Of a stretch of DNA of 64,000 nucleotides, positions 1-64,000 are shown in pieces. Origin of the DNA: a virus; the IMG/VR virus record IMGVR_UViG_3300032050_000036, positions 49,499 to 113,498 of that record; one strand, 5' to 3'. A program made the translations under genes and the position numbers. Position 1 is the first letter of the stretch. Each line of letters begins with the position of its first letter. Under the pieces are notes generated by a model. That model did not search any database. It was not told where the DNA came from and saw only the letters and a list, made by a program, of their open reading frames with translations.

Positions 1-1
1 T

Positions 2-130
2 TGCGGACACCATTATAATAAGGCAATGGATAACGCAATTGGATATGACAGTATGATGAAGTTTGCCATAGAAATTGTAGACGAAAGAGAACGTCTAATA
101 GAAAATAAATTAGTAGGTAGTGAAAATTAA
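2..130 (+). CDS. 3' end of hypothetical protein (CGHH motif), partial
   Basis: Open frame from window edge: CGHHYNKAM...VGSEN*; TAA overlaps the next ATG. Confidence 0.6.
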   Translation, partial: CGHHYNKAMDNAIGYDSMMKFAIEIVDERERLIENKLVGSEN

Positions 131-549
131 TGTATGAGTATAGAGTAAAAAACTTAACAAAAATTGTTGATGGCGATACAATCGATGTTGATATAGATCT
201 TGGGTTTAACATATCATATTCTCAAAGAGTTCGTCTTGCTGGAATAGATACCCCAGAATCAAGAACGGCAGATAAAATTGAAAAAAATTTAGGTCTTGAG
301 TCAAAAGAATATCTCAAAAACAAACTAAAGGATGCCAAAACAATAATAATTAAAACAGAAAAGCCAGACTCTTCGGAAAAGTATGGTCGTATTTTAGGTT
401 GGATTTATGCTGATGGAGACACGATTTCTATCAATGACCATATGATTGAAGACGGGTATGCTTGGGGATACTTGGGTGATACTAAGGTAAAAGATTTTGC
501 TGCGCTTGCTGCACAAAGAGAAAAGGCTAAAAATGGAAGAAATAAGTGA
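130..549 (+). CDS. Thermonuclease (SNase-like) family nuclease
   Basis: VDGDT, RVRLAGIDTPE, KYGRILG motifs. Confidence 0.9.
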   Translation: MYEYRVKNLTKIVDGDTIDVDIDLGFNISYSQRVRLAGIDTPESRTADKIEKNLGLESKEYLKNKLKDAKTIIIKTEKPDSSEKYGRILGWIYADGDTISINDHMIEDGYAWGYLGDTKVKDFAALAAQREKAKNGRNK

Positions 550-856
550 TTTTGATAAACTTTTGTTATCTGGAGTAATTGAACCAGCAGCGCTTGATTC
601 AAATACTGGGGAAATGCTTTATACTTTTTCTAAAAATTTAGAAGAAACAAATCCAGCATTACATAAATTAGTTATTGATAATTTTTATAAAACTTCTATT
701 AAACTTTGGGAATTAGGATTTTTAAATATGGATATAACAAATAGCAATCCATTAGTAGCATTAACGCCTTTTGCATTCAATGAAAATAAAATTAACCAAT
801 TGGATGAAGATTTACAGTTTGCCCTATCAGAAATCAAAAGAGGTTTAAATCAATAG
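533..856 (+). CDS. Hypothetical protein
   Basis: ORF in operon; ATG at 533 preferred over track start. Confidence 0.7.
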   Translation: MEEISDFDKLLLSGVIEPAALDSNTGEMLYTFSKNLEETNPALHKLVIDNFYKTSIKLWELGFLNMDITNSNPLVALTPFAFNENKINQLDEDLQFALSEIKRGLNQ

Positions 857-875
857 GGGAGTATAATTAGTGGTT

Positions 876-1304
876 ATGGACTATCTAATTGGATTTTTTA
901 TATGCATTTTTGTATTATATACTGTTGCAAAATTACAAATAAAATATAATATTTTAAAAGATCAAAAAGTTAAACCAATAAGGTATAGTCAAAGCCATGT
1001 GCACTCTCTTGTATTTCCTTTATTGCCAAAACCAGAAAAAATAAAAAAAATAATTAAAAGTCAGGCCTCTATTATTGATAAACAAAATCATATAAAAGTT
1101 ATAATAATGGATAATAAAGCGTATTGGATTAAAGATAATACATTTTATACAGCAGAAATGTCAATAGATGGAACTGTAGATAAGGATAGTACAACAAGAG
1201 TTGACACGGATAGTATGAGTAAGGTACAATTAGATAAGATGTTGTTCATTGTAGATAAACTTCGAGAAGGGACTTTTGATGATAGTGGGAGTGCAGGGGA
1301 CTAG
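876..1304 (+). CDS. Hypothetical protein with N-terminal membrane anchor
   Basis: Hydrophobic N-terminus; TATAAT at 862-867 just upstream. Confidence 0.7.
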   Translation: MDYLIGFFICIFVLYTVAKLQIKYNILKDQKVKPIRYSQSHVHSLVFPLLPKPEKIKKIIKSQASIIDKQNHIKVIIMDNKAYWIKDNTFYTAEMSIDGTVDKDSTTRVDTDSMSKVQLDKMLFIVDKLREGTFDDSGSAGD

Positions 1305-1629
1305 TAGTTTTGATGACTACCAGATCTTTCTTCGTGCTATTGGTGTTGCTCTTTCCAGTATAAGTAATCAGGATCCGTACTTTTATATATACACTGCTGG
1401 ACCAGCCAAGGTTAACTCTATGGTTATGGAGTTTGTAAACGTATCTGAGCGAAGCATGAAGTCACGTGGTCTTAAGATAAAGATGTATAAAGTTCCTCCA
1501 TCATGGATAGAGGAAAATATTTCTGACTTTAACTATTTAGCATTTCTTTCTAAACCGAAAGAGACAACATCTAGATTGGTTAAAGTGGCAGAAGAAAATA
1601 ATGTAGAAGTAGGAATATTTAGATACTAG
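1279..1629 (+). CDS. Hypothetical protein (possible SLOG/Rossmann-like fold)
   Basis: MIVGVQGTSSFDDY start; overlaps previous ORF. Confidence 0.6.
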   Translation: MIVGVQGTSSFDDYQIFLRAIGVALSSISNQDPYFYIYTAGPAKVNSMVMEFVNVSERSMKSRGLKIKMYKVPPSWIEENISDFNYLAFLSKPKETTSRLVKVAEENNVEVGIFRY

Positions 1630-1637
1630 GAGAAAAG

Positions 1638-1856
1638 ATGATAGTAAAAACATTAGAAGAGATGGAAAGCATAGTTTCAAATAATAAAAATTTATTTTGG
1701 GACGGATGGACCGTAGTAAGTAGACATCAATCAAATAAAGCAAAATCTTCTAAAGATGGAATATATCTAAATAATAAATGGTATATATCTAAAAGATTTG
1801 AACCGAATAGGGATGGATGGGACATACCAGAAAGACTTATCCATCAATATGCATAA
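1638..1856 (+). CDS. Hypothetical protein
   Basis: AGGAG RBS; LFWDGWTVV motif. Confidence 0.7.
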   Translation: MIVKTLEEMESIVSNNKNLFWDGWTVVSRHQSNKAKSSKDGIYLNNKWYISKRFEPNRDGWDIPERLIHQYA

Positions 1857-2130
1857 AAATAAATGGAAAGATAATGCGTTGTGTTTAGATTATGATACTA
1901 ATTTGTTTTTTGATAAATATGAAGAAGAGGTTTCATTTAGAGGTGCAATAGATAAGTTATGTCTTGAGTGTCCAGTTATAAAGACTTGCTTTGCAGTAGG
2001 AGTATCCGCTAAAGAGTGGGGTGTCTGGGGTGGTGTTTACTTGTCATCTGGAGAAGTCTCAAAAGAGTTTAATGAGCACAAAACAGAAGAAGTTTGGTCT
2101 GATATATGGAAAAAAATGGTGATAGACTAA
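1849..2130 (+). CDS. whiB: WhiB-family Fe-S transcription factor
   Basis: W...ALC...LFF...CLECPVIKTC...GVWGG: four Cys plus G(V/I)WGG turn. Confidence 0.92.
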   Translation: MHKNKWKDNALCLDYDTNLFFDKYEEEVSFRGAIDKLCLECPVIKTCFAVGVSAKEWGVWGGVYLSSGEVSKEFNEHKTEEVWSDIWKKMVID

Positions 2131-2134
2131 AAAT

Positions 2135-3499
2135 ATGGCAAAAATAATTATTTTTGATTTAGATGGGGTTTTAATAGATAGCAAAGATATTCACTATAAC
2201 GCACTAAATAAAGCATTATGTGATATTGATGCTAAATATAAAATATCTTTTGAGGATCATATTAAAATATATAATGGTTTGCCTACTAAAGAAAAACTAA
2301 AAATACTTTCAGAAAAAACTAATTTAGATAAAAGTACATTTGATATTATTAATAAAAATAAACAAAGTTATACATTCGACATGCTTAACGATGTTTCTGA
2401 AGATATAGAATTAATAGAGTTATTTAAATTAATTAAAAATAATAATATAAAAATATGTGTTGCTAGTAATAGTATAAGAAAAACAGTTGAACTAATTTTA
2501 ACTAAGTTAAATATTATTGATCTAGTAGATTATATTGTTAGTAATGAAGATGTAAAAAATCCAAAACCATCCCCCGAGATGTATTGGAAGTGCATGTCAG
2601 AATTCAATACAATACCAAAAGATGTTGTTATATTTGAAGATAGCATAATTGGTAAAATTGCCGTTCTAGATAGTGGTGCCAGCCTTGTTGAGATTAAAGA
2701 TAGAAAAGATCTAACCTTAGAAAAAATAAATAATGCTATAAATATTTTAAAATATTCCAAACATTCTGTCTTAAATAAAAAAATAAATATTGTAATACCA
2801 ATGGCTGGAAAAGGTAGCAGATTTTTAGATGCAGGTTTTTCATTTCCAAAACCATTAATAGATATAAATGGTATGCCAATGATAGAGTTAGTTGTAAATA
2901 ATATTGCACTAGAAGGAAACTATATATTTATAGTAAGAAAAGATCATTATGAAAAATATAATTTGCTTGAAATGTTAACAAGAATTGTTCCCGATTGCAA
3001 AATTATAACTGTTGACGAGGAGCAAAGCGGGGCAGCATCAACCTGCTTATATGCAAAAAATTACATAAATACAGAGGATCCGTTATTTATTATAAATTCT
3101 GATCAATATATAGATTGGAATCCTAAAGAATTTTTATACAATAATGTAATAAAAAATTTAGACGGATCAATATTGTTGTTTAAGTCTACTCATCCAAAAT
3201 GGTCTTATGCAAAATTAGATGAATTCGGCATGGTAGTAGAAGTTGCCGAAAAGGTAGTTATAAGTGACAATGCTACTGTCGGTGGATATTACTGGGGAAG
3301 TGGACACAATTTTGTTAAATACGCAGAACAAATGATAGAAAAAAATATTCGTGTAAATAATGAATTTTATGTGTGTCCAGTATACAATGAGGCAATAAAA
3401 GATAACAAAAAAATTGGATCATATTTTATTAATAAAATGTATGGATTGGGCACACCAGAAGATTTAGAAAAGTTTATGAGGTTTTATAATAATGATTAA
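2135..3499 (+). CDS. HAD phosphatase fused to sugar-phosphate nucleotidyltransferase-like domain
   Basis: FDLDGV, KPSP, FEDS (HAD); IPMAGKGSRF...PKPLI, GLGTPEDL (NTase). Confidence 0.88.
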   Translation: MAKIIIFDLDGVLIDSKDIHYNALNKALCDIDAKYKISFEDHIKIYNGLPTKEKLKILSEKTNLDKSTFDIINKNKQSYTFDMLNDVSEDIELIELFKLIKNNNIKICVASNSIRKTVELILTKLNIIDLVDYIVSNEDVKNPKPSPEMYWKCMSEFNTIPKDVVIFEDSIIGKIAVLDSGASLVEIKDRKDLTLEKINNAINILKYSKHSVLNKKINIVIPMAGKGSRFLDAGFSFPKPLIDINGMPMIELVVNNIALEGNYIFIVRKDHYEKYNLLEMLTRIVPDCKIITVDEEQSGAASTCLYAKNYINTEDPLFIINSDQYIDWNPKEFLYNNVIKNLDGSILLFKSTHPKWSYAKLDEFGMVVEVAEKVVISDNATVGGYYWGSGHNFVKYAEQMIEKNIRVNNEFYVCPVYNEAIKDNKKIGSYFINKMYGLGTPEDLEKFMRFYNND

Positions 3500-3932
3500 A
3501 ATATCACATAGAGGAAATCTTTATGGTAAAAACACATCAAGGGAAAATTCTCCAGAATATATTATTGAGGCCATAAATGCTGGATATGACGTTGAAATAG
3601 ATTTTTGGGTTATAAATAATAAAATGTATTTGGGACATGACGAGCCTACATATGAAGTAGATATGTATTTTATAAATTCTTATATTAAAAAGTTATGGCT
3701 TCATTGTAAAAATTTAGAAGCCTTAGACTTAGTTTTGTCAATGCCAAAATATTATAATGCGTTTTGGCATCAAGAAGATAATTTTACAATAACTACAAAT
3801 CATTTTATATGGACATATCCTGGAATGCCAGTTAAATCAAAAAGTATTTTAGTACACAAAGATATGCCGACCAAAAATATTCTAGATCAAGAGATGGCTG
3901 GCATTTGTAGTGATTTTATAGGTAGGATATAA
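3492..3932 (+). CDS. GDPD/PI-PLC-like phosphodiesterase
   Basis: ISHRGN, EN, DVEID, LGHD, GICSD motifs. Confidence 0.8.
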   Translation: MIKISHRGNLYGKNTSRENSPEYIIEAINAGYDVEIDFWVINNKMYLGHDEPTYEVDMYFINSYIKKLWLHCKNLEALDLVLSMPKYYNAFWHQEDNFTITTNHFIWTYPGMPVKSKSILVHKDMPTKNILDQEMAGICSDFIGRI

Positions 3933-3933
3933 A

Positions 3934-4524
3934 ATGGAAAATAGAATATTATATGGACATAAAACTCAGCCAAAATTATTAGAAAATTTTAATTTTAAAT
4001 ATATAAAAAATTTTGATATTTTTAAAATTAAAAACGAAATATTATTATTTGATAAAGAGTGGAATGAAGACTCCTCTAGACAAGAAAAATATGCTGCTCA
4101 TTCTAAAACATTTTCTTATTTTTGTTATGATTATTCAGAGTTTTCTCAACAAGATGAAGCATATACACTACAAACCAAAACAACAAATGATAAAGTATTG
4201 GAACTAGTAGAGCCTATCATTAAAGATTTGGAAGAAATTCATAAAGGTAAAAGAGGAAAAGTTCTTTTTATAAAATTGCCGTCTCGGTGCGAAATTAATA
4301 TACACAGAGATAGAGGATATTATTTAGGAATAATAAGAAGGCATCATATACCAATAATAACCAACAATGAATGTATTTTTGAGGTTAACTGTGATATGCT
4401 TAATATGTTGGAGGGAGAGTGTTGGGAAATAAATAATTCAAAATATCATTATGTTAACAATAATGGTGAAACAGATAGAGTTCATCTAATGATAGATATT
4501 ATTCCTAACAAATTTATAAAATGA
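3934..4524 (+). CDS. Aspartyl/asparaginyl beta-hydroxylase-like 2OG-Fe(II) oxygenase
   Basis: HRD, RHHIPI, WEINN..HYV.N...RVHLMID. Confidence 0.85.
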   Translation: MENRILYGHKTQPKLLENFNFKYIKNFDIFKIKNEILLFDKEWNEDSSRQEKYAAHSKTFSYFCYDYSEFSQQDEAYTLQTKTTNDKVLELVEPIIKDLEEIHKGKRGKVLFIKLPSRCEINIHRDRGYYLGIIRRHHIPIITNNECIFEVNCDMLNMLEGECWEINNSKYHYVNNNGETDRVHLMIDIIPNKFIK

Positions 4525-5282
4525 TAATACAAATTATAGGGCTTCCTGGCTCTGGTAAAACAGAATTAGCAAAAGCATTAAAAGAACGTATAAATGCCAT
4601 CCATCTTAATGCAGATGAAGTTCGTGCTACAGTAAATTCTGATCTTGGATTTAGCCATGAAGATAGAATTGAACAAGCAAGACGAATGGGTGAAATGGCT
4701 CGCCTGATATCAAAACAGGGAGTTGCTCCCGTTGTTGTAGATTTTGTTTGCCCTACAGAATTAACTCGTGCAGCGTTTGGTAGACCAGACATTTTGATCT
4801 ACATGGAAACAATTGACGAAGGTAGATTTGAAGATACTAATAAAATGTTTGAAACCCCAAGTGATTTTGATATGGCTTTTATCAGTCATGAATGGAATGC
4901 AAACGAAAAAGCAACAGTAATAATTAAACAGTTTAACTTACATGATTGGTCTGCGCCCACAACACTAATGCTAGGCAGGTATCAACCATGGCACGAAGGT
5001 CACCATGCATTGTATAAAGAGGCGGGGAAGCGAACAGATCAGGTACTTCTTGGAGTACGTAATACATACAATACAAGCGAAAAAGACCCACTAACATTTG
5101 ATCAGGTAAAGAATTATATCTCAAAGGATGAATTCATGGATGGTGCGATGGTATTAAGGCTGCCTAATATTACAAACATTGTTTATGGTCGTGATGTTGG
5201 ATATAAGATTGAGCAAGTAGATTTGGGGGCAGAGATTCATGCTATATCGGCTACGCAAAAACGTAAAGAAATGGGTATCTAA
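4521..5282 (+). CDS. Adenylylsulfate kinase-like P-loop kinase fused to HxGH nucleotidyltransferase domain
   Basis: GLPGSGKT, ADEVR...DLGFSHEDR; GRYQPWHEGH and ISAT. Confidence 0.85.
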   Translation: MIIQIIGLPGSGKTELAKALKERINAIHLNADEVRATVNSDLGFSHEDRIEQARRMGEMARLISKQGVAPVVVDFVCPTELTRAAFGRPDILIYMETIDEGRFEDTNKMFETPSDFDMAFISHEWNANEKATVIIKQFNLHDWSAPTTLMLGRYQPWHEGHHALYKEAGKRTDQVLLGVRNTYNTSEKDPLTFDQVKNYISKDEFMDGAMVLRLPNITNIVYGRDVGYKIEQVDLGAEIHAISATQKRKEMGI

Positions 5283-5327
5283 GTTGTGGGACTGGTTTAC
5301 TAAACCAAATAATATGGAGTGGCCATC

Positions 5328-5531
5328 ATGAATGTATCCAAACAAAGATCAGCACTAAAGGCCATTACTTGGCGGATTATTGGAACAGCAGATACTTTTT
5401 TATTGTCATGGCTAATAACAAAGGAACCAGTTACTGCTGGAGCAATCGCTAGTCTTGAAGTTATTACTAAGACTATTCTTTATTACTTGCATGAACGTGG
5501 ATGGAATAAAATACAGTGGGGTAGAAAATAA
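5328..5531 (+). CDS. DUF2061-like small membrane protein
   Basis: RSALKAITWR...YYLHERGW. Confidence 0.85.
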   Translation: MNVSKQRSALKAITWRIIGTADTFLLSWLITKEPVTAGAIASLEVITKTILYYLHERGWNKIQWGRK

Positions 5532-5767
5532 TGTATACACAAGAGATGGCTCGTGCTTTCAGATCTTTAGATCATTTTTGCCCTAAAGGATTTAAATTAA
5601 CTATTATAGATAATGATAATTTTATTACAGTAAAGGCTGCTGAAAAAGATTTCGTTTCGCTACTTGACAGAGATAAGAGACTTGCTGTAGAATATATGAT
5701 AAGGGTTAAAAAGGCTTTAGAAGATAATGGAGCCATAGTTTTATTAACTAGGGAAGGTGGATCATAA
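5531..5767 (+). CDS. Hypothetical protein
   Basis: Translationally coupled ORF. Confidence 0.7.
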   Translation: MYTQEMARAFRSLDHFCPKGFKLTIIDNDNFITVKAAEKDFVSLLDRDKRLAVEYMIRVKKALEDNGAIVLLTREGGS

Positions 5768-5897
5768 AACCTAAACTTATAATGCCTTTAATCGCATTTC
5801 TTGCGCTTGTGGCAACAATATCATTTTGGATTAAACAGTTGACAAAAATTGAAGACTTTGATATATTTGGAGATATAGAAGACGAGGAAGATCTATA

Positions 5898-6395
5898 ATG
5901 CAAACATTTTTACCACAATCGGATTATCGTGTATCTGCTGCTATTTTAGATAGTAAGCGTTTAAATAAGCAAATCTTAGAATGTTATCAAATTCTCAATG
6001 TGCTATCTGGTAAATCTCCTACTGGTGGTTGGCGTAATCATCCAGCAGTTCTGATGTGGAAAGGATTTGAGCGAGGACTTTGGAACTATGTTCAGGCTAT
6101 GATTTTAGAAGCCAAACGCCGTGGTATTAAAACAGAAAATAACGAAATTAATCTTAATAAATTAAAAGACTTATGCTGGGATAATTGGGGCAATCAAATA
6201 CCTAATTATTTTCAAGATGAAAATAAGTTAATTCGTATTATAACTACTCATCGTGCTAATTTATTTAATAAAGATCCACTGTATTACGCATCATTTCAAT
6301 ATGCTACAACTAGTTTAAACAATTTGCCATGCTGTCCTAATCGTAAAGAACCATGCAAGTATTATTGGCCAACACACGAGGCATCTTATGCTTGA
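5898..6395 (+). CDS. Pyrimidine-dimer DNA glycosylase / endonuclease V-like protein
   Basis: MQTFLP...LDSKRLNKQILE...HPAVLMW...HRANL. Confidence 0.85.
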   Translation: MQTFLPQSDYRVSAAILDSKRLNKQILECYQILNVLSGKSPTGGWRNHPAVLMWKGFERGLWNYVQAMILEAKRRGIKTENNEINLNKLKDLCWDNWGNQIPNYFQDENKLIRIITTHRANLFNKDPLYYASFQYATTSLNNLPCCPNRKEPCKYYWPTHEASYA

Positions 6396-6795
6396 TTTGC
6401 TAATTTTTATATTGGTTGTTTTAGTAATTACTGGTATTTTAATAGAAAACATTAGGATAAAAAATAATAACAGAGAATTATTATTTTCATTGACACAATT
6501 AAGCCTAGACAATGATGCAATAAAGAAAAAAATAACATCATCAGAAGATGTTGAAAAGGATCATCTTATAAAGTTTTTATCTGAAACTAGAGAAGATTCA
6601 TATCAATTTATAGAAAAGTTTCAACAAGAACTTAAAAATTTTAAAAAAGAATTACATCCGCATGTTGCATACTATAATGAATTTGGAATTCTTTCGGAAC
6701 AGTATGATATTTATTCTAGCATGTCTAAAAAATTTGTTGAATATTATGAAAAATTATTAAAGTTTTTACCAGAAGAAAAAAATAATGGACGCTAG
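6388..6795 (+). CDS. Hypothetical membrane-anchored protein
   Basis: N-terminal TM segment; coupled ORF. Confidence 0.7.
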   Translation: MLDLLIFILVVLVITGILIENIRIKNNNRELLFSLTQLSLDNDAIKKKITSSEDVEKDHLIKFLSETREDSYQFIEKFQQELKNFKKELHPHVAYYNEFGILSEQYDIYSSMSKKFVEYYEKLLKFLPEEKNNGR

Positions 6796-6970
6796 AGGAA
6801 TACCAACATGCTCTTGTCCTCAATGTGGTTGTCCATATTTTAAGGCTGTAATTCAGTTCGATCCTACAGATTATGAGATAGGATTATATTTTTTGGACGG
6901 GGAATGTAAAGATTGTGGAACATTGGTAACACTACCAACTCCAATAGACAAGATAAAGGAAAAGGAATAA
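6785..6970 (+). CDS. Small zinc-ribbon protein
   Basis: CPQCG...CKDCG. Confidence 0.7.
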   Translation: MDARGIPTCSCPQCGCPYFKAVIQFDPTDYEIGLYFLDGECKDCGTLVTLPTPIDKIKEKE

Positions 6971-7128
6971 TGAAAGAAATATTGTTGTCAATTATTACTG
7001 GTTTTGGATGCGGTGTAATTTTTGCAGCATTTAAATTGCCAGTCCCAGCGCCACCAGTATTTGCTGGAGTTGCTGGTATAATAGGGTTATGGCTTGGCTA
7101 TGATGTCATAACCAAAGTCATATCCTAG
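6970..7128 (+). CDS. XapX/DUF1427-like small membrane protein
   Basis: LPVPAPP..AGVAGI.GLWLGY; AAGGA RBS. Confidence 0.8.
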   Translation: MKEILLSIITGFGCGVIFAAFKLPVPAPPVFAGVAGIIGLWLGYDVITKVIS

Positions 7129-7137
7129 GAGGAAAAA

Positions 7138-7431
7138 ATGAACATGTTAAAAGAAGAGCACAAAAAGATGCTCGCATCGTACGGACGCTCTGTCCTTGCT
7201 GGTGTTGCAGCACTGTATGTTGCTGGAGTAACTGATCCAAAAGAACTTTGGGCAGCACTTGTAGCAGCGATTGCCCCAGTGGCACTAAGAGCGTTGAATC
7301 CAAACGATTCAGCATTTGGCCGTATGCCTGCAGCAAAGGCTGTAGATGAAGCACTGAAGGCAATTAAGAAGCCAGTAAAGAAATCTGCAAAAAAGTCTTC
7401 TGGTGGCGGATCTACACACAATATGCTATAA
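7138..7431 (+). CDS. Holin-like membrane protein
   Basis: AGGAGG RBS; two hydrophobic helices, basic C-terminal tail. Confidence 0.55.
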   Translation: MNMLKEEHKKMLASYGRSVLAGVAALYVAGVTDPKELWAALVAAIAPVALRALNPNDSAFGRMPAAKAVDEALKAIKKPVKKSAKKSSGGGSTHNML

Positions 7432-7449
7432 AGCATTAAGTATAAGATT

Positions 7450-7482
7450 AGGCGGTTGTTATATTTGACAGCCGCTTTTTCT
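7450..7482 (+). terminator. Intrinsic terminator
   Basis: GGCGGTTGT/ACAGCCGC hairpin followed by T-run. Confidence 0.75.
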
Positions 7483-7550
7483 TATGCTATAATAAAAACA
7501 TACCTGCCCGAAGGGGGGTATACATTGAACTCGCTTAACAAGGAGGAAAC

Positions 7551-7970
7551 ATGGTAAGTTCATTTGCATTGGATCTTTTTAAGGATCCATTTTTTATTGG
7601 TTTCAACAGAGAGTTGGACCGTTTTTCTAATATCCATCGTGAGGCAACTCGTCAATCTTATCCACCATATGATGTGGTAAAACTTGATGAGGACACTTAC
7701 AAGTTATCTTTGGCCATTGCTGGTTTCAGCAAGGACGAAGTTGAGGTTTCTGTGGATAATGGAAGTTTAATTATCAAGGGTGAGAAAACCGAAGAAGAGA
7801 ACACTAATGTTCTACATAAGGGTATCGCAACTCGCAAATTCACACGCACCTTTGCTCTTGGAGAGTATATGGAGGTTGATCGTGCTGAAATGGCAGACGG
7901 TATTCTTAGCGTCTTTGTGGAAAGAAACATCCCCGAAGAAAAGAAACCAAAAACTATTAAAATCAAGTAA
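7551..7970 (+). CDS. Small heat-shock protein (Hsp20/IbpA-like)
   Basis: YPPYD, AIAGF, HKGIATRKFTRTF, DGIL. Confidence 0.95.
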   Translation: MVSSFALDLFKDPFFIGFNRELDRFSNIHREATRQSYPPYDVVKLDEDTYKLSLAIAGFSKDEVEVSVDNGSLIIKGEKTEEENTNVLHKGIATRKFTRTFALGEYMEVDRAEMADGILSVFVERNIPEEKKPKTIKIK

Positions 7971-7990
7971 ATAAAAGTATTGTCATACTG

Positions 7991-8018
7991 CCACCTGAGC
8001 ATGTGGATAAAAGGCTCA
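7991..8018 (+). ncRNA. H-type pseudoknot motif copy 1 (3' of hsp20)
   Basis: CCAC-CTGAGCAT-GTGG-ATAAAAG-GCTCA. Confidence 0.65.
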
Positions 8019-8081
8019 TTATTCATTTATAATTTGCTTTAAATTAATATACATTTTAAAAACATAAGATACTCTTATAAC

Positions 8082-9095
8082 ATGAAACTTAAAGTCTTTA
8101 TTATTTCTTTAGTGCTTTTATTAGGCACTTTTACTAATTCAGCAGCACAAGCAACAGATTTAAAAGGTGCTGGATCTACCTTCTCTGCAAACTTTATAGA
8201 TAAGTGCAGAGTAATGTATGGACAACAAACAGGAAAAGTTTTAAACTATACACCAAATGGTTCTGGAGCAGGAAGAAATTTTTTTAATAATAAACTTGTA
8301 GATTTTGCTGTATCAGATACACCATACTCAAGTCTGGATAGAAAACCTTCTGAAAACTTTGTATATGTTCCATTGGTTGCTGGTCCAGTAGCAGTTGTTT
8401 ATAATCTAAAAGACTATAGAATAACTCTCAAACTAACCAAGCAAGTAGTAGCAAAAATATTTGCTGGAGAAATTACAATGTGGAACGATCCAGAAATTCA
8501 AAAACTTAATGTTGGAAAATTACCAAAGACAAAAATAACAGTATTGTATAGAATAGATGGATCTGGCACTTCTGAAGTGTTTACATCTTACCTAAATTCA
8601 GTTGCTCCAAACATTTGGACTAAACCAGGAAACAAAACTTTCTCAACAGCATTTCCAGGTAATATAAATAATTATGTTGGAGCGTTTCAATCTGCAAGCG
8701 GATCAACTCAGATTGCATTTTTGCAGTCTACACTTAATGGATCTATTTCATATAATGAAGTTTCTTATGCTAAAGGATTTAAGTCTGCTTCAATTGAAAA
8801 TGAGGCTGGTAGATTTACTAATCCTACCCCTTCTGCAGCAGCATCATTTTTATCTAACTTTAAATTTAACCAAGATGGGTCTGCCGTATTAGATTATAAA
8901 AATACTAATAAACTTGCATATAACATATCAACTTTTGCATATGGTGTTGCCTATACTAATAGTGGATCAAATGCTGCAACAGTTAGAGAGTTTTTGACAT
9001 TTGCTATAACAAAATGTAATAAAATAGAAGGATATGCTCCAATTACTGGAAATGCCCTTAAAGTTGCAAAAGCACAAATAGCAAAGATAAAGTAG
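8082..9095 (+). CDS. pstS: Phosphate ABC transporter substrate-binding protein
   Basis: GAGSTF, GSGAG, DFAVSD, R.DGSGTS motifs; signal peptide. Confidence 0.92.
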   Translation: MKLKVFIISLVLLLGTFTNSAAQATDLKGAGSTFSANFIDKCRVMYGQQTGKVLNYTPNGSGAGRNFFNNKLVDFAVSDTPYSSLDRKPSENFVYVPLVAGPVAVVYNLKDYRITLKLTKQVVAKIFAGEITMWNDPEIQKLNVGKLPKTKITVLYRIDGSGTSEVFTSYLNSVAPNIWTKPGNKTFSTAFPGNINNYVGAFQSASGSTQIAFLQSTLNGSISYNEVSYAKGFKSASIENEAGRFTNPTPSAAASFLSNFKFNQDGSAVLDYKNTNKLAYNISTFAYGVAYTNSGSNAATVREFLTFAITKCNKIEGYAPITGNALKVAKAQIAKIK

Positions 9096-9107
9096 TATAA
9101 TTGTAAT

Positions 9108-9187
9108 AGTCCTCCGTAGGACCTTGGGATGATTAGTTACCATCTTATTTAACCTGGCCATCGTGCCTGAATTTCCTGCGGGGGATT
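9108..9187 (+). ncRNA. Putative structured small RNA
   Basis: 14-bp terminal stem 9108-9121/9174-9187 enclosing two hairpins; TATAAT at 9096-9101. Confidence 0.6.
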
Positions 9188-9216
9188 TATAATTCCCCTG
9201 TATAATAATCTTATCT

Positions 9217-9480
9217 ATGACTGACAAAGAACTTCATAGGCAAAAACAGGCTTACAAGAAAAGACTGACAGAAATAAAACAGTCTAGCGGATGTGTAGAC
9301 TGCGGAGAAACAAATCCAATTGTTTTAGATTTTGATCATCTTAAAGACAAAAAATATAATGTTTCAAGAATGATTCACGATGGATTTTCCTGGAAGGCTA
9401 TCAAAAAAGAAATAGATAAGTGTGAAGTTGTTTGTGCTAATTGTCACAGGATAAGAACTCACTATAGGCTTATTAATTAA
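9217..9480 (+). CDS. HNH endonuclease
   Basis: CVDC, LDFDH, CANCH. Confidence 0.88.
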   Translation: MTDKELHRQKQAYKKRLTEIKQSSGCVDCGETNPIVLDFDHLKDKKYNVSRMIHDGFSWKAIKKEIDKCEVVCANCHRIRTHYRLIN

Positions 9481-9485
9481 TTATT

Positions 9486-9662
9486 TTAAGAATTTTTAAT
9501 ATCTGTAATTATTGCATCTGCAAGTTCTTTACTAAAATGTACGTGCCCCGAGGCCAATTTTTCAAATGCTGGTGATAATTTTACAATAATGTTATTTTTT
9601 GTAATTTCCATTATTTGGTGTACAAGAATTTCTGCCTGTTGCTGTGATGTTAGTTCTTCCAT
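9486..9662 (-). CDS. Small hypothetical protein (58 aa, not in ORF track)
   Basis: MEELTSQQQAEIL...; TGATATAAT 6 nt before ATG. Confidence 0.6.
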   Translation of the reverse strand: MEELTSQQQAEILVHQIMEITKNNIIVKLSPAFEKLASGHVHFSKELADAIITDIKNS

Positions 9663-9699
9663 CTCTCAATTATATCATTAATATGGTATACTATTATCT

Positions 9700-10779
9700 A
9701 TGCCATATCGTATAGGTGCTAAGGGGTCATCGGGTTGCTCTGGATACCCTGCTGTAAAGGACACAGGAGAGGTTATGGGCTGCCATAAGACTCGTCGTGA
9801 GGCTGCAGCACAGATCTATGCTATAAACCGCTCTGAGGGCAATATAGGCAAGGCTATGGTCAAAGAGGGCGACATGGTAATGGCTCCACACGAAGAAGAA
9901 ATGTATGTTGGTCGTGTAGTTCATGTAATGACAGAGGGCATGCTTGGTATGCCAGGATCAGAATATTCTCTTGAGGCATCAGCAGAAGAGCCTGCTATTT
10001 TAATTCAACTATTTGAAATGGAAGAAGGAGAATTAGAAGAAACAGAATATTTTGTTGGAGCAATGGCAAAAGATGTAATGGTTTTACCATCAATTGATTC
10101 AGGAGAAAGCATGGATAAAGCATATACAGGATGCGGATGTCCAATGTGTAAAGAATTAGATGTAACATGTGAGCAATGTCCACAATGCCAATCTGGAGAA
10201 ATGAAATCAGATTGTTGTGCTAATGTAGTTAAGCAAGCACCATGTTGGGATGGATATGTACAAAGGGGAATGAAGCCAGGAGAAAATGGTAAACCAGTTC
10301 CTAATTGTGTTCCAGCAGAAAAGGCTGATGATCTTTGGGAAGATTCTGATGATGTAGTGTATGAAACTGATTCAATGTCAAAAGCGGAAGGCTATTCTCC
10401 ACCAGCAGGTGCAAGAGCAGCAGCACGTAAAGCAATTAAATTTAAGGAACAAGGCAAGGCAAAAGGTGCGGGTACATCAGTAGGATGGACTCGTGCAGGA
10501 CAGTTGGCAAGAGGAGAAACATTGTCTCTTAGCACTGTTAAAAGAATGTACTCTTATTTTTCTCGTCATGAGGTTGATAAAAAGGGGAAGGATTGGGCTA
10601 ATCAATCAAATCCGTCCAATGGGTACATAATGTGGTTGGCATGGGGTGGGGATGCTGGCTATTCTTGGTCACGTCGTATCGTGAATGCAGAAAAGGATAA
10701 GGCTTTATTTGCTGACACCTTTAACTCTATAGAAAAACAAAGCAAGAGAATTCGTGGTAGTGGTAATGGCTTCTGGTAA
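9700..10779 (+). CDS. Multi-module phage protein, possibly head-associated
   Basis: Modules MPY..GC..GCH, CWDGY..GMK, and GWTRAGQLA..TVKRMYSYF.RH. Confidence 0.65.
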   Translation: MPYRIGAKGSSGCSGYPAVKDTGEVMGCHKTRREAAAQIYAINRSEGNIGKAMVKEGDMVMAPHEEEMYVGRVVHVMTEGMLGMPGSEYSLEASAEEPAILIQLFEMEEGELEETEYFVGAMAKDVMVLPSIDSGESMDKAYTGCGCPMCKELDVTCEQCPQCQSGEMKSDCCANVVKQAPCWDGYVQRGMKPGENGKPVPNCVPAEKADDLWEDSDDVVYETDSMSKAEGYSPPAGARAAARKAIKFKEQGKAKGAGTSVGWTRAGQLARGETLSLSTVKRMYSYFSRHEVDKKGKDWANQSNPSNGYIMWLAWGGDAGYSWSRRIVNAEKDKALFADTFNSIEKQSKRIRGSGNGFW

Positions 10780-10921
10780 ATCTTCTGGAAAATACAGAAC
10801 AAAACATCCGTTTAACCCTATTCAAATTAAAGACGGAATGATAGTTCGTCTAAGAAAAGATGGTACCATAAAAGCCGTGCTTGGCAAGTATGGCGAATAT
10901 GGCAAAAAAAATAAAAATTAA
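10766..10921 (+). CDS. Small basic hypothetical protein (51 aa)
   Basis: MASGKSSGKY...IVRLRKDGT; overlaps previous stop. Confidence 0.55.
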   Translation: MASGKSSGKYRTKHPFNPIQIKDGMIVRLRKDGTIKAVLGKYGEYGKKNKN

Positions 10922-11073
10922 TTATTTTGCTCTTTGTTAATTAAGTCTACTATTTCTTTTGCATATTTGTCATAATCTATTTCAATAATAAAATTTCCGT
11001 CAATTAATTTATGAATTTTAATTTCTTTTCCTATTTCAAATAAAATATTTTTAATTTTATCTTCTATATTCAT
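10918..11073 (-). CDS. Small hypothetical protein (51 aa)
   Basis: ATGA overlap with GT61 stop. Confidence 0.55.
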   Translation of the reverse strand: MNIEDKIKNILFEIGKEIKIHKLIDGNFIIEIDYDKYAKEIVDLINKEQNN

Positions 11074-12134
11074 AATAAGTTTTTGTTTTTTTCTAATTCC
11101 GAAAGAATTTCATCAATATGTACTGCCCCTAAGCCATACTGTTTTCTGTCTGGAATAATGTAAACATTTTCAGTTGCTACATTTTTAATTAATGAATCAA
11201 AAAACCAATAGAAGTCCCTATTCGTTGTTATCATAAATACTTTTGTATCTGGATGTGCAAATATAGCATTATAACATCCAGTGCCATCTATTGATGCTAT
11301 ATGTGTTGCAGAAGAATATATATAAACCTGTTCTTCTAAAGTTAAGTCTTCATTATAGACTAATTCATAGCCCATATCAATAAAAAAGTTATCTATTTTA
11401 ATATTATCTGAGTGTATTCTATTTTGAAAATTTTGAGTAAATGCCTCTTCACCAACACGCATAACATATTCCCAAAATCTGTCTCCCTCTTCTTTACTCA
11501 TTTCATTATTTTTATATCTATAATAATTTTCTTTCCATTTTATATAAATTTGATCTGATTTTGATCTCGATATAAAAATTTTTTTATTAGGTGTTTGATT
11601 TTTATATTTTTTTAATTTATCTATGACACAATTACTGAGGTCAAACTGATGAGAAAAATCTTCATGACTAGTGTTATGAATTGGACCATTAGAAGGAACT
11701 ACATTTCTTAAACAGGGAATGAAAAAATTATAAAGATAATATACATTTTCAAATATAATTTTTTGATCAGAAATTATAACTATTTCATCCATCGAAGGAT
11801 TATAAATATTTACTAAACTTTTAAAAAGTCCAGAAAGGTCATTCAAAAATACTTCTTTGTTAATATCATCTTCTCGTTCTACAGTAAAAATTAACTTTAA
11901 ATCTTTTATATATTTTTTTAAGAATTCATATTGTCCTAGGCACTCTTGAACTATATGAAAGTATTGCCAATTTGATAATGATATAATAAAAACATTACCA
12001 TTAACAACTACTGGATCCTTTTTGGAATCATAATTTACTAAAACGTTGTTGACTTTATAAATTTTACTTTTTATACCTGGAACATCTATATATTCTATAG
12101 AATCCCACTTAGTCTTAAAAATCTTATCAGACAT
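11070..12134 (-). CDS. Glycosyltransferase family 61 (DUF563)-like
   Basis: YFH, KIFISR, LTLEEQV..YSSA..I...GTG..N.IF. Confidence 0.8.
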   Translation of the reverse strand: MSDKIFKTKWDSIEYIDVPGIKSKIYKVNNVLVNYDSKKDPVVVNGNVFIISLSNWQYFHIVQECLGQYEFLKKYIKDLKLIFTVEREDDINKEVFLNDLSGLFKSLVNIYNPSMDEIVIISDQKIIFENVYYLYNFFIPCLRNVVPSNGPIHNTSHEDFSHQFDLSNCVIDKLKKYKNQTPNKKIFISRSKSDQIYIKWKENYYRYKNNEMSKEEGDRFWEYVMRVGEEAFTQNFQNRIHSDNIKIDNFFIDMGYELVYNEDLTLEEQVYIYSSATHIASIDGTGCYNAIFAHPDTKVFMITTNRDFYWFFDSLIKNVATENVYIIPDRKQYGLGAVHIDEILSELEKNKNLL

Positions 12135-12459
12135 TTTTTGTTACAACAACCTTATCATTAGGCAAACTTGGAGTTTTTACACAAACAACTGAACACTCTG
12201 TTATAAAATTTACATCCGTTATTTCGTACGGCTCCAATATAAAAACATCGCCAGATATTAATTTTTTACCATTTAGAATCATTTCTCCAGATATTAACAA
12301 GTTTATTTCATATGCTATCTCTTGATAATGAAGGTCCCAATTTTCTCCAGCAGTATGTATTCTCCATGAAACTTCAAAATCTTTTGACTGAAAGGCAGCC
12401 TTTTCAAAATCTCCAATAAACCATCCCTTTTCAGTATTTTCAATTCTGCTAATCTTCAT
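12127..12459 (-). CDS. Cupin-fold protein
   Basis: GWFIGDF, HYQ...E, VKTPS..DK. Confidence 0.75.
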   Translation of the reverse strand: MKISRIENTEKGWFIGDFEKAAFQSKDFEVSWRIHTAGENWDLHYQEIAYEINLLISGEMILNGKKLISGDVFILEPYEITDVNFITECSVVCVKTPSLPNDKVVVTKNV

Positions 12460-13556
12460 AAACCTAATTTATCCCATTCAGTCTCTTCAAATCCTTGATC
12501 AGTTATAAGGTTTATAGAAGTAGCACGATCCCTATCTGACTCTAAATGTTTATCATTAATTAAAATTCTTTCGCCACTAGTTACTCCCATCACTAACTGA
12601 TCCCAGCAAAGACCTAGGTCTGTTAGTTGTTTTTCTGTTAGCATCCTTGCAGATTCTTTCCTAGCAGTCGTTAGAATTATCTTATGACCCTTAGAGTCCC
12701 ATTCATTAAACTTATCTATTACGCCTTTTAATGCTATGGCTGGTTCAAATCCGACATAACTAAATCTATGGACATGTTTAATTATTGTTCCATCTATATC
12801 ACAAAAAATAGTTTTAGGTTTTTCAGTATAGTATTCTCTTAGTTTACTGGAATATACTTCTAAATCTTGCGGGGTTCCAAGAGATATATAACCATTTCTT
12901 GGCATTTTAAAGGGAAGTATGTTAAGACCTTCTTCTATTAAATAATTATAAGTGGAGGAAATATAACATTCGCTAAATCCTTTTAGTCTATACTCTGAAA
13001 TTAATTTTTTTGCTGATCTTATAAAATCAGAACCACGCCTCCAATAATGTATACCTACAAGCGCATCCTCACTTATAACCTTTTTTTCTTCAATATTTAC
13101 AATCCTGTTGTTATCTATAACTGCAAAACTATTCTTAATGTCATTAGATTTAAAAATAGCAACTGACCCATCGCAATATGCAGATCTTGATAGTTCTAAA
13201 AATTTATCTGAATCCCACCTTAAAAGTTGATCACAGTTTGTTATTATTAATTCATCGTTGTTGTCTATATATTCTTTTGCATAAAGGGCTGCATCTGCAG
13301 CACCATATTGATCGTTATCTAAACATATTTCTATACAATCTGGCTTTAATTTTTTTAATATAGAAGACAGCCTATTGTTATGCTCAGGGTTTTCATATTT
13401 TCTTGTAATAAATATATATTGACCCACTATATTTAAAGAATCAACGGCATGCTCAATTAAATGTTTTTTATCTACCATGATTAATGGTTTTGGTTCTTGT
13501 ACCCCTGCATTTTTGAAGCGGGAACCCAGTCCAGCCATTGGTATAACTATATTCAA
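12456..13556 (-). CDS. Nucleotidyltransferase-like domain fused to HAD-like domain
   Basis: IPMAGLGSRF..PKPLI, LGTPQDL; CDIDGT, TAR, INDK; TTG start after AGGAG. Confidence 0.85.
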   Translation of the reverse strand: MNIVIPMAGLGSRFKNAGVQEPKPLIMVDKKHLIEHAVDSLNIVGQYIFITRKYENPEHNNRLSSILKKLKPDCIEICLDNDQYGAADAALYAKEYIDNNDELIITNCDQLLRWDSDKFLELSRSAYCDGSVAIFKSNDIKNSFAVIDNNRIVNIEEKKVISEDALVGIHYWRRGSDFIRSAKKLISEYRLKGFSECYISSTYNYLIEEGLNILPFKMPRNGYISLGTPQDLEVYSSKLREYYTEKPKTIFCDIDGTIIKHVHRFSYVGFEPAIALKGVIDKFNEWDSKGHKIILTTARKESARMLTEKQLTDLGLCWDQLVMGVTSGERILINDKHLESDRDRATSINLITDQGFEETEWDKLGL

Positions 13557-13589
13557 GAAAAACTCCTTCTTCTGTTATAATTGTATCAT

Positions 13590-14669
13590 ATGAAACTTCA
13601 GTATGGCAATCAAGATCCAGATATTTATTCTTTTGAAAGTGCTTCGCTAAAGGGCTTTCCATTATTTGAAATACCTTCAGTTCATATTAAAAATCTTAAA
13701 TTCAGCAATCAACCTGAAGAAGACTATGAGTATATTTCAGGAAAGGTATTTTTAGTTCCAGCAGCAAATGATTTTTATCATGCCCTAACAGATACTATGG
13801 CCCATTATGAATCTTTAAAAACAGTTTATCCAGATTTAAAAATAATTTTTTGTTCTAATGACAATATGTACACTATAGATAGATATATTGGCATAAACAG
13901 AAAATACATGCTAGAAATTTTAAAAATTTATAATATAGAATATAAAGATATTCTTGATATAAAAAACAAAAATTATATATTTGAAGAGGTAATACATTTG
14001 CCACATAGATCGCAATGGCACCAAGACAGGATTGTTCCTTTTGAAATACAACAAAATCTAAAAAATTTTACTCACGATGAGACTTGGTCTTATAGAAAAT
14101 TTATGATAAATTCTTTAAAACAAAAATTTTATAATCAAATAATTGATAAAGAACCTAAAAAAATATATGCATCACGTATGCCATATAAGACTAATCCTAT
14201 AGATTATTCAAAATTATCTGACGAAGATCAAAGATATTGGAATTTTAGATCACAAGAAATAAATAGACAATATAAAGATGAAGAAAAACTTATAGATTAT
14301 TTTTTAAATAAAGGCTATGAAGTGTTAAATTTTGGAAACATGTCATTAATAGATCAAATAAGTGAATGCTATTATTCGACTGAACTTGCTGGAATCAATG
14401 GATCTAATATTTTTAATTTTATATGGGCAAAGCCAGAAACAAGAACACACATTATTTATGTAACAAATGCATGGAATTATGGTTTTTGGAAATACTTTGA
14501 TTATTGCAAATTGAATTACAAGCAAATAGGATTAAAAGAAGTTCTTAAGGTTGAGTATTTAAATAGAGTTGATACTGGAAAAGCAGTCATTCATCCTCCA
14601 ATAGATTTTGATAAATTATATTTTGCAGACCATAAGGTTTTAATTGATGAACTTGAGAGCCTCCTGTAG
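13590..14669 (+). CDS. Glycosyltransferase family 61 (DUF563)-like
   Basis: FYH, KIYASR, MSLIDQI, GSN..N.IW. Confidence 0.8.
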   Translation: MKLQYGNQDPDIYSFESASLKGFPLFEIPSVHIKNLKFSNQPEEDYEYISGKVFLVPAANDFYHALTDTMAHYESLKTVYPDLKIIFCSNDNMYTIDRYIGINRKYMLEILKIYNIEYKDILDIKNKNYIFEEVIHLPHRSQWHQDRIVPFEIQQNLKNFTHDETWSYRKFMINSLKQKFYNQIIDKEPKKIYASRMPYKTNPIDYSKLSDEDQRYWNFRSQEINRQYKDEEKLIDYFLNKGYEVLNFGNMSLIDQISECYYSTELAGINGSNIFNFIWAKPETRTHIIYVTNAWNYGFWKYFDYCKLNYKQIGLKEVLKVEYLNRVDTGKAVIHPPIDFDKLYFADHKVLIDELESLL

Positions 14670-14729
14670 GATTTGAACCTACGACAATCCGCTTACAAGG
14701 CGGGTACTCTACCACTGAGTTAAGGAGGC
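14658..14729 (-). tRNA. tRNA-Thr(TGT)
   Basis: Cloverleaf GCCTCCT/AGGAGGC, anticodon loop CTTGTAA, GGTTCAAATCC. Confidence 0.92.
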
Positions 14730-14730
14730 G

Positions 14731-14802
14731 TAGCACTAACGGGAATCGAACCCGTCTTTCCGCCGTGAAAGGGCGATGTCCTAACCGATAGACGATAGTG
14801 CC
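14731..14802 (-). tRNA. tRNA-Glu(TTC)
   Basis: GGCACTA/TAGTGCT, loop CTTTCAC, GGTTCGATTCC. Confidence 0.92.
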
Positions 14803-14806
14803 AATA

Positions 14807-15145
14807 TTATATTTTTAATGATCTCATATATGTCCTATGCCTATGGCAGTTAGCACATACTATTTCACATTTTGGTATTTCTTCTAACAATTGTTTCATT
14901 GTACCATTTCTTACAATAGCATTTATGTTAGCCTTTTTAATACCACGCACATGATCGAAATCTAATTGATGTGGAGGGTATGATATTTCACATTCTAAGC
15001 ATATTGAATTATTTAGTTTATAGTTTAAAACATATAGGTTTCTTTCATTTCTTTTATCTTTAGATCTTTTTATAGTTAAAGATTTGTTTCTTTCGTACCA
15101 GGCTTTTTTGGCAGCCTTTTGTTGTAAACTATCCTTATATGGCAT
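14807..15145 (-). CDS. HNH endonuclease within tRNA cluster
   Basis: CLEC, LDFDH, CANCH. Confidence 0.88.
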   Translation of the reverse strand: MPYKDSLQQKAAKKAWYERNKSLTIKRSKDKRNERNLYVLNYKLNNSICLECEISYPPHQLDFDHVRGIKKANINAIVRNGTMKQLLEEIPKCEIVCANCHRHRTYMRSLKI

Positions 15146-15160
15146 ACTTCTCCCTTCAAG

Positions 15161-15234
15161 CGATGCGTACGAGACTTGAACTCGTGACCTCCACCGTGAC
15201 AGGGTGGCGTTCTAACCAACTGAACTAACGCACC
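15161..15234 (-). tRNA. tRNA-Asp(GTC)
   Basis: GGTGCGT/ACGCATC, loop CTGTCAC. Confidence 0.92.
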
Positions 15235-15238
15235 TTCG

Positions 15239-15311
15239 CTGGTCTGGCAGGTCTCGATCCTGCGACATCTCGATTAACAGTCGAGTGTTCTACCAACTGA
15301 ACTACAGACCA
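15239..15311 (-). tRNA. tRNA-Asn(GTT)
   Basis: TGGTCTG/CAGACCA, loop CTGTTAA; T-loop ATCGAGA. Confidence 0.88.
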
Positions 15312-15326
15312 ATTATTATATTGTAG

Positions 15327-15399
15327 CACCCTCGATTGGATTCGAACCAACGACAAACGGATTAGAAGTCCGCTACTCTATCCACTGAGTTACAAGGGT
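15327..15399 (-). tRNA. tRNA-Arg(TCT)
   Basis: ACCCTTG/CGAGGGT, loop CTTCTAA. Confidence 0.92.
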
Positions 15400-15406
15400 A
15401 TATTTG

Positions 15407-15480
15407 TAGAGCAGGTAGGACTTGAACCTACGATAGCCGAATTATGAGTTCGGGGCCTTGACCAACTTGGCTACTGCTCC
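15407..15480 (-). tRNA. tRNA with CAT anticodon (elongator Met or Ile2)
   Basis: GGAGCAG/CTGCTCT, loop CTCATAA; lacks initiator hallmarks. Confidence 0.88.
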
Positions 15481-15492
15481 TTGAATATTTAA

Positions 15493-15735
15493 TTATATGT
15501 TATGACCTGACTCATTGTCAAGTTTTGGCGGTATAGAATATTTATCATTCTTCGTAATACTATTAAGAAGATTCATTATTCTTAAACAATCATCATGTCT
15601 CCACCATGTATAACAGTATAGTCTTTCATCATCCTCAATCATATTAGGACAAGACTTATACTCTTCAATGATCTGGTCTATAATGACTTTCTGTGCCTTT
15701 TTACAGCCATTACAGGGACAGGCCCAATTAGACAC
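15493..15735 (-). CDS. Cys-containing hypothetical protein
   Basis: WACPCNGC; GTG start inferred. Confidence 0.55.
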   Translation of the reverse strand: MSNWACPCNGCKKAQKVIIDQIIEEYKSCPNMIEDDERLYCYTWWRHDDCLRIMNLLNSITKNDKYSIPPKLDNESGHNI

Positions 15736-15919
15736 CTTTAACCTTTTTAATAGCATCAACAGCAAGCATTTTCATTCCTACAGCATTCAATTGAGCACCG
15801 TTGTTTTCGGTAGGAATGTTTTTAATTGCTTCAATAATCTTATCTTTAACGGCCTTAACTATTTTATGTGTTCCATTACATTCAGGATAATCTGTTGAAA
15901 ATCCACAACCACATGGCAT
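15728..15919 (-). CDS. CDGSH-type iron-sulfur domain protein
   Basis: CGCGFSTDYPECNGTH fits CxCxxSxxxPxCDG(S/T)H. Confidence 0.75.
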   Translation of the reverse strand: MPCGCGFSTDYPECNGTHKIVKAVKDKIIEAIKNIPTENNGAQLNAVGMKMLAVDAIKKVKGV

Positions 15920-15920
15920 A

Positions 15921-16286
15921 TTATTTCTCCTTTTTCATTAGTCTAAAGGCATCGCCTGTTTCTTCATCTTCGTAATCCCATATAAAAGCATTGATAAAAT
16001 CTGGTTTTTCCCAATAAGGCACACCTTCAGAATCGTAATCGTTCCATCCATCTCCGCTCATATCAAAACTAAATTCATAGAATGTGCCAAACCTATAGTA
16101 TATTGGCCAAGTCATCTTCCAGATAGTCGAATGTAGTTTATAACCCCAACCAAAATTTTCTAACTCGTCGTAATATGAAATACGTAAAATAGCCCAACCA
16201 GATATATCTCCGCATAAGTTAGCAAGCCAGCGTAATGGTGGGCGGGATTTGTCAATTCTTAAACTATTGTCTATGTGGTCCGCCAC
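15921..16286 (-). CDS. Hypothetical protein
   Basis: ORF track; coupled to neighbours. Confidence 0.6.
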   Translation of the reverse strand: MADHIDNSLRIDKSRPPLRWLANLCGDISGWAILRISYYDELENFGWGYKLHSTIWKMTWPIYYRFGTFYEFSFDMSGDGWNDYDSEGVPYWEKPDFINAFIWDYEDEETGDAFRLMKKEK

Positions 16287-16431
16287 GAACTAACTCCCAT
16301 TCTCCAGTTTCTTTTGCAACAAAAACATCTCCAGTTTCCCTATCTACAAGCATATATTTTTCAGGACACTTTGTTTTTAATGTTACCACAACTGATTTTT
16401 CTAATTCTTGAAATTCTATACGGTTTCTCAT
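16264..16431 (-). CDS. Hypothetical protein
   Basis: AGGAG RBS before MRNRIEF; TKCPEKY.LVDRETG. Confidence 0.65.
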   Translation of the reverse strand: MRNRIEFQELEKSVVVTLKTKCPEKYMLVDRETGDVFVAKETGEWELVRGGPHRQ

Positions 16432-17305
16432 TTTGCCAAAACTCCTAATAAAAATCCAACAAGGGCAGAGAGTATTCCAACGGTCCAATAATAAGTTTTT
16501 GTTAGATATCCCAAAACTATGTCTTTAACAACATCTTTTGGCACCTCTATTTGATAGCCTTCATAATCTGGATCGTCAAACTTATATGATTTCACTTATG
16601 CTCCTTCATGTGTCTATTAAGTGTATCATGGGCAAATATGCCTGAGCGCACTTCGATTTCTTTTTTACAAATATCGCATATTACAAATTTACCTGGCATA
16701 TGTCCATTATATCTAAAAGTCGGTAGTTTGTAAAGTTCGGCGGAAAATAGAAGTAATAAACCTATCTATGACCTAGACGGTCAATATGGTTTAGTAACTA
16801 TTCTATCCGACTATTCCAAAGAATAAGATAGCCCCTATAATAACGATAGCAGACAATAAAATCTTAATTTTTGTTTCTTTAGGCCATTCTTCTGTATTCA
16901 TTCCCATGGTTTCTCCTATCCAGCATGCATCCAAGTAAAATGTTTTTTACATACATCTATGACAATACCAGTATCTTTTTCTGGCTGAGTAAACTCTGCT
17001 TTATTGTTGCAATAAAAACATTTCATCTATTTATTATAACATATTGGACAATTTAATATATTGGGAGTTCCTGATGTTGCGTAAAATGTTACGCCACAAT
17101 TATGGCAGAGAACCTTAATCTTTAATTTATTCATCATACTCTCCCAACTCTTTTAATATTTGTTCTGCCAAATCTTTGGCGATCTTGTCTTTATGTTTGC
17201 CCTTTATGTAGTCATAAATAATATCAGAAATAATATCAACCTTAGATTCTTTAGATAACATGGTTTCTCCATTATACGGGTATTTTGCGAGGGTATAATG
17301 AGGCC

Positions 17306-17623
17306 ATGGACCCTACTATCCTATATATAGTATATCACCAAGGATATAATGCCATTAAGGTGGGTATAGGGGATATTGCTGGTAAAAGGTTTAAAGCCCA
17401 TAGGACCAAAGGGTGGGAACTGGTTTGTTATTGGTATTTTCAAAATAGGCGGGATGCAAAAAGAGTCGAATCTATAGTACTACAAACCCTAAGAGAGAGA
17501 TATGGACATTATCTGGATAAGGGGGATATGCCATATGGGGGATATACGGAGACATTTAATGCCAAGAAAATAACCAAGAGAAGGTTAATTGGTTTGGTCA
17601 ATAGGGCTATAAGGGGATCTTGA
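17306..17623 (+). CDS. GIY-YIG/T5orf172-like nuclease
   Basis: ILYIV...IKVGI...R...E...GYTETF; TATAAT 6 nt before ATG. Confidence 0.65.
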   Translation: MDPTILYIVYHQGYNAIKVGIGDIAGKRFKAHRTKGWELVCYWYFQNRRDAKRVESIVLQTLRERYGHYLDKGDMPYGGYTETFNAKKITKRRLIGLVNRAIRGS

Positions 17624-17646
17624 TATCCCCGCTTTTTTATACCCTA

Positions 17647-17754
17647 TTATCCCCAAGATCTCATTACAGAAATTAATACAAGAAGATAGGCCACCCATCC
17701 TGTGATAAATCCGTATATGAATATTGCTGGTTTGCTAATTAAAAGTTTCTTCAT
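17647..17754 (-). CDS. Small membrane peptide (35 aa)
   Basis: MKKLLISKPAIFIYGFITGWVAYLLVL; TATAAT 6 nt before ATG. Confidence 0.5.
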   Translation of the reverse strand: MKKLLISKPAIFIYGFITGWVAYLLVLISVMRSWG

Positions 17755-17774
17755 TTAACCATTATACATGGAAG

Positions 17775-17795
17775 TTATCCACAGGTTTATCCACA
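17775..17795 (+). promoter_or_regulatory. Tandem DnaA boxes
   Basis: TTATCCACA at 17775 and 17787. Confidence 0.7.
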
Positions 17796-17833
17796 GAAAT
17801 ATCTTACTGATTATATTATTGGATAGGGTTAAA

Positions 17834-17859
17834 GTGGAGTAAAGTGGAGGATAGTGGAG
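17834..17859 (+). promoter_or_regulatory. MraZ-type binding repeat
   Basis: GTGGAG x3 with 4-nt spacers. Confidence 0.55.
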
Positions 17860-18132
17860 CATGGAGCGCTTTTTAAGGCGGGGATCGTAATGTCAAACCA
17901 TAAACCCTATATCCCAAACCATATATCCTTCAAACCCTTATACCATATATGCCCCATATCTGTCAAACCATGTATAAAAGGTTTGGCATTATACATTCAA
18001 AACCATGGTTTGTCAAGTATCTTCGTAAAGGAATTTGAATGAAAAATTGCCAAAAGTCTGGGAAAATTCTGATAATTTCGTAATATGTTTTATTATGCCA
18101 AAAAATGTTTTAAAACCAGGAAATATGGTTTG

Positions 18133-18327
18133 TTATTGGTTATTAGGGGGATTGGAGTTGGTATCTTTTTCTATACCGTCCTTAAGAACGGGCGGTACAA
18201 AAGAAAAGTAATTAGACAAACCAATCTTATGGGTAATAGAAACAAATGTATTCCAAACCTGGTCTTGTCCTTTATTGTATGCTACTGGATCTGATTTTCT
18301 AAGGTTTGAAAAGTGTCTTGGACTCAT
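18133..18327 (-). CDS. Hypothetical protein
   Basis: TGTTACAAT 6 nt before ATG. Confidence 0.55.
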   Translation of the reverse strand: MSPRHFSNLRKSDPVAYNKGQDQVWNTFVSITHKIGLSNYFSFVPPVLKDGIEKDTNSNPPNNQ

Positions 18328-18621
18328 ATATTAATTGTAACACTCTTTATACCGCCCAAACTTTCAGCGATTTTTTGGACGGCGTTCGTAATGTCTTTTT
18401 ATCCTGTGTTTTGCGCTGGGCGCCCCAAATTTGGCGGGGGATAAAAAGATACCGTAATACTACCTATATAAGTATACATAGATACAATGGTTTGACAAAC
18501 AAAATATATTATGCTACATGGTTTGGGAAAAATATGGTTTGATCGTAATCTGGGAAAAATGGTTTGGTATCGTAATGGTTTGTTAACAAAGAAAAATGCA
18601 CCGACCCGTTTTCAGGGCTTT

Positions 18622-18897
18622 TTACGAATTGTCAAATCCTAAAAGCAATTCATCAAGACTAGAGTATCCTGTATCTTTGACACCAAGTGACTCTAAAAAT
18701 AAGTCCCATGTTTCATTTACATATCGTGTAGCCATTTCAGAAGCAGGAATAATTTCTTGTGAAATAGAAAACGCTAATGGCAAACCAATGTCGTTGTATT
18801 CGATAAAATCTTCAAACTCAGACTCACCTTTATAATTTAACCACAAGTCTGCCAAAATATTACATCTGCTAGAAAAGTCTGTATTGGTGTTGCTCAT
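18622..18897 (-). CDS. Hypothetical protein
   Basis: GAGGAG RBS; YNDIGLPLAF. Confidence 0.7.
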   Translation of the reverse strand: MSNTNTDFSSRCNILADLWLNYKGESEFEDFIEYNDIGLPLAFSISQEIIPASEMATRYVNETWDLFLESLGVKDTGYSSLDELLLGFDNS

Positions 18898-19081
18898 TGT
18901 ATTTCTCCTCTTTGTGGTATTGTGCGCTTTCTGCGATAGTGATAAGTCTGTTGTAGGAAACTGTTGGTGCGATTACTGCTAAATACTCGCCTACCTGCTC
19001 AATGTCAAGGCGAAGGTCAGATACGATAGCGGAAATACGCATGGCAACTTTCTCCTCGTCAGTTAGTCTGTGTTTTCTCAT
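18869..19081 (-). CDS. Hypothetical protein
   Basis: AAGGAG RBS before MRKHRL. Confidence 0.7.
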   Translation of the reverse strand: MRKHRLTDEEKVAMRISAIVSDLRLDIEQVGEYLAVIAPTVSYNRLITIAESAQYHKEEKYNEQHQYRLF

Positions 19082-19179
19082 AGTTCTCCTTATAGTCATT
19101 GTATCAAATAAGATGTGGGGGCGCAAGTAGAAGAAAGGTGCTACCTACGCCCCCTTATTACGGAGGGGACCCAACCCTC

Positions 19180-19536
19180 CTAGGATGTGACCGTCGTCAC
19201 AAGACTGTGATAGTTAATAAAATCTTGTATAGTATGTATACCAGTGTCATCAGTTACAGTCTTATTAATTAAATCAATTAGCACGGGATGGTCCATGAAT
19301 CCCAGGTCGTTAGGATTGCAGGCATAAATTCCATACCCCGTCTCGTCCATAATATTATCCTTGATTAGATAACTAACAGCCATACGTACATAGTATGACT
19401 CATCACCTAGGCGTGGTGCTGCATGCTGCAGGGCTGCTGCCAGGTCTGTATACATAGAGTATTCACCCCAATGGCTGTATAAGGCCACTGCCTGGTCTTC
19501 TGACTGCTTAAAAACGAATGTACAACGTGCTCCCAT
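19180..19536 (-). CDS. Hypothetical early protein
   Basis: GAAAGGA RBS; TTGACA-17-TACACT promoter at 19569-19597; LYSHWG. Confidence 0.75.
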   Translation of the reverse strand: MGARCTFVFKQSEDQAVALYSHWGEYSMYTDLAAALQHAAPRLGDESYYVRMAVSYLIKDNIMDETGYGIYACNPNDLGFMDHPVLIDLINKTVTDDTGIHTIQDFINYHSLVTTVTS

Positions 19537-19735
19537 GGTGGGTCCTTTCGATAGTTGGGTTTTCTTCTAGTGTATCAAATTTTAGGTCTAATGTCAATTG
19601 CTCGTACATCATGCCTCCTCAAAAGCAACTACAGATAGATCTGAAAGTACTTCGCTCCAGATCTCTCCCTCTCCAGCCTCTGATTCAACCACAAATTTCA
19701 TATAGGTCCCAGAAGGCTCGTGTATTACTTCAATA

Positions 19736-20032
19736 TTATACTGTGGCATTGTCTTCCCTTTCTGCTATAGCAAATGATAATTGATAAGTTAATTGATAAA
19801 CTGCAGCAAGAGCGTCACATTGTCCCTCCCAGTACTTACGTTCCATAGATTCTAAAGCGTCGCTATAGTCATTGGCTTCCTCTATACGCTGCGCTTCTTC
19901 TAGTTCTAGTTGAGCCTCATACATCCAGTTCTTCATCTCACCATGAATGATATCCAAGGCTGAAATATTTTCATCTACCATATGCTGCAGGTGCTCATCT
20001 AGATTGTAATCTGGATTAAAGTTTGTTTGCAT
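19736..20032 (-). CDS. Hypothetical protein
   Basis: GGAG RBS before MQTNF. Confidence 0.65.
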   Translation of the reverse strand: MQTNFNPDYNLDEHLQHMVDENISALDIIHGEMKNWMYEAQLELEEAQRIEEANDYSDALESMERKYWEGQCDALAAVYQLTYQLSFAIAEREDNATV

Positions 20033-20222
20033 GCTCTTCTCCAATCTGTATAAAATGGCGGGTAGCAATAGCCTGCCCACCCAACCAGTTAAATTCAAAA
20101 TCTAACTCTAGGAACTCTTTAGAATTCATATCTAAATCTTCCATTTGTTTTTCTATCTCTTCTTTGTCTTGCTCAATAGAAATGAGATGTGCTTTCATGT
20201 ATTCAATTAGGTAATTAGACAT
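20016..20222 (-). CDS. Hypothetical protein
   Basis: Coupled ORF. Confidence 0.65.
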   Translation of the reverse strand: MSNYLIEYMKAHLISIEQDKEEIEKQMEDLDMNSKEFLELDFEFNWLGGQAIATRHFIQIGEEHANKL

Positions 20223-20955
20223 CGACTTGGTCCATTCTATAGTTGGGTATATATTCCTCAGTTAAGTATACTTTATGGATGTCGCAATCTGCAACTGCTT
20301 CTAAGTCTGCCTCGCCTAGATAGTGACAAGAATCACAGATTTCTCCACAATCGTTATCACAGTATTCTAATGTATTAATTTCATCACAATCTCTACATTT
20401 GTTTTCATAGTTAGAATCTTGAATGATAACTCCAGCAAGATATTCTGTCTCACCACCCCAACCTGTTTCTTCCTCATAAGACAAGGTAATGTTTAGGTTT
20501 GGATAATCAAAAGATAGTCTTTGTATAGCAGGATGTGGCGGAGACCAAGCGGTATTAAACTTATACTGTAAAGAGGTTTCGTCTTCTTCGTATAACTCAG
20601 TCTCAGGATAATCTTCTCCGTCACGAACTGATACATCCCACTTAGTTCCCCACTCACGAACATTAAAGTCATACCAGCATTTACCCTTAAACTGTAATTG
20701 CTCTGCCATGGGCAGGGTATGGTCAGGTTGCTTCATATAATCTTCATCACTAATACCTGCTTGTATATGATTATAGATATTATGGAAAGCAAATATAGGG
20801 TTAGAGTATGAAGTCTCAGTTAACTCCATTTGTCTTGTTTCCATATTAAACTGGTCATGCATTTTAGTAAATGGTTGGTTAAGTTGTGCCTTAACCTTAG
20901 CAATGTCTTGTTCATTGCCTTCGATAGTTAGATAGTTGTAACACCAATTTGGCAT
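20215..20955 (-). CDS. DUF1281/Api92-like ferredoxin-domain protein
   Basis: MPNWCYN, WGTKWD, FNTAWSPP; TTGACA-17-TAGAAT promoter. Confidence 0.8.
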   Translation of the reverse strand: MPNWCYNYLTIEGNEQDIAKVKAQLNQPFTKMHDQFNMETRQMELTETSYSNPIFAFHNIYNHIQAGISDEDYMKQPDHTLPMAEQLQFKGKCWYDFNVREWGTKWDVSVRDGEDYPETELYEEDETSLQYKFNTAWSPPHPAIQRLSFDYPNLNITLSYEEETGWGGETEYLAGVIIQDSNYENKCRDCDEINTLEYCDNDCGEICDSCHYLGEADLEAVADCDIHKVYLTEEYIPNYRMDQVDV

Positions 20956-21170
20956 TATGGGTCCTTTCTGTGGGTTCTTGTATTATTCTAGCAAATTAGG
21001 TAGGGTATGTCAAACACGTCCCTCTGCCAATAGTCCTAGTAAGAAGTCCTCTAGATCTCTAAGTACTGATACATCTTCCTCTGCAAACTTAGTATCCTTA
21101 ATATGGTGATGGATAGAATAATTTAATATCATAGCCATATTTTCTACCTGCTCTGTTGTATATCCTAGCA

Positions 21171-21401
21171 TTATGCATTCTCCTTTTCCATAAGAATATT
21201 ATAGGCGGCAAGGCTGGTTATGTCAATATTTATTTCTCTACCAGGGTATTTATTAATTAGGAAATTAACTGCATCTCCTGCTGATTTAAAGTCACTATAG
21301 TTTTCTGAATATCCATATCCTTGTATAGTTATTTCCCAGCAATCAATCCCACCAGGTGAGACAGAGTATTCCATTTCATATATTTGTGCATTTAGGGTCA
21401 T
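21171..21401 (-). CDS. Hypothetical protein
   Basis: TTGATT-17-TATGAT promoter immediately upstream. Confidence 0.65.
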   Translation of the reverse strand: MTLNAQIYEMEYSVSPGGIDCWEITIQGYGYSENYSDFKSAGDAVNFLINKYPGREINIDITSLAAYNILMEKENA

Positions 21402-21545
21402 GGTTTAATCATATCAAAATCTAGGGGAAAAATCAAGTTCTACGTAATAAAAAAAATTCATGACATTTTTAGTCGGTTACGTAATAAAAGTTTTTGATGA
21501 TATTTTTAGTCGGCCACTTTTTTGATCTTTTGTCAAATAAAAAAT

Positions 21546-21573
21546 TGAGCAGTTTATACTCATGCTCAGGAGT
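21546..21573 (-). ncRNA. H-type pseudoknot motif copy 2
   Basis: ACTC-CTGAGCAT-GAGT-ATAAAC-TGCTCA. Confidence 0.7.
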
Positions 21574-21582
21574 TGAATTAGA

Positions 21583-22590
21583 TTAAACTAATTCTAAAGT
21601 GTTGCGAACAACATTTAGCAAACGATTTTTTTCTGCTGTGATAGCAGGGTCAAAACCACTTGAACCCATTAGGATTGATTCAGTAAGACCACGCTTACCA
21701 CCACGATACCAATCGATTCTTTCTGTGAGTGCGTTCCAAGCACCCCAAGCAGTATTGGCAATCATGCCATTGAATTCGCCTGTGTAAATATCATTGATTA
21801 AATCAACTTTATTTGTCCACTTAGAAAGTGCGCCTTTCTTAGTTTCATCAGGCTTAGGATACGCAGCCAAAACAATATCATTGAATTGTTGCGCTGTGAT
21901 TTCTTTTTCAATCATGAGTTGCGCCATGATAGAAAATTCGTCCATGTAAGCATTAGCAACAGCAAGAGCCTCACGAGCCTGTTGAACTTTACCCTCAGCA
22001 GATTGTGTGTGACGAATCTTGAATGATTGCTTTACGCCATTGTTTTTCTTAGTGCGACCAAGAGCAACAGCGAGAGTGTTAGCGCATACAACACGAACAG
22101 GTGTCACGCTTGCTTGAATAGCAACAGAACCATCGTGTGATGTATTAACAAGAAGATAAGTCTTAACCTTATCCGCTACACCATTAGGGTCAAGAACAGT
22201 CTCACGCTCAAGAGCAAGAGAACCGAAAACAACACGACCACTACGCAATGAGCCAGCAGTCTCCCAACGACCTCCGCCATCAAGAATTGCATCACCAAAA
22301 GTGAATAGTTCTTCATTTTGTAGTGGGACATAGCGTTCACCAACAACGCCTAAGACATCAACTTGATTTGCGGTGAATGGATTATCACGCACAACATATT
22401 GATAAGATTTATCAGATGTAAGAGTAGATGGGATTTCTACATCTTCAAGACGAACATTCCAACCATCAAGGTTAGCGAGTTCCAACATTTTTTCAGTAGT
22501 GACTTCCTCCTGAAAAACAGTTCCTAAACCATGCCAAGCAGGTTCACGGAATGAAGCGAAAGAATTAGCAGATTCTAATTCATGAGCCAT
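21583..22590 (-). CDS. DUF932 (TIGR03299-like) phage/plasmid protein
   Basis: MAHE..PAWHGLG, ETAGSL, NTSHDGS, PVRVVCANTL; GAAAGGA RBS. Confidence 0.88.
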   Translation of the reverse strand: MAHELESANSFASFREPAWHGLGTVFQEEVTTEKMLELANLDGWNVRLEDVEIPSTLTSDKSYQYVVRDNPFTANQVDVLGVVGERYVPLQNEELFTFGDAILDGGGRWETAGSLRSGRVVFGSLALERETVLDPNGVADKVKTYLLVNTSHDGSVAIQASVTPVRVVCANTLAVALGRTKKNNGVKQSFKIRHTQSAEGKVQQAREALAVANAYMDEFSIMAQLMIEKEITAQQFNDIVLAAYPKPDETKKGALSKWTNKVDLINDIYTGEFNGMIANTAWGAWNALTERIDWYRGGKRGLTESILMGSSGFDPAITAEKNRLLNVVRNTLELV

Positions 22591-22621
22591 ATTTATTTCC
22601 TTTCTATTTTTAGTTATTCTT

Positions 22622-22643
22622 ATCTTAGCACAACGGGCTGACA
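22622..22643 (-). promoter_or_regulatory. PafBC/RecA-NDp-type promoter
   Basis: TGTCAG-cccgttgtgc-TAAGAT. Confidence 0.65.
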
Positions 22644-22733
22644 AAAGCAAATCCTGGAATTTGGGCGTTTTGATCGTAACTACGTAAAACGGACATTTTA
22701 GGACAAAACGGGCCGACCACTTTTTTGAGGAAG

Positions 22734-22763
22734 TGAGCAGTTTACGTGGACGTGCTCAGGTCC
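22734..22763 (-). ncRNA. H-type pseudoknot motif copy 3
   Basis: GGAC-CTGAGCAC-GTCC-ACGTAAAC-TGCTCA. Confidence 0.7.
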
Positions 22764-22843
22764 CTCACGGTCTCTTTGAAAGAAAGGATGAAAGAAGAGA
22801 TCCGTGCACATTGCGTGGCCTTTCATGAACCACGCAAATTTAT

Positions 22844-23254
22844 TTAGATGTCGATGTTGTCGACGCTTGCAGAAACATGTGTTACATGATTCATATCATA
22901 TGTGATTGCTTCAAAATCAATATCATTAATTATTGATTCTGCGTCTTCACCTGCAGGAACTTCAATTGTTAAATAGTAAGTTACGGTAACCTCTGCTTCA
23001 ACTTCCTTGGTAAGTTCGAATGCACCAATCTCAGAAAGTTCAACAGCCTGCTCTTCAGTGATGTTGCCATTCTCTAGATTCTCCATGGTCCATTCATGTA
23101 GACCAGTTGACATTGCATTTAGTGCAGCAGCAGTGCTAAAGTCACGCTGTACAACACGAGCATGAGACTCTTCTACAGTCTTTACTCGCTCCTCTAGTTG
23201 CTTGATTGTATTACGAAGATATTCCTCCGTAGCATTAATTACATTAGTTTCCAT
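22844..23254 (-). CDS. Hypothetical early protein
   Basis: GAAAGGA RBS. Confidence 0.7.
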   Translation of the reverse strand: METNVINATEEYLRNTIKQLEERVKTVEESHARVVQRDFSTAAALNAMSTGLHEWTMENLENGNITEEQAVELSEIGAFELTKEVEAEVTVTYYLTIEVPAGEDAESIINDIDFEAITYDMNHVTHVSASVDNIDI

Positions 23255-23516
23255 CTGTGATATCCTTTCCTAGACTATCAAATTCGTTTATTTCATTAAT
23301 CATAGCATCCATTTCACTTTCTGTCAATAAAACATTAGTGACCAATGTTGCTGTAAGAGATGAGAGTAGCGCAGAATATTTAAATAACATCTGTGCGAAA
23401 TCATTATCTGACATTTCATTTCTTGCGTGTAGTAGTTGTGAAGCAATAGCCATTGACATATCGTCATGGACTGCGTCTTTAGTTGCTTCTTGTATTGCTA
23501 TAGCGGTTGCTATCAT
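23244..23516 (-). CDS. Hypothetical early protein
   Basis: GAAAGGA RBS before MIATA. Confidence 0.7.
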   Translation of the reverse strand: MIATAIAIQEATKDAVHDDMSMAIASQLLHARNEMSDNDFAQMLFKYSALLSSLTATLVTNVLLTESEMDAMINEINEFDSLGKDITDGN

Positions 23517-23542
23517 CTTAGTTTCCTTTCTTTCTAATACTA

Positions 23543-23564
23543 AGTTTAGCATTGGGTTCTGACA
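23543..23564 (-). promoter_or_regulatory. PafBC/RecA-NDp-type promoter
   Basis: TGTCAG-aacccaatgc-TAAACT; TTGACA also upstream. Confidence 0.65.
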
Positions 23565-23581
23565 TTTGTCAAGTTGGAGGT

Positions 23582-23609
23582 GGGGCAGTTTTACATCATA
23601 CCCAGGATG
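23582..23609 (-). ncRNA. H-type pseudoknot motif copy 4
   Basis: CATC-CTGGGTAT-GATG-TAAAAC-TGCCC; compensatory change in stem 2. Confidence 0.7.
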
Positions 23610-23735
23610 ATCCCTCTAGGAATACCCGCAAGGACTTTCGTCACTTCATTTGTTAGCGGGGCTTATCAAGAGAGAAACCTGTTGTGGCGGGGGTAATTAC
23701 GATTACACACCCGAAACCCGCCACAATTATTTAGA

Positions 23736-24158
23736 TTACAAGTATCTTGCGATAGCGTTGTAAGTAGAAGTAGAAACTACTTCCTCATCTGTCATCTTGA
23801 GAATACGAATTGCGTTCTCAATTTCATCTTTTTGCTCACGATACTGCCACTCATGAATAGACACATAGTCTTTCTTGGGTTCATCAGGTAGCGTGATAGT
23901 TCCAGCAGGTAGAGAGAAAGATACTTGGATTTCGTTATTGTATCTCTTATGAGCAGATAAGTCCTCTGCCTTAGCAATTTTATCAAGTGCTAATTTAGCG
24001 ACTTCCTTGTTCCAAGCCTTTACTGCCTTGTCGTGCTTTGCTTCGTTCGCCTCTTGTGAAGCGAAGTCTTTATTTAGTTTATCAAGTGCGCTTTCTAGTG
24101 CCTTGATAACCTTAGTTGTAGCGATTTTTACATTTATCGCTTTGCCATTTCTAGCCAT
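23736..24158 (-). CDS. Hypothetical early protein
   Basis: GAAAGGA RBS; TTGATT-17-TAGACT promoter. Confidence 0.75.
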   Translation of the reverse strand: MARNGKAINVKIATTKVIKALESALDKLNKDFASQEANEAKHDKAVKAWNKEVAKLALDKIAKAEDLSAHKRYNNEIQVSFSLPAGTITLPDEPKKDYVSIHEWQYREQKDEIENAIRILKMTDEEVVSTSTYNAIARYL

Positions 24159-24221
24159 TTATTTATCCTTTCTTAGTGGGTTGTTATTTATAGTCTAGCA
24201 TTTTTACTGCTAGAAATCAAG

Positions 24222-24251
24222 TGAGCAGTTTTAGTAGCCATGCTCAGGGCT
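24222..24251 (-). ncRNA. H-type pseudoknot motif copy 5
   Basis: AGCC-CTGAGCAT-GGCT-ACTAAAAC-TGCTCA. Confidence 0.7.
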
Positions 24252-24267
24252 TTTCCTGTATTAGGAA

Positions 24268-24435
24268 TTACTTTGCTGTCCAAGTTGTCCAGCGAGGTGA
24301 GCCATTGACATCAAGTTTTACACGAACGCTTGTTCCGTCTTGATTTGGCTTGATTTCGGTAATAACGCCTGTCACCTTTGACTTCTGTGAGGTGTAGGTG
24401 TCGCCTACCTTGTAAGTTGCTGTTGCTACTGCCAT
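24268..24435 (-). CDS. Small SH3-like early protein (paralog A1)
   Basis: AAGGAG RBS; TYKVGD..SKVTG.I; TTGACA-17-CATAAT promoter. Confidence 0.7.
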   Translation of the reverse strand: MAVATATYKVGDTYTSQKSKVTGVITEIKPNQDGTSVRVKLDVNGSPRWTTWTAK

Positions 24436-24534
24436 TTCTTTCTCCTTTGTTAGTTGGTTGTTATTACTTGTATTATTATGACATTTTTGAGAGATAATGT
24501 CAAGCCGAAACCTGACATTTCTCACATTTTGAGA

Positions 24535-24702
24535 TTAGTGTGTTTTTACCATAGCAAATCTAGTTTGATTATTTGCCAAGCGAAGCATGACCTTAGTTAC
24601 ATTTTGACGCATTGGAACGAACTTCTCAATACGACCTGTAACACCTGTCTTGCTGGTAGTAAATAAATCTCCTACCTGATAAGTGTATCCGCCTAGTGTC
24701 AT
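24535..24702 (-). CDS. Small SH3-like early protein (paralog A2)
   Basis: GAAAGGA RBS; TYQVGD..TGVTG.I. Confidence 0.7.
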   Translation of the reverse strand: MTLGGYTYQVGDLFTTSKTGVTGRIEKFVPMRQNVTKVMLRLANNQTRFAMVKTH

Positions 24703-24924
24703 TTGCGTTTTTCCTTTCTGTTTGGGTCTTAGTATTAGTTTAGCATAAAAATACAAGAAATACAATTCGGGGAGCGTTTTGGGGGTCTTTTTAATGTGAT
24801 CTTAATTACAGGGTCGTAACTTGACAAATTGGGTTTTGCGGGCCGACCACTTTTGCGGGGGATTTATTGAGAAATAAAAAAGTAAAGTATTAACCATGCT
24901 ATGAATAAATACTCTACACGCATT

Positions 24925-25644
24925 TTATTTTTTACTCGCACTAAATACAATATCTGCTTTATTGTGAACACACAATCCACATGTCACACAAGCAGAGCCA
25001 TTAGTAGAAATAAGCGGTATACGTTTTGCATTTTCAGGACACTTAGCGCCAGGTTTCGAAATTAATTCTTTCATAGTTTCTTGACCTACCGCAAAATTTT
25101 GTGCAAGGTATGCCATACGTACACCGTGTTGTTGTTTTAACTCTACGGCTGTTTTGATATTCTCACTATCTGCAGAGAAATATAAACTAAGGTTATCAAT
25201 ATTCTTTAGCATTTCTGCAGCAATCTTTACACGGGTGTATACCCAAAATTGTACGTCAGGATTATTTAAGATTACGTGTTTCCATGCGAATGCGTATTCC
25301 TTACTAAAGAAATCGCCATCCCAGTGAATGCGAAATAACTTAGGAGCCTCTCGCTTATCACAATCTTTCTTGAAATCATTAATCATATCTTGCAGCAGAT
25401 TTTCCATAGTATCATGGTCTGCGTCTTTTAATAAATTCCAGTTATGGAGTAGAGTTTCTCTTACTCCCTTATAGACTTTTTCAAGTTTTCCTGCGTAGCA
25501 TACCTTAGAGCATACAGAGGTCTCACCAGGACAGGAGTAAGCCTTGCCACTAGGCAATCCAAAAGTGTTGGCAATTGTTGGGGTCTTTCCGTTTCTTGAG
25601 ACAGCATTGGCCACCTTCCTATCATTAGAGCGTTTTAATTTCAT
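24925..25644 (-). CDS. Gene product 88 (GP88)-like Cys-rich protein
   Basis: SCPG...CSKVCYA, FRIHWDGDF, FWVYTR, C..CGLC. Confidence 0.8.
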   Translation of the reverse strand: MKLKRSNDRKVANAVSRNGKTPTIANTFGLPSGKAYSCPGETSVCSKVCYAGKLEKVYKGVRETLLHNWNLLKDADHDTMENLLQDMINDFKKDCDKREAPKLFRIHWDGDFFSKEYAFAWKHVILNNPDVQFWVYTRVKIAAEMLKNIDNLSLYFSADSENIKTAVELKQQHGVRMAYLAQNFAVGQETMKELISKPGAKCPENAKRIPLISTNGSACVTCGLCVHNKADIVFSASKK

Positions 25645-25889
25645 TGCTCATCCCTTTCTTTCATTGATAATTCTATCATTTTTTTATTGCTTTGTCTAGT
25701 ATAAACACGCTTGCTATTTACGGCAGAGGCTGCGTTAGATCTACGCAATTCTTGAATGCGCCTTAATTCTTCTTTACTCTTCCTAAACATAATTTAATAA
25801 TATCATAAACAAACAAAAATCACAAATTTAGGGAGGTTCTACTTAATCTACGTAAAACGGACATTTGGTGCAAATTGGTCGGGCGGTTT

Positions 25890-26117
25890 TTACTCTACAA
25901 AAACATACCATTCAATTTTTGTATCATCAAGAACAAAGTATTCTTCTTCATCATCAAAGTCATCTGCTAAAACTAAATTAAATCCTTCTTTAGTTTCGCT
26001 AATTTCTTTTACAGTTAAATACTGATCTTCAATTTTAATTAGATCACCTTCCGCCAATTGGTTTGGCAGAAGATAATCAGCAAAGACAAGTTCCATACTC
26101 ATCATTGTAGCAGACAT
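25890..26117 (-). CDS. Hypothetical protein
   Basis: Coupled ORF. Confidence 0.6.
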   Translation of the reverse strand: MSATMMSMELVFADYLLPNQLAEGDLIKIEDQYLTVKEISETKEGFNLVLADDFDDEEEYFVLDDTKIEWYVFVE

Positions 26118-26327
26118 TTAGCGAATGCTCACCTCTCCACTACGATAAAAAGTTTTTGTATACATTTTTCCTGTTGGGTCTGATAAGTTATAAGTTGCGT
26201 ATTCTTTAGCATCACCAAAGTCTACGCATTTAGTCCAAGCATCTACCGCTTCAAGCATATCTGATACTCGCAGGGTATTTACCAATTCTCCGTCATACAA
26301 AGTAGTAACTGAGTAAGTGTATTCCAT
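26118..26327 (-). CDS. Hypothetical protein
   Basis: GAGGA RBS before MEYTY. Confidence 0.65.
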   Translation of the reverse strand: MEYTYSVTTLYDGELVNTLRVSDMLEAVDAWTKCVDFGDAKEYATYNLSDPTGKMYTKTFYRSGEVSIR

Positions 26328-26328
26328 T

Positions 26329-26628
26329 TTAGTATTCCTCTCTTTCAATAATCCACGCATCTAGGTGGTGTGCTTCAATAATAGCATGAGCAGGGGCTAA
26401 ATCGCTACCCTTCCAAGATATGCCTTCAGGAAGTTTTATGGGTAAATCCCAAAGTCCAGCATCATTTACCGCATCTATAGCCTCAATACAAGGTCTAATC
26501 ATAGTTTTAGGAACGGGCGGGTAGTGATTAGCAGATAAGTGTATTCCTATCTGAGTTTCAATATCTAAGTGTATTCCCATATCCTCTAATACACCACTAG
26601 CCATTTCGTTAGCCATATTACTTCCCAT
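26329..26628 (-). CDS. Hypothetical protein
   Basis: HL..NHYPPVP, HHLD.W. Confidence 0.7.
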   Translation of the reverse strand: MGSNMANEMASGVLEDMGIHLDIETQIGIHLSANHYPPVPKTMIRPCIEAIDAVNDAGLWDLPIKLPEGISWKGSDLAPAHAIIEAHHLDAWIIEREEY

Positions 26629-26840
26629 TATCGTGCTTCTCCGCTCATTAGTAGTTCAGGCTCACTTATCAAGCCATTATCAAAAATAACATCTCCGTCA
26701 TCATCTAGGATTAGTCCATAAGGATTACAAATACAATCCTCAAAATCGTAGTCCTCGCCATTACCAAAGTAATCAACGCCTCTACCATTACAAAAATCGC
26801 AGTTTCTAATCTGCCTTAGTGCGTATTCCAATTTATCCAT
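26628..26840 (-). CDS. Small Cys protein (paralog C1)
   Basis: CDFCNGRG...CIC; GAAAGGA RBS. Confidence 0.7.
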   Translation of the reverse strand: MDKLEYALRQIRNCDFCNGRGVDYFGNGEDYDFEDCICNPYGLILDDDGDVIFDNGLISEPELLMSGEAR

Positions 26841-26868
26841 TTTTTATTTCCTTTCTTTCAATACTGAA

Positions 26869-26890
26869 ATCCTATCAGATAGGGCTGACA
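26869..26890 (-). promoter_or_regulatory. PafBC/RecA-NDp-type promoter
   Basis: TGTCAG-ccctatctga-TAGGAT. Confidence 0.65.
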
Positions 26891-26932
26891 AAATCAAATC
26901 TGACACGCCCTGTCCGATATGTCCGTTTTGTC

Positions 26933-27430
26933 CTACCATGAGGACTGATAATAGAATGATAGATTTTCAAAGTCAGGTCTATCAATAAGAGGCTGTAATT
27001 GATTAATGGTATCCATTAGGTCTTTCCAATACCATTCGTCAATATCAGTACCGCCAAAGAAAAATCCTTCTCTAGGTGGCAGGATATTAGGGTCTTTATT
27101 GGTAATCGCTAGAGTACAGTCATTTACCAATTGTTTTAGGTGCTTATGCGCTACATAGTACTCACCGCAGTCATCTTCGCCACGCTGTACAGTATTAACA
27201 AACCAATTGTGTATCTGATTACACTTGCGCCAATAGGCTACATTTACAGATACATCTACGCCATAGATACTTTCTTCATCTACAAGCGTATCAACACCAG
27301 CAGCATTTACTACATCATTCCATTGTGGAATGGTAGCCTCTGAATATTTAGTATCGCTATCTCGATCTAATTTACTCCAGTCAATTTTATTAATGTGCTT
27401 ACGAGCACTTAAATACATATCTAATCCCAT
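26933..27430 (-). CDS. Conserved phage hypothetical protein
   Basis: MGLDMYL..YWRK.NQIH.WF..GFFFG..YQSSW. Confidence 0.8.
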   Translation of the reverse strand: MGLDMYLSARKHINKIDWSKLDRDSDTKYSEATIPQWNDVVNAAGVDTLVDEESIYGVDVSVNVAYWRKCNQIHNWFVNTVQRGEDDCGEYYVAHKHLKQLVNDCTLAITNKDPNILPPREGFFFGGTDIDEWYWKDLMDTINQLQPLIDRPDFENLSFYYQSSW

Positions 27431-27448
27431 TTTATTTATTTTCCTTTC

Positions 27449-27649
27449 TTATAGGTCTGATACTTTTACAGCAATAGTAGCCCATTTAGAGCCATTGAAA
27501 CGAATTGAATAGGCTTGATAATCTGTACCTACCCATACATCATCACGCTTTTCAGCAAAGTTTATTTCTCCACCCTGATATTTACGGGCAAAAGAAGTAG
27601 GTCTATAATACTGGCCTACAAGTAAATCTTCAATTGAATAACTTCTCAT
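27449..27649 (-). CDS. Small early protein (paralog B1)
   Basis: YSIEDLLVGQYYR; GAAAGGA RBS. Confidence 0.7.
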   Translation of the reverse strand: MRSYSIEDLLVGQYYRPTSFARKYQGGEINFAEKRDDVWVGTDYQAYSIRFNGSKWATIAVKVSDL

Positions 27650-27768
27650 TGAATTTCCTTTCTTTATTTTCAGGCTTCTAGCCTATCATTTTTATCTTAT
27701 AAAATCAAATCGACACGCCGTAATTTAAGAAAAAATTCGGGTGTGTTTTTAATCACATCTTAACAGCC

Positions 27769-27789
27769 TGTGGATAACTCTGTGGATAA
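27769..27789 (-). promoter_or_regulatory. Tandem DnaA boxes
   Basis: TGTGGATAA at 27769 and 27781. Confidence 0.7.
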
Positions 27790-27792
27790 GTG

Positions 27793-27814
27793 GCCGACGC
27801 TGTCGGGCGTGTCG
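27793..27814. repeat. 22-bp dispersed repeat (second copy 29653-29674)
   Basis: GCCGACGCTGTCGGGCGTGTCG identical at both sites. Confidence 0.9.
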
Positions 27815-27992
27815 GAATTAGTTGAAAGTTGAACTATTGTTTAGCAGCGCAAGCAAAACATTTTAGATCTGCGACAAAAATTCTACCGCAGACCTCGCAT
27901 GTTTTAAATTTAGTTTTCTTTTGTCGCAAGTTTTATCGTGTAATAAATAGAAGCGATAAGAAAAATTTGAACAAGTGTAGTTAGAAATCTAG

Positions 27993-28184
27993 TCATGCGA
28001 TAATTCCTAACTCATCAACACCGCAAGCCTTTTCAAATCTTGCTTTATCGAATAATTCATTTTTGGTTCCAAAATAAGTTGAGAAACCTTCCACCAAATC
28101 CTCATAGACCTGCGGATGAATTTCATCTTTTACATCCGCAAGAATTGAAGCGATAGCCTTGAAGTGTGTTTTAGTTAGCGACAT
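27993..28184 (-). CDS. Small conserved phage protein
   Basis: T..HF..IA.....N..FD..RF..AC. Confidence 0.7.
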   Translation of the reverse strand: MSLTKTHFKAIASILADVKDEIHPQVYEDLVEGFSTYFGTKNELFDKARFEKACGVDELGIIA

Positions 28185-28187
28185 TTT

Positions 28188-28439
28188 TTATTCCTGTTCT
28201 GCTAGTAGAATATAAGAATGAGTTGCGCCTTCATTTATTCTTTCAAGTTCAGCAAGCAATTCATCACGAGTAAAGAGTGAAGCGTCTCCAATTAAATCTC
28301 TAACTGCTTCAATATTCATCTGAGTAAATACTGGAGCAGGCACATTTTTAAGCATGCCTACGAATGGCGAATGGTCAGCGATACGAGAAACGAAATTTAC
28401 TCCGTTTGCGGTAAATGGGTAGTCTGTATAGTTTTTCAT
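28188..28439 (-). CDS. Hypothetical early protein
   Basis: AAAGGA RBS; TTGACA-17-TACAAT promoter. Confidence 0.7.
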   Translation of the reverse strand: MKNYTDYPFTANGVNFVSRIADHSPFVGMLKNVPAPVFTQMNIEAVRDLIGDASLFTRDELLAELERINEGATHSYILLAEQE

Positions 28440-28552
28440 TTATTTATTTTCCTTTTCTTTCGTTTTTACTATTGTAGCGATTTTCTCTAAGTTTGTCAAT
28501 TGTTGCGCTTTGCGCTGGCTCTCAACAAGAGCCTTGAATTCATCTAATTTCA

Positions 28553-28753
28553 TTAGTCATTATTCCTAACTGCTACTGTGCGGTAGGTATAACGACCAAC
28601 CTCACTACGAACACGAACAAGATACGCTTCAGCGTTTTCATACCATACGCAAGCAGGGTGTTTTTCTGCTTCTACAATTTCTCCAACAAGAGAATTGGAA
28701 CGATAAGTTTTGCCTACTAATAGGCTTGGGATTGAGTATAAATTAGCACTCAT
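28553..28753 (-). CDS. Small early protein (paralog B2)
   Basis: YSIPSLLVGKTYR. Confidence 0.7.
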   Translation of the reverse strand: MSANLYSIPSLLVGKTYRSNSLVGEIVEAEKHPACVWYENAEAYLVRVRSEVGRYTYRTVAVRNND

Positions 28754-28785
28754 TTTTTTACCTTCTTTCATTTTCTTACCCTGTA

Positions 28786-28807
28786 AGTTTAGCATTTTTA
28801 TCTGACA
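28786..28807 (-). promoter_or_regulatory. PafBC/RecA-NDp-type promoter
   Basis: TGTCAG-N10-TAAACT. Confidence 0.65.
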
Positions 28808-29096
28808 AAATCAAATCCAAAATGCGGATAAATCGGACATTTTTTAAATTATTTTTGTGGGAAAAATCACATCCCACGTAACACGACACGCCCGAGTACG
28901 GGGGTCGGCGAGTTTTATCAGCATGTCAAGATCAACATACCGCTTTTTATTTTTATTTATCAAACTCAAACTTTATTTTTACATTGTCTACCATGAATGG
29001 CAAAGTGTTATCAAGCAACGCCTGAATATTTTCAGTTAGATAGTCGTTATCTGTTTGATAAGTTATTGTGATTTTATAGTCCATTATTTATTTTCC

Positions 29097-29306
29097 TTAG
29101 TCTAAGAAAACTGCGCCTTTAGCAGTTTTATGATTAGCACATACATTACCACGAGGAATCTCTACATGGCAAACAAAGCAAAGCATTTTTACTTTTGCTT
29201 TATTTATGATTGCCCATTCAAGGTCAATCTTAGTTTCAACACTAGCATTTTCTAGCGATACCCAACCAGCACCGCTTTTATTCATTTCAAATATTTCAAT
29301 AGACAT
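29097..29306 (-). CDS. Small zinc-finger protein
   Basis: CFVC...CANH. Confidence 0.6.
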   Translation of the reverse strand: MSIEIFEMNKSGAGWVSLENASVETKIDLEWAIINKAKVKMLCFVCHVEIPRGNVCANHKTAKGAVFLD

Positions 29307-29308
29307 TA

Positions 29309-29503
29309 TTACAACACCCAACTTTCATTTGTATAAGATAACCACTCTCCGAGTGTCATCAAACCTTTATACTCATTACACTTTCCGCAGAAAGTATTTC
29401 CTGCGTAGTCATCACAAAAAACGCAAACGATTTGATTTGCTTCCTCATCGGAAACATTTGCGAGAGTAATCTCTCGGATTTCATATTTATTTATTGTAGT
29501 CAT
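29309..29503 (-). CDS. Small zinc-finger protein
   Basis: CVFC...CGKC; GAAAGG RBS. Confidence 0.7.
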   Translation of the reverse strand: MTTINKYEIREITLANVSDEEANQIVCVFCDDYAGNTFCGKCNEYKGLMTLGEWLSYTNESWVL

Positions 29504-29538
29504 TTTAGACCACCTTTCTTTTTTTATCTAATACGAGT

Positions 29539-29560
29539 ATTCTAGCAGGGGGGTCTGACA
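29539..29560 (-). promoter_or_regulatory. PafBC/RecA-NDp-type promoter
   Basis: TGTCAG-acccccctgc-TAGAAT. Confidence 0.7.
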
Positions 29561-29593
29561 TTTTTGGGGGTATAAAACGGACATTTTGGACTT

Positions 29594-29625
29594 TGTGAGG
29601 CACATCACATGTGACGTAAGCCACA
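29594..29625. promoter_or_regulatory. Two adjacent CRP/GlxR-type sites
   Basis: TGTGA-ggcaca-TCACA then TGTGA-cgtaag-CCACA. Confidence 0.65.
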
Positions 29626-29786
29626 CGTAAAAAGGTACAAAACGGACATTTAGCCGACGCTGTCGGGCGTGTCGCAGCGAGGTAGAAAATGTGTCCTAAT
29701 TCACACACGACACGCCGTGTTAGGACTTGACTTTTTGAGATTTATGTGATAGGATACTATTGTATTTTTAGAAAGGATATGTAGTT

Positions 29787-29954
29787 ATGTTATCAGATAA
29801 AACAATAGAAAAAATCGTTTATGAGTATCAGCATGGAGGCGTTCAGGCATATCACCCTGAAATCTCACTATCTGAGAGAAAGGCTCTCCTCAAGTACCTA
29901 TGGAGCCTACCATCTAAGTGTGCTCCAGAGTGTGAGGTAACTCACAAAAATTGA
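29787..29954 (+). CDS. Small early protein (55 aa, not in track)
   Basis: GAAAGGA RBS; TTGACT-17-TAGGAT promoter. Confidence 0.65.
   Translation: MLSDKTIEKIVYEYQHGGVQAYHPEISLSERKALLKYLWSLPSKCAPECEVTHKN
29931..29946. promoter_or_regulatory. CRP/GlxR-type site
   Basis: TGTGA-ggtaac-TCACA. Confidence 0.65.
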
Positions 29955-29984
29955 TGGACGACACGCCCGAAAAACAGGGCAAAA

Positions 29985-30006
29985 TGTCAGTGGTAGGGTA
30001 TAGCAT
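29985..30006 (+). promoter_or_regulatory. PafBC/RecA-NDp-type promoter
   Basis: TGTCAGTG-gtagggta-TAGCAT. Confidence 0.75.
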
Positions 30007-30042
30007 ACAGGTATTAGATAGAAAAAAAGAAAGGAAGTCAAA

Positions 30043-30195
30043 ATGACTAACACATACGAAAAACTTCACCCAATCTGCTCTACATGCGGACATGTCAATT
30101 CTTTTGAAAGTTGGGAAATGATTTGCCCAACAGATAAGACATACAAGACACGAGAGGTCTTGACCTTCACAGAGTCAGGCTACTATGTGAAGTAA
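30043..30195 (+). CDS. Small Cys protein (50 aa, not in track)
   Basis: GAAAGGA RBS; CSTCG. Confidence 0.65.
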   Translation: MTNTYEKLHPICSTCGHVNSFESWEMICPTDKTYKTREVLTFTESGYYVK

Positions 30196-30201
30196 ATCAC
30201 A
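30186..30201. promoter_or_regulatory. CRP/GlxR-type site
   Basis: TGTGA-agtaaa-TCACA. Confidence 0.65.
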
Positions 30202-30229
30202 CAAAAGGGGTAGCCACAGACCCCCAAAA

Positions 30230-30251
30230 TGTCAGTGGCAGGGGATAGAAT
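30230..30251 (+). promoter_or_regulatory. PafBC/RecA-NDp-type promoter
   Basis: TGTCAGTG-gcagggga-TAGAAT. Confidence 0.75.
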
Positions 30252-30279
30252 AAGATTACTAAATAGAAAGGATAACTAA

Positions 30280-30456
30280 ATGAAAACACTTAGTTACACA
30301 GCAGAAAAAGATAACACTCTTGTTTCTGTATCAAATCGCCTTATGGTTAGCGAGTATCAAATAAATAACCTACTAGATAGCCTAGTAGCAAATGGCTACA
30401 CTATCCTCACCACAGAGGTGAATGACGGAGATTACTCCCCACATTGGCAAGGCTAA
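30280..30456 (+). CDS. Small early protein (58 aa, not in track)
   Basis: GAAAGGA RBS. Confidence 0.65.
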   Translation: MKTLSYTAEKDNTLVSVSNRLMVSEYQINNLLDSLVANGYTILTTEVNDGDYSPHWQG

Positions 30457-30460
30457 CCCT

Positions 30461-30482
30461 TGTCAGTGCTACCTGATACACT
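30461..30482 (+). promoter_or_regulatory. PafBC/RecA-NDp-type promoter
   Basis: (T)TGTCAGTG-ctacctga-TACACT. Confidence 0.75.
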
Positions 30483-30506
30483 TACATTATTAGAAAGGAT
30501 AAATAA

Positions 30507-30623
30507 ATGATAAACACACTAACTAGAATAAACTGCGATGAGTGCCACGGGCACGGAGTTATCTTTTGGGGTAACGATGAGGATTATGATGTAGAACCTT
30601 GCGAGTGTGTGGCTAATGGCTAA
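30507..30623 (+). CDS. Small Cys protein (paralog C2, 38 aa)
   Basis: GAAAGGA RBS; CDECHGHG..GNDEDYD..CEC. Confidence 0.65.
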   Translation: MINTLTRINCDECHGHGVIFWGNDEDYDVEPCECVANG

Positions 30624-30730
30624 CTACTCAGCAGAACAACTACGCAGAAAGGCTCACCTTGCTAGAGGTGGAACACTTGCCAACTATGACCGCTCACATT
30701 ATGATAAAATAACAATAGGAGAAAATAAAA

Positions 30731-30928
30731 ATGATACCAATCAGACTAACAACAACTAACGGAGAGAGTAAGACAATGAACCTTCCAAATAGAGAAACAG
30801 TAGAAACTTTTATTACTACTTTCTCTAGTTCATTACCATTAGGCTATGCTGTATGTATAGACGCACCTCTCATTGGAATACACAATGGGTGGTTATTTGG
30901 AAAAAAGGAGCCAGCAGTACAAAAGTAA
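30731..30928 (+). CDS. Hypothetical protein
   Basis: AGGAG RBS. Confidence 0.65.
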   Translation: MIPIRLTTTNGESKTMNLPNRETVETFITTFSSSLPLGYAVCIDAPLIGIHNGWLFGKKEPAVQK

Positions 30929-30941
30929 ATCCTCCCCCTAG

Positions 30942-30991
30942 TAGTGAGCACAGAAAATAGATCCTTCAAAGTTGTGCTCACTATTTTTTTT
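30942..30991 (+). terminator. Intrinsic terminator closing rightward early arm
   Basis: TAGTGAGCAC/GTGCTCACTA stem then T8. Confidence 0.75.
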
Positions 30992-31081
30992 GTTTTATTT
31001 TTATTATTTCTGTATCATACATATTAGCAAAAAATTCAGATTTTTGTCATTTTGGTTTTGGGTATGCTGTATAATAAATAC

Positions 31082-31471
31082 ATGATATTCCATAAGCACA
31101 TGCTAGTAAACGCAAAAGTGTCTAATCCCATACGATCAGAAGATGAGGCGGTAGAGTTTCTAAAAGACTTAGTTCGCAGGGTAGACATGAAGATCATTAA
31201 AGGACCATTTGCTTCATATGTAGATGCTCCTGGCAACAAAGGTTTAACAGCAATCGTTATGATTGAAACAAGTCACATAGCATTTCACATCTGGGACGAG
31301 GTAGATCCAGGATTACTACAATTCGACCTATACACATGCGGTAGCCTAGATAAATTCACGGTACTTAATGCATTAAATCAAAGATTTGACATTAAGGCCA
31401 TTGACTGGGTTATCTATGACAGAGAGAATGGTTTCGTAGTTGAAGACATCTATATGTCGGAGAATCGCTAA
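31082..31471 (+). CDS. speD: S-adenosylmethionine decarboxylase proenzyme-like
   Basis: GLTAIVMIETSHIAFHIW, DLYTCG. Confidence 0.8.
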   Translation: MIFHKHMLVNAKVSNPIRSEDEAVEFLKDLVRRVDMKIIKGPFASYVDAPGNKGLTAIVMIETSHIAFHIWDEVDPGLLQFDLYTCGSLDKFTVLNALNQRFDIKAIDWVIYDRENGFVVEDIYMSENR

Positions 31472-31613
31472 TGTCAGAATCGCAAAAAATTTCAGAAATT
31501 GATAATATGGGTCGTGAAAAGTTTTGGGAAGATTTAGGAAGACCAGAAAACGATGGTTTGGCACTTAAGATATTTAAAGAAGAATGTTGCGAAAACTGTT
31601 CTTGTAAAAATAA

Positions 31614-32294
31614 TTAATTTACTTTAGTTTTCTTAATAAGGTCTACAATACTTAGACTGTCATTTTCTGCTAGAAGTTCTCTTAATCCAAATGAAACTTT
31701 TCTATGTTCTAATTCAAACCAATGAAACATAGGCATAGTATGTCTACGTGTTGGGCCATTAGGATTTTCTAAAACCTTTAATACCTCATGCTTAAAGTGA
31801 CAGGGAAAAAATACACATGTTCCCTTTTTAGGTTTGATAGTAATGTTGTAATCTGGAAAACGAATCTCTCCTCCAAGGTATTCATCGTTTAGGTACATAA
31901 GGCAGCCTATATCTAAAAATGGCCAATCTGGAGGGGTATCAAGACCATCTGCATGCTCTCCTAAAGCAGCATCTACTTGCCACCTAATAAGTTCATATCC
32001 ACTATGCCCCCTATAGCCTTTGATATCTAATCCTCGATCAAATATAAATCTTTTTGCTGCTTCTAGCATAGAGAGTCTTTCGTATTTATACATTATCTCT
32101 ATAACTTCTTTATCGTCAATTATGGTTTTATATTCTGTAGATTGTCCACCATATATTGGCTCAACATATGCAACATCTTTAAGAGATGTCACTGGAACTT
32201 TTGAGTAGAAAGAGTTAAGAACCTTTAAATCTTCTTCTTTAATAAAATTAGGAGCAACCTGTATCATATGATCATAGTGATATATGTCGTTCAT
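31614..32294 (-). CDS. 2OG-Fe(II) oxygenase, prolyl-4-hydroxylase-like
   Basis: HAD, YLNDEYLGGEI.F, HEV, R motifs. Confidence 0.88.
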   Translation of the reverse strand: MNDIYHYDHMIQVAPNFIKEEDLKVLNSFYSKVPVTSLKDVAYVEPIYGGQSTEYKTIIDDKEVIEIMYKYERLSMLEAAKRFIFDRGLDIKGYRGHSGYELIRWQVDAALGEHADGLDTPPDWPFLDIGCLMYLNDEYLGGEIRFPDYNITIKPKKGTCVFFPCHFKHEVLKVLENPNGPTRRHTMPMFHWFELEHRKVSFGLRELLAENDSLSIVDLIKKTKVN

Positions 32295-32295
32295 T

Positions 32296-32496
32296 TTACC
32301 ACTTCCCTATTGGACATGTTGCTAACTTTAAGGTTGTCTTAAGTTTCATAAAACAACCACATTTCTTACATTTTACCATACGCTTATTAAACCATTCGCA
32401 TGAGTTACATATTTTAAGGCGGGATTCAATTAATTCTCTATCGCTTCTTGGTTGAGAAGGATCAAATAAATCAGAGAATCTAACCTCTTCACTCAT
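32296..32496 (-). CDS. Small Cys-rich protein (DUF6171-like)
   Basis: RLKICNSC...CKKCGCFM..K.....CPIGKW. Confidence 0.75.
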   Translation of the reverse strand: MSEEVRFSDLFDPSQPRSDRELIESRLKICNSCEWFNKRMVKCKKCGCFMKLKTTLKLATCPIGKW

Positions 32497-33497
32497 TACA
32501 AGATATAACCATTATCCTTTAATGTATTATATATCTTATCGCTAATTGCTTCCATCATTGGTCTTTGTTGCTTATGCCACTCTTCAAGTTGAGTTAGATC
32601 TTGGTTTGCAGCCTTAGCCATATCTGTATTTTCTTTTTCAACAGCAGCAACCATTAGTTTAATCGCCTTTGATCTTTTTTCTTTTTCTTCATTGCTTTCT
32701 AGAACTGGGTCTGTAGGCTTAAATTGTCCTACAACTAAATTACCCATTTCTTCTTCTGAAAAATTTCCAGCCATTTCTGTCTCCTTTTTATTTAGTCTAT
32801 CTATTGTATCACTTATTCGTTTTTGTGCAATGCTGTATTGCTCTATAGAAATATCATTATATACATATTTACGATTAAGTTTTATAGATGAAACAGCAGC
32901 AGTGCCTGTTCCACCAAATATATCTGCTACAACATCTCCTGGTTTAGAGTAGTTATCTATTAAAATAGAAGACAGAGATTCTGGGAAACAGTCATAGACA
33001 AATCCTAGGTTATTATATTTTTCTAAATCTTCTTTGTCTGTGTTCCAGGGTAACTGTATGATAAAGTTATTCAACTTTTCATAGTTAGATGATTGTTGAT
33101 TAATTTTATTTAATATAATAATTAATGCAAACTCATCTCCATTTATAACTCTTCCATCATTAATAAAAGAACTGTCTCTATAATCCCAAATTATTGTTTT
33201 ATTAATATATAAATCGGTCTCTTTTATTTTTGCAATAATGTCAAATGAACTGCTATTATTTTTTAATATTATTAATATATTTCCATTATCTTTCAATGCA
33301 TAAGACATATGCTTTAAAGAATTCACAAATAGTTGAAGGTATTCGTCATATTCATTATTTTGTATTTGTCTAGTTAGATCTCCACCATAATGAACTTTAT
33401 TTGACACAAAATAGGGCGGGTGACTTAAAAATAAATCAACACTCTTTGGCTCTAAAAAAAAATCTGTAGCATCTTTATTATATATCAGATTACTCAT
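32496..33497 (-). CDS. N4/N6 DNA methyltransferase-like protein with C-terminal extension
   Basis: SHPPY, IIW, FP..L, DIFGGTGT. Confidence 0.8.
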   Translation of the reverse strand: MSNLIYNKDATDFFLEPKSVDLFLSHPPYFVSNKVHYGGDLTRQIQNNEYDEYLQLFVNSLKHMSYALKDNGNILIILKNNSSSFDIIAKIKETDLYINKTIIWDYRDSSFINDGRVINGDEFALIIILNKINQQSSNYEKLNNFIIQLPWNTDKEDLEKYNNLGFVYDCFPESLSSILIDNYSKPGDVVADIFGGTGTAAVSSIKLNRKYVYNDISIEQYSIAQKRISDTIDRLNKKETEMAGNFSEEEMGNLVVGQFKPTDPVLESNEEKEKRSKAIKLMVAAVEKENTDMAKAANQDLTQLEEWHKQQRPMMEAISDKIYNTLKDNGYIL

Positions 33498-33499
33498 AC

Positions 33500-34267
33500 T
33501 CACCAATCCATTTTATCATAATACGTAACAGAGTATTCTCCACCAAACACTTCAGCATATGAGAAAATATCACACATATATTTCCTGGTTGTTGTCAAAC
33601 CAACTTTATCGGTTTGATATTTATATCCCCTATTCAATGTTTCATGTGAAACCTTCTCTTGAACGAAAGCCTCATTAAGGGTTTGTATATACCGATCTTT
33701 GCCATACCGCTTTGACGTAAAGGATTGGTTTGGATATTTGATTCGTATACCGTCGTCAATTTGTCTGGCATCTTCGGTTTCATAAATAACATATTCCACT
33801 GCAGGACAAACCATCCTATCAGACCATGTTCGCATGTTATCGCTGTAATTATCCATATTGCGTAGGGTTGAATCAGCGTATGCCATGCGTATCATCTCTG
33901 TCGCCGATGTTTTAATTCCTGTTGCGAACGCAATTAAATAAGCGGTTGCGAATGGAAATTTGTCGCTGTACTTAGTTATGCCGAAATGAATATTGGGGTT
34001 AAAACTTTTCGACGACATATTGTCATTTTGTAAACGCATATGATTGCCGATTGAAACATAATCTGGGTGATTCATATCGCAGTCAACAAACAAACAATCT
34101 CTGGGACTAATTCCATCCGAAAGACAAAGAATATTCTTGTCATACGTGCCAACAACTTTTGCTCCGTTATAACGATTTAATAACTGCGCCGAAACAAAAC
34201 CGTCCATATCTGGGGAAATTATTAAATTTGTAGAATACTCCAGTGTGCGTAGTATCTCAGTTTTCAT
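33500..34267 (-). CDS. DHH-like phosphoesterase (tentative)
   Basis: PDMDG, FVDCD, GNH in DHH-family order. Confidence 0.5.
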   Translation of the reverse strand: MKTEILRTLEYSTNLIISPDMDGFVSAQLLNRYNGAKVVGTYDKNILCLSDGISPRDCLFVDCDMNHPDYVSIGNHMRLQNDNMSSKSFNPNIHFGITKYSDKFPFATAYLIAFATGIKTSATEMIRMAYADSTLRNMDNYSDNMRTWSDRMVCPAVEYVIYETEDARQIDDGIRIKYPNQSFTSKRYGKDRYIQTLNEAFVQEKVSHETLNRGYKYQTDKVGLTTTRKYMCDIFSYAEVFGGEYSVTYYDKMDW

Positions 34268-34300
34268 TTTTTTAAAATTCCCCTTATAATATGTTTTGTT

Positions 34301-34555
34301 ATGTCAATCGAATCTTGGGCAGCGTTAATTGTTTCGATATGTACCATTGTAGCATTTGCTGCAGGAAGTATCAAGTGGATGGTAAAACATTATTTAGATG
34401 AACTTAAGCCCAATTCTGGATCTTCAATAAAAGATCAAATTACACGTTTAGAACAAACATCAAAATTAGCAGAAGAAGATAGAAAAGAACTTCACAGAAA
34501 AATAGATAAGATGTTTGATGTTTTGCTAGATCATATATCTAAAACTACCAAATAG
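34301..34555 (+). CDS. Small membrane protein with coiled coil (possible lysis accessory)
   Basis: TM helix, ELKPNSGSSIKDQITRLE. Confidence 0.65.
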   Translation: MSIESWAALIVSICTIVAFAAGSIKWMVKHYLDELKPNSGSSIKDQITRLEQTSKLAEEDRKELHRKIDKMFDVLLDHISKTTK

Positions 34556-34770
34556 TTAATATATATTATATATAAAGAGATTTTATCTCTGAGGGAAAGT
34601 CCCCCCCTCCCCCCATAGATTTTTTATTACATCTACTGGCGAGAAGTGAGTTTTATCTCTAGTGCAAAGTCCCCCACAAACCCTATAAACACTATACCAC
34701 AAACTTTTATCTACTACAAACATTGTAAAGCAATATGTCCGTTTTATACCTTTATGATATACTTTTAATT

Positions 34771-34819
34771 GCTTGCCCCTTCGGTCTGTCTCTCATACCC
34801 ACCGACCTGGGGGCAAGTC
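34771..34819 (+). ncRNA. Putative hairpin small RNA
   Basis: CTTGCCCC/GGGGCAAG and TCGGT/ACCGA stems, CU-rich loop; TGATATACT directly upstream. Confidence 0.45.
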
Positions 34820-34846
34820 CATATTTCGTGGTATAATCTTTCTATT

Positions 34847-35245
34847 ATGGCAAATCTCTGTGCTCCCGAAATTTTTGGTGCTGATCCAGTTACCATTCAG
34901 TGGAGAGCAGTTCGTGGAGATACAGCAACATTAAGAGTAGAATTTTATGAAGACGATGAAGTAACTTACTATAATACAGAGGGTTGGATTTATCGTTGTA
35001 CCGCCTATGATCAGTCAGGAAATGTTTTAGATGCCCTCGATTGTGAGCCAGGAGAAGGTTTTGTAGATATTACTGCCTTTGCCTCTGTTACAAAAAACTG
35101 GGGTAGTGGATATTTAGCAAATGTTGCAGAATTACCATTTGACGTGCAGGTAATTATTCCAGAAGAAATAGAAGACATTGTTTGGACACCAGTTGTTGGA
35201 ACAATTTATGTTATTGGTGATGTTACACCAGGAGGTACTTTATAA
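34847..35245 (+). CDS. Virion adaptor-like protein (BppU-like, tentative)
   Basis: VRGDT..L.V.F, FDVQV, WT...G.I.V..DVT; paralogous to 36866 and 45717. Confidence 0.6.
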   Translation: MANLCAPEIFGADPVTIQWRAVRGDTATLRVEFYEDDEVTYYNTEGWIYRCTAYDQSGNVLDALDCEPGEGFVDITAFASVTKNWGSGYLANVAELPFDVQVIIPEEIEDIVWTPVVGTIYVIGDVTPGGTL

Positions 35246-36129
35246 TGGCAGTTATTAAGATTGTTCCTATGCCAGGCGCAAAAGGAGATCAGGGAGATGC
35301 AGGCTCTGTAGGTCCACAAGGTCCTCAAGGAGAAACTGGTGCAACAGGTTCAGCAGGTGCCGATGCTGTATGGTATTACAATGGTGCTTATAATCCAGGT
35401 GCAGCATATGCAGTTGGCGATATAGTTACATATGAAGGACAAACCTGGTATCGCAAAAATGCAAATGGTGGAAATGTTGGAGATACACCATCTGAAGGAT
35501 TGTTTTGGGATTTAATTGCAGCAAAAGGCGAACCTGGCTTAAATGGTCTTGAAGGAGAAACTGGTCCACAAGGAGAACAGGGAATTCAAGGTGAACAAGG
35601 ACCACAAGGTTTACAGGGAGAGCAAGGATTGCAAGGAATTCCAGGACCTCAAGGAGAACCTGGATCAATTACAAATTTAAAATTTGGATCATTTTTTGAT
35701 ACAACAGTTCAAACTGGCGGATCAATAAAACCATTTGAATTAAACTCAACAGATGTAAGTAATGGAGTTTCTATTGTAGATGGTTCACATATTACAATGA
35801 CAACACTTGGAATTTATAATATTGCATTCTCTGCACAATTACAAAAAACAGGTGGATCTTCTGCAGATATTTATATTTGGTTAAGACATAATGGAGTAGA
35901 TGTTCCAGACACTGCAACAATAATTCATATGGCAAACAATAATACATTTAATGTTGCTGCATGGAACTTCTTTGTTGATTGCAATACACTTCCACAAGAT
36001 TTTCAGTTAATGTGGTATACAGAATCTACAAGCGTTTCTATTGGGGCAATTAGCGATGCTGTTACTCCAGTTGGAGTTCCTTCTATACCGTCGATTATTT
36101 TGACAGTAAACAAAGTCGGAGACCTATAA
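35245..36129 (+). CDS. Collagen-like fibre protein with CBM5/12-like insert
   Basis: Gly-X-Y runs; AYAVGDIVTYEGQTW. Confidence 0.8.
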   Translation: MAVIKIVPMPGAKGDQGDAGSVGPQGPQGETGATGSAGADAVWYYNGAYNPGAAYAVGDIVTYEGQTWYRKNANGGNVGDTPSEGLFWDLIAAKGEPGLNGLEGETGPQGEQGIQGEQGPQGLQGEQGLQGIPGPQGEPGSITNLKFGSFFDTTVQTGGSIKPFELNSTDVSNGVSIVDGSHITMTTLGIYNIAFSAQLQKTGGSSADIYIWLRHNGVDVPDTATIIHMANNNTFNVAAWNFFVDCNTLPQDFQLMWYTESTSVSIGAISDAVTPVGVPSIPSIILTVNKVGDL

Positions 36130-36138
36130 GGTTAATCC

Positions 36139-36858
36139 ATGGCTGTTTCAAAATCCATGGACTTTCCATCAAGTAAAAAATCAAGTTATGCTGCACAAGT
36201 TGTAGAAACTCAAAATACTAATACTGATGTTTTAATTAATTATGTTCCTGTCCCTGGCCCAATGGGACCACAAGGACCTGCTGGGGTACCTGGACCTCAA
36301 GGACCTGCAGGAAAAGACGGGATTCAGGGACCCAAGGGCGAAAGAGGCATACCTGGTAAAGACGGTCTAAGTTCTTTATCTGTATCTGGACAACAGGCAG
36401 GCTGGGGATCATATTTTAATCAAAACAGAAAAGAAATAAGATTAGGAGCAAATCAGGGAGAAGATGGCTGGGTCAGTGTTTGGGTAGATTCAAAGGGTAT
36501 CAATACAAATGAAAAATATTTACCAGAAGGATGCACCAGCCTTTGGAATGAGCATCAAAGAATGCTTAATTTTCATGGCCTTAAAATAGGATGTCAGGTG
36601 TTTGTAACATATAATTTTGAACTTACTACACATAGCAATAATACAGAGGTTTGGCTTAGAACCTTTTTCCCTAAATCTACCACAGAAATTTCACAATATG
36701 TAGCGTCGTTAAAATATCAATATGTTTATAATATGTATGTTACTCAACAATTTTTTATAGAAGATAGTGCAATGTGGTCTTCTGGAGCGATACCTCAAAT
36801 TAGAACTGACTACGACTCCTCATTATTAATGAATTCCATCTACGTTAGCGTGGTATAA
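36139..36858 (+). CDS. Collagen-like virion protein
   Basis: GPMGPQGPAG... triplets. Confidence 0.8.
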   Translation: MAVSKSMDFPSSKKSSYAAQVVETQNTNTDVLINYVPVPGPMGPQGPAGVPGPQGPAGKDGIQGPKGERGIPGKDGLSSLSVSGQQAGWGSYFNQNRKEIRLGANQGEDGWVSVWVDSKGINTNEKYLPEGCTSLWNEHQRMLNFHGLKIGCQVFVTYNFELTTHSNNTEVWLRTFFPKSTTEISQYVASLKYQYVYNMYVTQQFFIEDSAMWSSGAIPQIRTDYDSSLLMNSIYVSVV

Positions 36859-36865
36859 TAATTGC

Positions 36866-37300
36866 ATGGCATTTCCTGGAACATACAATATTTCATACTA
36901 CATGGGGGACACTTACGAGTTTAGGGTATATCCCAAAACAGCAAGTGGAGATGTTTATTCTTTATCTCCATTTGTTTATGATGATGATAACAATCCAGCA
37001 ACTGCTGATTTTGATAGTGCCATTTTTGCTTTTGCAGAAGAAAAAGCAGTAGGAGGTTCAAATCCTCCAGAACCATCGGGCTATCATAAATGTTATGCTA
37101 AAATTTCTGATGATAAGTCATACATAACTTGTGCAATAAGACCAGAAGATGCAGCATATTTAGATCCTACAAAAACATATGTTTATGATGTACAGGTAAG
37201 TAAGCCAGCAGGTGGTGGAGACTATAAAACAGTTATAACTTTAATGACTGGAAGCATAAGTGTTACAGGTCAGGTTATTATTGCTGAGAATATAGGATAA
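36866..37300 (+). CDS. Virion adaptor-like protein
   Basis: YNI..YMGDT, YVYDVQV, TLMTGSISV. Confidence 0.65.
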   Translation: MAFPGTYNISYYMGDTYEFRVYPKTASGDVYSLSPFVYDDDNNPATADFDSAIFAFAEEKAVGGSNPPEPSGYHKCYAKISDDKSYITCAIRPEDAAYLDPTKTYVYDVQVSKPAGGGDYKTVITLMTGSISVTGQVIIAENIG

Positions 37301-37301
37301 A

Positions 37302-37874
37302 ATGGCAGAAGTTGTATTAAGTACAGAAGATTTGGTTGTTTTAGGTGGGCCAGATACCATCAATGTTGAAGTAGACTTCGGGCCACAAGGTGATCGTGGT
37401 AGTTTAATATTTGTAGGAAATGGAAAGCCAGATTTAATAGATATTGGGCAAGACCCCAATGTATTTGATCTTTATATAAACCTTCTTAAAACTGATGACG
37501 AATATTTAATGATTTATCAATATGTAGAATCTTTAGGATCGTTACAGTGGCAAACTTTAACAAAGTTAATTCCTAATACATATGTAACAAATCAAAGCAT
37601 TAATTTTGATACCGTCAATTATTGCTATGTTCCAATTGCATCAATCGTAGATCCTTCATATGTAGGAAATACAGATGCATCTAATTTTAGCGTACAGGTA
37701 ACATTTGGAACTTCGGCAGGGTATCCAATTGTAAGTTCAATCAAAACAGAAGTTGTCACAGTTAGTGGTATAGAAAATTTAAAAATAACATTTTATGCTA
37801 AGGAATTTGACGGAGCCAATTGGATTGACATAACTGGATCTAGAACGGCTAACCTTCACATTTCGGTGGTATAA
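37302..37874 (+). CDS. Virion structural protein
   Basis: DFGPQGDRGS; tail cluster context. Confidence 0.65.
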   Translation: MAEVVLSTEDLVVLGGPDTINVEVDFGPQGDRGSLIFVGNGKPDLIDIGQDPNVFDLYINLLKTDDEYLMIYQYVESLGSLQWQTLTKLIPNTYVTNQSINFDTVNYCYVPIASIVDPSYVGNTDASNFSVQVTFGTSAGYPIVSSIKTEVVTVSGIENLKITFYAKEFDGANWIDITGSRTANLHISVV

Positions 37875-37891
37875 TCTAGGGGGTGATGTAA

Positions 37892-39244
37892 GTGGCAGTT
37901 GAAGATATAGGTAATTTATGGAATACCAAGCAGCCAGGTTATGATGATACGGCTGATATTCAGGCAGCCCTAAAAGCATTTCTGTATGGAAGTTATACTT
38001 ATGACCCTACAAATACAGATCCTACACAACTTCCAAATCCATCATTAGCAAAGCATTTACAAGGTTTGAGTGATAGGTTAACAGACCAGGAAGAACTTGG
38101 AATAGGTTCTGATTATCTTACACTTGCACAGATTGCAGCATTGTCATCTCCAGAAGACGGATATATTGCTATGGCATCTGACTCTAATGGTGGAGCAGTT
38201 GAATCTTTATATGCCTCCGCATTTTACACAAATGAGGCACCTACAACAGACATTGTAGATGGAGTTCTCTGGGTAGATAAAGATTCTGATGCACTTGATA
38301 CTTATGTTTATAATGAAACAGATGATGAGTGGGTAAGAATAAACGATTTAAAAAATATTATTGCAGCAAAGGGAGATTTGCTTGTTGGAACAGCAGCAGA
38401 AGGTCTAGATAATCTTACAGTTGGTGCAAATGGAACAGTCTTAACTGCAGACAACACTCAGCCACTCGGCATTAAATGGGAAGCACCTTCAGTTTATTCA
38501 CAGCCAACACTTGGAACAACAGTAATTGCTTCTGGTGCAACAGTAACTAATGTTAATGGTTTAACAATTAACTCAACAACAATTCCAACATCTAAAACTT
38601 TAGTTGCAACTGATTCAACAGCATATGTTGTGCCACCAATGTCAGGTAATGCAGGAAAATATTTAACAAATGACGGATCAACACCATCATGGGCAACAGT
38701 ATCTTCTTCAAGTGGATTAACTTTAATTACATCTCAAAGTTTTACTAACAGTACATCTGTACAAATTAATAACTGTTTTTCATCAACCTATAGAAATTAT
38801 AGAGTTATGTTATCAATAACAGGAATTTCTGCTCAATCAACAAACGTATACTTTAGATATAGTTCTGGAGGAACTCCAAATAGCAGTGCTATTTATTCAT
38901 TTACCGCATTAGATGGCGGACCAACATCATCTCCAACAGCATCTGCTGGAAGAAATCTTACCGCTACACAATTTGAATGCGGATACTATGATCCAGGATA
39001 CAGCCCAAACAATCAAATGCCATATTACGCAACTATGGATATTTTTGCTCCGTATATTGGACAATATGAAAAAGGCATGCTTGGATTTAGTTGTTCTACA
39101 TATGCTACTGCCCCAATAAATACCTATGTTAAGTTCTGGTCTGGTTGGTGTTTATCTAATGCATCATTTGATGGATTCCAGATAAGGCCACAAGGCGCAG
39201 ATGGAATTACTGGTATTATTAGGGTCTACGGGTACCAGGATTAG
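37892..39244 (+). CDS. Tail fibre-like protein
   Basis: AKGDLLVGT..LTVGANGTVLTAD, GKYLTNDG, C-terminal Y.NYRV..G.IRVYG module. Confidence 0.75.
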   Translation: MAVEDIGNLWNTKQPGYDDTADIQAALKAFLYGSYTYDPTNTDPTQLPNPSLAKHLQGLSDRLTDQEELGIGSDYLTLAQIAALSSPEDGYIAMASDSNGGAVESLYASAFYTNEAPTTDIVDGVLWVDKDSDALDTYVYNETDDEWVRINDLKNIIAAKGDLLVGTAAEGLDNLTVGANGTVLTADNTQPLGIKWEAPSVYSQPTLGTTVIASGATVTNVNGLTINSTTIPTSKTLVATDSTAYVVPPMSGNAGKYLTNDGSTPSWATVSSSSGLTLITSQSFTNSTSVQINNCFSSTYRNYRVMLSITGISAQSTNVYFRYSSGGTPNSSAIYSFTALDGGPTSSPTASAGRNLTATQFECGYYDPGYSPNNQMPYYATMDIFAPYIGQYEKGMLGFSCSTYATAPINTYVKFWSGWCLSNASFDGFQIRPQGADGITGIIRVYGYQD

Positions 39245-39252
39245 GAGATAAC

Positions 39253-39471
39253 ATGACAAATTTAAATGAAACTATTGTTGATGTTGCGAATAATACAGTT
39301 ACTGTTAATGATATATCTGCACAAAAAATTGCAGAACTTGCTTCTGAAGGTGCAAGAATAGAAGAAGAAAGACTTGCAGCAATAGAGGCTAGAAAAAATG
39401 CTAGGGCAGCATTAATTACTAAACTAGGTATTACTGAAGAAGAAGCACAACTTTTATGGGGTGATAATTAA
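39253..39471 (+). CDS. Small fibre-associated protein
   Basis: KLGITEEEA motif after fibre gene. Confidence 0.65.
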   Translation: MTNLNETIVDVANNTVTVNDISAQKIAELASEGARIEEERLAAIEARKNARAALITKLGITEEEAQLLWGDN

Positions 39472-40100
39472 TGTCAACAGTTAGTTCAACTAGTAAAGTA
39501 GCATACATGTATGATCAAACATCAGATACTTGGTATGCAGTTGCTGGTACGGCCAATACAAATGTTGCATATAACTGGCAGGCTGCACATACTTTTGGCT
39601 CTGTTGTAACTGTTAATGATGTTATTCGTGCTAAGGCTGGAGTAAATAGATTTCAAAACTATACCGCCAGAGATGCAGTGATTACTTCTCCAGCAAAAGG
39701 GACTGTATGCTTTGTTGAGCAAACAAATGGCGGTACTGATATAAACCAACTTCAAATTTATAATGGTACATCATGGGTAGGAATGCTTGATACTGCAACT
39801 CTAAGCACTAAAACTGCTGATTATAACTTAGGTCTTGCAGATGCAGGACAAACATTATTAATTGATTCTACTAGCGATAGAACTGTTACTGTTCCACTCA
39901 ATTCTGCTGTACCGTTCGCAAATGGACAAAGAATAGATGTTGTAAGATTAAATACTGGCAATGTAACATTTGCTGGAGCAGTTGGTGTAACAATTAATAG
40001 CAAAAATTCAAACAAGAAAATTGCTGCAAGGTATTCTGGCGCAACTCTTATCAAATATGATACAGATACCTGGGTACTTATTGGCGATTTGACGGCGTAG
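39471..40100 (+). CDS. Tail fibre-like protein
   Basis: C-terminal VTVP.N..V.F..G..YSGATLIK..W.L.GDL shared with 49211 ORF. Confidence 0.75.
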   Translation: MSTVSSTSKVAYMYDQTSDTWYAVAGTANTNVAYNWQAAHTFGSVVTVNDVIRAKAGVNRFQNYTARDAVITSPAKGTVCFVEQTNGGTDINQLQIYNGTSWVGMLDTATLSTKTADYNLGLADAGQTLLIDSTSDRTVTVPLNSAVPFANGQRIDVVRLNTGNVTFAGAVGVTINSKNSNKKIAARYSGATLIKYDTDTWVLIGDLTA

Positions 40101-40108
40101 GTGATCCA

Positions 40109-42217
40109 ATGCTTGGCTGGCTTGGTAAATGGGCGGGATCCAAAGGAATGGGAAAAATCCCAAACCTTATCGGTTTAACAAAACAACAAGCAAGAGAAAC
40201 TTTACAAAACGCTGGATTTAATTATGGACTAGAGAGTGAAGAAGTTCAAGGCAATGAGTCTTTAACAAATAAAGTTAAATCACAAGGCAAAGCACATAAT
40301 GATCTTGTTGATTATGAAACATCAGTAGATTATGTTATTCATACATTTACTTTTACCCCATATTCATTTACACCTACATATTCATTTACCCCTATGACAT
40401 ATTCTTTTACACCAGTTTCATATTCGTTTACTCCACAAGTATATTCTTTTACCCCACAAGTATATTCGTTTACACCACAGGTATATTCGTTTACACCACA
40501 GGTATATTCGTTTACACCAATGACTGTAACTTGTGAACCATGTGAAAATTATGGAAATGTATTGGTAATTCCAACATGTAATGGAGAAGATTCTTATGAG
40601 GGATACTGGCAACCTCAAAGACAAAACTGCTCAGATGGATCAACCGTCGACTGTCCAAATATATTTGTTGGATACGGCAATATTCTTGAGGCTAATTCTA
40701 CATCTTGTGGAGGATCTGGAACTTACTCCTTTACCCCACAAACTTATTCCTTTACACCTTACTCCTTTACGCCTACGCCTTACACATTTACACCTACCTC
40801 TAACAACTGTCCTTCGCCAGGAGCATGGGGCGATTGGGGTCCTTGCGTAGATGGAGTCCAGAAGAGAACACGTACCAACTATGACGATGTTCCAGGCTGT
40901 CCTCCATTTATTGAAGAAGAGACGCAGTCTTGTACTGGAACTTACTCCTTTACGCCTTACTCATTTACACCTTACTCCTTTACGCCTTACACATTTACAC
41001 CTACCTCTAACAACTGTCCTTCGCCAGGAGCATGGGGCGATTGGGGTCCTTGCGTAGATGGAGTCCAGAAGAGAACACGTACTAACTACGATGATGTTAC
41101 AGGATGCCCTCCATTTATCGAAGAAGAGACGCAGTCTTGTGTTGTAGCATACTCCTTTACACCTTACACATTTACACCTACCTCTAACAACTGTCCTGCA
41201 CCAGGAGCATGGAGTGCGTGGGGTCCTTGCATAGATGGAGTCCAGAAGAGAACACGTACTAACTACGATGATGTTACAGGATGCCCTCCATTTATCGAAG
41301 AAGAGACTCAGTCTTGTACTGGAACTTACTCCTTTACACCTTACTCATTTACTCCTTATTCCTTTACTCCTTATTCCTTTACACCAACAGCATATTCCTT
41401 TACTCCTTATTCCTTTACACCAGTTTCTAATGGCTGTCCTGCACCAGGAGCATGGAGTGCGTGGGGTCCTTGCGTAGATGGAGTTCAAACAAGAACACGT
41501 ACTAACTATGATGATCTTCCAGGCTGTCCTCCATTTATCGAAGAAGAGACTCAGTCTTGTGTTGTAGCATACTCCTTTACACCTTACTCCTTTACACCTT
41601 ACTCCTTTACACCTTACTCATTTACTCCTTATTCCTTTACACCAATGACATATTCGTTCACACCTTATTCATTCACGCCTTATTCATTCACGCCTTATTC
41701 ATTCACGCCTTATTCATTCACGCCTTATTCATTCACGCCTACATATGCATTTACACCAGTTTCTAATGGCTGTCCTGCACCAGGAGCATGGAGTGCGTGG
41801 GGTCCTTGCGTAGGTGGAGTGCAGACAAGAACACGTACTAACTACGACGATCTTCCAGGATGTCCTTCATTTATTGAAGAAGAAACACAGTCTTGTGTTG
41901 TAGCATATTCCTTTACTCCTTATTCCTTCACACCTTATGCCTTTACACCTACATATGCATTTACACCAATGACATATTCATTTACACCTTATTCCTTTAC
42001 ACCAGTAGCATATTCATTCACACCTTATTCCTTTACACCAATGACATATTCATTTACACCTTATTCCTTTACACCAACAGCATACTCATTCACGCCTACA
42101 TATGCATTTACACCAACAAGTTCGGGCTGTGCTTGTGCTGGACTAGATAATTGTACTGGCGCATGCTGTGTAGAATGCGGTGGTTTCCTAAGTGGAGGGG
42201 AATGTGTAGGATGCTAA
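40109..42217 (+). CDS. PASTA-like / YSFTP-repeat / thrombospondin-like repeat protein
   Basis: IPNLIGLT...A...L..AG; dozens of Y(S/T/A)FTP; five W..WGPC..G...RTR...C...C modules. Confidence 0.8.
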   Translation: MLGWLGKWAGSKGMGKIPNLIGLTKQQARETLQNAGFNYGLESEEVQGNESLTNKVKSQGKAHNDLVDYETSVDYVIHTFTFTPYSFTPTYSFTPMTYSFTPVSYSFTPQVYSFTPQVYSFTPQVYSFTPQVYSFTPMTVTCEPCENYGNVLVIPTCNGEDSYEGYWQPQRQNCSDGSTVDCPNIFVGYGNILEANSTSCGGSGTYSFTPQTYSFTPYSFTPTPYTFTPTSNNCPSPGAWGDWGPCVDGVQKRTRTNYDDVPGCPPFIEEETQSCTGTYSFTPYSFTPYSFTPYTFTPTSNNCPSPGAWGDWGPCVDGVQKRTRTNYDDVTGCPPFIEEETQSCVVAYSFTPYTFTPTSNNCPAPGAWSAWGPCIDGVQKRTRTNYDDVTGCPPFIEEETQSCTGTYSFTPYSFTPYSFTPYSFTPTAYSFTPYSFTPVSNGCPAPGAWSAWGPCVDGVQTRTRTNYDDLPGCPPFIEEETQSCVVAYSFTPYSFTPYSFTPYSFTPYSFTPMTYSFTPYSFTPYSFTPYSFTPYSFTPYSFTPTYAFTPVSNGCPAPGAWSAWGPCVGGVQTRTRTNYDDLPGCPSFIEEETQSCVVAYSFTPYSFTPYAFTPTYAFTPMTYSFTPYSFTPVAYSFTPYSFTPMTYSFTPYSFTPTAYSFTPTYAFTPTSSGCACAGLDNCTGACCVECGGFLSGGECVGC

Positions 42218-42236
42218 AATATAAAAAGGAGAAAAA

Positions 42237-42431
42237 ATGACAATTCGTAAATATGTTTTTATTATTGATGGAGAGGTAGGGCCAGACTTGCAATTTGATG
42301 ATTCTAAAAGTGAAACAAATGCAGCACTTGCTGCAGCAATGTCTTCTGATCCAAAAGTAATAGAAATACCATTAGACTCGCCAGTAACAATTGGATGGAG
42401 ATGGAATGGTACAGAATTTGTACAAGAATAA
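42237..42431 (+). CDS. Small partner protein of YSFTP gene
   Basis: AAGGAG RBS; FIIDGEV..P..IGWRWNGTEF. Confidence 0.7.
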   Translation: MTIRKYVFIIDGEVGPDLQFDDSKSETNAALAAAMSSDPKVIEIPLDSPVTIGWRWNGTEFVQE

Positions 42432-42437
42432 TTTAAA

Positions 42438-42472
42438 TGATGGGAGAGAGTTTTTTACCCTCTCCCAATCAT
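42438..42472. terminator. Hairpin between convergent genes
   Basis: TGATGGGAGAG/CTCTCCCAATCA. Confidence 0.6.
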
Positions 42473-42473
42473 A

Positions 42474-43037
42474 TTAGTTTGGAAAGTTTAACATTAACTC
42501 TTTAGTTCTTGGTGTAATGCCTTTCCAGGCAATCCAATTTTCACCGCCGTTTGACATGTGAAATGCAACCTGAGCATTTAATACTGGATTAAACAACTCA
42601 TAGTTTGACTCTAAATTAAACTTATCTCTACGTTCAGGACCTAGGTCACCAATCATATTTATTTGAAATAAGCCATAAGAACTATCTTTAGTTCTTTTGC
42701 TAAGGTTTAGCGCCATTGGTCTACCGCCAGATTCTTTCTTGGCAATAGCCCAAGCCTCCCTTAGTTTTTGACCTTCAAAGCCTACTAGGCGTAGTAGATT
42801 TTTTAGGTCTTTGTCAGATAGATTTACAGCATTTTTGTATTTTTCTAACTGATCTTCTTTAGCCTCAGAAACACTTTTGGCCACTTTCGTGGCCTCTATT
42901 GTTTCTTGCAGCACGACAGGCGTACTGTCGTTTAATCGGTTTTCAGAAGCATTAGCCAAGTTTGACCAAACGGAAAACATAGCCAATATGCTGAGTGTTC
43001 CAATGATGTTCCTATTATTATACATAAAGTTAATCAT
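42474..43037 (-). CDS. Secreted lysozyme-like / lytic transglycosylase
   Basis: Signal peptide; AIAKKESGG, SYGLFQIN; AAGGAGG RBS. Confidence 0.85.
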   Translation of the reverse strand: MINFMYNNRNIIGTLSILAMFSVWSNLANASENRLNDSTPVVLQETIEATKVAKSVSEAKEDQLEKYKNAVNLSDKDLKNLLRLVGFEGQKLREAWAIAKKESGGRPMALNLSKRTKDSSYGLFQINMIGDLGPERRDKFNLESNYELFNPVLNAQVAFHMSNGGENWIAWKGITPRTKELMLNFPN

Positions 43038-43144
43038 AGTTTCCTCCTTAGAAACGTAATGACACCTTGTTAAAGGGTGTCATATTACTTCTTAGTATAA
43101 CACAATTTAAAGACCATAGTCAAATAATGCTATAATTGATTTCT

Positions 43145-43660
43145 ATGGCCGAAATAACTAATAATTATGGACTCACATATCCAGAATCTTCTGATCCTGT
43201 AAATGTACATAATGATATTAAAAAATTAGCAGATGATGTTGATGATGCTATTTCTTCTCTTGATGCCTCAAATGTGCGGGTAAAAGTAATAAATAACTCA
43301 GGATCAACTATAGGTGCAGCAAAACCAGTATATGCAGTCGGACATGAGAACAATAAAACAGAAATTGAATTATTTACATCATCATTATCTGATAACTACC
43401 CTTTACTTGGTTTAACAAAAACATCTTTAATAAATGGAGCAAGTGGAGAAGTTGTTGTTGCTGGAGTTTTAACAAATGTAAATACAAGCAGTTTTTCAGA
43501 CGGAGAACTATTATATGTAGACTCTTCTGGCGTTCTTACAACCACTATAACAGGTGGTGCAGTAGGAATAGTCGCAGTATCAAGTACAACAAATGGAGTA
43601 ATTGTTGTTCAGGCAAAAGGCAACGGTACTTGGGGAGCACTAAAGAAAGGACTATCATAG
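43145..43660 (+). CDS. Virion structural protein
   Basis: LTYP...VNVH.D...LA; TGCTATAAT upstream. Confidence 0.65.
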   Translation: MAEITNNYGLTYPESSDPVNVHNDIKKLADDVDDAISSLDASNVRVKVINNSGSTIGAAKPVYAVGHENNKTEIELFTSSLSDNYPLLGLTKTSLINGASGEVVVAGVLTNVNTSSFSDGELLYVDSSGVLTTTITGGAVGIVAVSSTTNGVIVVQAKGNGTWGALKKGLS

Positions 43661-44691
43661 TGAAAAAAAAGACAGCACTTGTTTTTGGAGCAGGCGGTTT
43701 TATAGGATCACATATGGTCAAAAGACTAAAACAAGAAAATTATTGGGTTCGTGGTGTTGATCTAAAATATCCAGAATTTGAAAAGTCACATGCAGATGAA
43801 TTTATAGTTAGAGATCTCTCTGATTATGAAAATGTAGAAAAGGTTATTCAATTTAAAGGATATGCAGGTAATTTTTATTATAATGTTTTTCCAAAATTTA
43901 TAGATTCTTTTGATGAAATTTATCAATTTGCAGCAGATATGGGCGGAGCAGGATATATCTTTACTGGAGATAATGATGCAAATATTATGGAAAATTCTGG
44001 ATTAATAAATTTAAATCTTTTAAGAGCACAGAATAAATTAAATATTAAAAAAAATATTAATAAAACAAAAATTTTTTATAGTAGTTCTGCATGCATTTAT
44101 CCATCTCACATTCAAGAATCAGAAAATAATAATGGATTAAAAGAAGCAGATGCATATCCAGCCAACCCTGATAGCGAATACGGCTGGGAAAAACTTTTTA
44201 GTGAAAGACTATTTTTATCATTTAATAAAAATTATAATATACCAATAGCAATAGCACGATACCATAATATTTATGGTCCAGGCGGTACTTGGCAGGGGGG
44301 TAAAGAAAAGGCCCCTGCTGCAATATGTAGAAAAGTTATACAAGCAAAAGATACAGTAGAAGTTTGGGGAAATGGAAAGCAGACCAGATCATTTTTATAT
44401 ATTGATGATTGTATAGATGCTACAAGGAAATTAATGCAGTCTAACTTTACTGGCCCTATTAACATTGGCTCTGAAGAGATGGTTAGTATTAATGAGTTAG
44501 TTGACATAGCATGTTCTATAGAAAATAAAAAAATTATTAAAAAACATGTAGTTGGTCCAGTGGGAGTTCGTGGAAGAAATTCTAACAATGACTTAATTAG
44601 ATCTGAATTAAATTGGGACTATAAAACTTCTTTAAGGGATGGAATTAAAAAAACATATGACTGGATCAAACAACAAAACCAAATATTCTAA
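43660..44691 (+). CDS. NAD-dependent epimerase, GDP-mannose 3,5-epimerase-like
   Basis: GAGGFIG, AADMGGAG, SSACIY, YGWEK, EKAPAA, GVRGRNS. Confidence 0.9.
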   Translation: MKKKTALVFGAGGFIGSHMVKRLKQENYWVRGVDLKYPEFEKSHADEFIVRDLSDYENVEKVIQFKGYAGNFYYNVFPKFIDSFDEIYQFAADMGGAGYIFTGDNDANIMENSGLINLNLLRAQNKLNIKKNINKTKIFYSSSACIYPSHIQESENNNGLKEADAYPANPDSEYGWEKLFSERLFLSFNKNYNIPIAIARYHNIYGPGGTWQGGKEKAPAAICRKVIQAKDTVEVWGNGKQTRSFLYIDDCIDATRKLMQSNFTGPINIGSEEMVSINELVDIACSIENKKIIKKHVVGPVGVRGRNSNNDLIRSELNWDYKTSLRDGIKKTYDWIKQQNQIF

Positions 44692-45709
44692 TTTTATATT
44701 CTATAAACTACATCACGCTGGTTTAATAAACAGGTTATATAGTTTACAATGTGCAATTGGAATATCACATATAATGAATAGGCAATTAGTTTTATATAAC
44801 CTTAAAGACAGAAATGGAAAATATTTAGATGATCCATCTGTACACTATATAAAAAATTATAATTTATCTTATGGAGCAAAAAGTAATATTATTAATAATA
44901 TTGAATATACAAAATTTTTTGATTTAATAGATTATGATGAAGAAAAAATTTTTGATAAAATTAACTATTACACAATTTCAAAATTTTATGATAATGAATA
45001 TACCTATACACATCCACTACATAATTCTTTTATAACTGTTTCAGAAACCTCTGAAGATAAAAATTTATTTAACGCTTTTGAAATTGATTTAACAAAAGAT
45101 GAACCATATCATTTTAAAGGCGACAACTTATCCAACTATTCTACATTATTTTTAAATAGAACAAAAGAATTAGACATTGCTTTGTCTAGTACAATGTTTA
45201 AAAAAGAATACCATGAATTTGCAGAATTGGTTAGTAAAAGTTTGGGTAAATATAACTGTATCCATGTTAGGCTTACTGATCATAAACATAACTTTAATGT
45301 TACAGAAAATAATTTAATTGATGCAATAGAAAATTTAAACAATTTACCAATTATAGTTTGTACAGATGAGCCAGAACACGAAATGTTTAAAAATAAAAAT
45401 ATTAAACTTATAGATGATATTATTGTAAACAATTTTTCAAAAGAGTTCAAAGATTTATCTATCAACTCAGAGATAGTTTTTGGATTGGTATCACTTTTAA
45501 TTGCATCAAAATCTCAAGATTTTATAGGAACATATTTTAGTACATTCACATCATATATTCATAGGCAACACTACCAAAGAGACATAATCAAGCCTGCAAA
45601 ATTTTTAGGAAGGTCTGATTTATCTGAGTCAGGATCACCATGGTCTTGGGTAGGCATAGGAAAGCAAGGAATAGCAAGAGACTGGCCAGAGTCAAGACTT
45701 ATGATATAA
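44657..45709 (+). CDS. O-fucosyltransferase-like (GT-B) protein
   Basis: GLIN, IHVRLTD, CTDE, FIGTYFSTFT. Confidence 0.72.
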   Translation: MTGSNNKTKYSNFIFYKLHHAGLINRLYSLQCAIGISHIMNRQLVLYNLKDRNGKYLDDPSVHYIKNYNLSYGAKSNIINNIEYTKFFDLIDYDEEKIFDKINYYTISKFYDNEYTYTHPLHNSFITVSETSEDKNLFNAFEIDLTKDEPYHFKGDNLSNYSTLFLNRTKELDIALSSTMFKKEYHEFAELVSKSLGKYNCIHVRLTDHKHNFNVTENNLIDAIENLNNLPIIVCTDEPEHEMFKNKNIKLIDDIIVNNFSKEFKDLSINSEIVFGLVSLLIASKSQDFIGTYFSTFTSYIHRQHYQRDIIKPAKFLGRSDLSESGSPWSWVGIGKQGIARDWPESRLMI

Positions 45710-45716
45710 TTCCATT

Positions 45717-46106
45717 ATGGCTACCTTTCGAAATCAAACTACAGATAGTTATGCACTAGGCTCAACTCCACCAGAAATAAGATGGACTATAGTTAGAGGA
45801 GACTCTGCAGCATTTAGAGTTTATGTTACAGATGACGAAAGAAATCCACTACTCATGGAAGATTGGCAAGTTGATATGGACATATATCGTCCATCTACAG
45901 ATGAGGTTGTTTTATCCTTAGAACCACAACCAATTGAATTTCAAGATAGTGAAGGTAGTTTTACTGTTTCTCTGACATCAGTGCAGTCTGAAATTTTAGA
46001 AACAGGAGATGTTTTTGATATACAACTTACAGAACTTAATTCTGGCACCAGAGTTTGGACGGTAGCCAAAGGTTCAATGGTTATTATTGAAGACATAACA
46101 GATTAA
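45717..46106 (+). CDS. Virion adaptor-like protein
   Basis: VRGDS..F.V, FDIQL, VWT..G......DIT. Confidence 0.65.
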   Translation: MATFRNQTTDSYALGSTPPEIRWTIVRGDSAAFRVYVTDDERNPLLMEDWQVDMDIYRPSTDEVVLSLEPQPIEFQDSEGSFTVSLTSVQSEILETGDVFDIQLTELNSGTRVWTVAKGSMVIIEDITD

Positions 46107-46351
46107 TGACAGCAAGTTTAAAACCAATATCTGATCAAGTATATAGAACAACACATCGTATAGCACATGCTCAAATAAAACCACTTGAAGAGCGGTATGT
46201 AAAAATAAATGACATAACATCTAAGGTAATAGTAGAAGAAATAGTCCCATTCAAAGTACAGTTTATAAATGTTGGAGTTTTTGGTTTTTCTAAAGACAAT
46301 CCAGCAGGAGTTGGAGTTGCAGTTATTGGTTACAGTAACTACATTCTTTAA
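46106..46351 (+). CDS. Hypothetical protein
   Basis: Coupled ORF. Confidence 0.6.
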   Translation: MTASLKPISDQVYRTTHRIAHAQIKPLEERYVKINDITSKVIVEEIVPFKVQFINVGVFGFSKDNPAGVGVAVIGYSNYIL

Positions 46352-46382
46352 TAAATAATAAAAAAGGAGTTATAATAAGGCC

Positions 46383-46829
46383 ATGGCAAAAATATCAATC
46401 CCCAATTTGAAGACTAAGTTTGAGACTGGAGATCGTCCATCTCAACAAGATTATGAAGATTTAATTGACTCAGCCTCTGCTCGTTCCACAGATCTTGGAT
46501 CTATGGGGAACAATGAAAATACAATTTATGGACTTGAGAATCCAACAGTAGTTGATAATTTTGATGCCACAGAGTGGCGTATGGTTAAGTACATTGTTTC
46601 AATCGCTAAAACAACAGCAGGAGACAATAAATTTTATGCAACAGAATTGACCATACTTGTAGACGGTACAAATGTAAACGTCTCTGAGTATGGAACAATA
46701 GACAATGATGGGAATATTGGCACCATTAGCGTCTCCAGGGCTGGAAATACAGTATCCTTAACGGTTACTCCAGACCCTGCAATTAAGCCAGTCACAGTTC
46801 GTTACGCACGAATTGGACTTAAGGCATAA
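46383..46829 (+). CDS. Virion structural protein
   Basis: LK..FETGD.P...Y.DLIDS; KY.V..SEYG module shared with next ORF. Confidence 0.7.
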   Translation: MAKISIPNLKTKFETGDRPSQQDYEDLIDSASARSTDLGSMGNNENTIYGLENPTVVDNFDATEWRMVKYIVSIAKTTAGDNKFYATELTILVDGTNVNVSEYGTIDNDGNIGTISVSRAGNTVSLTVTPDPAIKPVTVRYARIGLKA

Positions 46830-46845
46830 CTAAGGAGATAAAAAA

Positions 46846-48666
46846 ATGGCAACAGTCACAAAAGACTTTAAGGTAAAGAATGGTCTGATTGTTGAAGGCA
46901 CAACAGGTACCATCAACAACCACGATATTCTTACTAAAAAGACAGACGATCAAAATTATATCGTCAACTTAATTGGTGGAACAGCCACCTCAGCAAATGA
47001 AGCAAATAAGGTTGTAAAGCGTGATGCTTCAGGCAACTTTGCTGCTGGAACAGTAACAGCAGACCTTGTTGGTGATGTAACTGGTAACGCAGACACAGCA
47101 ACAGCATTGGAAACTTCTCGTACAATTGAACTTACTGGAGATGTAACAGGTTCTGTATCTTTTAATGGTACAGCAAATGTTCAAATCTCAACAACACTAA
47201 ATGGATCATTTGCAACAGATGCAGAAGTTGCTACCGCAAAAGGCGAAGCAATTGATGCAGCAGCAGAATATACAGATGATGAAATTTCAGCACTTGATCT
47301 TTCACTTAAGGCTTATGCTGATCAAGCAGAAGCAGATGCAATCTCAACAGCAGCAGCAGATGCCACAACAAAGGCTAACAATGCCAAGTCTGGCGCAGAA
47401 GCAACCGCAGCAGCAGCACTTGCAAGTGCAGTTTCTGATTTAGAAGATTATGCAGATGCTGCAGAAGCAGATGCTAAGGCATATACAGATACTCGTGAAG
47501 GACTAATCACAACTGCTTATCAGGCATATGCTGATCAGGCAGAGTCAGACGCTGTAACAACAGCAAACGCTTATGCTGATCAAAAAGTTGCAGACCTTGT
47601 AGATTCTGCTCCAGCACTTCTCGACACACTTAATGAACTTGCAGCAGCAATCGGAGACGATGCTAACTTTGCAACTAACCTCGCTACATCGGTAGGAGAA
47701 AAGGTTGCTAAATCTGGCGACACAATGTCTGGCGATCTTAATATGGGAAGCAACAAGGTTACAAGCCTTGCAGCACCAACAGCAAATGGCGATGCAGCAA
47801 ACAAGTTATATGTAGATAATGCTCAGTCAGCAGCAGAAGATTATGCAGATTCTCTTGCTCCAAACTATGATCCAGCAGGTTCAGCAGCAACAGCACAGTC
47901 AAACGCAGAATCATTTGCTACAACTGCAGCAAATAACGCTCAGGATGCAGCAGAAGATTATGCAGATAGCCTTGCTGTAAATTATGACGCAGCAGGATCT
48001 GCTTCGGCAGCACAAACTGCAGCACAGTCTTACGCAGATGGTCTTGATTCAACAACAAATACTCGTATTGATAATCTTGATACAGACGATGTTGTAGAAG
48101 GTTCAAACCTTTACTATACAACTGCTCGTGCAAAGACAGATGCAGCAGCACTTCTAACAAGTGCAACATTAACAAATATTCAGATTACTGGAAACGGATC
48201 TGGTCTAACAATTACTGCAGAAAACGGTGTTGCAGATTCTGATACAGATGATCTTGAAGAAGGTTCAACAAACCTTTACTTTACAGATGCTCGTGCAGTA
48301 TCTGCTCTTGAGGCAGTCACACCTGACTTCCCTGCAGTAGAAATTGCAAATGTTGCAAAGCAGGTAGCAGCATCTGCAACTGTAGCAACTGCAAGTACAA
48401 ATACAGCAGTCTCATGGGCTGTAGCAGATTATAAGTCTGCTGAGTTTCTTGTTAAGATTGCTCAGGGTACACATACAGAGGTTTCGAAGGTAATTCTTAC
48501 CCTTGATACATCAGACAACATTGCAATTACAGAATATGCGATGGTAGGAACAAATGGCTCACTTGGATCTGTTTCAGCAGATGTAAGTGGTTCAGATGTA
48601 CGCCTTCGTGTAACAACTGACCTCAACAACTCAGCAGTTGCTGTCGTCGGAACACTTTTAAAGTAA
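46846..48666 (+). CDS. Tail fibre protein
   Basis: KDFKVKNGL, GNADTAT.L, APALLDTLNELAAA, EGS.NLY.T..RA repeats. Confidence 0.8.
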   Translation: MATVTKDFKVKNGLIVEGTTGTINNHDILTKKTDDQNYIVNLIGGTATSANEANKVVKRDASGNFAAGTVTADLVGDVTGNADTATALETSRTIELTGDVTGSVSFNGTANVQISTTLNGSFATDAEVATAKGEAIDAAAEYTDDEISALDLSLKAYADQAEADAISTAAADATTKANNAKSGAEATAAAALASAVSDLEDYADAAEADAKAYTDTREGLITTAYQAYADQAESDAVTTANAYADQKVADLVDSAPALLDTLNELAAAIGDDANFATNLATSVGEKVAKSGDTMSGDLNMGSNKVTSLAAPTANGDAANKLYVDNAQSAAEDYADSLAPNYDPAGSAATAQSNAESFATTAANNAQDAAEDYADSLAVNYDAAGSASAAQTAAQSYADGLDSTTNTRIDNLDTDDVVEGSNLYYTTARAKTDAAALLTSATLTNIQITGNGSGLTITAENGVADSDTDDLEEGSTNLYFTDARAVSALEAVTPDFPAVEIANVAKQVAASATVATASTNTAVSWAVADYKSAEFLVKIAQGTHTEVSKVILTLDTSDNIAITEYAMVGTNGSLGSVSADVSGSDVRLRVTTDLNNSAVAVVGTLLK

Positions 48667-48696
48667 TAAAATAAATAAAAAGAGGGAGTGGTAATC

Positions 48697-49152
48697 TTGG
48701 CAACAGTCAATAAGGACTTCAAGGTTAAAAATGGACTTATCGTCACTGGTGGCGGTTCGTTTGGAGGAACGGTAGTTGTAGGAACTCCTACAGATTCTAC
48801 CCACGCTGCTACTAAGGCATATGTTGACTCAGTAGTTGGCGGTATGGAAGTTGGGGCTACCGCTCCCTCTACACCAGATAATGGTGATTTATGGTTTGAC
48901 ACATTAACATCAAGAGTTAATGTTTATTATTCTGGCTCATGGTTAACTATGGCCACAATAGATGATACATTAAATCTTCCACAACATATACACGATACAG
49001 CAATTGACGGTACTGGTTTTATAGTATCTCAGTTTGTAAGTGGTGGCAGTTTTAATGACCCACAGGGTTCTTCTATAGATGGAGGATCTTATAATACCAA
49101 CTCATGGACTTTGGTTTATGATGGTGGTACTGCAACAGATAACTTCAATTAA
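48697..49152 (+). CDS. Virion structural protein
   Basis: N-terminus duplicates 46846 (ATV.KDFKVKNGL); TTG start inferred. Confidence 0.7.
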   Translation: MATVNKDFKVKNGLIVTGGGSFGGTVVVGTPTDSTHAATKAYVDSVVGGMEVGATAPSTPDNGDLWFDTLTSRVNVYYSGSWLTMATIDDTLNLPQHIHDTAIDGTGFIVSQFVSGGSFNDPQGSSIDGGSYNTNSWTLVYDGGTATDNFN

Positions 49153-49210
49153 AATTGATGTTATAATACAATCATAAAACTGGTAGAAATACCATAAGGA
49201 GAGAAAAAAT

Positions 49211-51166
49211 ATGGCAACAAGAATGCAACAAAGAAGAGGAACCGCAGCACAATGGACTGCTGCAGACCCAATTTTGGCAGCAGGAGAAATCGGATTTGAG
49301 ACTGACACTGGTAAGTTTAAGATTGGTAATGGTTCGTCTATTTGGTCTGCTCTCTCCTATTTTGCAGATTCACAAGATTTTAGTTCAGCAAACGTAGTAA
49401 TGAACTCAGAAAAGGGTTCAGCAAACGGAGTTGCTCCACTAAATGCTGATGGATTAATTCCTTTGGCATACATGGCAAAACTTATTGAAGGAACATCCGT
49501 TAACCTAGATACATTTGCAGAAGTTGCAACAGCAATTGAAGCATTACAAGAACATGAAGCAGCAACAACACAAATTCATGGCATTACAGACACATCAGAT
49601 TTGGTGATTAGTTCACAACTTTCTTCAGCAATATCAGTTCATAACTTACTTACAGAAAATATACATGGAATTGAAGATACTGCTGAACTTGCTACAAAGG
49701 ATTATGCTGATACAGCAGCAGCAACAGCAGCATCATCTGCACAATCAACAGCACAATCATTTGCTACAACTGCAGCAAATAATGCACAATCTGCAGCAGA
49801 AGATTATGCAGATTCTGTGTCTTCAACTGGAATAACTGCACACAATGCAGTTACAACTAACGTACACGGAATTCTAGATACAGCAGACTTGGCACTTTTG
49901 TCAGATGTTTCTGACGCACAATCTGCAGCAGAAGATTATGCAGATTCTGTGTCTTCAACTGGAATAACTGCACACAATGCAGTTACAACTAACGTACACG
50001 GAATTCTAGATACTACTCAACTTGCTACAAAAGCATACGCTGATGCAGCAGCGTCTGCTGTTTCTGACGATCTAGACTCTCACGCTAATGATACTACAGG
50101 AATTCATGGAATTACTGATACCTCATTACTTGTGACAACAGATGGGTCTCAAACATTAACAAATAAAACTCTTACGTCTCCAGTAATAAATACACCAACA
50201 GGAATTACTAAAAGTGATGTTGGTCTTGAAAATGTAAACAATACCTCAGATGCAGACAAGCCCATATCAACTGCTACACAAACAGCACTTGACTTAAAGG
50301 CTGCCATAGCATCACCAGCACTTACTGGAACACCAACTGCGCCAACTGCAACAGCAGGAACAAATACAACTCAGATTGCTACTACTGCATATGCAGATAC
50401 TGCTGTGTCTAGTGCTATCACAAATCATAACTCTGATACAGAAAACGTACATGGAATTGCAGATACAGCAGATTTAGTTCTTACAAATGATGCTCGTTTG
50501 TCTGATGAAAGAACACCAGTAGATGGATCTGTTACAACAGCAAAGATTGCAACAGGTGGAATTGCACAGTCAGCAGTTACAAATCTTACAACAGACTTGG
50601 CTGCAAAGGCTACTTTGGTATCACCAGCACTTACTGGAACACCAACTGCGCCAACTGCAACACTTGGAACCAATACAACACAAATTGCTACTACTGCGTT
50701 TGTTAAGGCTGAAGTTGATGCATTAGTTGCTGCAGCCCCAGGAGCATTAAATACTCTTGATGAACTTGCAGCAGCATTGGGAGATGATGCTAACTTTGCA
50801 AGTACAGTTACAGCATCCTTGGCTACAAAAGCAAGTACAACAGACCTAAATAATGCTCTTTTGTATTCATTTAATAATGAAACTGCAAGTTATACTCTTG
50901 CACTATCAGATGCAACAAACATGGTAGAGATGGAATCTTCTTCTTCTACCACAGTAACAGTGCCACCTAATGCATCTGTAGCATTTTCAATTGGAGCAAC
51001 AATTGATATTTTCCAAAAAGGCACAGGACAAGTAACAATCGCAGAAGGATCTGGTGTTACAATTTATGCAACTCCAGGTAAAAAACTTCGTACACAATAT
51101 TCAGGCGCAACTCTAATAAAAAGAGATACGAACACTTGGATATTGACAGGCGATCTTTCAGCATAA
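49211..51166 (+). CDS. Tail fibre with Mtd/hyaluronidase-type N-terminal domain
   Basis: QRRGT..W...P.L..GEIG.ETDTGKFKIG.G; VHGI.DT repeats; SPALTGTPTAPT. Confidence 0.85.
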   Translation: MATRMQQRRGTAAQWTAADPILAAGEIGFETDTGKFKIGNGSSIWSALSYFADSQDFSSANVVMNSEKGSANGVAPLNADGLIPLAYMAKLIEGTSVNLDTFAEVATAIEALQEHEAATTQIHGITDTSDLVISSQLSSAISVHNLLTENIHGIEDTAELATKDYADTAAATAASSAQSTAQSFATTAANNAQSAAEDYADSVSSTGITAHNAVTTNVHGILDTADLALLSDVSDAQSAAEDYADSVSSTGITAHNAVTTNVHGILDTTQLATKAYADAAASAVSDDLDSHANDTTGIHGITDTSLLVTTDGSQTLTNKTLTSPVINTPTGITKSDVGLENVNNTSDADKPISTATQTALDLKAAIASPALTGTPTAPTATAGTNTTQIATTAYADTAVSSAITNHNSDTENVHGIADTADLVLTNDARLSDERTPVDGSVTTAKIATGGIAQSAVTNLTTDLAAKATLVSPALTGTPTAPTATLGTNTTQIATTAFVKAEVDALVAAAPGALNTLDELAAALGDDANFASTVTASLATKASTTDLNNALLYSFNNETASYTLALSDATNMVEMESSSSTTVTVPPNASVAFSIGATIDIFQKGTGQVTIAEGSGVTIYATPGKKLRTQYSGATLIKRDTNTWILTGDLSA

Positions 51167-51193
51167 ATAATTTAAATATAAAAGGAGAATAAT

Positions 51194-52342
51194 ATGCCAA
51201 TTAGAGGTAGAGGTAAGAGCAGGGGTGGAAGTTCAAAGACACGTCTAAATGGAACTATCCCTTGTACTCCAAAAAACATTACTGTTCAGGATGTTGGAAC
51301 AGGTCGTGCATTCAATAATGGTGCTATTCAAGTAACTTTTACTGTAGACAGTGAATGTACACCAGCAACATCCTTTACAGCAACAGCAAGTACTGGACAA
51401 TCAGTAACTGGCTCTTCTTCTCCTTTATTAATTACAGGAATAGCAACTGGCGCTACTCCTACGGTTACAGTAAAAGCAACCAATCAGTATGGAGACTCTT
51501 TGTCTTCATCAGCAACTGCAGCAGTAACAATTACTACTGTACCAGCAACGCCTTCTGCTCCATCCGCATCTTCTCCAACTCCATCTTCTGCTCCAAACGT
51601 TGCTGGATCAACAACAGATTCAGTATCTTGGGCAGCGCCAGCAAATGGTGGAAAAGCAATAACTAGTTACGACTGGTTATCTTCAGACTCTAAATCTGGA
51701 AATACGTCTTCAACATCAGTTTCTGTAAATCAAGAAGGTGGTACATCTCAAAGTTATCAGGTTAGAGCATGTAATGCAAATGGATGCGGCTCTTACTCTG
51801 CATCATCATCACCAGCAACCACTACATTTACATTTACACCATACTCATTCACTCCATACTCATTTACACCATATTCATTTACACCATACTCATTTACACC
51901 ATATTCGTTTACACCATACTCATTCACTCCATACTCATTTACACCATATTCATTTACACCGATTTATTCATTTACACCATATTCATTTACTCCATACTCA
52001 TTTACACCTGTATACTCATTTACACCTATGTATACATTTACTCCATATTCATTTACGCCATACTCGTTTACACCTACGTACTCATTTACACCTGTGTATT
52101 CATTTGTTCCTTATTCATTTACACCATATGCATTCACACCTATGGCCTACTCGTTTACACCTTTGTATACATTTACACCTACGTACGCATTTACACCTAT
52201 GACCTACACATTTACACCATATGCGTTCACACCTATGACCTACGCATTTACACCATATTCGTTCACACCTATGGCAGCAGCAGGATGTAACCCAGCATGC
52301 TATGCCCCTTATTTCTGCTATAACGGATCTTGTATATATTAA
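51194..52342 (+). CDS. Fibronectin-III / YSFTP-repeat protein
   Basis: VSW.AP.NGG..IT.Y...Y.VRA.N..G; about 28 YxFTP units; Cys-rich tip. Confidence 0.8.
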   Translation: MPIRGRGKSRGGSSKTRLNGTIPCTPKNITVQDVGTGRAFNNGAIQVTFTVDSECTPATSFTATASTGQSVTGSSSPLLITGIATGATPTVTVKATNQYGDSLSSSATAAVTITTVPATPSAPSASSPTPSSAPNVAGSTTDSVSWAAPANGGKAITSYDWLSSDSKSGNTSSTSVSVNQEGGTSQSYQVRACNANGCGSYSASSSPATTTFTFTPYSFTPYSFTPYSFTPYSFTPYSFTPYSFTPYSFTPYSFTPIYSFTPYSFTPYSFTPVYSFTPMYTFTPYSFTPYSFTPTYSFTPVYSFVPYSFTPYAFTPMAYSFTPLYTFTPTYAFTPMTYTFTPYAFTPMTYAFTPYSFTPMAAAGCNPACYAPYFCYNGSCIY

Positions 52343-52351
52343 TTTAAAAAC

Positions 52352-52390
52352 AAAACCTCCTTATGATATACTGTTATAAGGAGGTTTTTT
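52352..52390 (+). terminator. 13-bp hairpin terminator containing a -10 box and the next RBS
   Basis: AAAACCTCCTTAT/ATAAGGAGGTTTT. Confidence 0.7.
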
Positions 52391-53050
52391 ATGCAAAATA
52401 ATCTTGCTATTGCAATTTTAGCCGATGATGAAGTTTTTGATATATTAGATTTTGATTATGCACCAGAAGATCAAAAAAATAGAGTTATAAACGGGTTTAA
52501 TAATAACCCAACTGGCCTTGATATTACTGGACTAAAAGGTATTGGCTTAGGATCTAGATTAGTTTCTGGAGGTTTTGATAATTCTTTTTTAATATCACCG
52601 CCTCATATGAATAAAGATGATAAAAATGTTTATGCTTTTTTATCTGAAGATAAAGTTTTTTTAATAGTTGCCATAGCAAAAGACAATAAAGAAAAAGCAG
52701 AAGTTTGGGAAAATGCATTTAAAACAGAAGTTACTGGAATTATAATAAATAATCGTGATACTACCAAAATTGGAGATTTTTGGGACGGTACAAATTTTGT
52801 AAAAAGTACAAATACTAATAAAGAAACACCGTGGCAGACATGGAAGAAAAACTTAGGAACTACCAGGCCTTGGGATATAGTTAATCCTCAAAAAGAAAAG
52901 GTGTCTGAAGACGAATCAAATCGTAGACTAGATATATGCAAACAATGTCCAGAGTTAATACAGATAACAAATCAATGCAAAAAGTGTGGATGTATTATGC
53001 CAATAAAGGTTAAACTAAAAGAGGCGGTATGTCCAATTGGTAAGTGGTAG
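52391..53050 (+). CDS. Partner protein of YSFTP gene with C-terminal DUF6171-like Cys domain
   Basis: IGDFWDGTNF; RLDICKQC..CKKCGC..CPIGKW. Confidence 0.75.
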   Translation: MQNNLAIAILADDEVFDILDFDYAPEDQKNRVINGFNNNPTGLDITGLKGIGLGSRLVSGGFDNSFLISPPHMNKDDKNVYAFLSEDKVFLIVAIAKDNKEKAEVWENAFKTEVTGIIINNRDTTKIGDFWDGTNFVKSTNTNKETPWQTWKKNLGTTRPWDIVNPQKEKVSEDESNRRLDICKQCPELIQITNQCKKCGCIMPIKVKLKEAVCPIGKW

Positions 53051-53095
53051 TTTGTATATAAAAAATATAACTAAAATTAAATTAAGAGGAATAAA

Positions 53096-53881
53096 ATGAA
53101 AAACATTTATTTTTTACATATTCCAAAAACTGCGGGTACTTTTATAGATAGTGCAATTATAAAAGGCTTAGATAAGGAAAACATACCTCATTATGCAAAT
53201 AAAAGTTCTGAATTTCCACATAAAATAAATTTTGAAGAAGTAAGATATATTTCTGGTCACTTTGGAACATATCCTATTAAAAATAGTAGTTACTTAGATT
53301 TTTTTACAATATTGCGAAATCCGCTAGACCTATCTATTAGTTATTTTAATTTTGTATATAATATTAAGTATGATCATATATATAGTAATATTAAAGGATA
53401 CAAAAATAGATTAATAAAATATTTGTTAAATGACGAAAATACTAAAATATATAATAATATACAGTCTAGGTTTTTATCAAATTCAGCAGATAGTAGTATA
53501 TTTTATCCAAATAATAAAACCAGAGAAGAATTAGAGACAAATTCAGATTCTAATAACCCTATGTGGTTTGTTGATAATAAAAATACATCTTTTGATAATG
53601 CAGTAAAAACTATAGATGCTTGTTCTCTTGTTGGGTCAGTAGAAAACTTAGAAAGTTTTTGTGAAAAATTAAGTAAATATTTTTTATTTAACTTAGGCGT
53701 AAATATAGAATTTGAGACAAACAAAAAAGTAAACGAGTCATTTGCTATAGATAATGGTATTAGGTATACAACTGAAGATGCTATAAATTTATTGTCAAAG
53801 GAAGTAATTGAAGAGTTTATTTTAAACAATAAACTAGATTATTTAGTTTATTCTTATGCATTAAGGCACGATTTAATATGA
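53096..53881 (+). CDS. Sulfotransferase family protein
   Basis: FLHIPKTAGT, GHF, LRNP...IS.F, N.LD..VY. Confidence 0.85.
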   Translation: MKNIYFLHIPKTAGTFIDSAIIKGLDKENIPHYANKSSEFPHKINFEEVRYISGHFGTYPIKNSSYLDFFTILRNPLDLSISYFNFVYNIKYDHIYSNIKGYKNRLIKYLLNDENTKIYNNIQSRFLSNSADSSIFYPNNKTREELETNSDSNNPMWFVDNKNTSFDNAVKTIDACSLVGSVENLESFCEKLSKYFLFNLGVNIEFETNKKVNESFAIDNGIRYTTEDAINLLSKEVIEEFILNNKLDYLVYSYALRHDLI

Positions 53882-53902
53882 TATACTTAATAGGAGGTAT
53901 AT

Positions 53903-54613
53903 ATGAATAAGATAACTTTTACACCAGCATTTCCAGAACTAAAAAATGTTGTTCCGTTACCAGAACCAGCAACAAAAAATGTTCCTAATTGGTATAAGGA
54001 GCAACCTGCAAAAATAGATAATGAAATACAAAATGGTGTCATGAAGTTGACCGTAAAGAAATGTCAGTCTTTTTTTGATGCCATGGCAATAGGATATACA
54101 CTAAAGATGCCAGTAGATATATATGTAGATACAACAGATGGAAAGCAAGAATTTCAAATACCAAAAGATTTAGATGCTCATAAAGCAAAAATTATTAGTT
54201 TCCACTCTAAAGAACAGGTAAGCCATTTGCCTATTGACACAGATATATACATAGATCATATATTTAGAGTGCATCCAAACTGGATGGCTTCAACTCCACA
54301 AGGATATAGTTGTTTTTTTATAAGTCCAATACATTCTGCAATATCTCCACTAAAAGCAGTAGAAGCAATAATAGACACGGATAATTTTTGGTCTGATGGA
54401 CACCTATCTTTTTTTGTAAAGAAAAACTTTAAAGGTATCCTTAAGCAAGGAACCCCACTAATTCAAGTTTTTCCTTTTAAGAGAGATGACTGGGAGATGT
54501 CTATTAATAAAGAAGTTAATTCTGAAGAGATTAGTGAACAAAGAATTATGCTAAGATCTACTTTTGAAAATGGATATAAGATGAAGTATTGGGTAAAAAA
54601 ACTTTTTAAGTAA
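53903..54613 (+). CDS. Conserved phage hypothetical protein
   Basis: P.WYK, TVKKC..F.DAM..GY, TP.GYS, IDTD, GTP.IQ..PFKR..W. Confidence 0.75.
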   Translation: MNKITFTPAFPELKNVVPLPEPATKNVPNWYKEQPAKIDNEIQNGVMKLTVKKCQSFFDAMAIGYTLKMPVDIYVDTTDGKQEFQIPKDLDAHKAKIISFHSKEQVSHLPIDTDIYIDHIFRVHPNWMASTPQGYSCFFISPIHSAISPLKAVEAIIDTDNFWSDGHLSFFVKKNFKGILKQGTPLIQVFPFKRDDWEMSINKEVNSEEISEQRIMLRSTFENGYKMKYWVKKLFK

Positions 54614-54702
54614 CACTCAATCTAAATAATAGCATTAGAGTTTGTGTAAATTAAAAACTCTGGTATACTTTATAAACAACAGTTTTCAATTAGGAGAAAT
54701 AC

Positions 54703-56733
54703 ATGTCTGATTTTTTTAGTTTTCGTTTATCTGAAGAGTTCATAAGTGAGTATAAAACAAAGGAACCTCCATTTGGTTTTACAGATGCAGGTGGTAATTC
54801 ATTAGGAGAGATTACTTTTATCCGTACCTACTCACGCATGAAGGAAGATGGAACTAAAGAAAGATGGCATGAGGTTTGTCGTAGAGTAATCGAGGGTATG
54901 TATTCAGCACAGAAAAATCATGCCAAAGAAAACAGGCTGCCCTGGAATGACTATAAGGCACAGTCATCTGCTAAGGAAGCATATCAACGTCTATTTGAAT
55001 TAAAATGGACTCCTCCAGGAAGAGGCCTTTGGTCTTTCGGAACTGCCTTAACTATGGAAAAGAAAAATTCTGCTGCATTGCAAAATTGCGCTATGGTATC
55101 TACAAAAGACATAGACCGTAATGATCCAGGACAATTATTTGGTTGGGTAATGGACGCATTGATGATGGGCGTTGGAGTTGGATTTGATACTTTGGGCGGG
55201 GAGAAAAATCTACCTATTTATGACCCTACAGAACCACCACAAGTATATGAAATACCAGATACCCGTGAAGGTTGGGTAGAGTCTGTTAGATTACTCATTA
55301 ACTCATATTTAAAGCCTAATATGTATATTCAAGAGTTTAACTATGACCTTATTAGGCCATTAGGTGCCCCTATAAAGGGTTTTGGAGGCACTGCAAGCGG
55401 TCCTGCACCACTTATACAGTTGCACAAGCAGATAAGGTCTGTAATCGGCGGTAGAGCAGGAGAAACCCTTGACTCAAGAGCAATAGTAGATATTGTAAAT
55501 CTCATTGGTACCTGTGTTGTATCAGGAAATGTTAGAAGATCTGCCACATTGGCTTTAGGTGCAGCAGAAGATAAAGATTTTATGAATTTGAAGAACGCTG
55601 AGGTTTTTCCAGAGCGTAATTCATTTGATCCAGAAAATCCAGGTTGGGCATGGATGTCTAATAACTCTATTGCTGCGACGGTAGGGACAAGGTACGAAGA
55701 CTACGTAGACCTAATCGTTAATAACGGAGAACCAGGATTTATCTGGCTTGATGTAGCACGTAACTATGGTCGTTTAGCAGATCCAAAGGATGGCAAAGAC
55801 TATCGTGTTATGGGCTTCAATCCGTGTGCGGAGCAGCCATTGGAATCATACGAATTGTGCACCTTGGTCGAGGTACATTTAAATCGTCATGAATCTAAGG
55901 AGGATTTCCTACGGACACTCAAGTTTGCATATTTGTATGGAAAGACAGTTACATTAATTCCAACACACTGGCAACAGACAAACGGAATTATGCAACGAAA
56001 TCGTCGTATTGGTACTTCCCTTACAGGTATTGCATCCTTCTCAGACAAATTTGGCTTGCCTGTTGTGCGTGAATGGATGGACGAAGGATATAAGACTATT
56101 CGTAAATATGATCATTCTTATTCTGAATGGTTATGTGTTCGTGAATCCATTAGAGTCACAACTGTTAAGCCATCAGGGTCTGTATCAATTCTTTCTGGCG
56201 CAACTCCAGGAGTTCACTGGGCACCAGGAGGAGATTATTTCTTAAGAGCAATTCGATTTGGGAATACCGACCCAATGATTCACTTGTTCAAGGCTGCTGG
56301 ATATTTGATGGAGGCTGACCTTGTTTCTGCGAATACAACTGTCGTATATTTCCCAGTTCACTCTGGACATCCAAGATCTGAAAAAGATGTTACATTGTTT
56401 GAGAAGATTGCGCTTGCTGCTACTGCTCAGAAATATTGGTCAGATAACGGCGTGTCTGTAACGCTTTCATTTGACAAAGAAACTGAAGCAAAGCATGTTG
56501 CGCCTGCGCTCCATATGTACGAGGGACAATTAAAAGCAGTTTCATTCCTTCCAATGGGGAATCACACATATCCTCAACAACCATATACTCAGATAACCGA
56601 AGAAGAATATAATGCTTATATTGGTCAAATCAAAAAGATAGACTGGTCTGCTATTTACGACGGTGTAGAGAATTTAGAGGCACAAGGCGAAATGTACTGT
56701 ACAACTGACGCTTGTGAAATAAAAATATCTTAG
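54703..56733 (+). CDS. nrdJ: Class II (B12-dependent) ribonucleotide reductase, monomeric type
   Basis: PPGRGLW, NC, GNVRRSA, NPCAEQ, VKPSGS, C-terminal CTTDAC. Confidence 0.93.
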   Translation: MSDFFSFRLSEEFISEYKTKEPPFGFTDAGGNSLGEITFIRTYSRMKEDGTKERWHEVCRRVIEGMYSAQKNHAKENRLPWNDYKAQSSAKEAYQRLFELKWTPPGRGLWSFGTALTMEKKNSAALQNCAMVSTKDIDRNDPGQLFGWVMDALMMGVGVGFDTLGGEKNLPIYDPTEPPQVYEIPDTREGWVESVRLLINSYLKPNMYIQEFNYDLIRPLGAPIKGFGGTASGPAPLIQLHKQIRSVIGGRAGETLDSRAIVDIVNLIGTCVVSGNVRRSATLALGAAEDKDFMNLKNAEVFPERNSFDPENPGWAWMSNNSIAATVGTRYEDYVDLIVNNGEPGFIWLDVARNYGRLADPKDGKDYRVMGFNPCAEQPLESYELCTLVEVHLNRHESKEDFLRTLKFAYLYGKTVTLIPTHWQQTNGIMQRNRRIGTSLTGIASFSDKFGLPVVREWMDEGYKTIRKYDHSYSEWLCVRESIRVTTVKPSGSVSILSGATPGVHWAPGGDYFLRAIRFGNTDPMIHLFKAAGYLMEADLVSANTTVVYFPVHSGHPRSEKDVTLFEKIALAATAQKYWSDNGVSVTLSFDKETEAKHVAPALHMYEGQLKAVSFLPMGNHTYPQQPYTQITEEEYNAYIGQIKKIDWSAIYDGVENLEAQGEMYCTTDACEIKIS

Positions 56734-56753
56734 TATGATAAAATAGACTCATA

Positions 56754-59700
56754 ATGTCTAGCCCATCTAATTTATACGCAGAGAAAATATATGCAGAGCA
56801 TCCACAGTTTTTATGGGCGCTTGATGATCAGGCTGACTATGTTTCTATAATTTCAGAAGCACAAAGAAATACTTCCATATGGACAATAGAAAATGGGTCT
56901 TCTATATCAACAGAAGAATTAATAGATGCTCCATTTGCAGATAGCATAATTAATAAAATTACTCCAACTGCTGTTTTAGGAGAAACATTTTCTACAACAT
57001 TGATTAGTCCAGAAATAGTAAGTGTTGATGAACTTAATCAAATACTCAAAACATTTTCTGTAGGATCTTACTTTTATACAGCAAGTCCGTATGGACTCAG
57101 TGTAGAAATTGGATATCGGTATTATGACGATGCACTAGAATCTTTTGTTGATGTTTTAAAAAGTTATGATGCATCAATACAGAATAAATGGTATTTTCTT
57201 TCAGAAACTTTTAGTCCAGAATTTAGTGAATCTACAATCAAATTAGTTATAAAAATTAACTATATAGGAAACTCTCAAGAATTAACAGATTATAGTTTTT
57301 ATATCAATGGAATAACTTTTGGTCAATGGGCAGAAGAATTTCAGTCAAGTTCTCTGGGGGTTTCTCCGATATCTTTGCCATCAACAATAGCGCTTCCATC
57401 CTCAAATGTCGTTGAGGCATCAGCCTACGGTCTTTTAGAGTATAGCGGGTATTACTTTGTAAACAATAATTCTTTAGTTGCTAAAAATTTTGGAATTCCA
57501 ATGGTATTTGGATCTCAAAATGTAACTAAGTTATACGAAAATGAAAATAGTCCAAGCGTAATTATTCCATCAAATGGCATGCTATCGAATGGCGGTAGAT
57601 ATAAAGAATTTACTTTAGAGTTTTGGATAAGAACTAATAATTCATCATCAGTATCAAGAAGGATAGTTGGCCCAATTGCTTCAGATGATGGTATATATTT
57701 AGATGGACCATTTTTGGTATTAAAGATAAACAATGAATACGCTTCCTATTATATCGGTCAGTGGGAAAGACCAATGCTTATCGATTGGAGATATTCTACA
57801 AATAATTCAGCAGTTTTGTTAAATGGAGAAGAAGTAATATCTTTATCCTTAAATAGTCAAACTTTAACATTGCCAGACAAATTAAATAATGACAACAAAG
57901 ATCAGGATTGGATTGGTTTTTATGCATACACAGATATACAGCCAATAGAAATAGATTGTGTTGCAATATATCCATATCTAGTCCCATCTTTAGTTGCCAA
58001 AAGAAGATTTGTTTATGGACAAGGGGTGCAATATCCAGAGAACCTTAATGCTTCTTATGGAGGAAGTACCGTTCTGTTCGACTACTCTTTTGCTGACTAT
58101 ACTAAAAATTATAATTATCCAGACTTAGGATCATGGAGTCAGGCATCAATTGATAACGTTCTAATAGAAAATAATTACCTTACATCAATAAATTTTGAAA
58201 CGCCTAAAATTTTTACAGACTCTTCTATAAAAACAGAATCTAATCTTTTAGCAGATTGTGCAGTTATACAAAATGAAGATTCTTTATTTTTAGATTTAAA
58301 ACCAACAGAAGAATGGAACAATATAAATTCATATTTATACTTTAATAATTTTTCTTTAAATGGAGAATTAGCACACGCATTTTACGGAATATTTAAAAAA
58401 CCATCTGGATTTTCTGGAACACAGGTTTTAATAAGATTAGAAGATCAGTATTCAAATTATTTTTCAATAGAATGCGTAAATGACGACGTCAGGTATATAT
58501 TAAAGTATGGAGATAGTAATCCAGAAACAATATATGAATCTTTGTCTGTTGCAAATGGAGAAATTTTTACTGTTGGTTTAGAAATAGATATATTTAGAGA
58601 CTACTTTGGCAATAATGTAACATCATTTTTTACAAATTCAAACTTGTCTATGTATGTGGGAGGAACTAAAAACTTTAATAATACATTTACAGGAAATATA
58701 TATAAGGTGGCTATTTGTTCAGAAAAAAATGTAAAAGATATTTCAAATTTATTCAATATAATTGGTGTCCCTAAAGACTATGAAAATATATTTAGCCTGT
58801 ACGCCCCTGGAGTACAATATGACGGAGGAGATGCAGATCAAGACTTTTGGAATTATTATTTAGGATCAAATCCTGAAGACTTTTCTCCATCTTCTTTTAT
58901 TAACACTAAACTTTCAGAGCATATTCCAAGTTGTGGAATCGTTCCCAAAAATTATTTTGATAATTTTTATATAGACATAGATACAAAGGGTTCTTGGAAA
59001 GATTATGTACCACTATCTTATTTTGGACAATATATAACAGATGAATATGGCAACAGTAAATTTGGATTAGATTTTATTCAGTTTAATGTTAATTATCCAG
59101 CACCAACTAAATTTAAAGAAACAGAAACTATAGACGAAGACGGATGGCCATATTCAGAACTTTCACAGCAATATTCATACCCAATACAAAGATCATATGA
59201 ATCGTTAGATAATTACTTATACACAGGCTATGTAGATTATCAAGATTTATCAGAAAAGTCAATTAAAACATATTCTTATGACACATCTAATGCAATTTTA
59301 AAAACATATATAACTTTTGAATATTTGGAAACTGGCGCAAATTCTTCAGATGGATTTTTTTTAAAAACAGAAGACGTTCCTAAAAATGGTGTGATTGCTC
59401 CAGGCTCAGATTGGGTTAATACTAGATATGAGGTTGTTGATAATGTAATCATATATCCTCCAAATGGAGTAGACTTTAATAAGATAGCAATAGTAATTAC
59501 TTTAGATTTTGAAATAAATGGAGTTTCCTACAAACCAATAAAAATTAAAAATCTACAACTTGCCTCTCAGGCATTTAACTATAATACCGCAAATAATGTT
59601 GGCACTAGATTTGGAACTAAAGTTTATCCATATCTGAATACTGGATATTATTATAATTATAAGTCTAAAAATCCCTTCACTATATATAAGGGGTCATCTC

Positions 59701-60455
59701 CATACCTGTATTTAACAAGACACTCTGGCCTAGAAATGAGGGGAGACTATGATCCATTAGTCAACAGGGGGGTAGCAATTCCAATAAATACGAATAAAAC
59801 TCAAGATTATGAAGTTATGGCCATGCAGTCTTTAATTAGATTTAATGGTGATTTTTTCCCTTATGCTCCAACTCAAATAATGCAAATAAATGCAAAGGGG
59901 AAAACAATTAAACTTTATATGGTTGCAAATCATCCAACAGGGAAAAGAGCAAAGATATATGCCATAGATGCAAATACTGGAGCATTGTATAACGGAATAG
60001 TTTTTTATATTAATGGAAAAGTTGTTAAAGAGCCAATTTTAAATATAAATGAATGGATTATGCTAGGAATAGGATTCCCAAGCATTCTTAATTTTAAATC
60101 TTATTCTGGATCTATAATGATTAATGGACCTATTATTTTTAATAGCCTTTCGTATTATCAAACTACAAATTTACAAGCAATTCAAACAGTTACAAAAAGA
60201 CCTTGGGCAAGGGTAAAATTTGCTGTAGACGGAGTTTTTGATTGGGAGTACTGGAATGACTATTTTGTATGGCAAGGAGTATTGGTTCAGTCTTCGGTTA
60301 GTTATTATGGAGTAAATCCAGCAGATCTATATAAAGCATATACTGGAACTAATAAGATTATTGTGGATGATAGTCGTGTTTTTAGTATAGAGGCATACGA
60401 ATATTCTATGCTTAAGGATATTTCTTGGCAATCGCAAATATCTGACGCAGTATAA
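56754..60455 (+). CDS. Large virion/tail protein with LamG-like segment
   Basis: 1233 aa; HP...W.LDD, FTLEFW. Confidence 0.7.
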   Translation: MSSPSNLYAEKIYAEHPQFLWALDDQADYVSIISEAQRNTSIWTIENGSSISTEELIDAPFADSIINKITPTAVLGETFSTTLISPEIVSVDELNQILKTFSVGSYFYTASPYGLSVEIGYRYYDDALESFVDVLKSYDASIQNKWYFLSETFSPEFSESTIKLVIKINYIGNSQELTDYSFYINGITFGQWAEEFQSSSLGVSPISLPSTIALPSSNVVEASAYGLLEYSGYYFVNNNSLVAKNFGIPMVFGSQNVTKLYENENSPSVIIPSNGMLSNGGRYKEFTLEFWIRTNNSSSVSRRIVGPIASDDGIYLDGPFLVLKINNEYASYYIGQWERPMLIDWRYSTNNSAVLLNGEEVISLSLNSQTLTLPDKLNNDNKDQDWIGFYAYTDIQPIEIDCVAIYPYLVPSLVAKRRFVYGQGVQYPENLNASYGGSTVLFDYSFADYTKNYNYPDLGSWSQASIDNVLIENNYLTSINFETPKIFTDSSIKTESNLLADCAVIQNEDSLFLDLKPTEEWNNINSYLYFNNFSLNGELAHAFYGIFKKPSGFSGTQVLIRLEDQYSNYFSIECVNDDVRYILKYGDSNPETIYESLSVANGEIFTVGLEIDIFRDYFGNNVTSFFTNSNLSMYVGGTKNFNNTFTGNIYKVAICSEKNVKDISNLFNIIGVPKDYENIFSLYAPGVQYDGGDADQDFWNYYLGSNPEDFSPSSFINTKLSEHIPSCGIVPKNYFDNFYIDIDTKGSWKDYVPLSYFGQYITDEYGNSKFGLDFIQFNVNYPAPTKFKETETIDEDGWPYSELSQQYSYPIQRSYESLDNYLYTGYVDYQDLSEKSIKTYSYDTSNAILKTYITFEYLETGANSSDGFFLKTEDVPKNGVIAPGSDWVNTRYEVVDNVIIYPPNGVDFNKIAIVITLDFEINGVSYKPIKIKNLQLASQAFNYNTANNVGTRFGTKVYPYLNTGYYYNYKSKNPFTIYKGSSPYLYLTRHSGLEMRGDYDPLVNRGVAIPINTNKTQDYEVMAMQSLIRFNGDFFPYAPTQIMQINAKGKTIKLYMVANHPTGKRAKIYAIDANTGALYNGIVFYINGKVVKEPILNINEWIMLGIGFPSILNFKSYSGSIMINGPIIFNSLSYYQTTNLQAIQTVTKRPWARVKFAVDGVFDWEYWNDYFVWQGVLVQSSVSYYGVNPADLYKAYTGTNKIIVDDSRVFSIEAYEYSMLKDISWQSQISDAV

Positions 60456-60473
60456 TATGGTATACTTTTGGTT

Positions 60474-60878
60474 ATGAAAAAGAATAATCAGCCTCTTTTT
60501 GGTAAAGACGGGAAACCACGTATGCCTGGGCAGATTGGTGAAACCAAGGTTACAGTAATTGATAAAAAATATGACTGGGGCATTTATGTTTGGAAAAAGT
60601 CAAATGGAAGATGGTTTACTGATGGAAATGGTAATATTTTAAATATTCCATCAATGAAAGGTGACCTAGCAAGAATAGCAGAATTAAAACAGGCAGCAGC
60701 ATACTATGGAGAGCCAGACGGGGAGCCATATTTTTTTGCTGGTATGGGAAGAGTAACTGATGAAGAGTACAGTGAGCAAGTAGATAGAATGAAGGCAGGT
60801 TTAATTCCTAACCTCAATGACCTTGGGGCGGTACAGGCAGCAAAAGATACAATTGCAAAATATGGGGATGAAGAGTGA
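60474..60878 (+). CDS. Hypothetical protein preceding portal
   Basis: TGGTATACT 7 nt before ATG. Confidence 0.7.
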   Translation: MKKNNQPLFGKDGKPRMPGQIGETKVTVIDKKYDWGIYVWKKSNGRWFTDGNGNILNIPSMKGDLARIAELKQAAAYYGEPDGEPYFFAGMGRVTDEEYSEQVDRMKAGLIPNLNDLGAVQAAKDTIAKYGDEE

Positions 60879-62467
60879 TGTCAGAAGAAAAAGAATATCT
60901 TATAGGCGCTAGGATTGATAATTTAGTTAATCCACTAGATCAGTTTAAGTCAGAAGATCCATTTAACAAGGCATGGTCTGAACTAAAGTCCTACAATGGT
61001 TTAGATAATAATTTTAGAAGAAGAACTTCTAGGCTTATAGATAAAGCAGACAAAATGAATCCTACACAAGGATATCTTGATAGCGCAAGAGCAGAACAAT
61101 CAGGAATTGACGGAGCAAAGTCAAAAGAGATAAACCCAGGAACAGTTTATCGCAATGGATACGGATTGTTTGATGTAATAACACCGCCATGGAATGTTTA
61201 CGAACTTGCTAACTACTATGACACATCTTTTGCAAACCATGCAGCAATTGATGCTAAGGTCGAAAACATTGTAGGGCTTGGTTATGATTTTGAAGTTTCG
61301 CAAAGCACAATGTTAAGATTAGAATCAAACAAAGACAAAGATCAAGTATCAAGAGCAAGAAATAGAATTGAACGTGCAAAAATTGAAATGCACGAGTGGA
61401 TAGAGTCACTTAACGATGATGATTCTTTTACAACAACAATGATGAAGGTTTATACAGATGTTCAAGCAGTTGGAAACGGTTATCTAGAAGTTGGTCGCAC
61501 TACTCGTGGTGAAATAGGATATATCGGACATATACCAGCAACAACAATGCGTGTTCGTAGATTACGTGATGGCTTTGTCCAAATTATTGGACAGAAGGTT
61601 GTTTACTTTAGAAACTTTGGCGCTAAGAACGCTAACCCCGTTACTTCAGATCCAAGGCCTAATGAAATCATACACTTTAAACAGTACTCGCCTTTAAATA
61701 CTTTTTATGGTGTACCAGATATAATGTCGGCAATAAACTCGCTCCATGGAGACCAGTTAGCGTCACAATATAACATCGACTACTTTAGCAATAAGGCTGT
61801 TCCTCGTTATGTTGTGACACTAAAGGGTGCCAGACTTTCTGCAGATGCCGAAGATAAAATGTTTAGATTTTTACAAACAAGTCTAAAGGGTCAATCTCAC
61901 AGAACTTTATACATACCACTTCCTGGAGACAGTGATACTAATAAGGTTGAATTTAAAATGGAGCCTATTGAAAATGGTGTACAAGAAGGATCATTTGAGA
62001 GATACAGAAATCAAAACCGTGATGACATTTTAGTTGCACATCAGGTTCCTTTATCTAAAATAGGCGGAGGAGATTCTGGTTCTATAGCAGCAGCCTTAGC
62101 CCAAGATCGTACATTTAAAGAGCAAGTTGCTAGACCAGCACAAAAAGAATTAGAAAAAACATTAAATAAAATTATTAAAGAGAAGACAGATGTCTTAGTT
62201 CTTAAGTTTAAAGAACTTACCTTAACTGATGAAATTGCTCAGTCTCAGATATTGGAAAGATATGTAAAAGCACAGGTTATGCTACCAAATGAAGCAAGAT
62301 CTGCTCTAGGATTACCACAAAGGGAAGGAGGGGATGAGCCTTTCCAGCCTAAGCCTCAAGATACAACAGATAGGGCACGGGATGGAGAAAGACTTAATAA
62401 TCAGTCTGATGGAGATGCTACTTTAAGTGGTAGAAATCCAAAAGGTGAGGGTAGATCTACTCCGTAG
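60875..62467 (+). CDS. Portal protein
   Basis: GNGYLE, EIIHF, YGVP, YF.N.AVP, AHQVP, PNEAR..LGL. Confidence 0.92.
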   Translation: MMSEEKEYLIGARIDNLVNPLDQFKSEDPFNKAWSELKSYNGLDNNFRRRTSRLIDKADKMNPTQGYLDSARAEQSGIDGAKSKEINPGTVYRNGYGLFDVITPPWNVYELANYYDTSFANHAAIDAKVENIVGLGYDFEVSQSTMLRLESNKDKDQVSRARNRIERAKIEMHEWIESLNDDDSFTTTMMKVYTDVQAVGNGYLEVGRTTRGEIGYIGHIPATTMRVRRLRDGFVQIIGQKVVYFRNFGAKNANPVTSDPRPNEIIHFKQYSPLNTFYGVPDIMSAINSLHGDQLASQYNIDYFSNKAVPRYVVTLKGARLSADAEDKMFRFLQTSLKGQSHRTLYIPLPGDSDTNKVEFKMEPIENGVQEGSFERYRNQNRDDILVAHQVPLSKIGGGDSGSIAAALAQDRTFKEQVARPAQKELEKTLNKIIKEKTDVLVLKFKELTLTDEIAQSQILERYVKAQVMLPNEARSALGLPQREGGDEPFQPKPQDTTDRARDGERLNNQSDGDATLSGRNPKGEGRSTP

Positions 62468-62468
62468 T

Positions 62469-62489
62469 TTATCCACAAGTTTATTCACA
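62469..62489 (+). promoter_or_regulatory. Tandem DnaA boxes
   Basis: TTATCCACA at 62469 and TTATTCACA at 62481. Confidence 0.65.
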
Positions 62490-62533
62490 ATTTATTAATA
62501 TTTGTGTAAAAAGGCTCTATAATATATACTAGT

Positions 62534-63871
62534 ATGACTATATCTAAAGCCCATTGGGACACCATTGGCGACTCAGTAAGACTTTCCCTTCCATTTGCGA
62601 AGGTTGATAAGGAGAGACGTATTGTCTCTGGCTTTGCTTCACTCGATAACCTTGATAAGCAAGGAGATATAGTTACAGCAGAAGCGTCAATGAAAGCATT
62701 TTCAAAGTTTCGTGGAAACATTCGTGAAATGCATCAGCCATTAGCAGTTGGCAAAATGGTTAACTTTAAAGAGGATAGATATTTTGATCCAGAATCTAAA
62801 AAGTTTTATTCTGGAGTTTTTGTATCAGCATATGTTTCTAAAGGTGCACAAGATACATGGGAAAAGGTTTTGGACGGTACACTAACAGGATTCTCCATCG
62901 GTGGAAGAATGAATAAGTGGGATGACGGCTATGATGAGAAATCAGATTCTACAATTAGAATTATTAAAGATTATGATCTTGTTGAGTTAAGTCTTGTTGA
63001 TTCACCAGCAAATCAATTTGCTAACATTATGTCAGTTGAAAAAGTTGATGGCATTGAGGTTGTTAAAGGTGCAGATGTTGCACTTGAGAATGTTTTTTAT
63101 GATGAAGAATCTGGGATAGTAATGGTTTCAGATCAAGAAACAGTAAAAAGCCCAATTACTGGAAATGAAATGAAGAATATAGGTTTCGTTGAAAAAGAAG
63201 ACAACGAAAAAATGGATATAGTCAAATTCTTAGTAGATAGTGCTAAAGGCATTGATGCTAAGATTTCAAAGGAGGAAAATCCTATGGCAAAAACAAAAAA
63301 GGTTGCTGAAGAAGTAACCGAAATTGAAAAGTCAGAAGAGATCGCTCCAGAGGCAGTTGCTGAAACTCCAGTAGTTGAAACTGAAAACGTAGACGAAGTT
63401 GTTGTAGAAACAACTGAAGTTGTTGAAACAGAAAAGGCTGCAGCATCATCCTCATCATCAAAAGAAGAAGAAGATTCTTCAGCAGATGCTAAGGAAGATG
63501 AAGAAGAGATGAAGGCAAAGAAATCAGATGATGTTATTGTTGAATCAATAGCAGAATTAAAGAATACAATCACATCAGCCTTTAGCGATTTAACTGAAAC
63601 CGTCAAGTCTTTGCAGGCAGAAGTAGAAATGCTTAAGTCTTCAAAAGTTGACACAGAAGCAGTAAAGAGTTCACTAGATGCAGTCGCCAAAGACATTGCT
63701 GCAACAGTAGAACAAGTTAGTAAGTTTGGTAAGCGAGTAGACGCAGTAGAAGCAGATACCGCTTTCCGAAAGTCTGGCGATCTAGGCGAGATCGTACAGG
63801 AACAACCAGAAATGGTTGAAAAATCCCTATGGGGCGGACGTTTCCTCAAAACAGCCGACTTATTTAATTAA
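62534..63871 (+). CDS. Prohead protease with C-terminal scaffold
   Basis: REMH, TGFSIGG, ELSLVD.PAN; acidic coiled-coil tail. Confidence 0.9.
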   Translation: MTISKAHWDTIGDSVRLSLPFAKVDKERRIVSGFASLDNLDKQGDIVTAEASMKAFSKFRGNIREMHQPLAVGKMVNFKEDRYFDPESKKFYSGVFVSAYVSKGAQDTWEKVLDGTLTGFSIGGRMNKWDDGYDEKSDSTIRIIKDYDLVELSLVDSPANQFANIMSVEKVDGIEVVKGADVALENVFYDEESGIVMVSDQETVKSPITGNEMKNIGFVEKEDNEKMDIVKFLVDSAKGIDAKISKEENPMAKTKKVAEEVTEIEKSEEIAPEAVAETPVVETENVDEVVVETTEVVETEKAAASSSSSKEEEDSSADAKEDEEEMKAKKSDDVIVESIAELKNTITSAFSDLTETVKSLQAEVEMLKSSKVDTEAVKSSLDAVAKDIAATVEQVSKFGKRVDAVEADTAFRKSGDLGEIVQEQPEMVEKSLWGGRFLKTADLFN

Positions 63872-63894
63872 GTAATCACTTAGGAGGTGACAAT

Positions 63895-64000
63895 ATGTCG
63901 GAAGAGATTAAGAAAAACCAGCCAGGAGAAACTGGCGAACTAGGCGGAACAGCCCCTGGTCTTTATCAAGGTCAAGGTGCATTCGCTTCAGGTGGTGTTG
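63895..64000 (+). CDS. Probable major capsid protein, N-terminus (partial)
   Basis: AGGAGG RBS; position after protease/scaffold. Confidence 0.6.
   Translation, partial: MSEEIKKNQPGETGELGGTAPGLYQGQGAFASGGV

Follow-up and report, generated by a model that had tools for sequence, protein, structure and literature searches.

What reads a TGTCAG hexamer that stands exactly 10 nt before a TAnnnT −10 element, eight times within 7.9 kb of a phage genome? The window analysed is a 64-kb stretch of this genome of 113,498 bp, which belongs to an uncultured phage. It contains eight copies of TGTCAG-N10-TAnnnT, all inside the 7.9 kb, where 0.85 would be expected; this value is the mean of 100 dinucleotide shuffles, with a maximum of three copies and none of the 100 reaching eight. 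A ninth copy lies elsewhere in the genome, beyond the window, within a tail gene. The earlier note had claimed the eight sites as promoters of the PafBC type, and all were found at the positions and on the strands that it gave. The reading that we favour, with a probability of roughly 0.6, is that PafBC of the host may read these promoters by sigma adaptation, a conclusion drawn from comparison of sequences. The phage would then probably be borrowing a switch that belongs to its host.

Box promoters of the putative early region

The promoters and associated elements are as follows.

22622–22650, minus strand: hybrid promoter, with −35 TTGCTT (22650–22645), TGTCAG (22643–22638) and TG-extended −10 TAAGAT (22627–22622); target, the DUF932 gene 21583–22590 (Pfam DUF932, phrog_1221)
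23543–23572, minus strand: hybrid promoter, with TTGACA, 18-nt spacer, box 23564–23559 and TG-extended −10 TAAACT; targets 23244–23516 (90 aa), then 22844–23254
26869–26897, minus strand: hybrid promoter, with −35 TTGATT, box 26890–26885 and TG-extended −10 TAGGAT; targets 26628–26840 (70-aa CxxCxGxG mini zinc finger) and three more small genes to 25890
28786–28814, minus strand: hybrid promoter, with −35 TTGATT, box 28807–28802 and TG-extended −10 TAAACT; targets 28553–28753 (66 aa), then 28188–28439 and 27993–28184
29539–29560, minus strand: box promoter without −35 (CCAAAA in its place), TG-extended −10 TAGAAT; targets 29309–29503 (64 aa) and 29097–29321; in the divergent region, the first promoter to point leftward
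29985–30006, plus strand: pure box promoter, TGTCAGTG-N8-TAGCAT, with neither −35 nor TG extension; target 30043–30195 (50 aa)
30230–30251, plus strand: pure box promoter, TGTCAGTG-N8-TAGAAT, with neither −35 nor TG extension; target 30280–30456 (58 aa)
30461–30482, plus strand: box promoter, TGTCAGTG-N8-TACACT, without −35, with TG extension; target 30507–30623 (38-aa CxxCxGxG mini zinc finger)
29727–29755, plus strand: canonical box-less promoter, with TTGACT, 17-nt spacer and TG-extended −10 TAGGAT; target, the first rightward gene 29787–29954
29594–29609, no strand: Crp/GlxR-type palindrome TGTGA-N6-TCACA, upstream of the minus-strand promoter at 29539
29931–29946, 30186–30201 and 19186–19201: sister Crp-type palindromes, the first two upstream of the plus-strand promoters at 29985 and 30230
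18600–31600, no strand: putative early (host-takeover-like) region, some 45 ORFs, most of them tiny, whose AGAAAGGA ribosome sites are strong

In all eight copies TGTCAG occupies the position of the −26 element, and each is co-oriented with a small gene directly downstream, as claimed earlier. The Shine–Dalgarno sequence begins 11–23 nt past the −10 and the start codon follows at 25–37 nt, making the 15–40 nt first given for the former roughly right. Four copies have a −35 (TTGNNN, spacer 17–18 nt), which is TTGNNT at 17 nt in those at 22622, 26869 and 28786 and TTGACA at 18 nt in that at 23543; the other four have none. The description of the three plus-strand copies as TGTCAGTG-N8-TAnnnT without a −35 holds, and applies equally to the −35 of the minus-strand copy at 29539. 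Only at 29985 and 30230 are both the −35 and the TG extension absent, leaving the box as the sole upstream element in just two of the eight promoters. The hexamer is invariant and the N10 spacers vary among most copies; one spacer, AGATAAAAATG, is common to the copy at 28786, a site near 27700 and the tail-gene copy. Versions of the hexamer with one mismatch are not enriched in this phage (17, versus 29 in the reversed control). TGTCAG occurs once more just ahead of the promoter at 26869, accompanied by two CGGACA repeats.

The surrounding region has many promoters, including about ten canonical −35/−10 promoters without the box, among them that at 29727, and several types of box are confined to it. 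Host-type boxes abound in it: Crp-type palindromes (four sites, versus none in the reversed control), DnaA boxes, GGCGTGTC and AAAWCGGACAT. It matches the leftward small-gene block with a DUF932 homologue in Streptomyces phage Riptide. The gene units are probably early, a status read from gene content only. A generic scan for promoters and terminators was uninformative. In the host-takeover modules of SPO1 and T5, strong promoters for the host sigma factor are arrayed ahead of tiny genes close to a genome end. The present region resembles them in its dense promoter-plus-small-gene units, many with canonical −35 and −10 elements, but the SPO1 and T5 promoters have no extra activator box.

Strictness of the box in the phage family

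The earlier note proposed a scan of the genome and its relatives for TGTCRG-N10-TAnnnT; beyond the nine genomic copies, this gives a strict, enriched box in about 160 related IMG/VR loci. Two nested sets were used, one of 80 DUF932-anchored loci and a larger one comprising these, 80 pattern-scan loci and stretches of the record G203. The DUF932-anchored loci contain 469 matches to TGTCAG-N10-TAnnnT, against 17 in the reversed control, and in a count by spacing N10 gives 451 matches, the other spacings within N6–N15 2–63 each. When all 18 single substitutions of the hexamer were counted in the larger set, only TGTCGG was enriched (79 versus 7) beside TGTCAG itself (661 versus 11). Position 5 thus tolerates A or G only, which is the degeneracy TGTCRG. 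The neighbouring ATGTCCG box was considered as the same site and ruled out, TGTCCG occurring at the −26 position 4 times versus 10 in the control.

TTG is missing from the −35 position in 243 of 367 unique family promoters, and in 90 of the 367 the TG extension is missing as well. The extended −10 is present in 71% of family copies; a TG-extended −10 alone can stand in for a −35. A negative link between box and −35 was sought in the family and none was seen (28% versus 31%). The orthologous DUF932 promoter was compared in 56 relatives. The −35 and −10 are kept in 56/56 and the box in 42/56; in the 14 where it is lost or degraded the −35 and extended −10 are retained, and the box is therefore dispensable, or an add-on, at that promoter. 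Crp-type palindromes accompany about a third of the family's box promoters and are phased family-wide at 52, 62 and 72–73 nt from the −10.

Divergent box-bearing records (G203–G206, of which, with G208, only G203 and G204 are established as relatives) have 10–13 promoters each of the form aaTGTCAGTGG-N7-TAnnnT, mostly without a −35. The pattern scan of IMG/VR found no box arrays in unrelated phage families. Wherever it could be checked the arrays belonged to the same family (G203 is syntenic, and G204 has 76% identity in DnaE), and elsewhere single matches occurred at chance level. The early region of Streptomyces Stanwilliamsviridae (cluster BE/BK, e.g. Riptide and BillNye) is similar in its homologous DnaE and DUF932, its small-gene block and its AAAWCGGACAT box. 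It differs in its promoters, which are TTGNNN plus TAGACT; a search of these Streptomyces phage relatives for the TGTCRG-N10 box found it absent.

The probable reader of the box

Mycobacterial PafBC is a WYL-domain heterodimer that works by sigma adaptation; its published motif is tGTCgg(N10)tA(N3)T, with PafB contacting −23 to −28 (PMC8635444), and it is activated by ssDNA (PMC11804915). The phage box has the same sequence, the exact N10 spacing and the same degeneracy at position 5. The match to the PafBC (RecA-NDp) consensus proposed earlier is thus upheld in sequence, spacing, R degeneracy and contact zone (PMC8635444). As in PafBC-dependent (RecA-NDp or recA P1-type) actinobacterial promoters, TGTCRG spans −28 to −23, with exactly 10 nt between it and TAnnnT (PMC8635444, PMC11804915), the −35 is often missing, and in candidate hosts the box precedes recA. 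The phage copies differ in being carried on a lytic phage genome and arrayed before tiny genes. They also use A far more than G and in half of the window copies keep a −35, and the trailing TG of the mycobacterial consensus follows the box in a minority of family copies, roughly a quarter to a half, many having ACC or CCC instead.

The phage genome is 35% GC. Its DnaE and DUF932 proteins are 56% and 54% identical to those of Streptomyces Stanwilliamsviridae, and by both proteins the closest GenBank phages are Streptomyces phages. Judged by these sequences, the phage is an actinophage, a distant relative of the Stanwilliamsviridae. One further gene bears on the host.

1798–2130, plus strand: WhiB-family gene, 43.8 bits, above the Pfam cut-off; start codon uncertain

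Because of the WhiB gene and the Streptomyces phage relatives, the host is taken to be actinobacterial. The same two observations rule out a low-GC Firmicute, prompted by the GC content and the AGAAAGGA ribosome sites. Mycobacterium was ruled out by the 35% GC, the lack of a near GenBank phage match and the origin of the relatives, whose IMG sample identifiers we take to be those of lake metagenomes and hence freshwater; M. smegmatis, the setting chosen in the earlier note, is accordingly not borne out.

Candidate hosts were picked by size and class as actinobacterial genomes of 1.3–1.4 Mb, and the actual host of the phage may differ. WYL matches occur in 201/201 genomes from the class to which an Aquiluna MAG belongs, a tally that includes six unpublished genomes (G008, G023, G028, G031, G036 and G191) on which no single claim rests. 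The Aquiluna MAG has pafB-pafC-tatC synteny. Four genomes of 1.3–1.4 Mb in its class encode HTH_PafC proteins, and in these four the genes preceded by an identical box include recA, carD and those for a DnaQ-like exonuclease and a C5 methylase. In a candidate host PafBC-type boxes also precede a defence-like island (GmrSD, SNF2 helicase, methylase). The check for host pafBC suggested earlier thus yields pafBC-like genes in the candidate genomes, whose identity as host of this phage stays presumptive. The hosts probably rank among the commonest bacteria of lakes.

In the mechanism that we propose, the eight sites would function as promoters for tiny genes that form a host-takeover-like block, transcribed by the housekeeping RNA polymerase of the host. 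TGTCAG at −28 to −23 would dock host PafBC which, turned on by ssDNA, would slip between sigma-A region 4 and the DNA as it does in mycobacteria, and in its presence the −10 and the −26 element would suffice for a promoter. The pure promoters at 29985 and 30230 (less strictly those at 29539 and 30461) would fire mainly with active PafBC, for example when infection or replication exposes ssDNA. The hybrid promoters at 22622, 23543, 26869 and 28786 could fire at once, since they carry a −35, and may be boosted later by PafBC. Crp-type sites for the host protein, lying on the same face of the helix, would give a second host input at about one-third of such promoters in the family.

The earlier proposal that the early genes are wired to the host DNA-damage or ssDNA sensor stands in part. 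The motif match, the pafBC-like genes of the candidate hosts and the lack of WYL and HTH_PafC in the phage speak for it; the −35 at four of eight copies and the loss of the box in 14/56 DUF932 orthologues mean that the box is not always needed.

Several observations count against the PafBC reading: Streptomyces hosts have PafBC, yet their related phages lack the box; a usable −35 is present at 4/8 window copies, as is a TG-extended −10 in 71% of family copies; the box is lost or degraded in 14/56 DUF932 orthologues; the trailing TG is found in a minority of copies; the scan found no box arrays in an unrelated phage family; and one host site, an ACCCC-type one, stands before a SAM-IV riboswitch rather than a damage gene.

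Alternative readers and wider implications

The box could be read by a protein without recognisable family, either made by the phage or carried in its virion, that re-aims sigma-A, its likeness to the PafBC site being mimicry or coincidence. Box arrays were found in one phage family only and are missing from the Streptomyces relatives, which leaves room for a factor specific to that family; its prior production could be driven by the canonical promoters of the region that lack the box, and most early ORFs are of no known family. But such a protein would need the same hexamer, R degeneracy and 10-nt spacing by chance, and the searches of the phage found no candidate. Six-frame HMM searches of the complete genome gave no WYL, HTH_PafC or sigma-70 region 2, which answers the earlier question of a phage WYL gene in the negative and argues against a reader supplied by the phage from that known family. 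Neither Lsr2 nor Crp genes were found in the phage, and Pfam searches of 48 early ORFs gave no transcription factor or other DNA-binding domain. MotCF and AsiA had no match at E ≤ 1 in the phage or in G203–G206 and G208; MotA/AsiA analogues beyond recognition are possible. We regard a phage-made reader as unlikely. The arrangement is nonetheless similar to T4 middle promoters, where a MotA box at −30 and a sigma-70 −10 are used in AsiA/MotA sigma appropriation: in place of the −35 there is a box, set a short and constant distance before a host-type −10, and such promoters lie in a phage gene block intermixed with ordinary early ones. It differs from T4 in that no MotA or AsiA homologue was found and the box equals the site of a host activator, from which it follows that the adaptor is probably host-made.

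A second alternative is that the box is a sponge or operator for host PafBC or another protein, replicating phage DNA titrating PafBC and so blunting the damage and defence response of the host, or a repressor shutting the early promoters. Titration would pay, as the candidate-host box precedes defence-like genes, and the hybrid promoters need no activator. The distance from box to −10 is exact, however, which neither a decoy nor an operator would require; many family promoters are box plus −10 alone, and every copy precedes a gene in the correct orientation. We give this explanation little credence.

It is also quite improbable that these are plain sigma-A promoters without a trans-acting reader, in which the hexamer is a spacer feature kept by descent in copied promoter cassettes or by direct contact with polymerase. 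The common extended −10, the sharing of AGATAAAAATG and the orthologues that keep the promoter and lose the box agree with this, but most N10 spacers differ around a constant hexamer that tolerates only the A/G change, 90/367 copies have neither −35 nor TG, and we know of no sigma-A contact that reads −28 to −23. A different host regulator with a similar half-site would fit a region rich in host-type boxes, but TGTCCG, the core of the AAAWCGGACAT box, is unused at the −26 position and to our knowledge no other regulator has such geometry, making this very improbable.

PafBC promoters have so far been known only as the chromosomal DNA-damage regulon of actinobacteria, and a literature search for phage promoters of this type found no report. 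If the PafBC reading is correct, early promoters composed of PafBC (and Crp) sites would give a lytic phage family a new means of sensing the condition of its host with no regulator of its own. Phage gene timing or counter-defence would be tied to the ssDNA alarm, and compact natural promoters would be on offer for the study of sigma adaptation. We suggest, tentatively and with more doubt than confidence, that an abundant lake-phage family uses the host ssDNA alarm (PafBC sigma adaptation) and host Crp to switch variable accessory early genes. In candidate hosts recA and the defence-like island would respond to that alarm too, and phage countermeasures would then be co-induced with host defences; the many box copies on replicating DNA might also drain PafBC. 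On this reading the phage would be the first demonstrated case of a virus exploiting sigma adaptation.

The WYL regulators of defence islands, BrxR and CapW, are comparable as ssDNA-sensing proteins that link a damage signal to phage-related genes (PMC9122601, PMC11662680), and the defence-like island behind PafBC-type boxes in a candidate host recalls their setting. They mostly repress host systems, whereas here the sites are on the phage.

Box promoters of a putative early block

The pattern TGTCAG-N10-TAnnnT, in which the hexamer (the box) precedes the -10 element by 10 nt, has eight occurrences in the 64-kb window, and their coordinates and strands are exactly those of the earlier note. 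All eight copies lie within 22622-30482, compared with a mean of 0.85 matches and a maximum of 3 in shuffled windows. Allowing G at position 5 of the hexamer adds no site in the window, and one-mismatch versions are not enriched, so the hexamer is strict.

Box promoters of the window
22622, minus strand, -35 TTGNNT at 17 nt, TG before the -10
23543, minus strand, -35 TTGACA at 18 nt, TG before the -10
26869, minus strand, -35 TTGNNT at 17 nt, TG before the -10
28786, minus strand, -35 TTGNNT at 17 nt, TG before the -10
29539, minus strand, no -35, TG before the -10
29985, plus strand, no -35, no TG before the -10
30230, plus strand, no -35, no TG before the -10
30461, plus strand, no -35, TG before the -10

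A small, correctly oriented gene lies downstream of each copy, with a ribosome site of the AGAAAGGA type beginning 11-23 nt past the -10 and the start codon 25-37 nt past it. A gene with a Shine-Dalgarno (SD) sequence had indeed been claimed for every site; the claimed SD distance of 15-40 nt is roughly right. The virus record is complete (113,498 bp with repeated ends, the window being bases 49499-113498), and its sole further copy lies outside the window, within a 1458-aa tail gene (genome coordinates G000:C1:15419-15440, plus strand). The spacer AGATAAAAATG is common to this copy, promoter 28786 and a box-less promoter near window 27700. The tail-gene copy could serve as an internal promoter or be left over from recombination.

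Besides the box promoters, the 13-kb block of ~45 tiny ORFs contains ~10 ordinary box-less -35/-10 promoters, including the first rightward promoter:
29727-29755, plus strand, ordinary -35/-10, box-less

The most conserved early genes of the window (23736-25641) lie behind box-less promoters, while the box promoters, DUF932 excepted, drive more variable small genes, a soft trend in this window. This fits accessory or counter-defence roles for the variable genes and is not evidence for them.

Constraint on the box across the phage family

Counts were made in nested sets of loci. In the first, comprising 80 loci fetched around DUF932 (1.35 Mb), there are 469 box matches against 17 in the reversed control. 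A spacing of 10 gives 451 matches, and each other spacing from 6 to 15 between 2 and 63. The 10-nt spacer is freely variable except for TG before the -10 in ~70% of copies. No TTG is present at the -35 position in 243 of 367 unique copies, 90 of which also lack the TG. The larger set adds 80 pattern-scan loci and stretches of G203, a divergent relative; here all single-base variants of the hexamer were scored at fixed spacing. TGTCAG occurs at 661 unique sites (11 in the control), and TGTCGG (79 against 7) is the only other enriched variant, the remaining sixteen being at background. The A/G tolerance at position 5 matches the R in the published consensus. Two divergent members of the same family, G203 (syntenic with this genome) and G204 (DnaE at 76%), have 10-13 promoters each of the form aaTGTCAGTGG-N7-TAnnnT, most without a -35.

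An alignment of the orthologous DUF932 promoter from 56 distinct relatives shows the -35 and extended -10 in every one but the box in 42; the other 14 have degenerate or unrelated hexamers in its place, which counts against selection. The box is thus an add-on where a good -35 exists.

Candidate host and proposed reader of the box

At the DNA level the genome has no close match among GenBank phages. By protein the closest are Streptomyces Stanwilliamsviridae (cluster BE/BK types), with 56% identity for DnaE and 54% for the DUF932 protein that promoter 22622 drives. A WhiB-family protein of the phage scores above the Pfam cut-off. Contigs that carry a WhiB relative were binned with two MAGs, one an uncultured Aquiluna and the other from Lake Mendota. 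IMG/VR holds >200 relatives with 70-99% DUF932 identity, from samples whose ids we take to denote lake metagenomes; those sampled are all 33-39% GC. On the basis of the Streptomyces phage relatives, WhiB, the probable lake origin of the IMG/VR relatives and the MAG-binned contigs, the host is very probably a freshwater actinobacterium. A mycobacterial host is ruled out by the window GC of 27-41%.

In the Aquiluna MAG two wHTH-WYL-WCX genes stand in tandem ahead of tatC, a gene order like that of mycobacteria. WYL matches are present in 201 of 201 sampled genomes of its class, a tally that includes six unpublished genomes on which no single claim rests. Four single-contig genomes of 1.3-1.4 Mb encode PafC-type proteins. 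In these genomes recA has a box 200 nt upstream (an identical 22-mer in three of the four), carD is preceded by one in all four, and boxes also precede genes for a C5 methylase and an exonuclease of DnaQ type. One candidate-host box precedes a SAM-IV riboswitch, so not all host sites serve damage genes. A 34-kb stretch of 45% GC in one of these four, a 1.44-Mb actinobacterial genome (G126:C1:438001-472000, loci L143 and L144), encodes GmrSD, an SNF2 helicase, a C5 methylase and Hsp70-like, TPR and trypsin-like proteins, and carries nine PafBC-type boxes, mostly TGTCAGTG. The stretch resembles a defence island placed under the ssDNA alarm.

The ChIP-derived PafBC motif is tGTCgg(N10)tA(N3)T; its promoters have no -35, and the helix-turn-helix of PafB binds them at positions -23 to -28 (PMC8635444). 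Since this motif and contact zone equal the layout of the phage box, the geometry and degeneracy of the two match, and the phage sites are predicted PafBC-type promoters in a lake actinophage. Host PafBC is the best explanation for the reader of the box promoters, with a probability of roughly 60%. The host sigma-A holoenzyme would read all of them, PafBC at the box substituting for, or adding to, the -35 contact. Promoters with only box and -10 would then need active PafBC, and hence ssDNA to appear during infection; those with an additional -35 would fire immediately and receive a later boost. The proposal that the early genes are wired to the host DNA-damage sensor is partly supported: motif, spacing and degeneracy favour it, and it is weakened by the box being dispensable in 14 of the 56 DUF932 promoters.

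Neither a WYL gene, which the earlier note had suggested looking for, nor HTH_PafC or sigma-70 region 2 is found in any frame of the phage; MotA and AsiA are likewise absent from it, and a set of 48 early ORFs gives no match to any Pfam DNA-binding family. An adaptor of unknown fold, made by the phage itself, is a possible reader, consistent with box arrays being found only in this phage family and lacking in the Streptomyces relatives, but it would need to copy both the specificity and the spacing of PafB. If the box were a sponge or operator, the exact spacing and the promoters with only box and -10 would be unexplained, and conservation through descent alone would not account for the mutation spectrum. 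Full-text literature searches found no paper on phage promoters of this type. A 2025 paper, as cited in PMC12848934, ties pafBC to mycobacteriophage resistance.

PafBC need not be the sole activator, given the Crp/GlxR-type palindrome TGTGA-N6-TCACA, present four times in the window and not in the control:
19186-19201, Crp/GlxR-type palindrome
29594-29609, Crp/GlxR-type palindrome
29931-29946, Crp/GlxR-type palindrome
30186-30201, Crp/GlxR-type palindrome

Three of the four are upstream of the -35-less promoters 29539, 29985 and 30230. With related loci (L012-L224) also scored, the palindrome lies upstream of 275 of 791 box promoters (35%) family-wide, against 92 of 691 box-less canonical promoters (13%). 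In box promoters its centre is sharply phased relative to the -10, at 52, 62 and 72-73 nt, as is expected of a putative class I activator on one helix face. No Crp-type gene is found in the phage; one is above cut-off in two of three candidate-host genomes searched. The phased palindromes and this distribution of Crp raise the likelihood that promoters in the family are assembled from host sites.

Other signals and genes, mainly of the putative early block

Counting both strands, window 18600-31600 has 13 copies of the ribosome site AGAAAGGA and the other 100 kb of the genome a single one; the early genes therefore have a very strong SD of their own. Two paralogous CxxCxGxG mini zinc-finger proteins (26628-26840 and 30507-30623) lie behind box promoters. 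Two paralogous 55-aa proteins (24268-24435 and 24535-24702), 78-87% conserved family-wide and beta-rich by eye, lie behind canonical promoters.

The 11-mer AAAWCGGACAT is present seven times in this genome (two in the control), at window 22686, 25854, 26919 (minus), 28830, 29574, 29639 and 34735 (minus). Streptomyces phage Riptide (L093) has 12 copies in its early and terminal-repeat region (control 0), often 9 nt upstream of the -35, making this a putative regulatory site common to very distant relatives. GGCGTGTC(G), called confined to the early region, has seven copies in window 26902-29967 plus one at 56449, and 278 matches across 80 related loci against two in the control. Its other strand includes GACAC, the WhiA-type core. 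Perfect DnaA boxes TTATCCACA (control 0) form two close pairs, at 17775/17787 and 27769/27781 (minus), with others at 7751, 8002 and 62469; they may mark a replication origin or DnaA-titrating sites.
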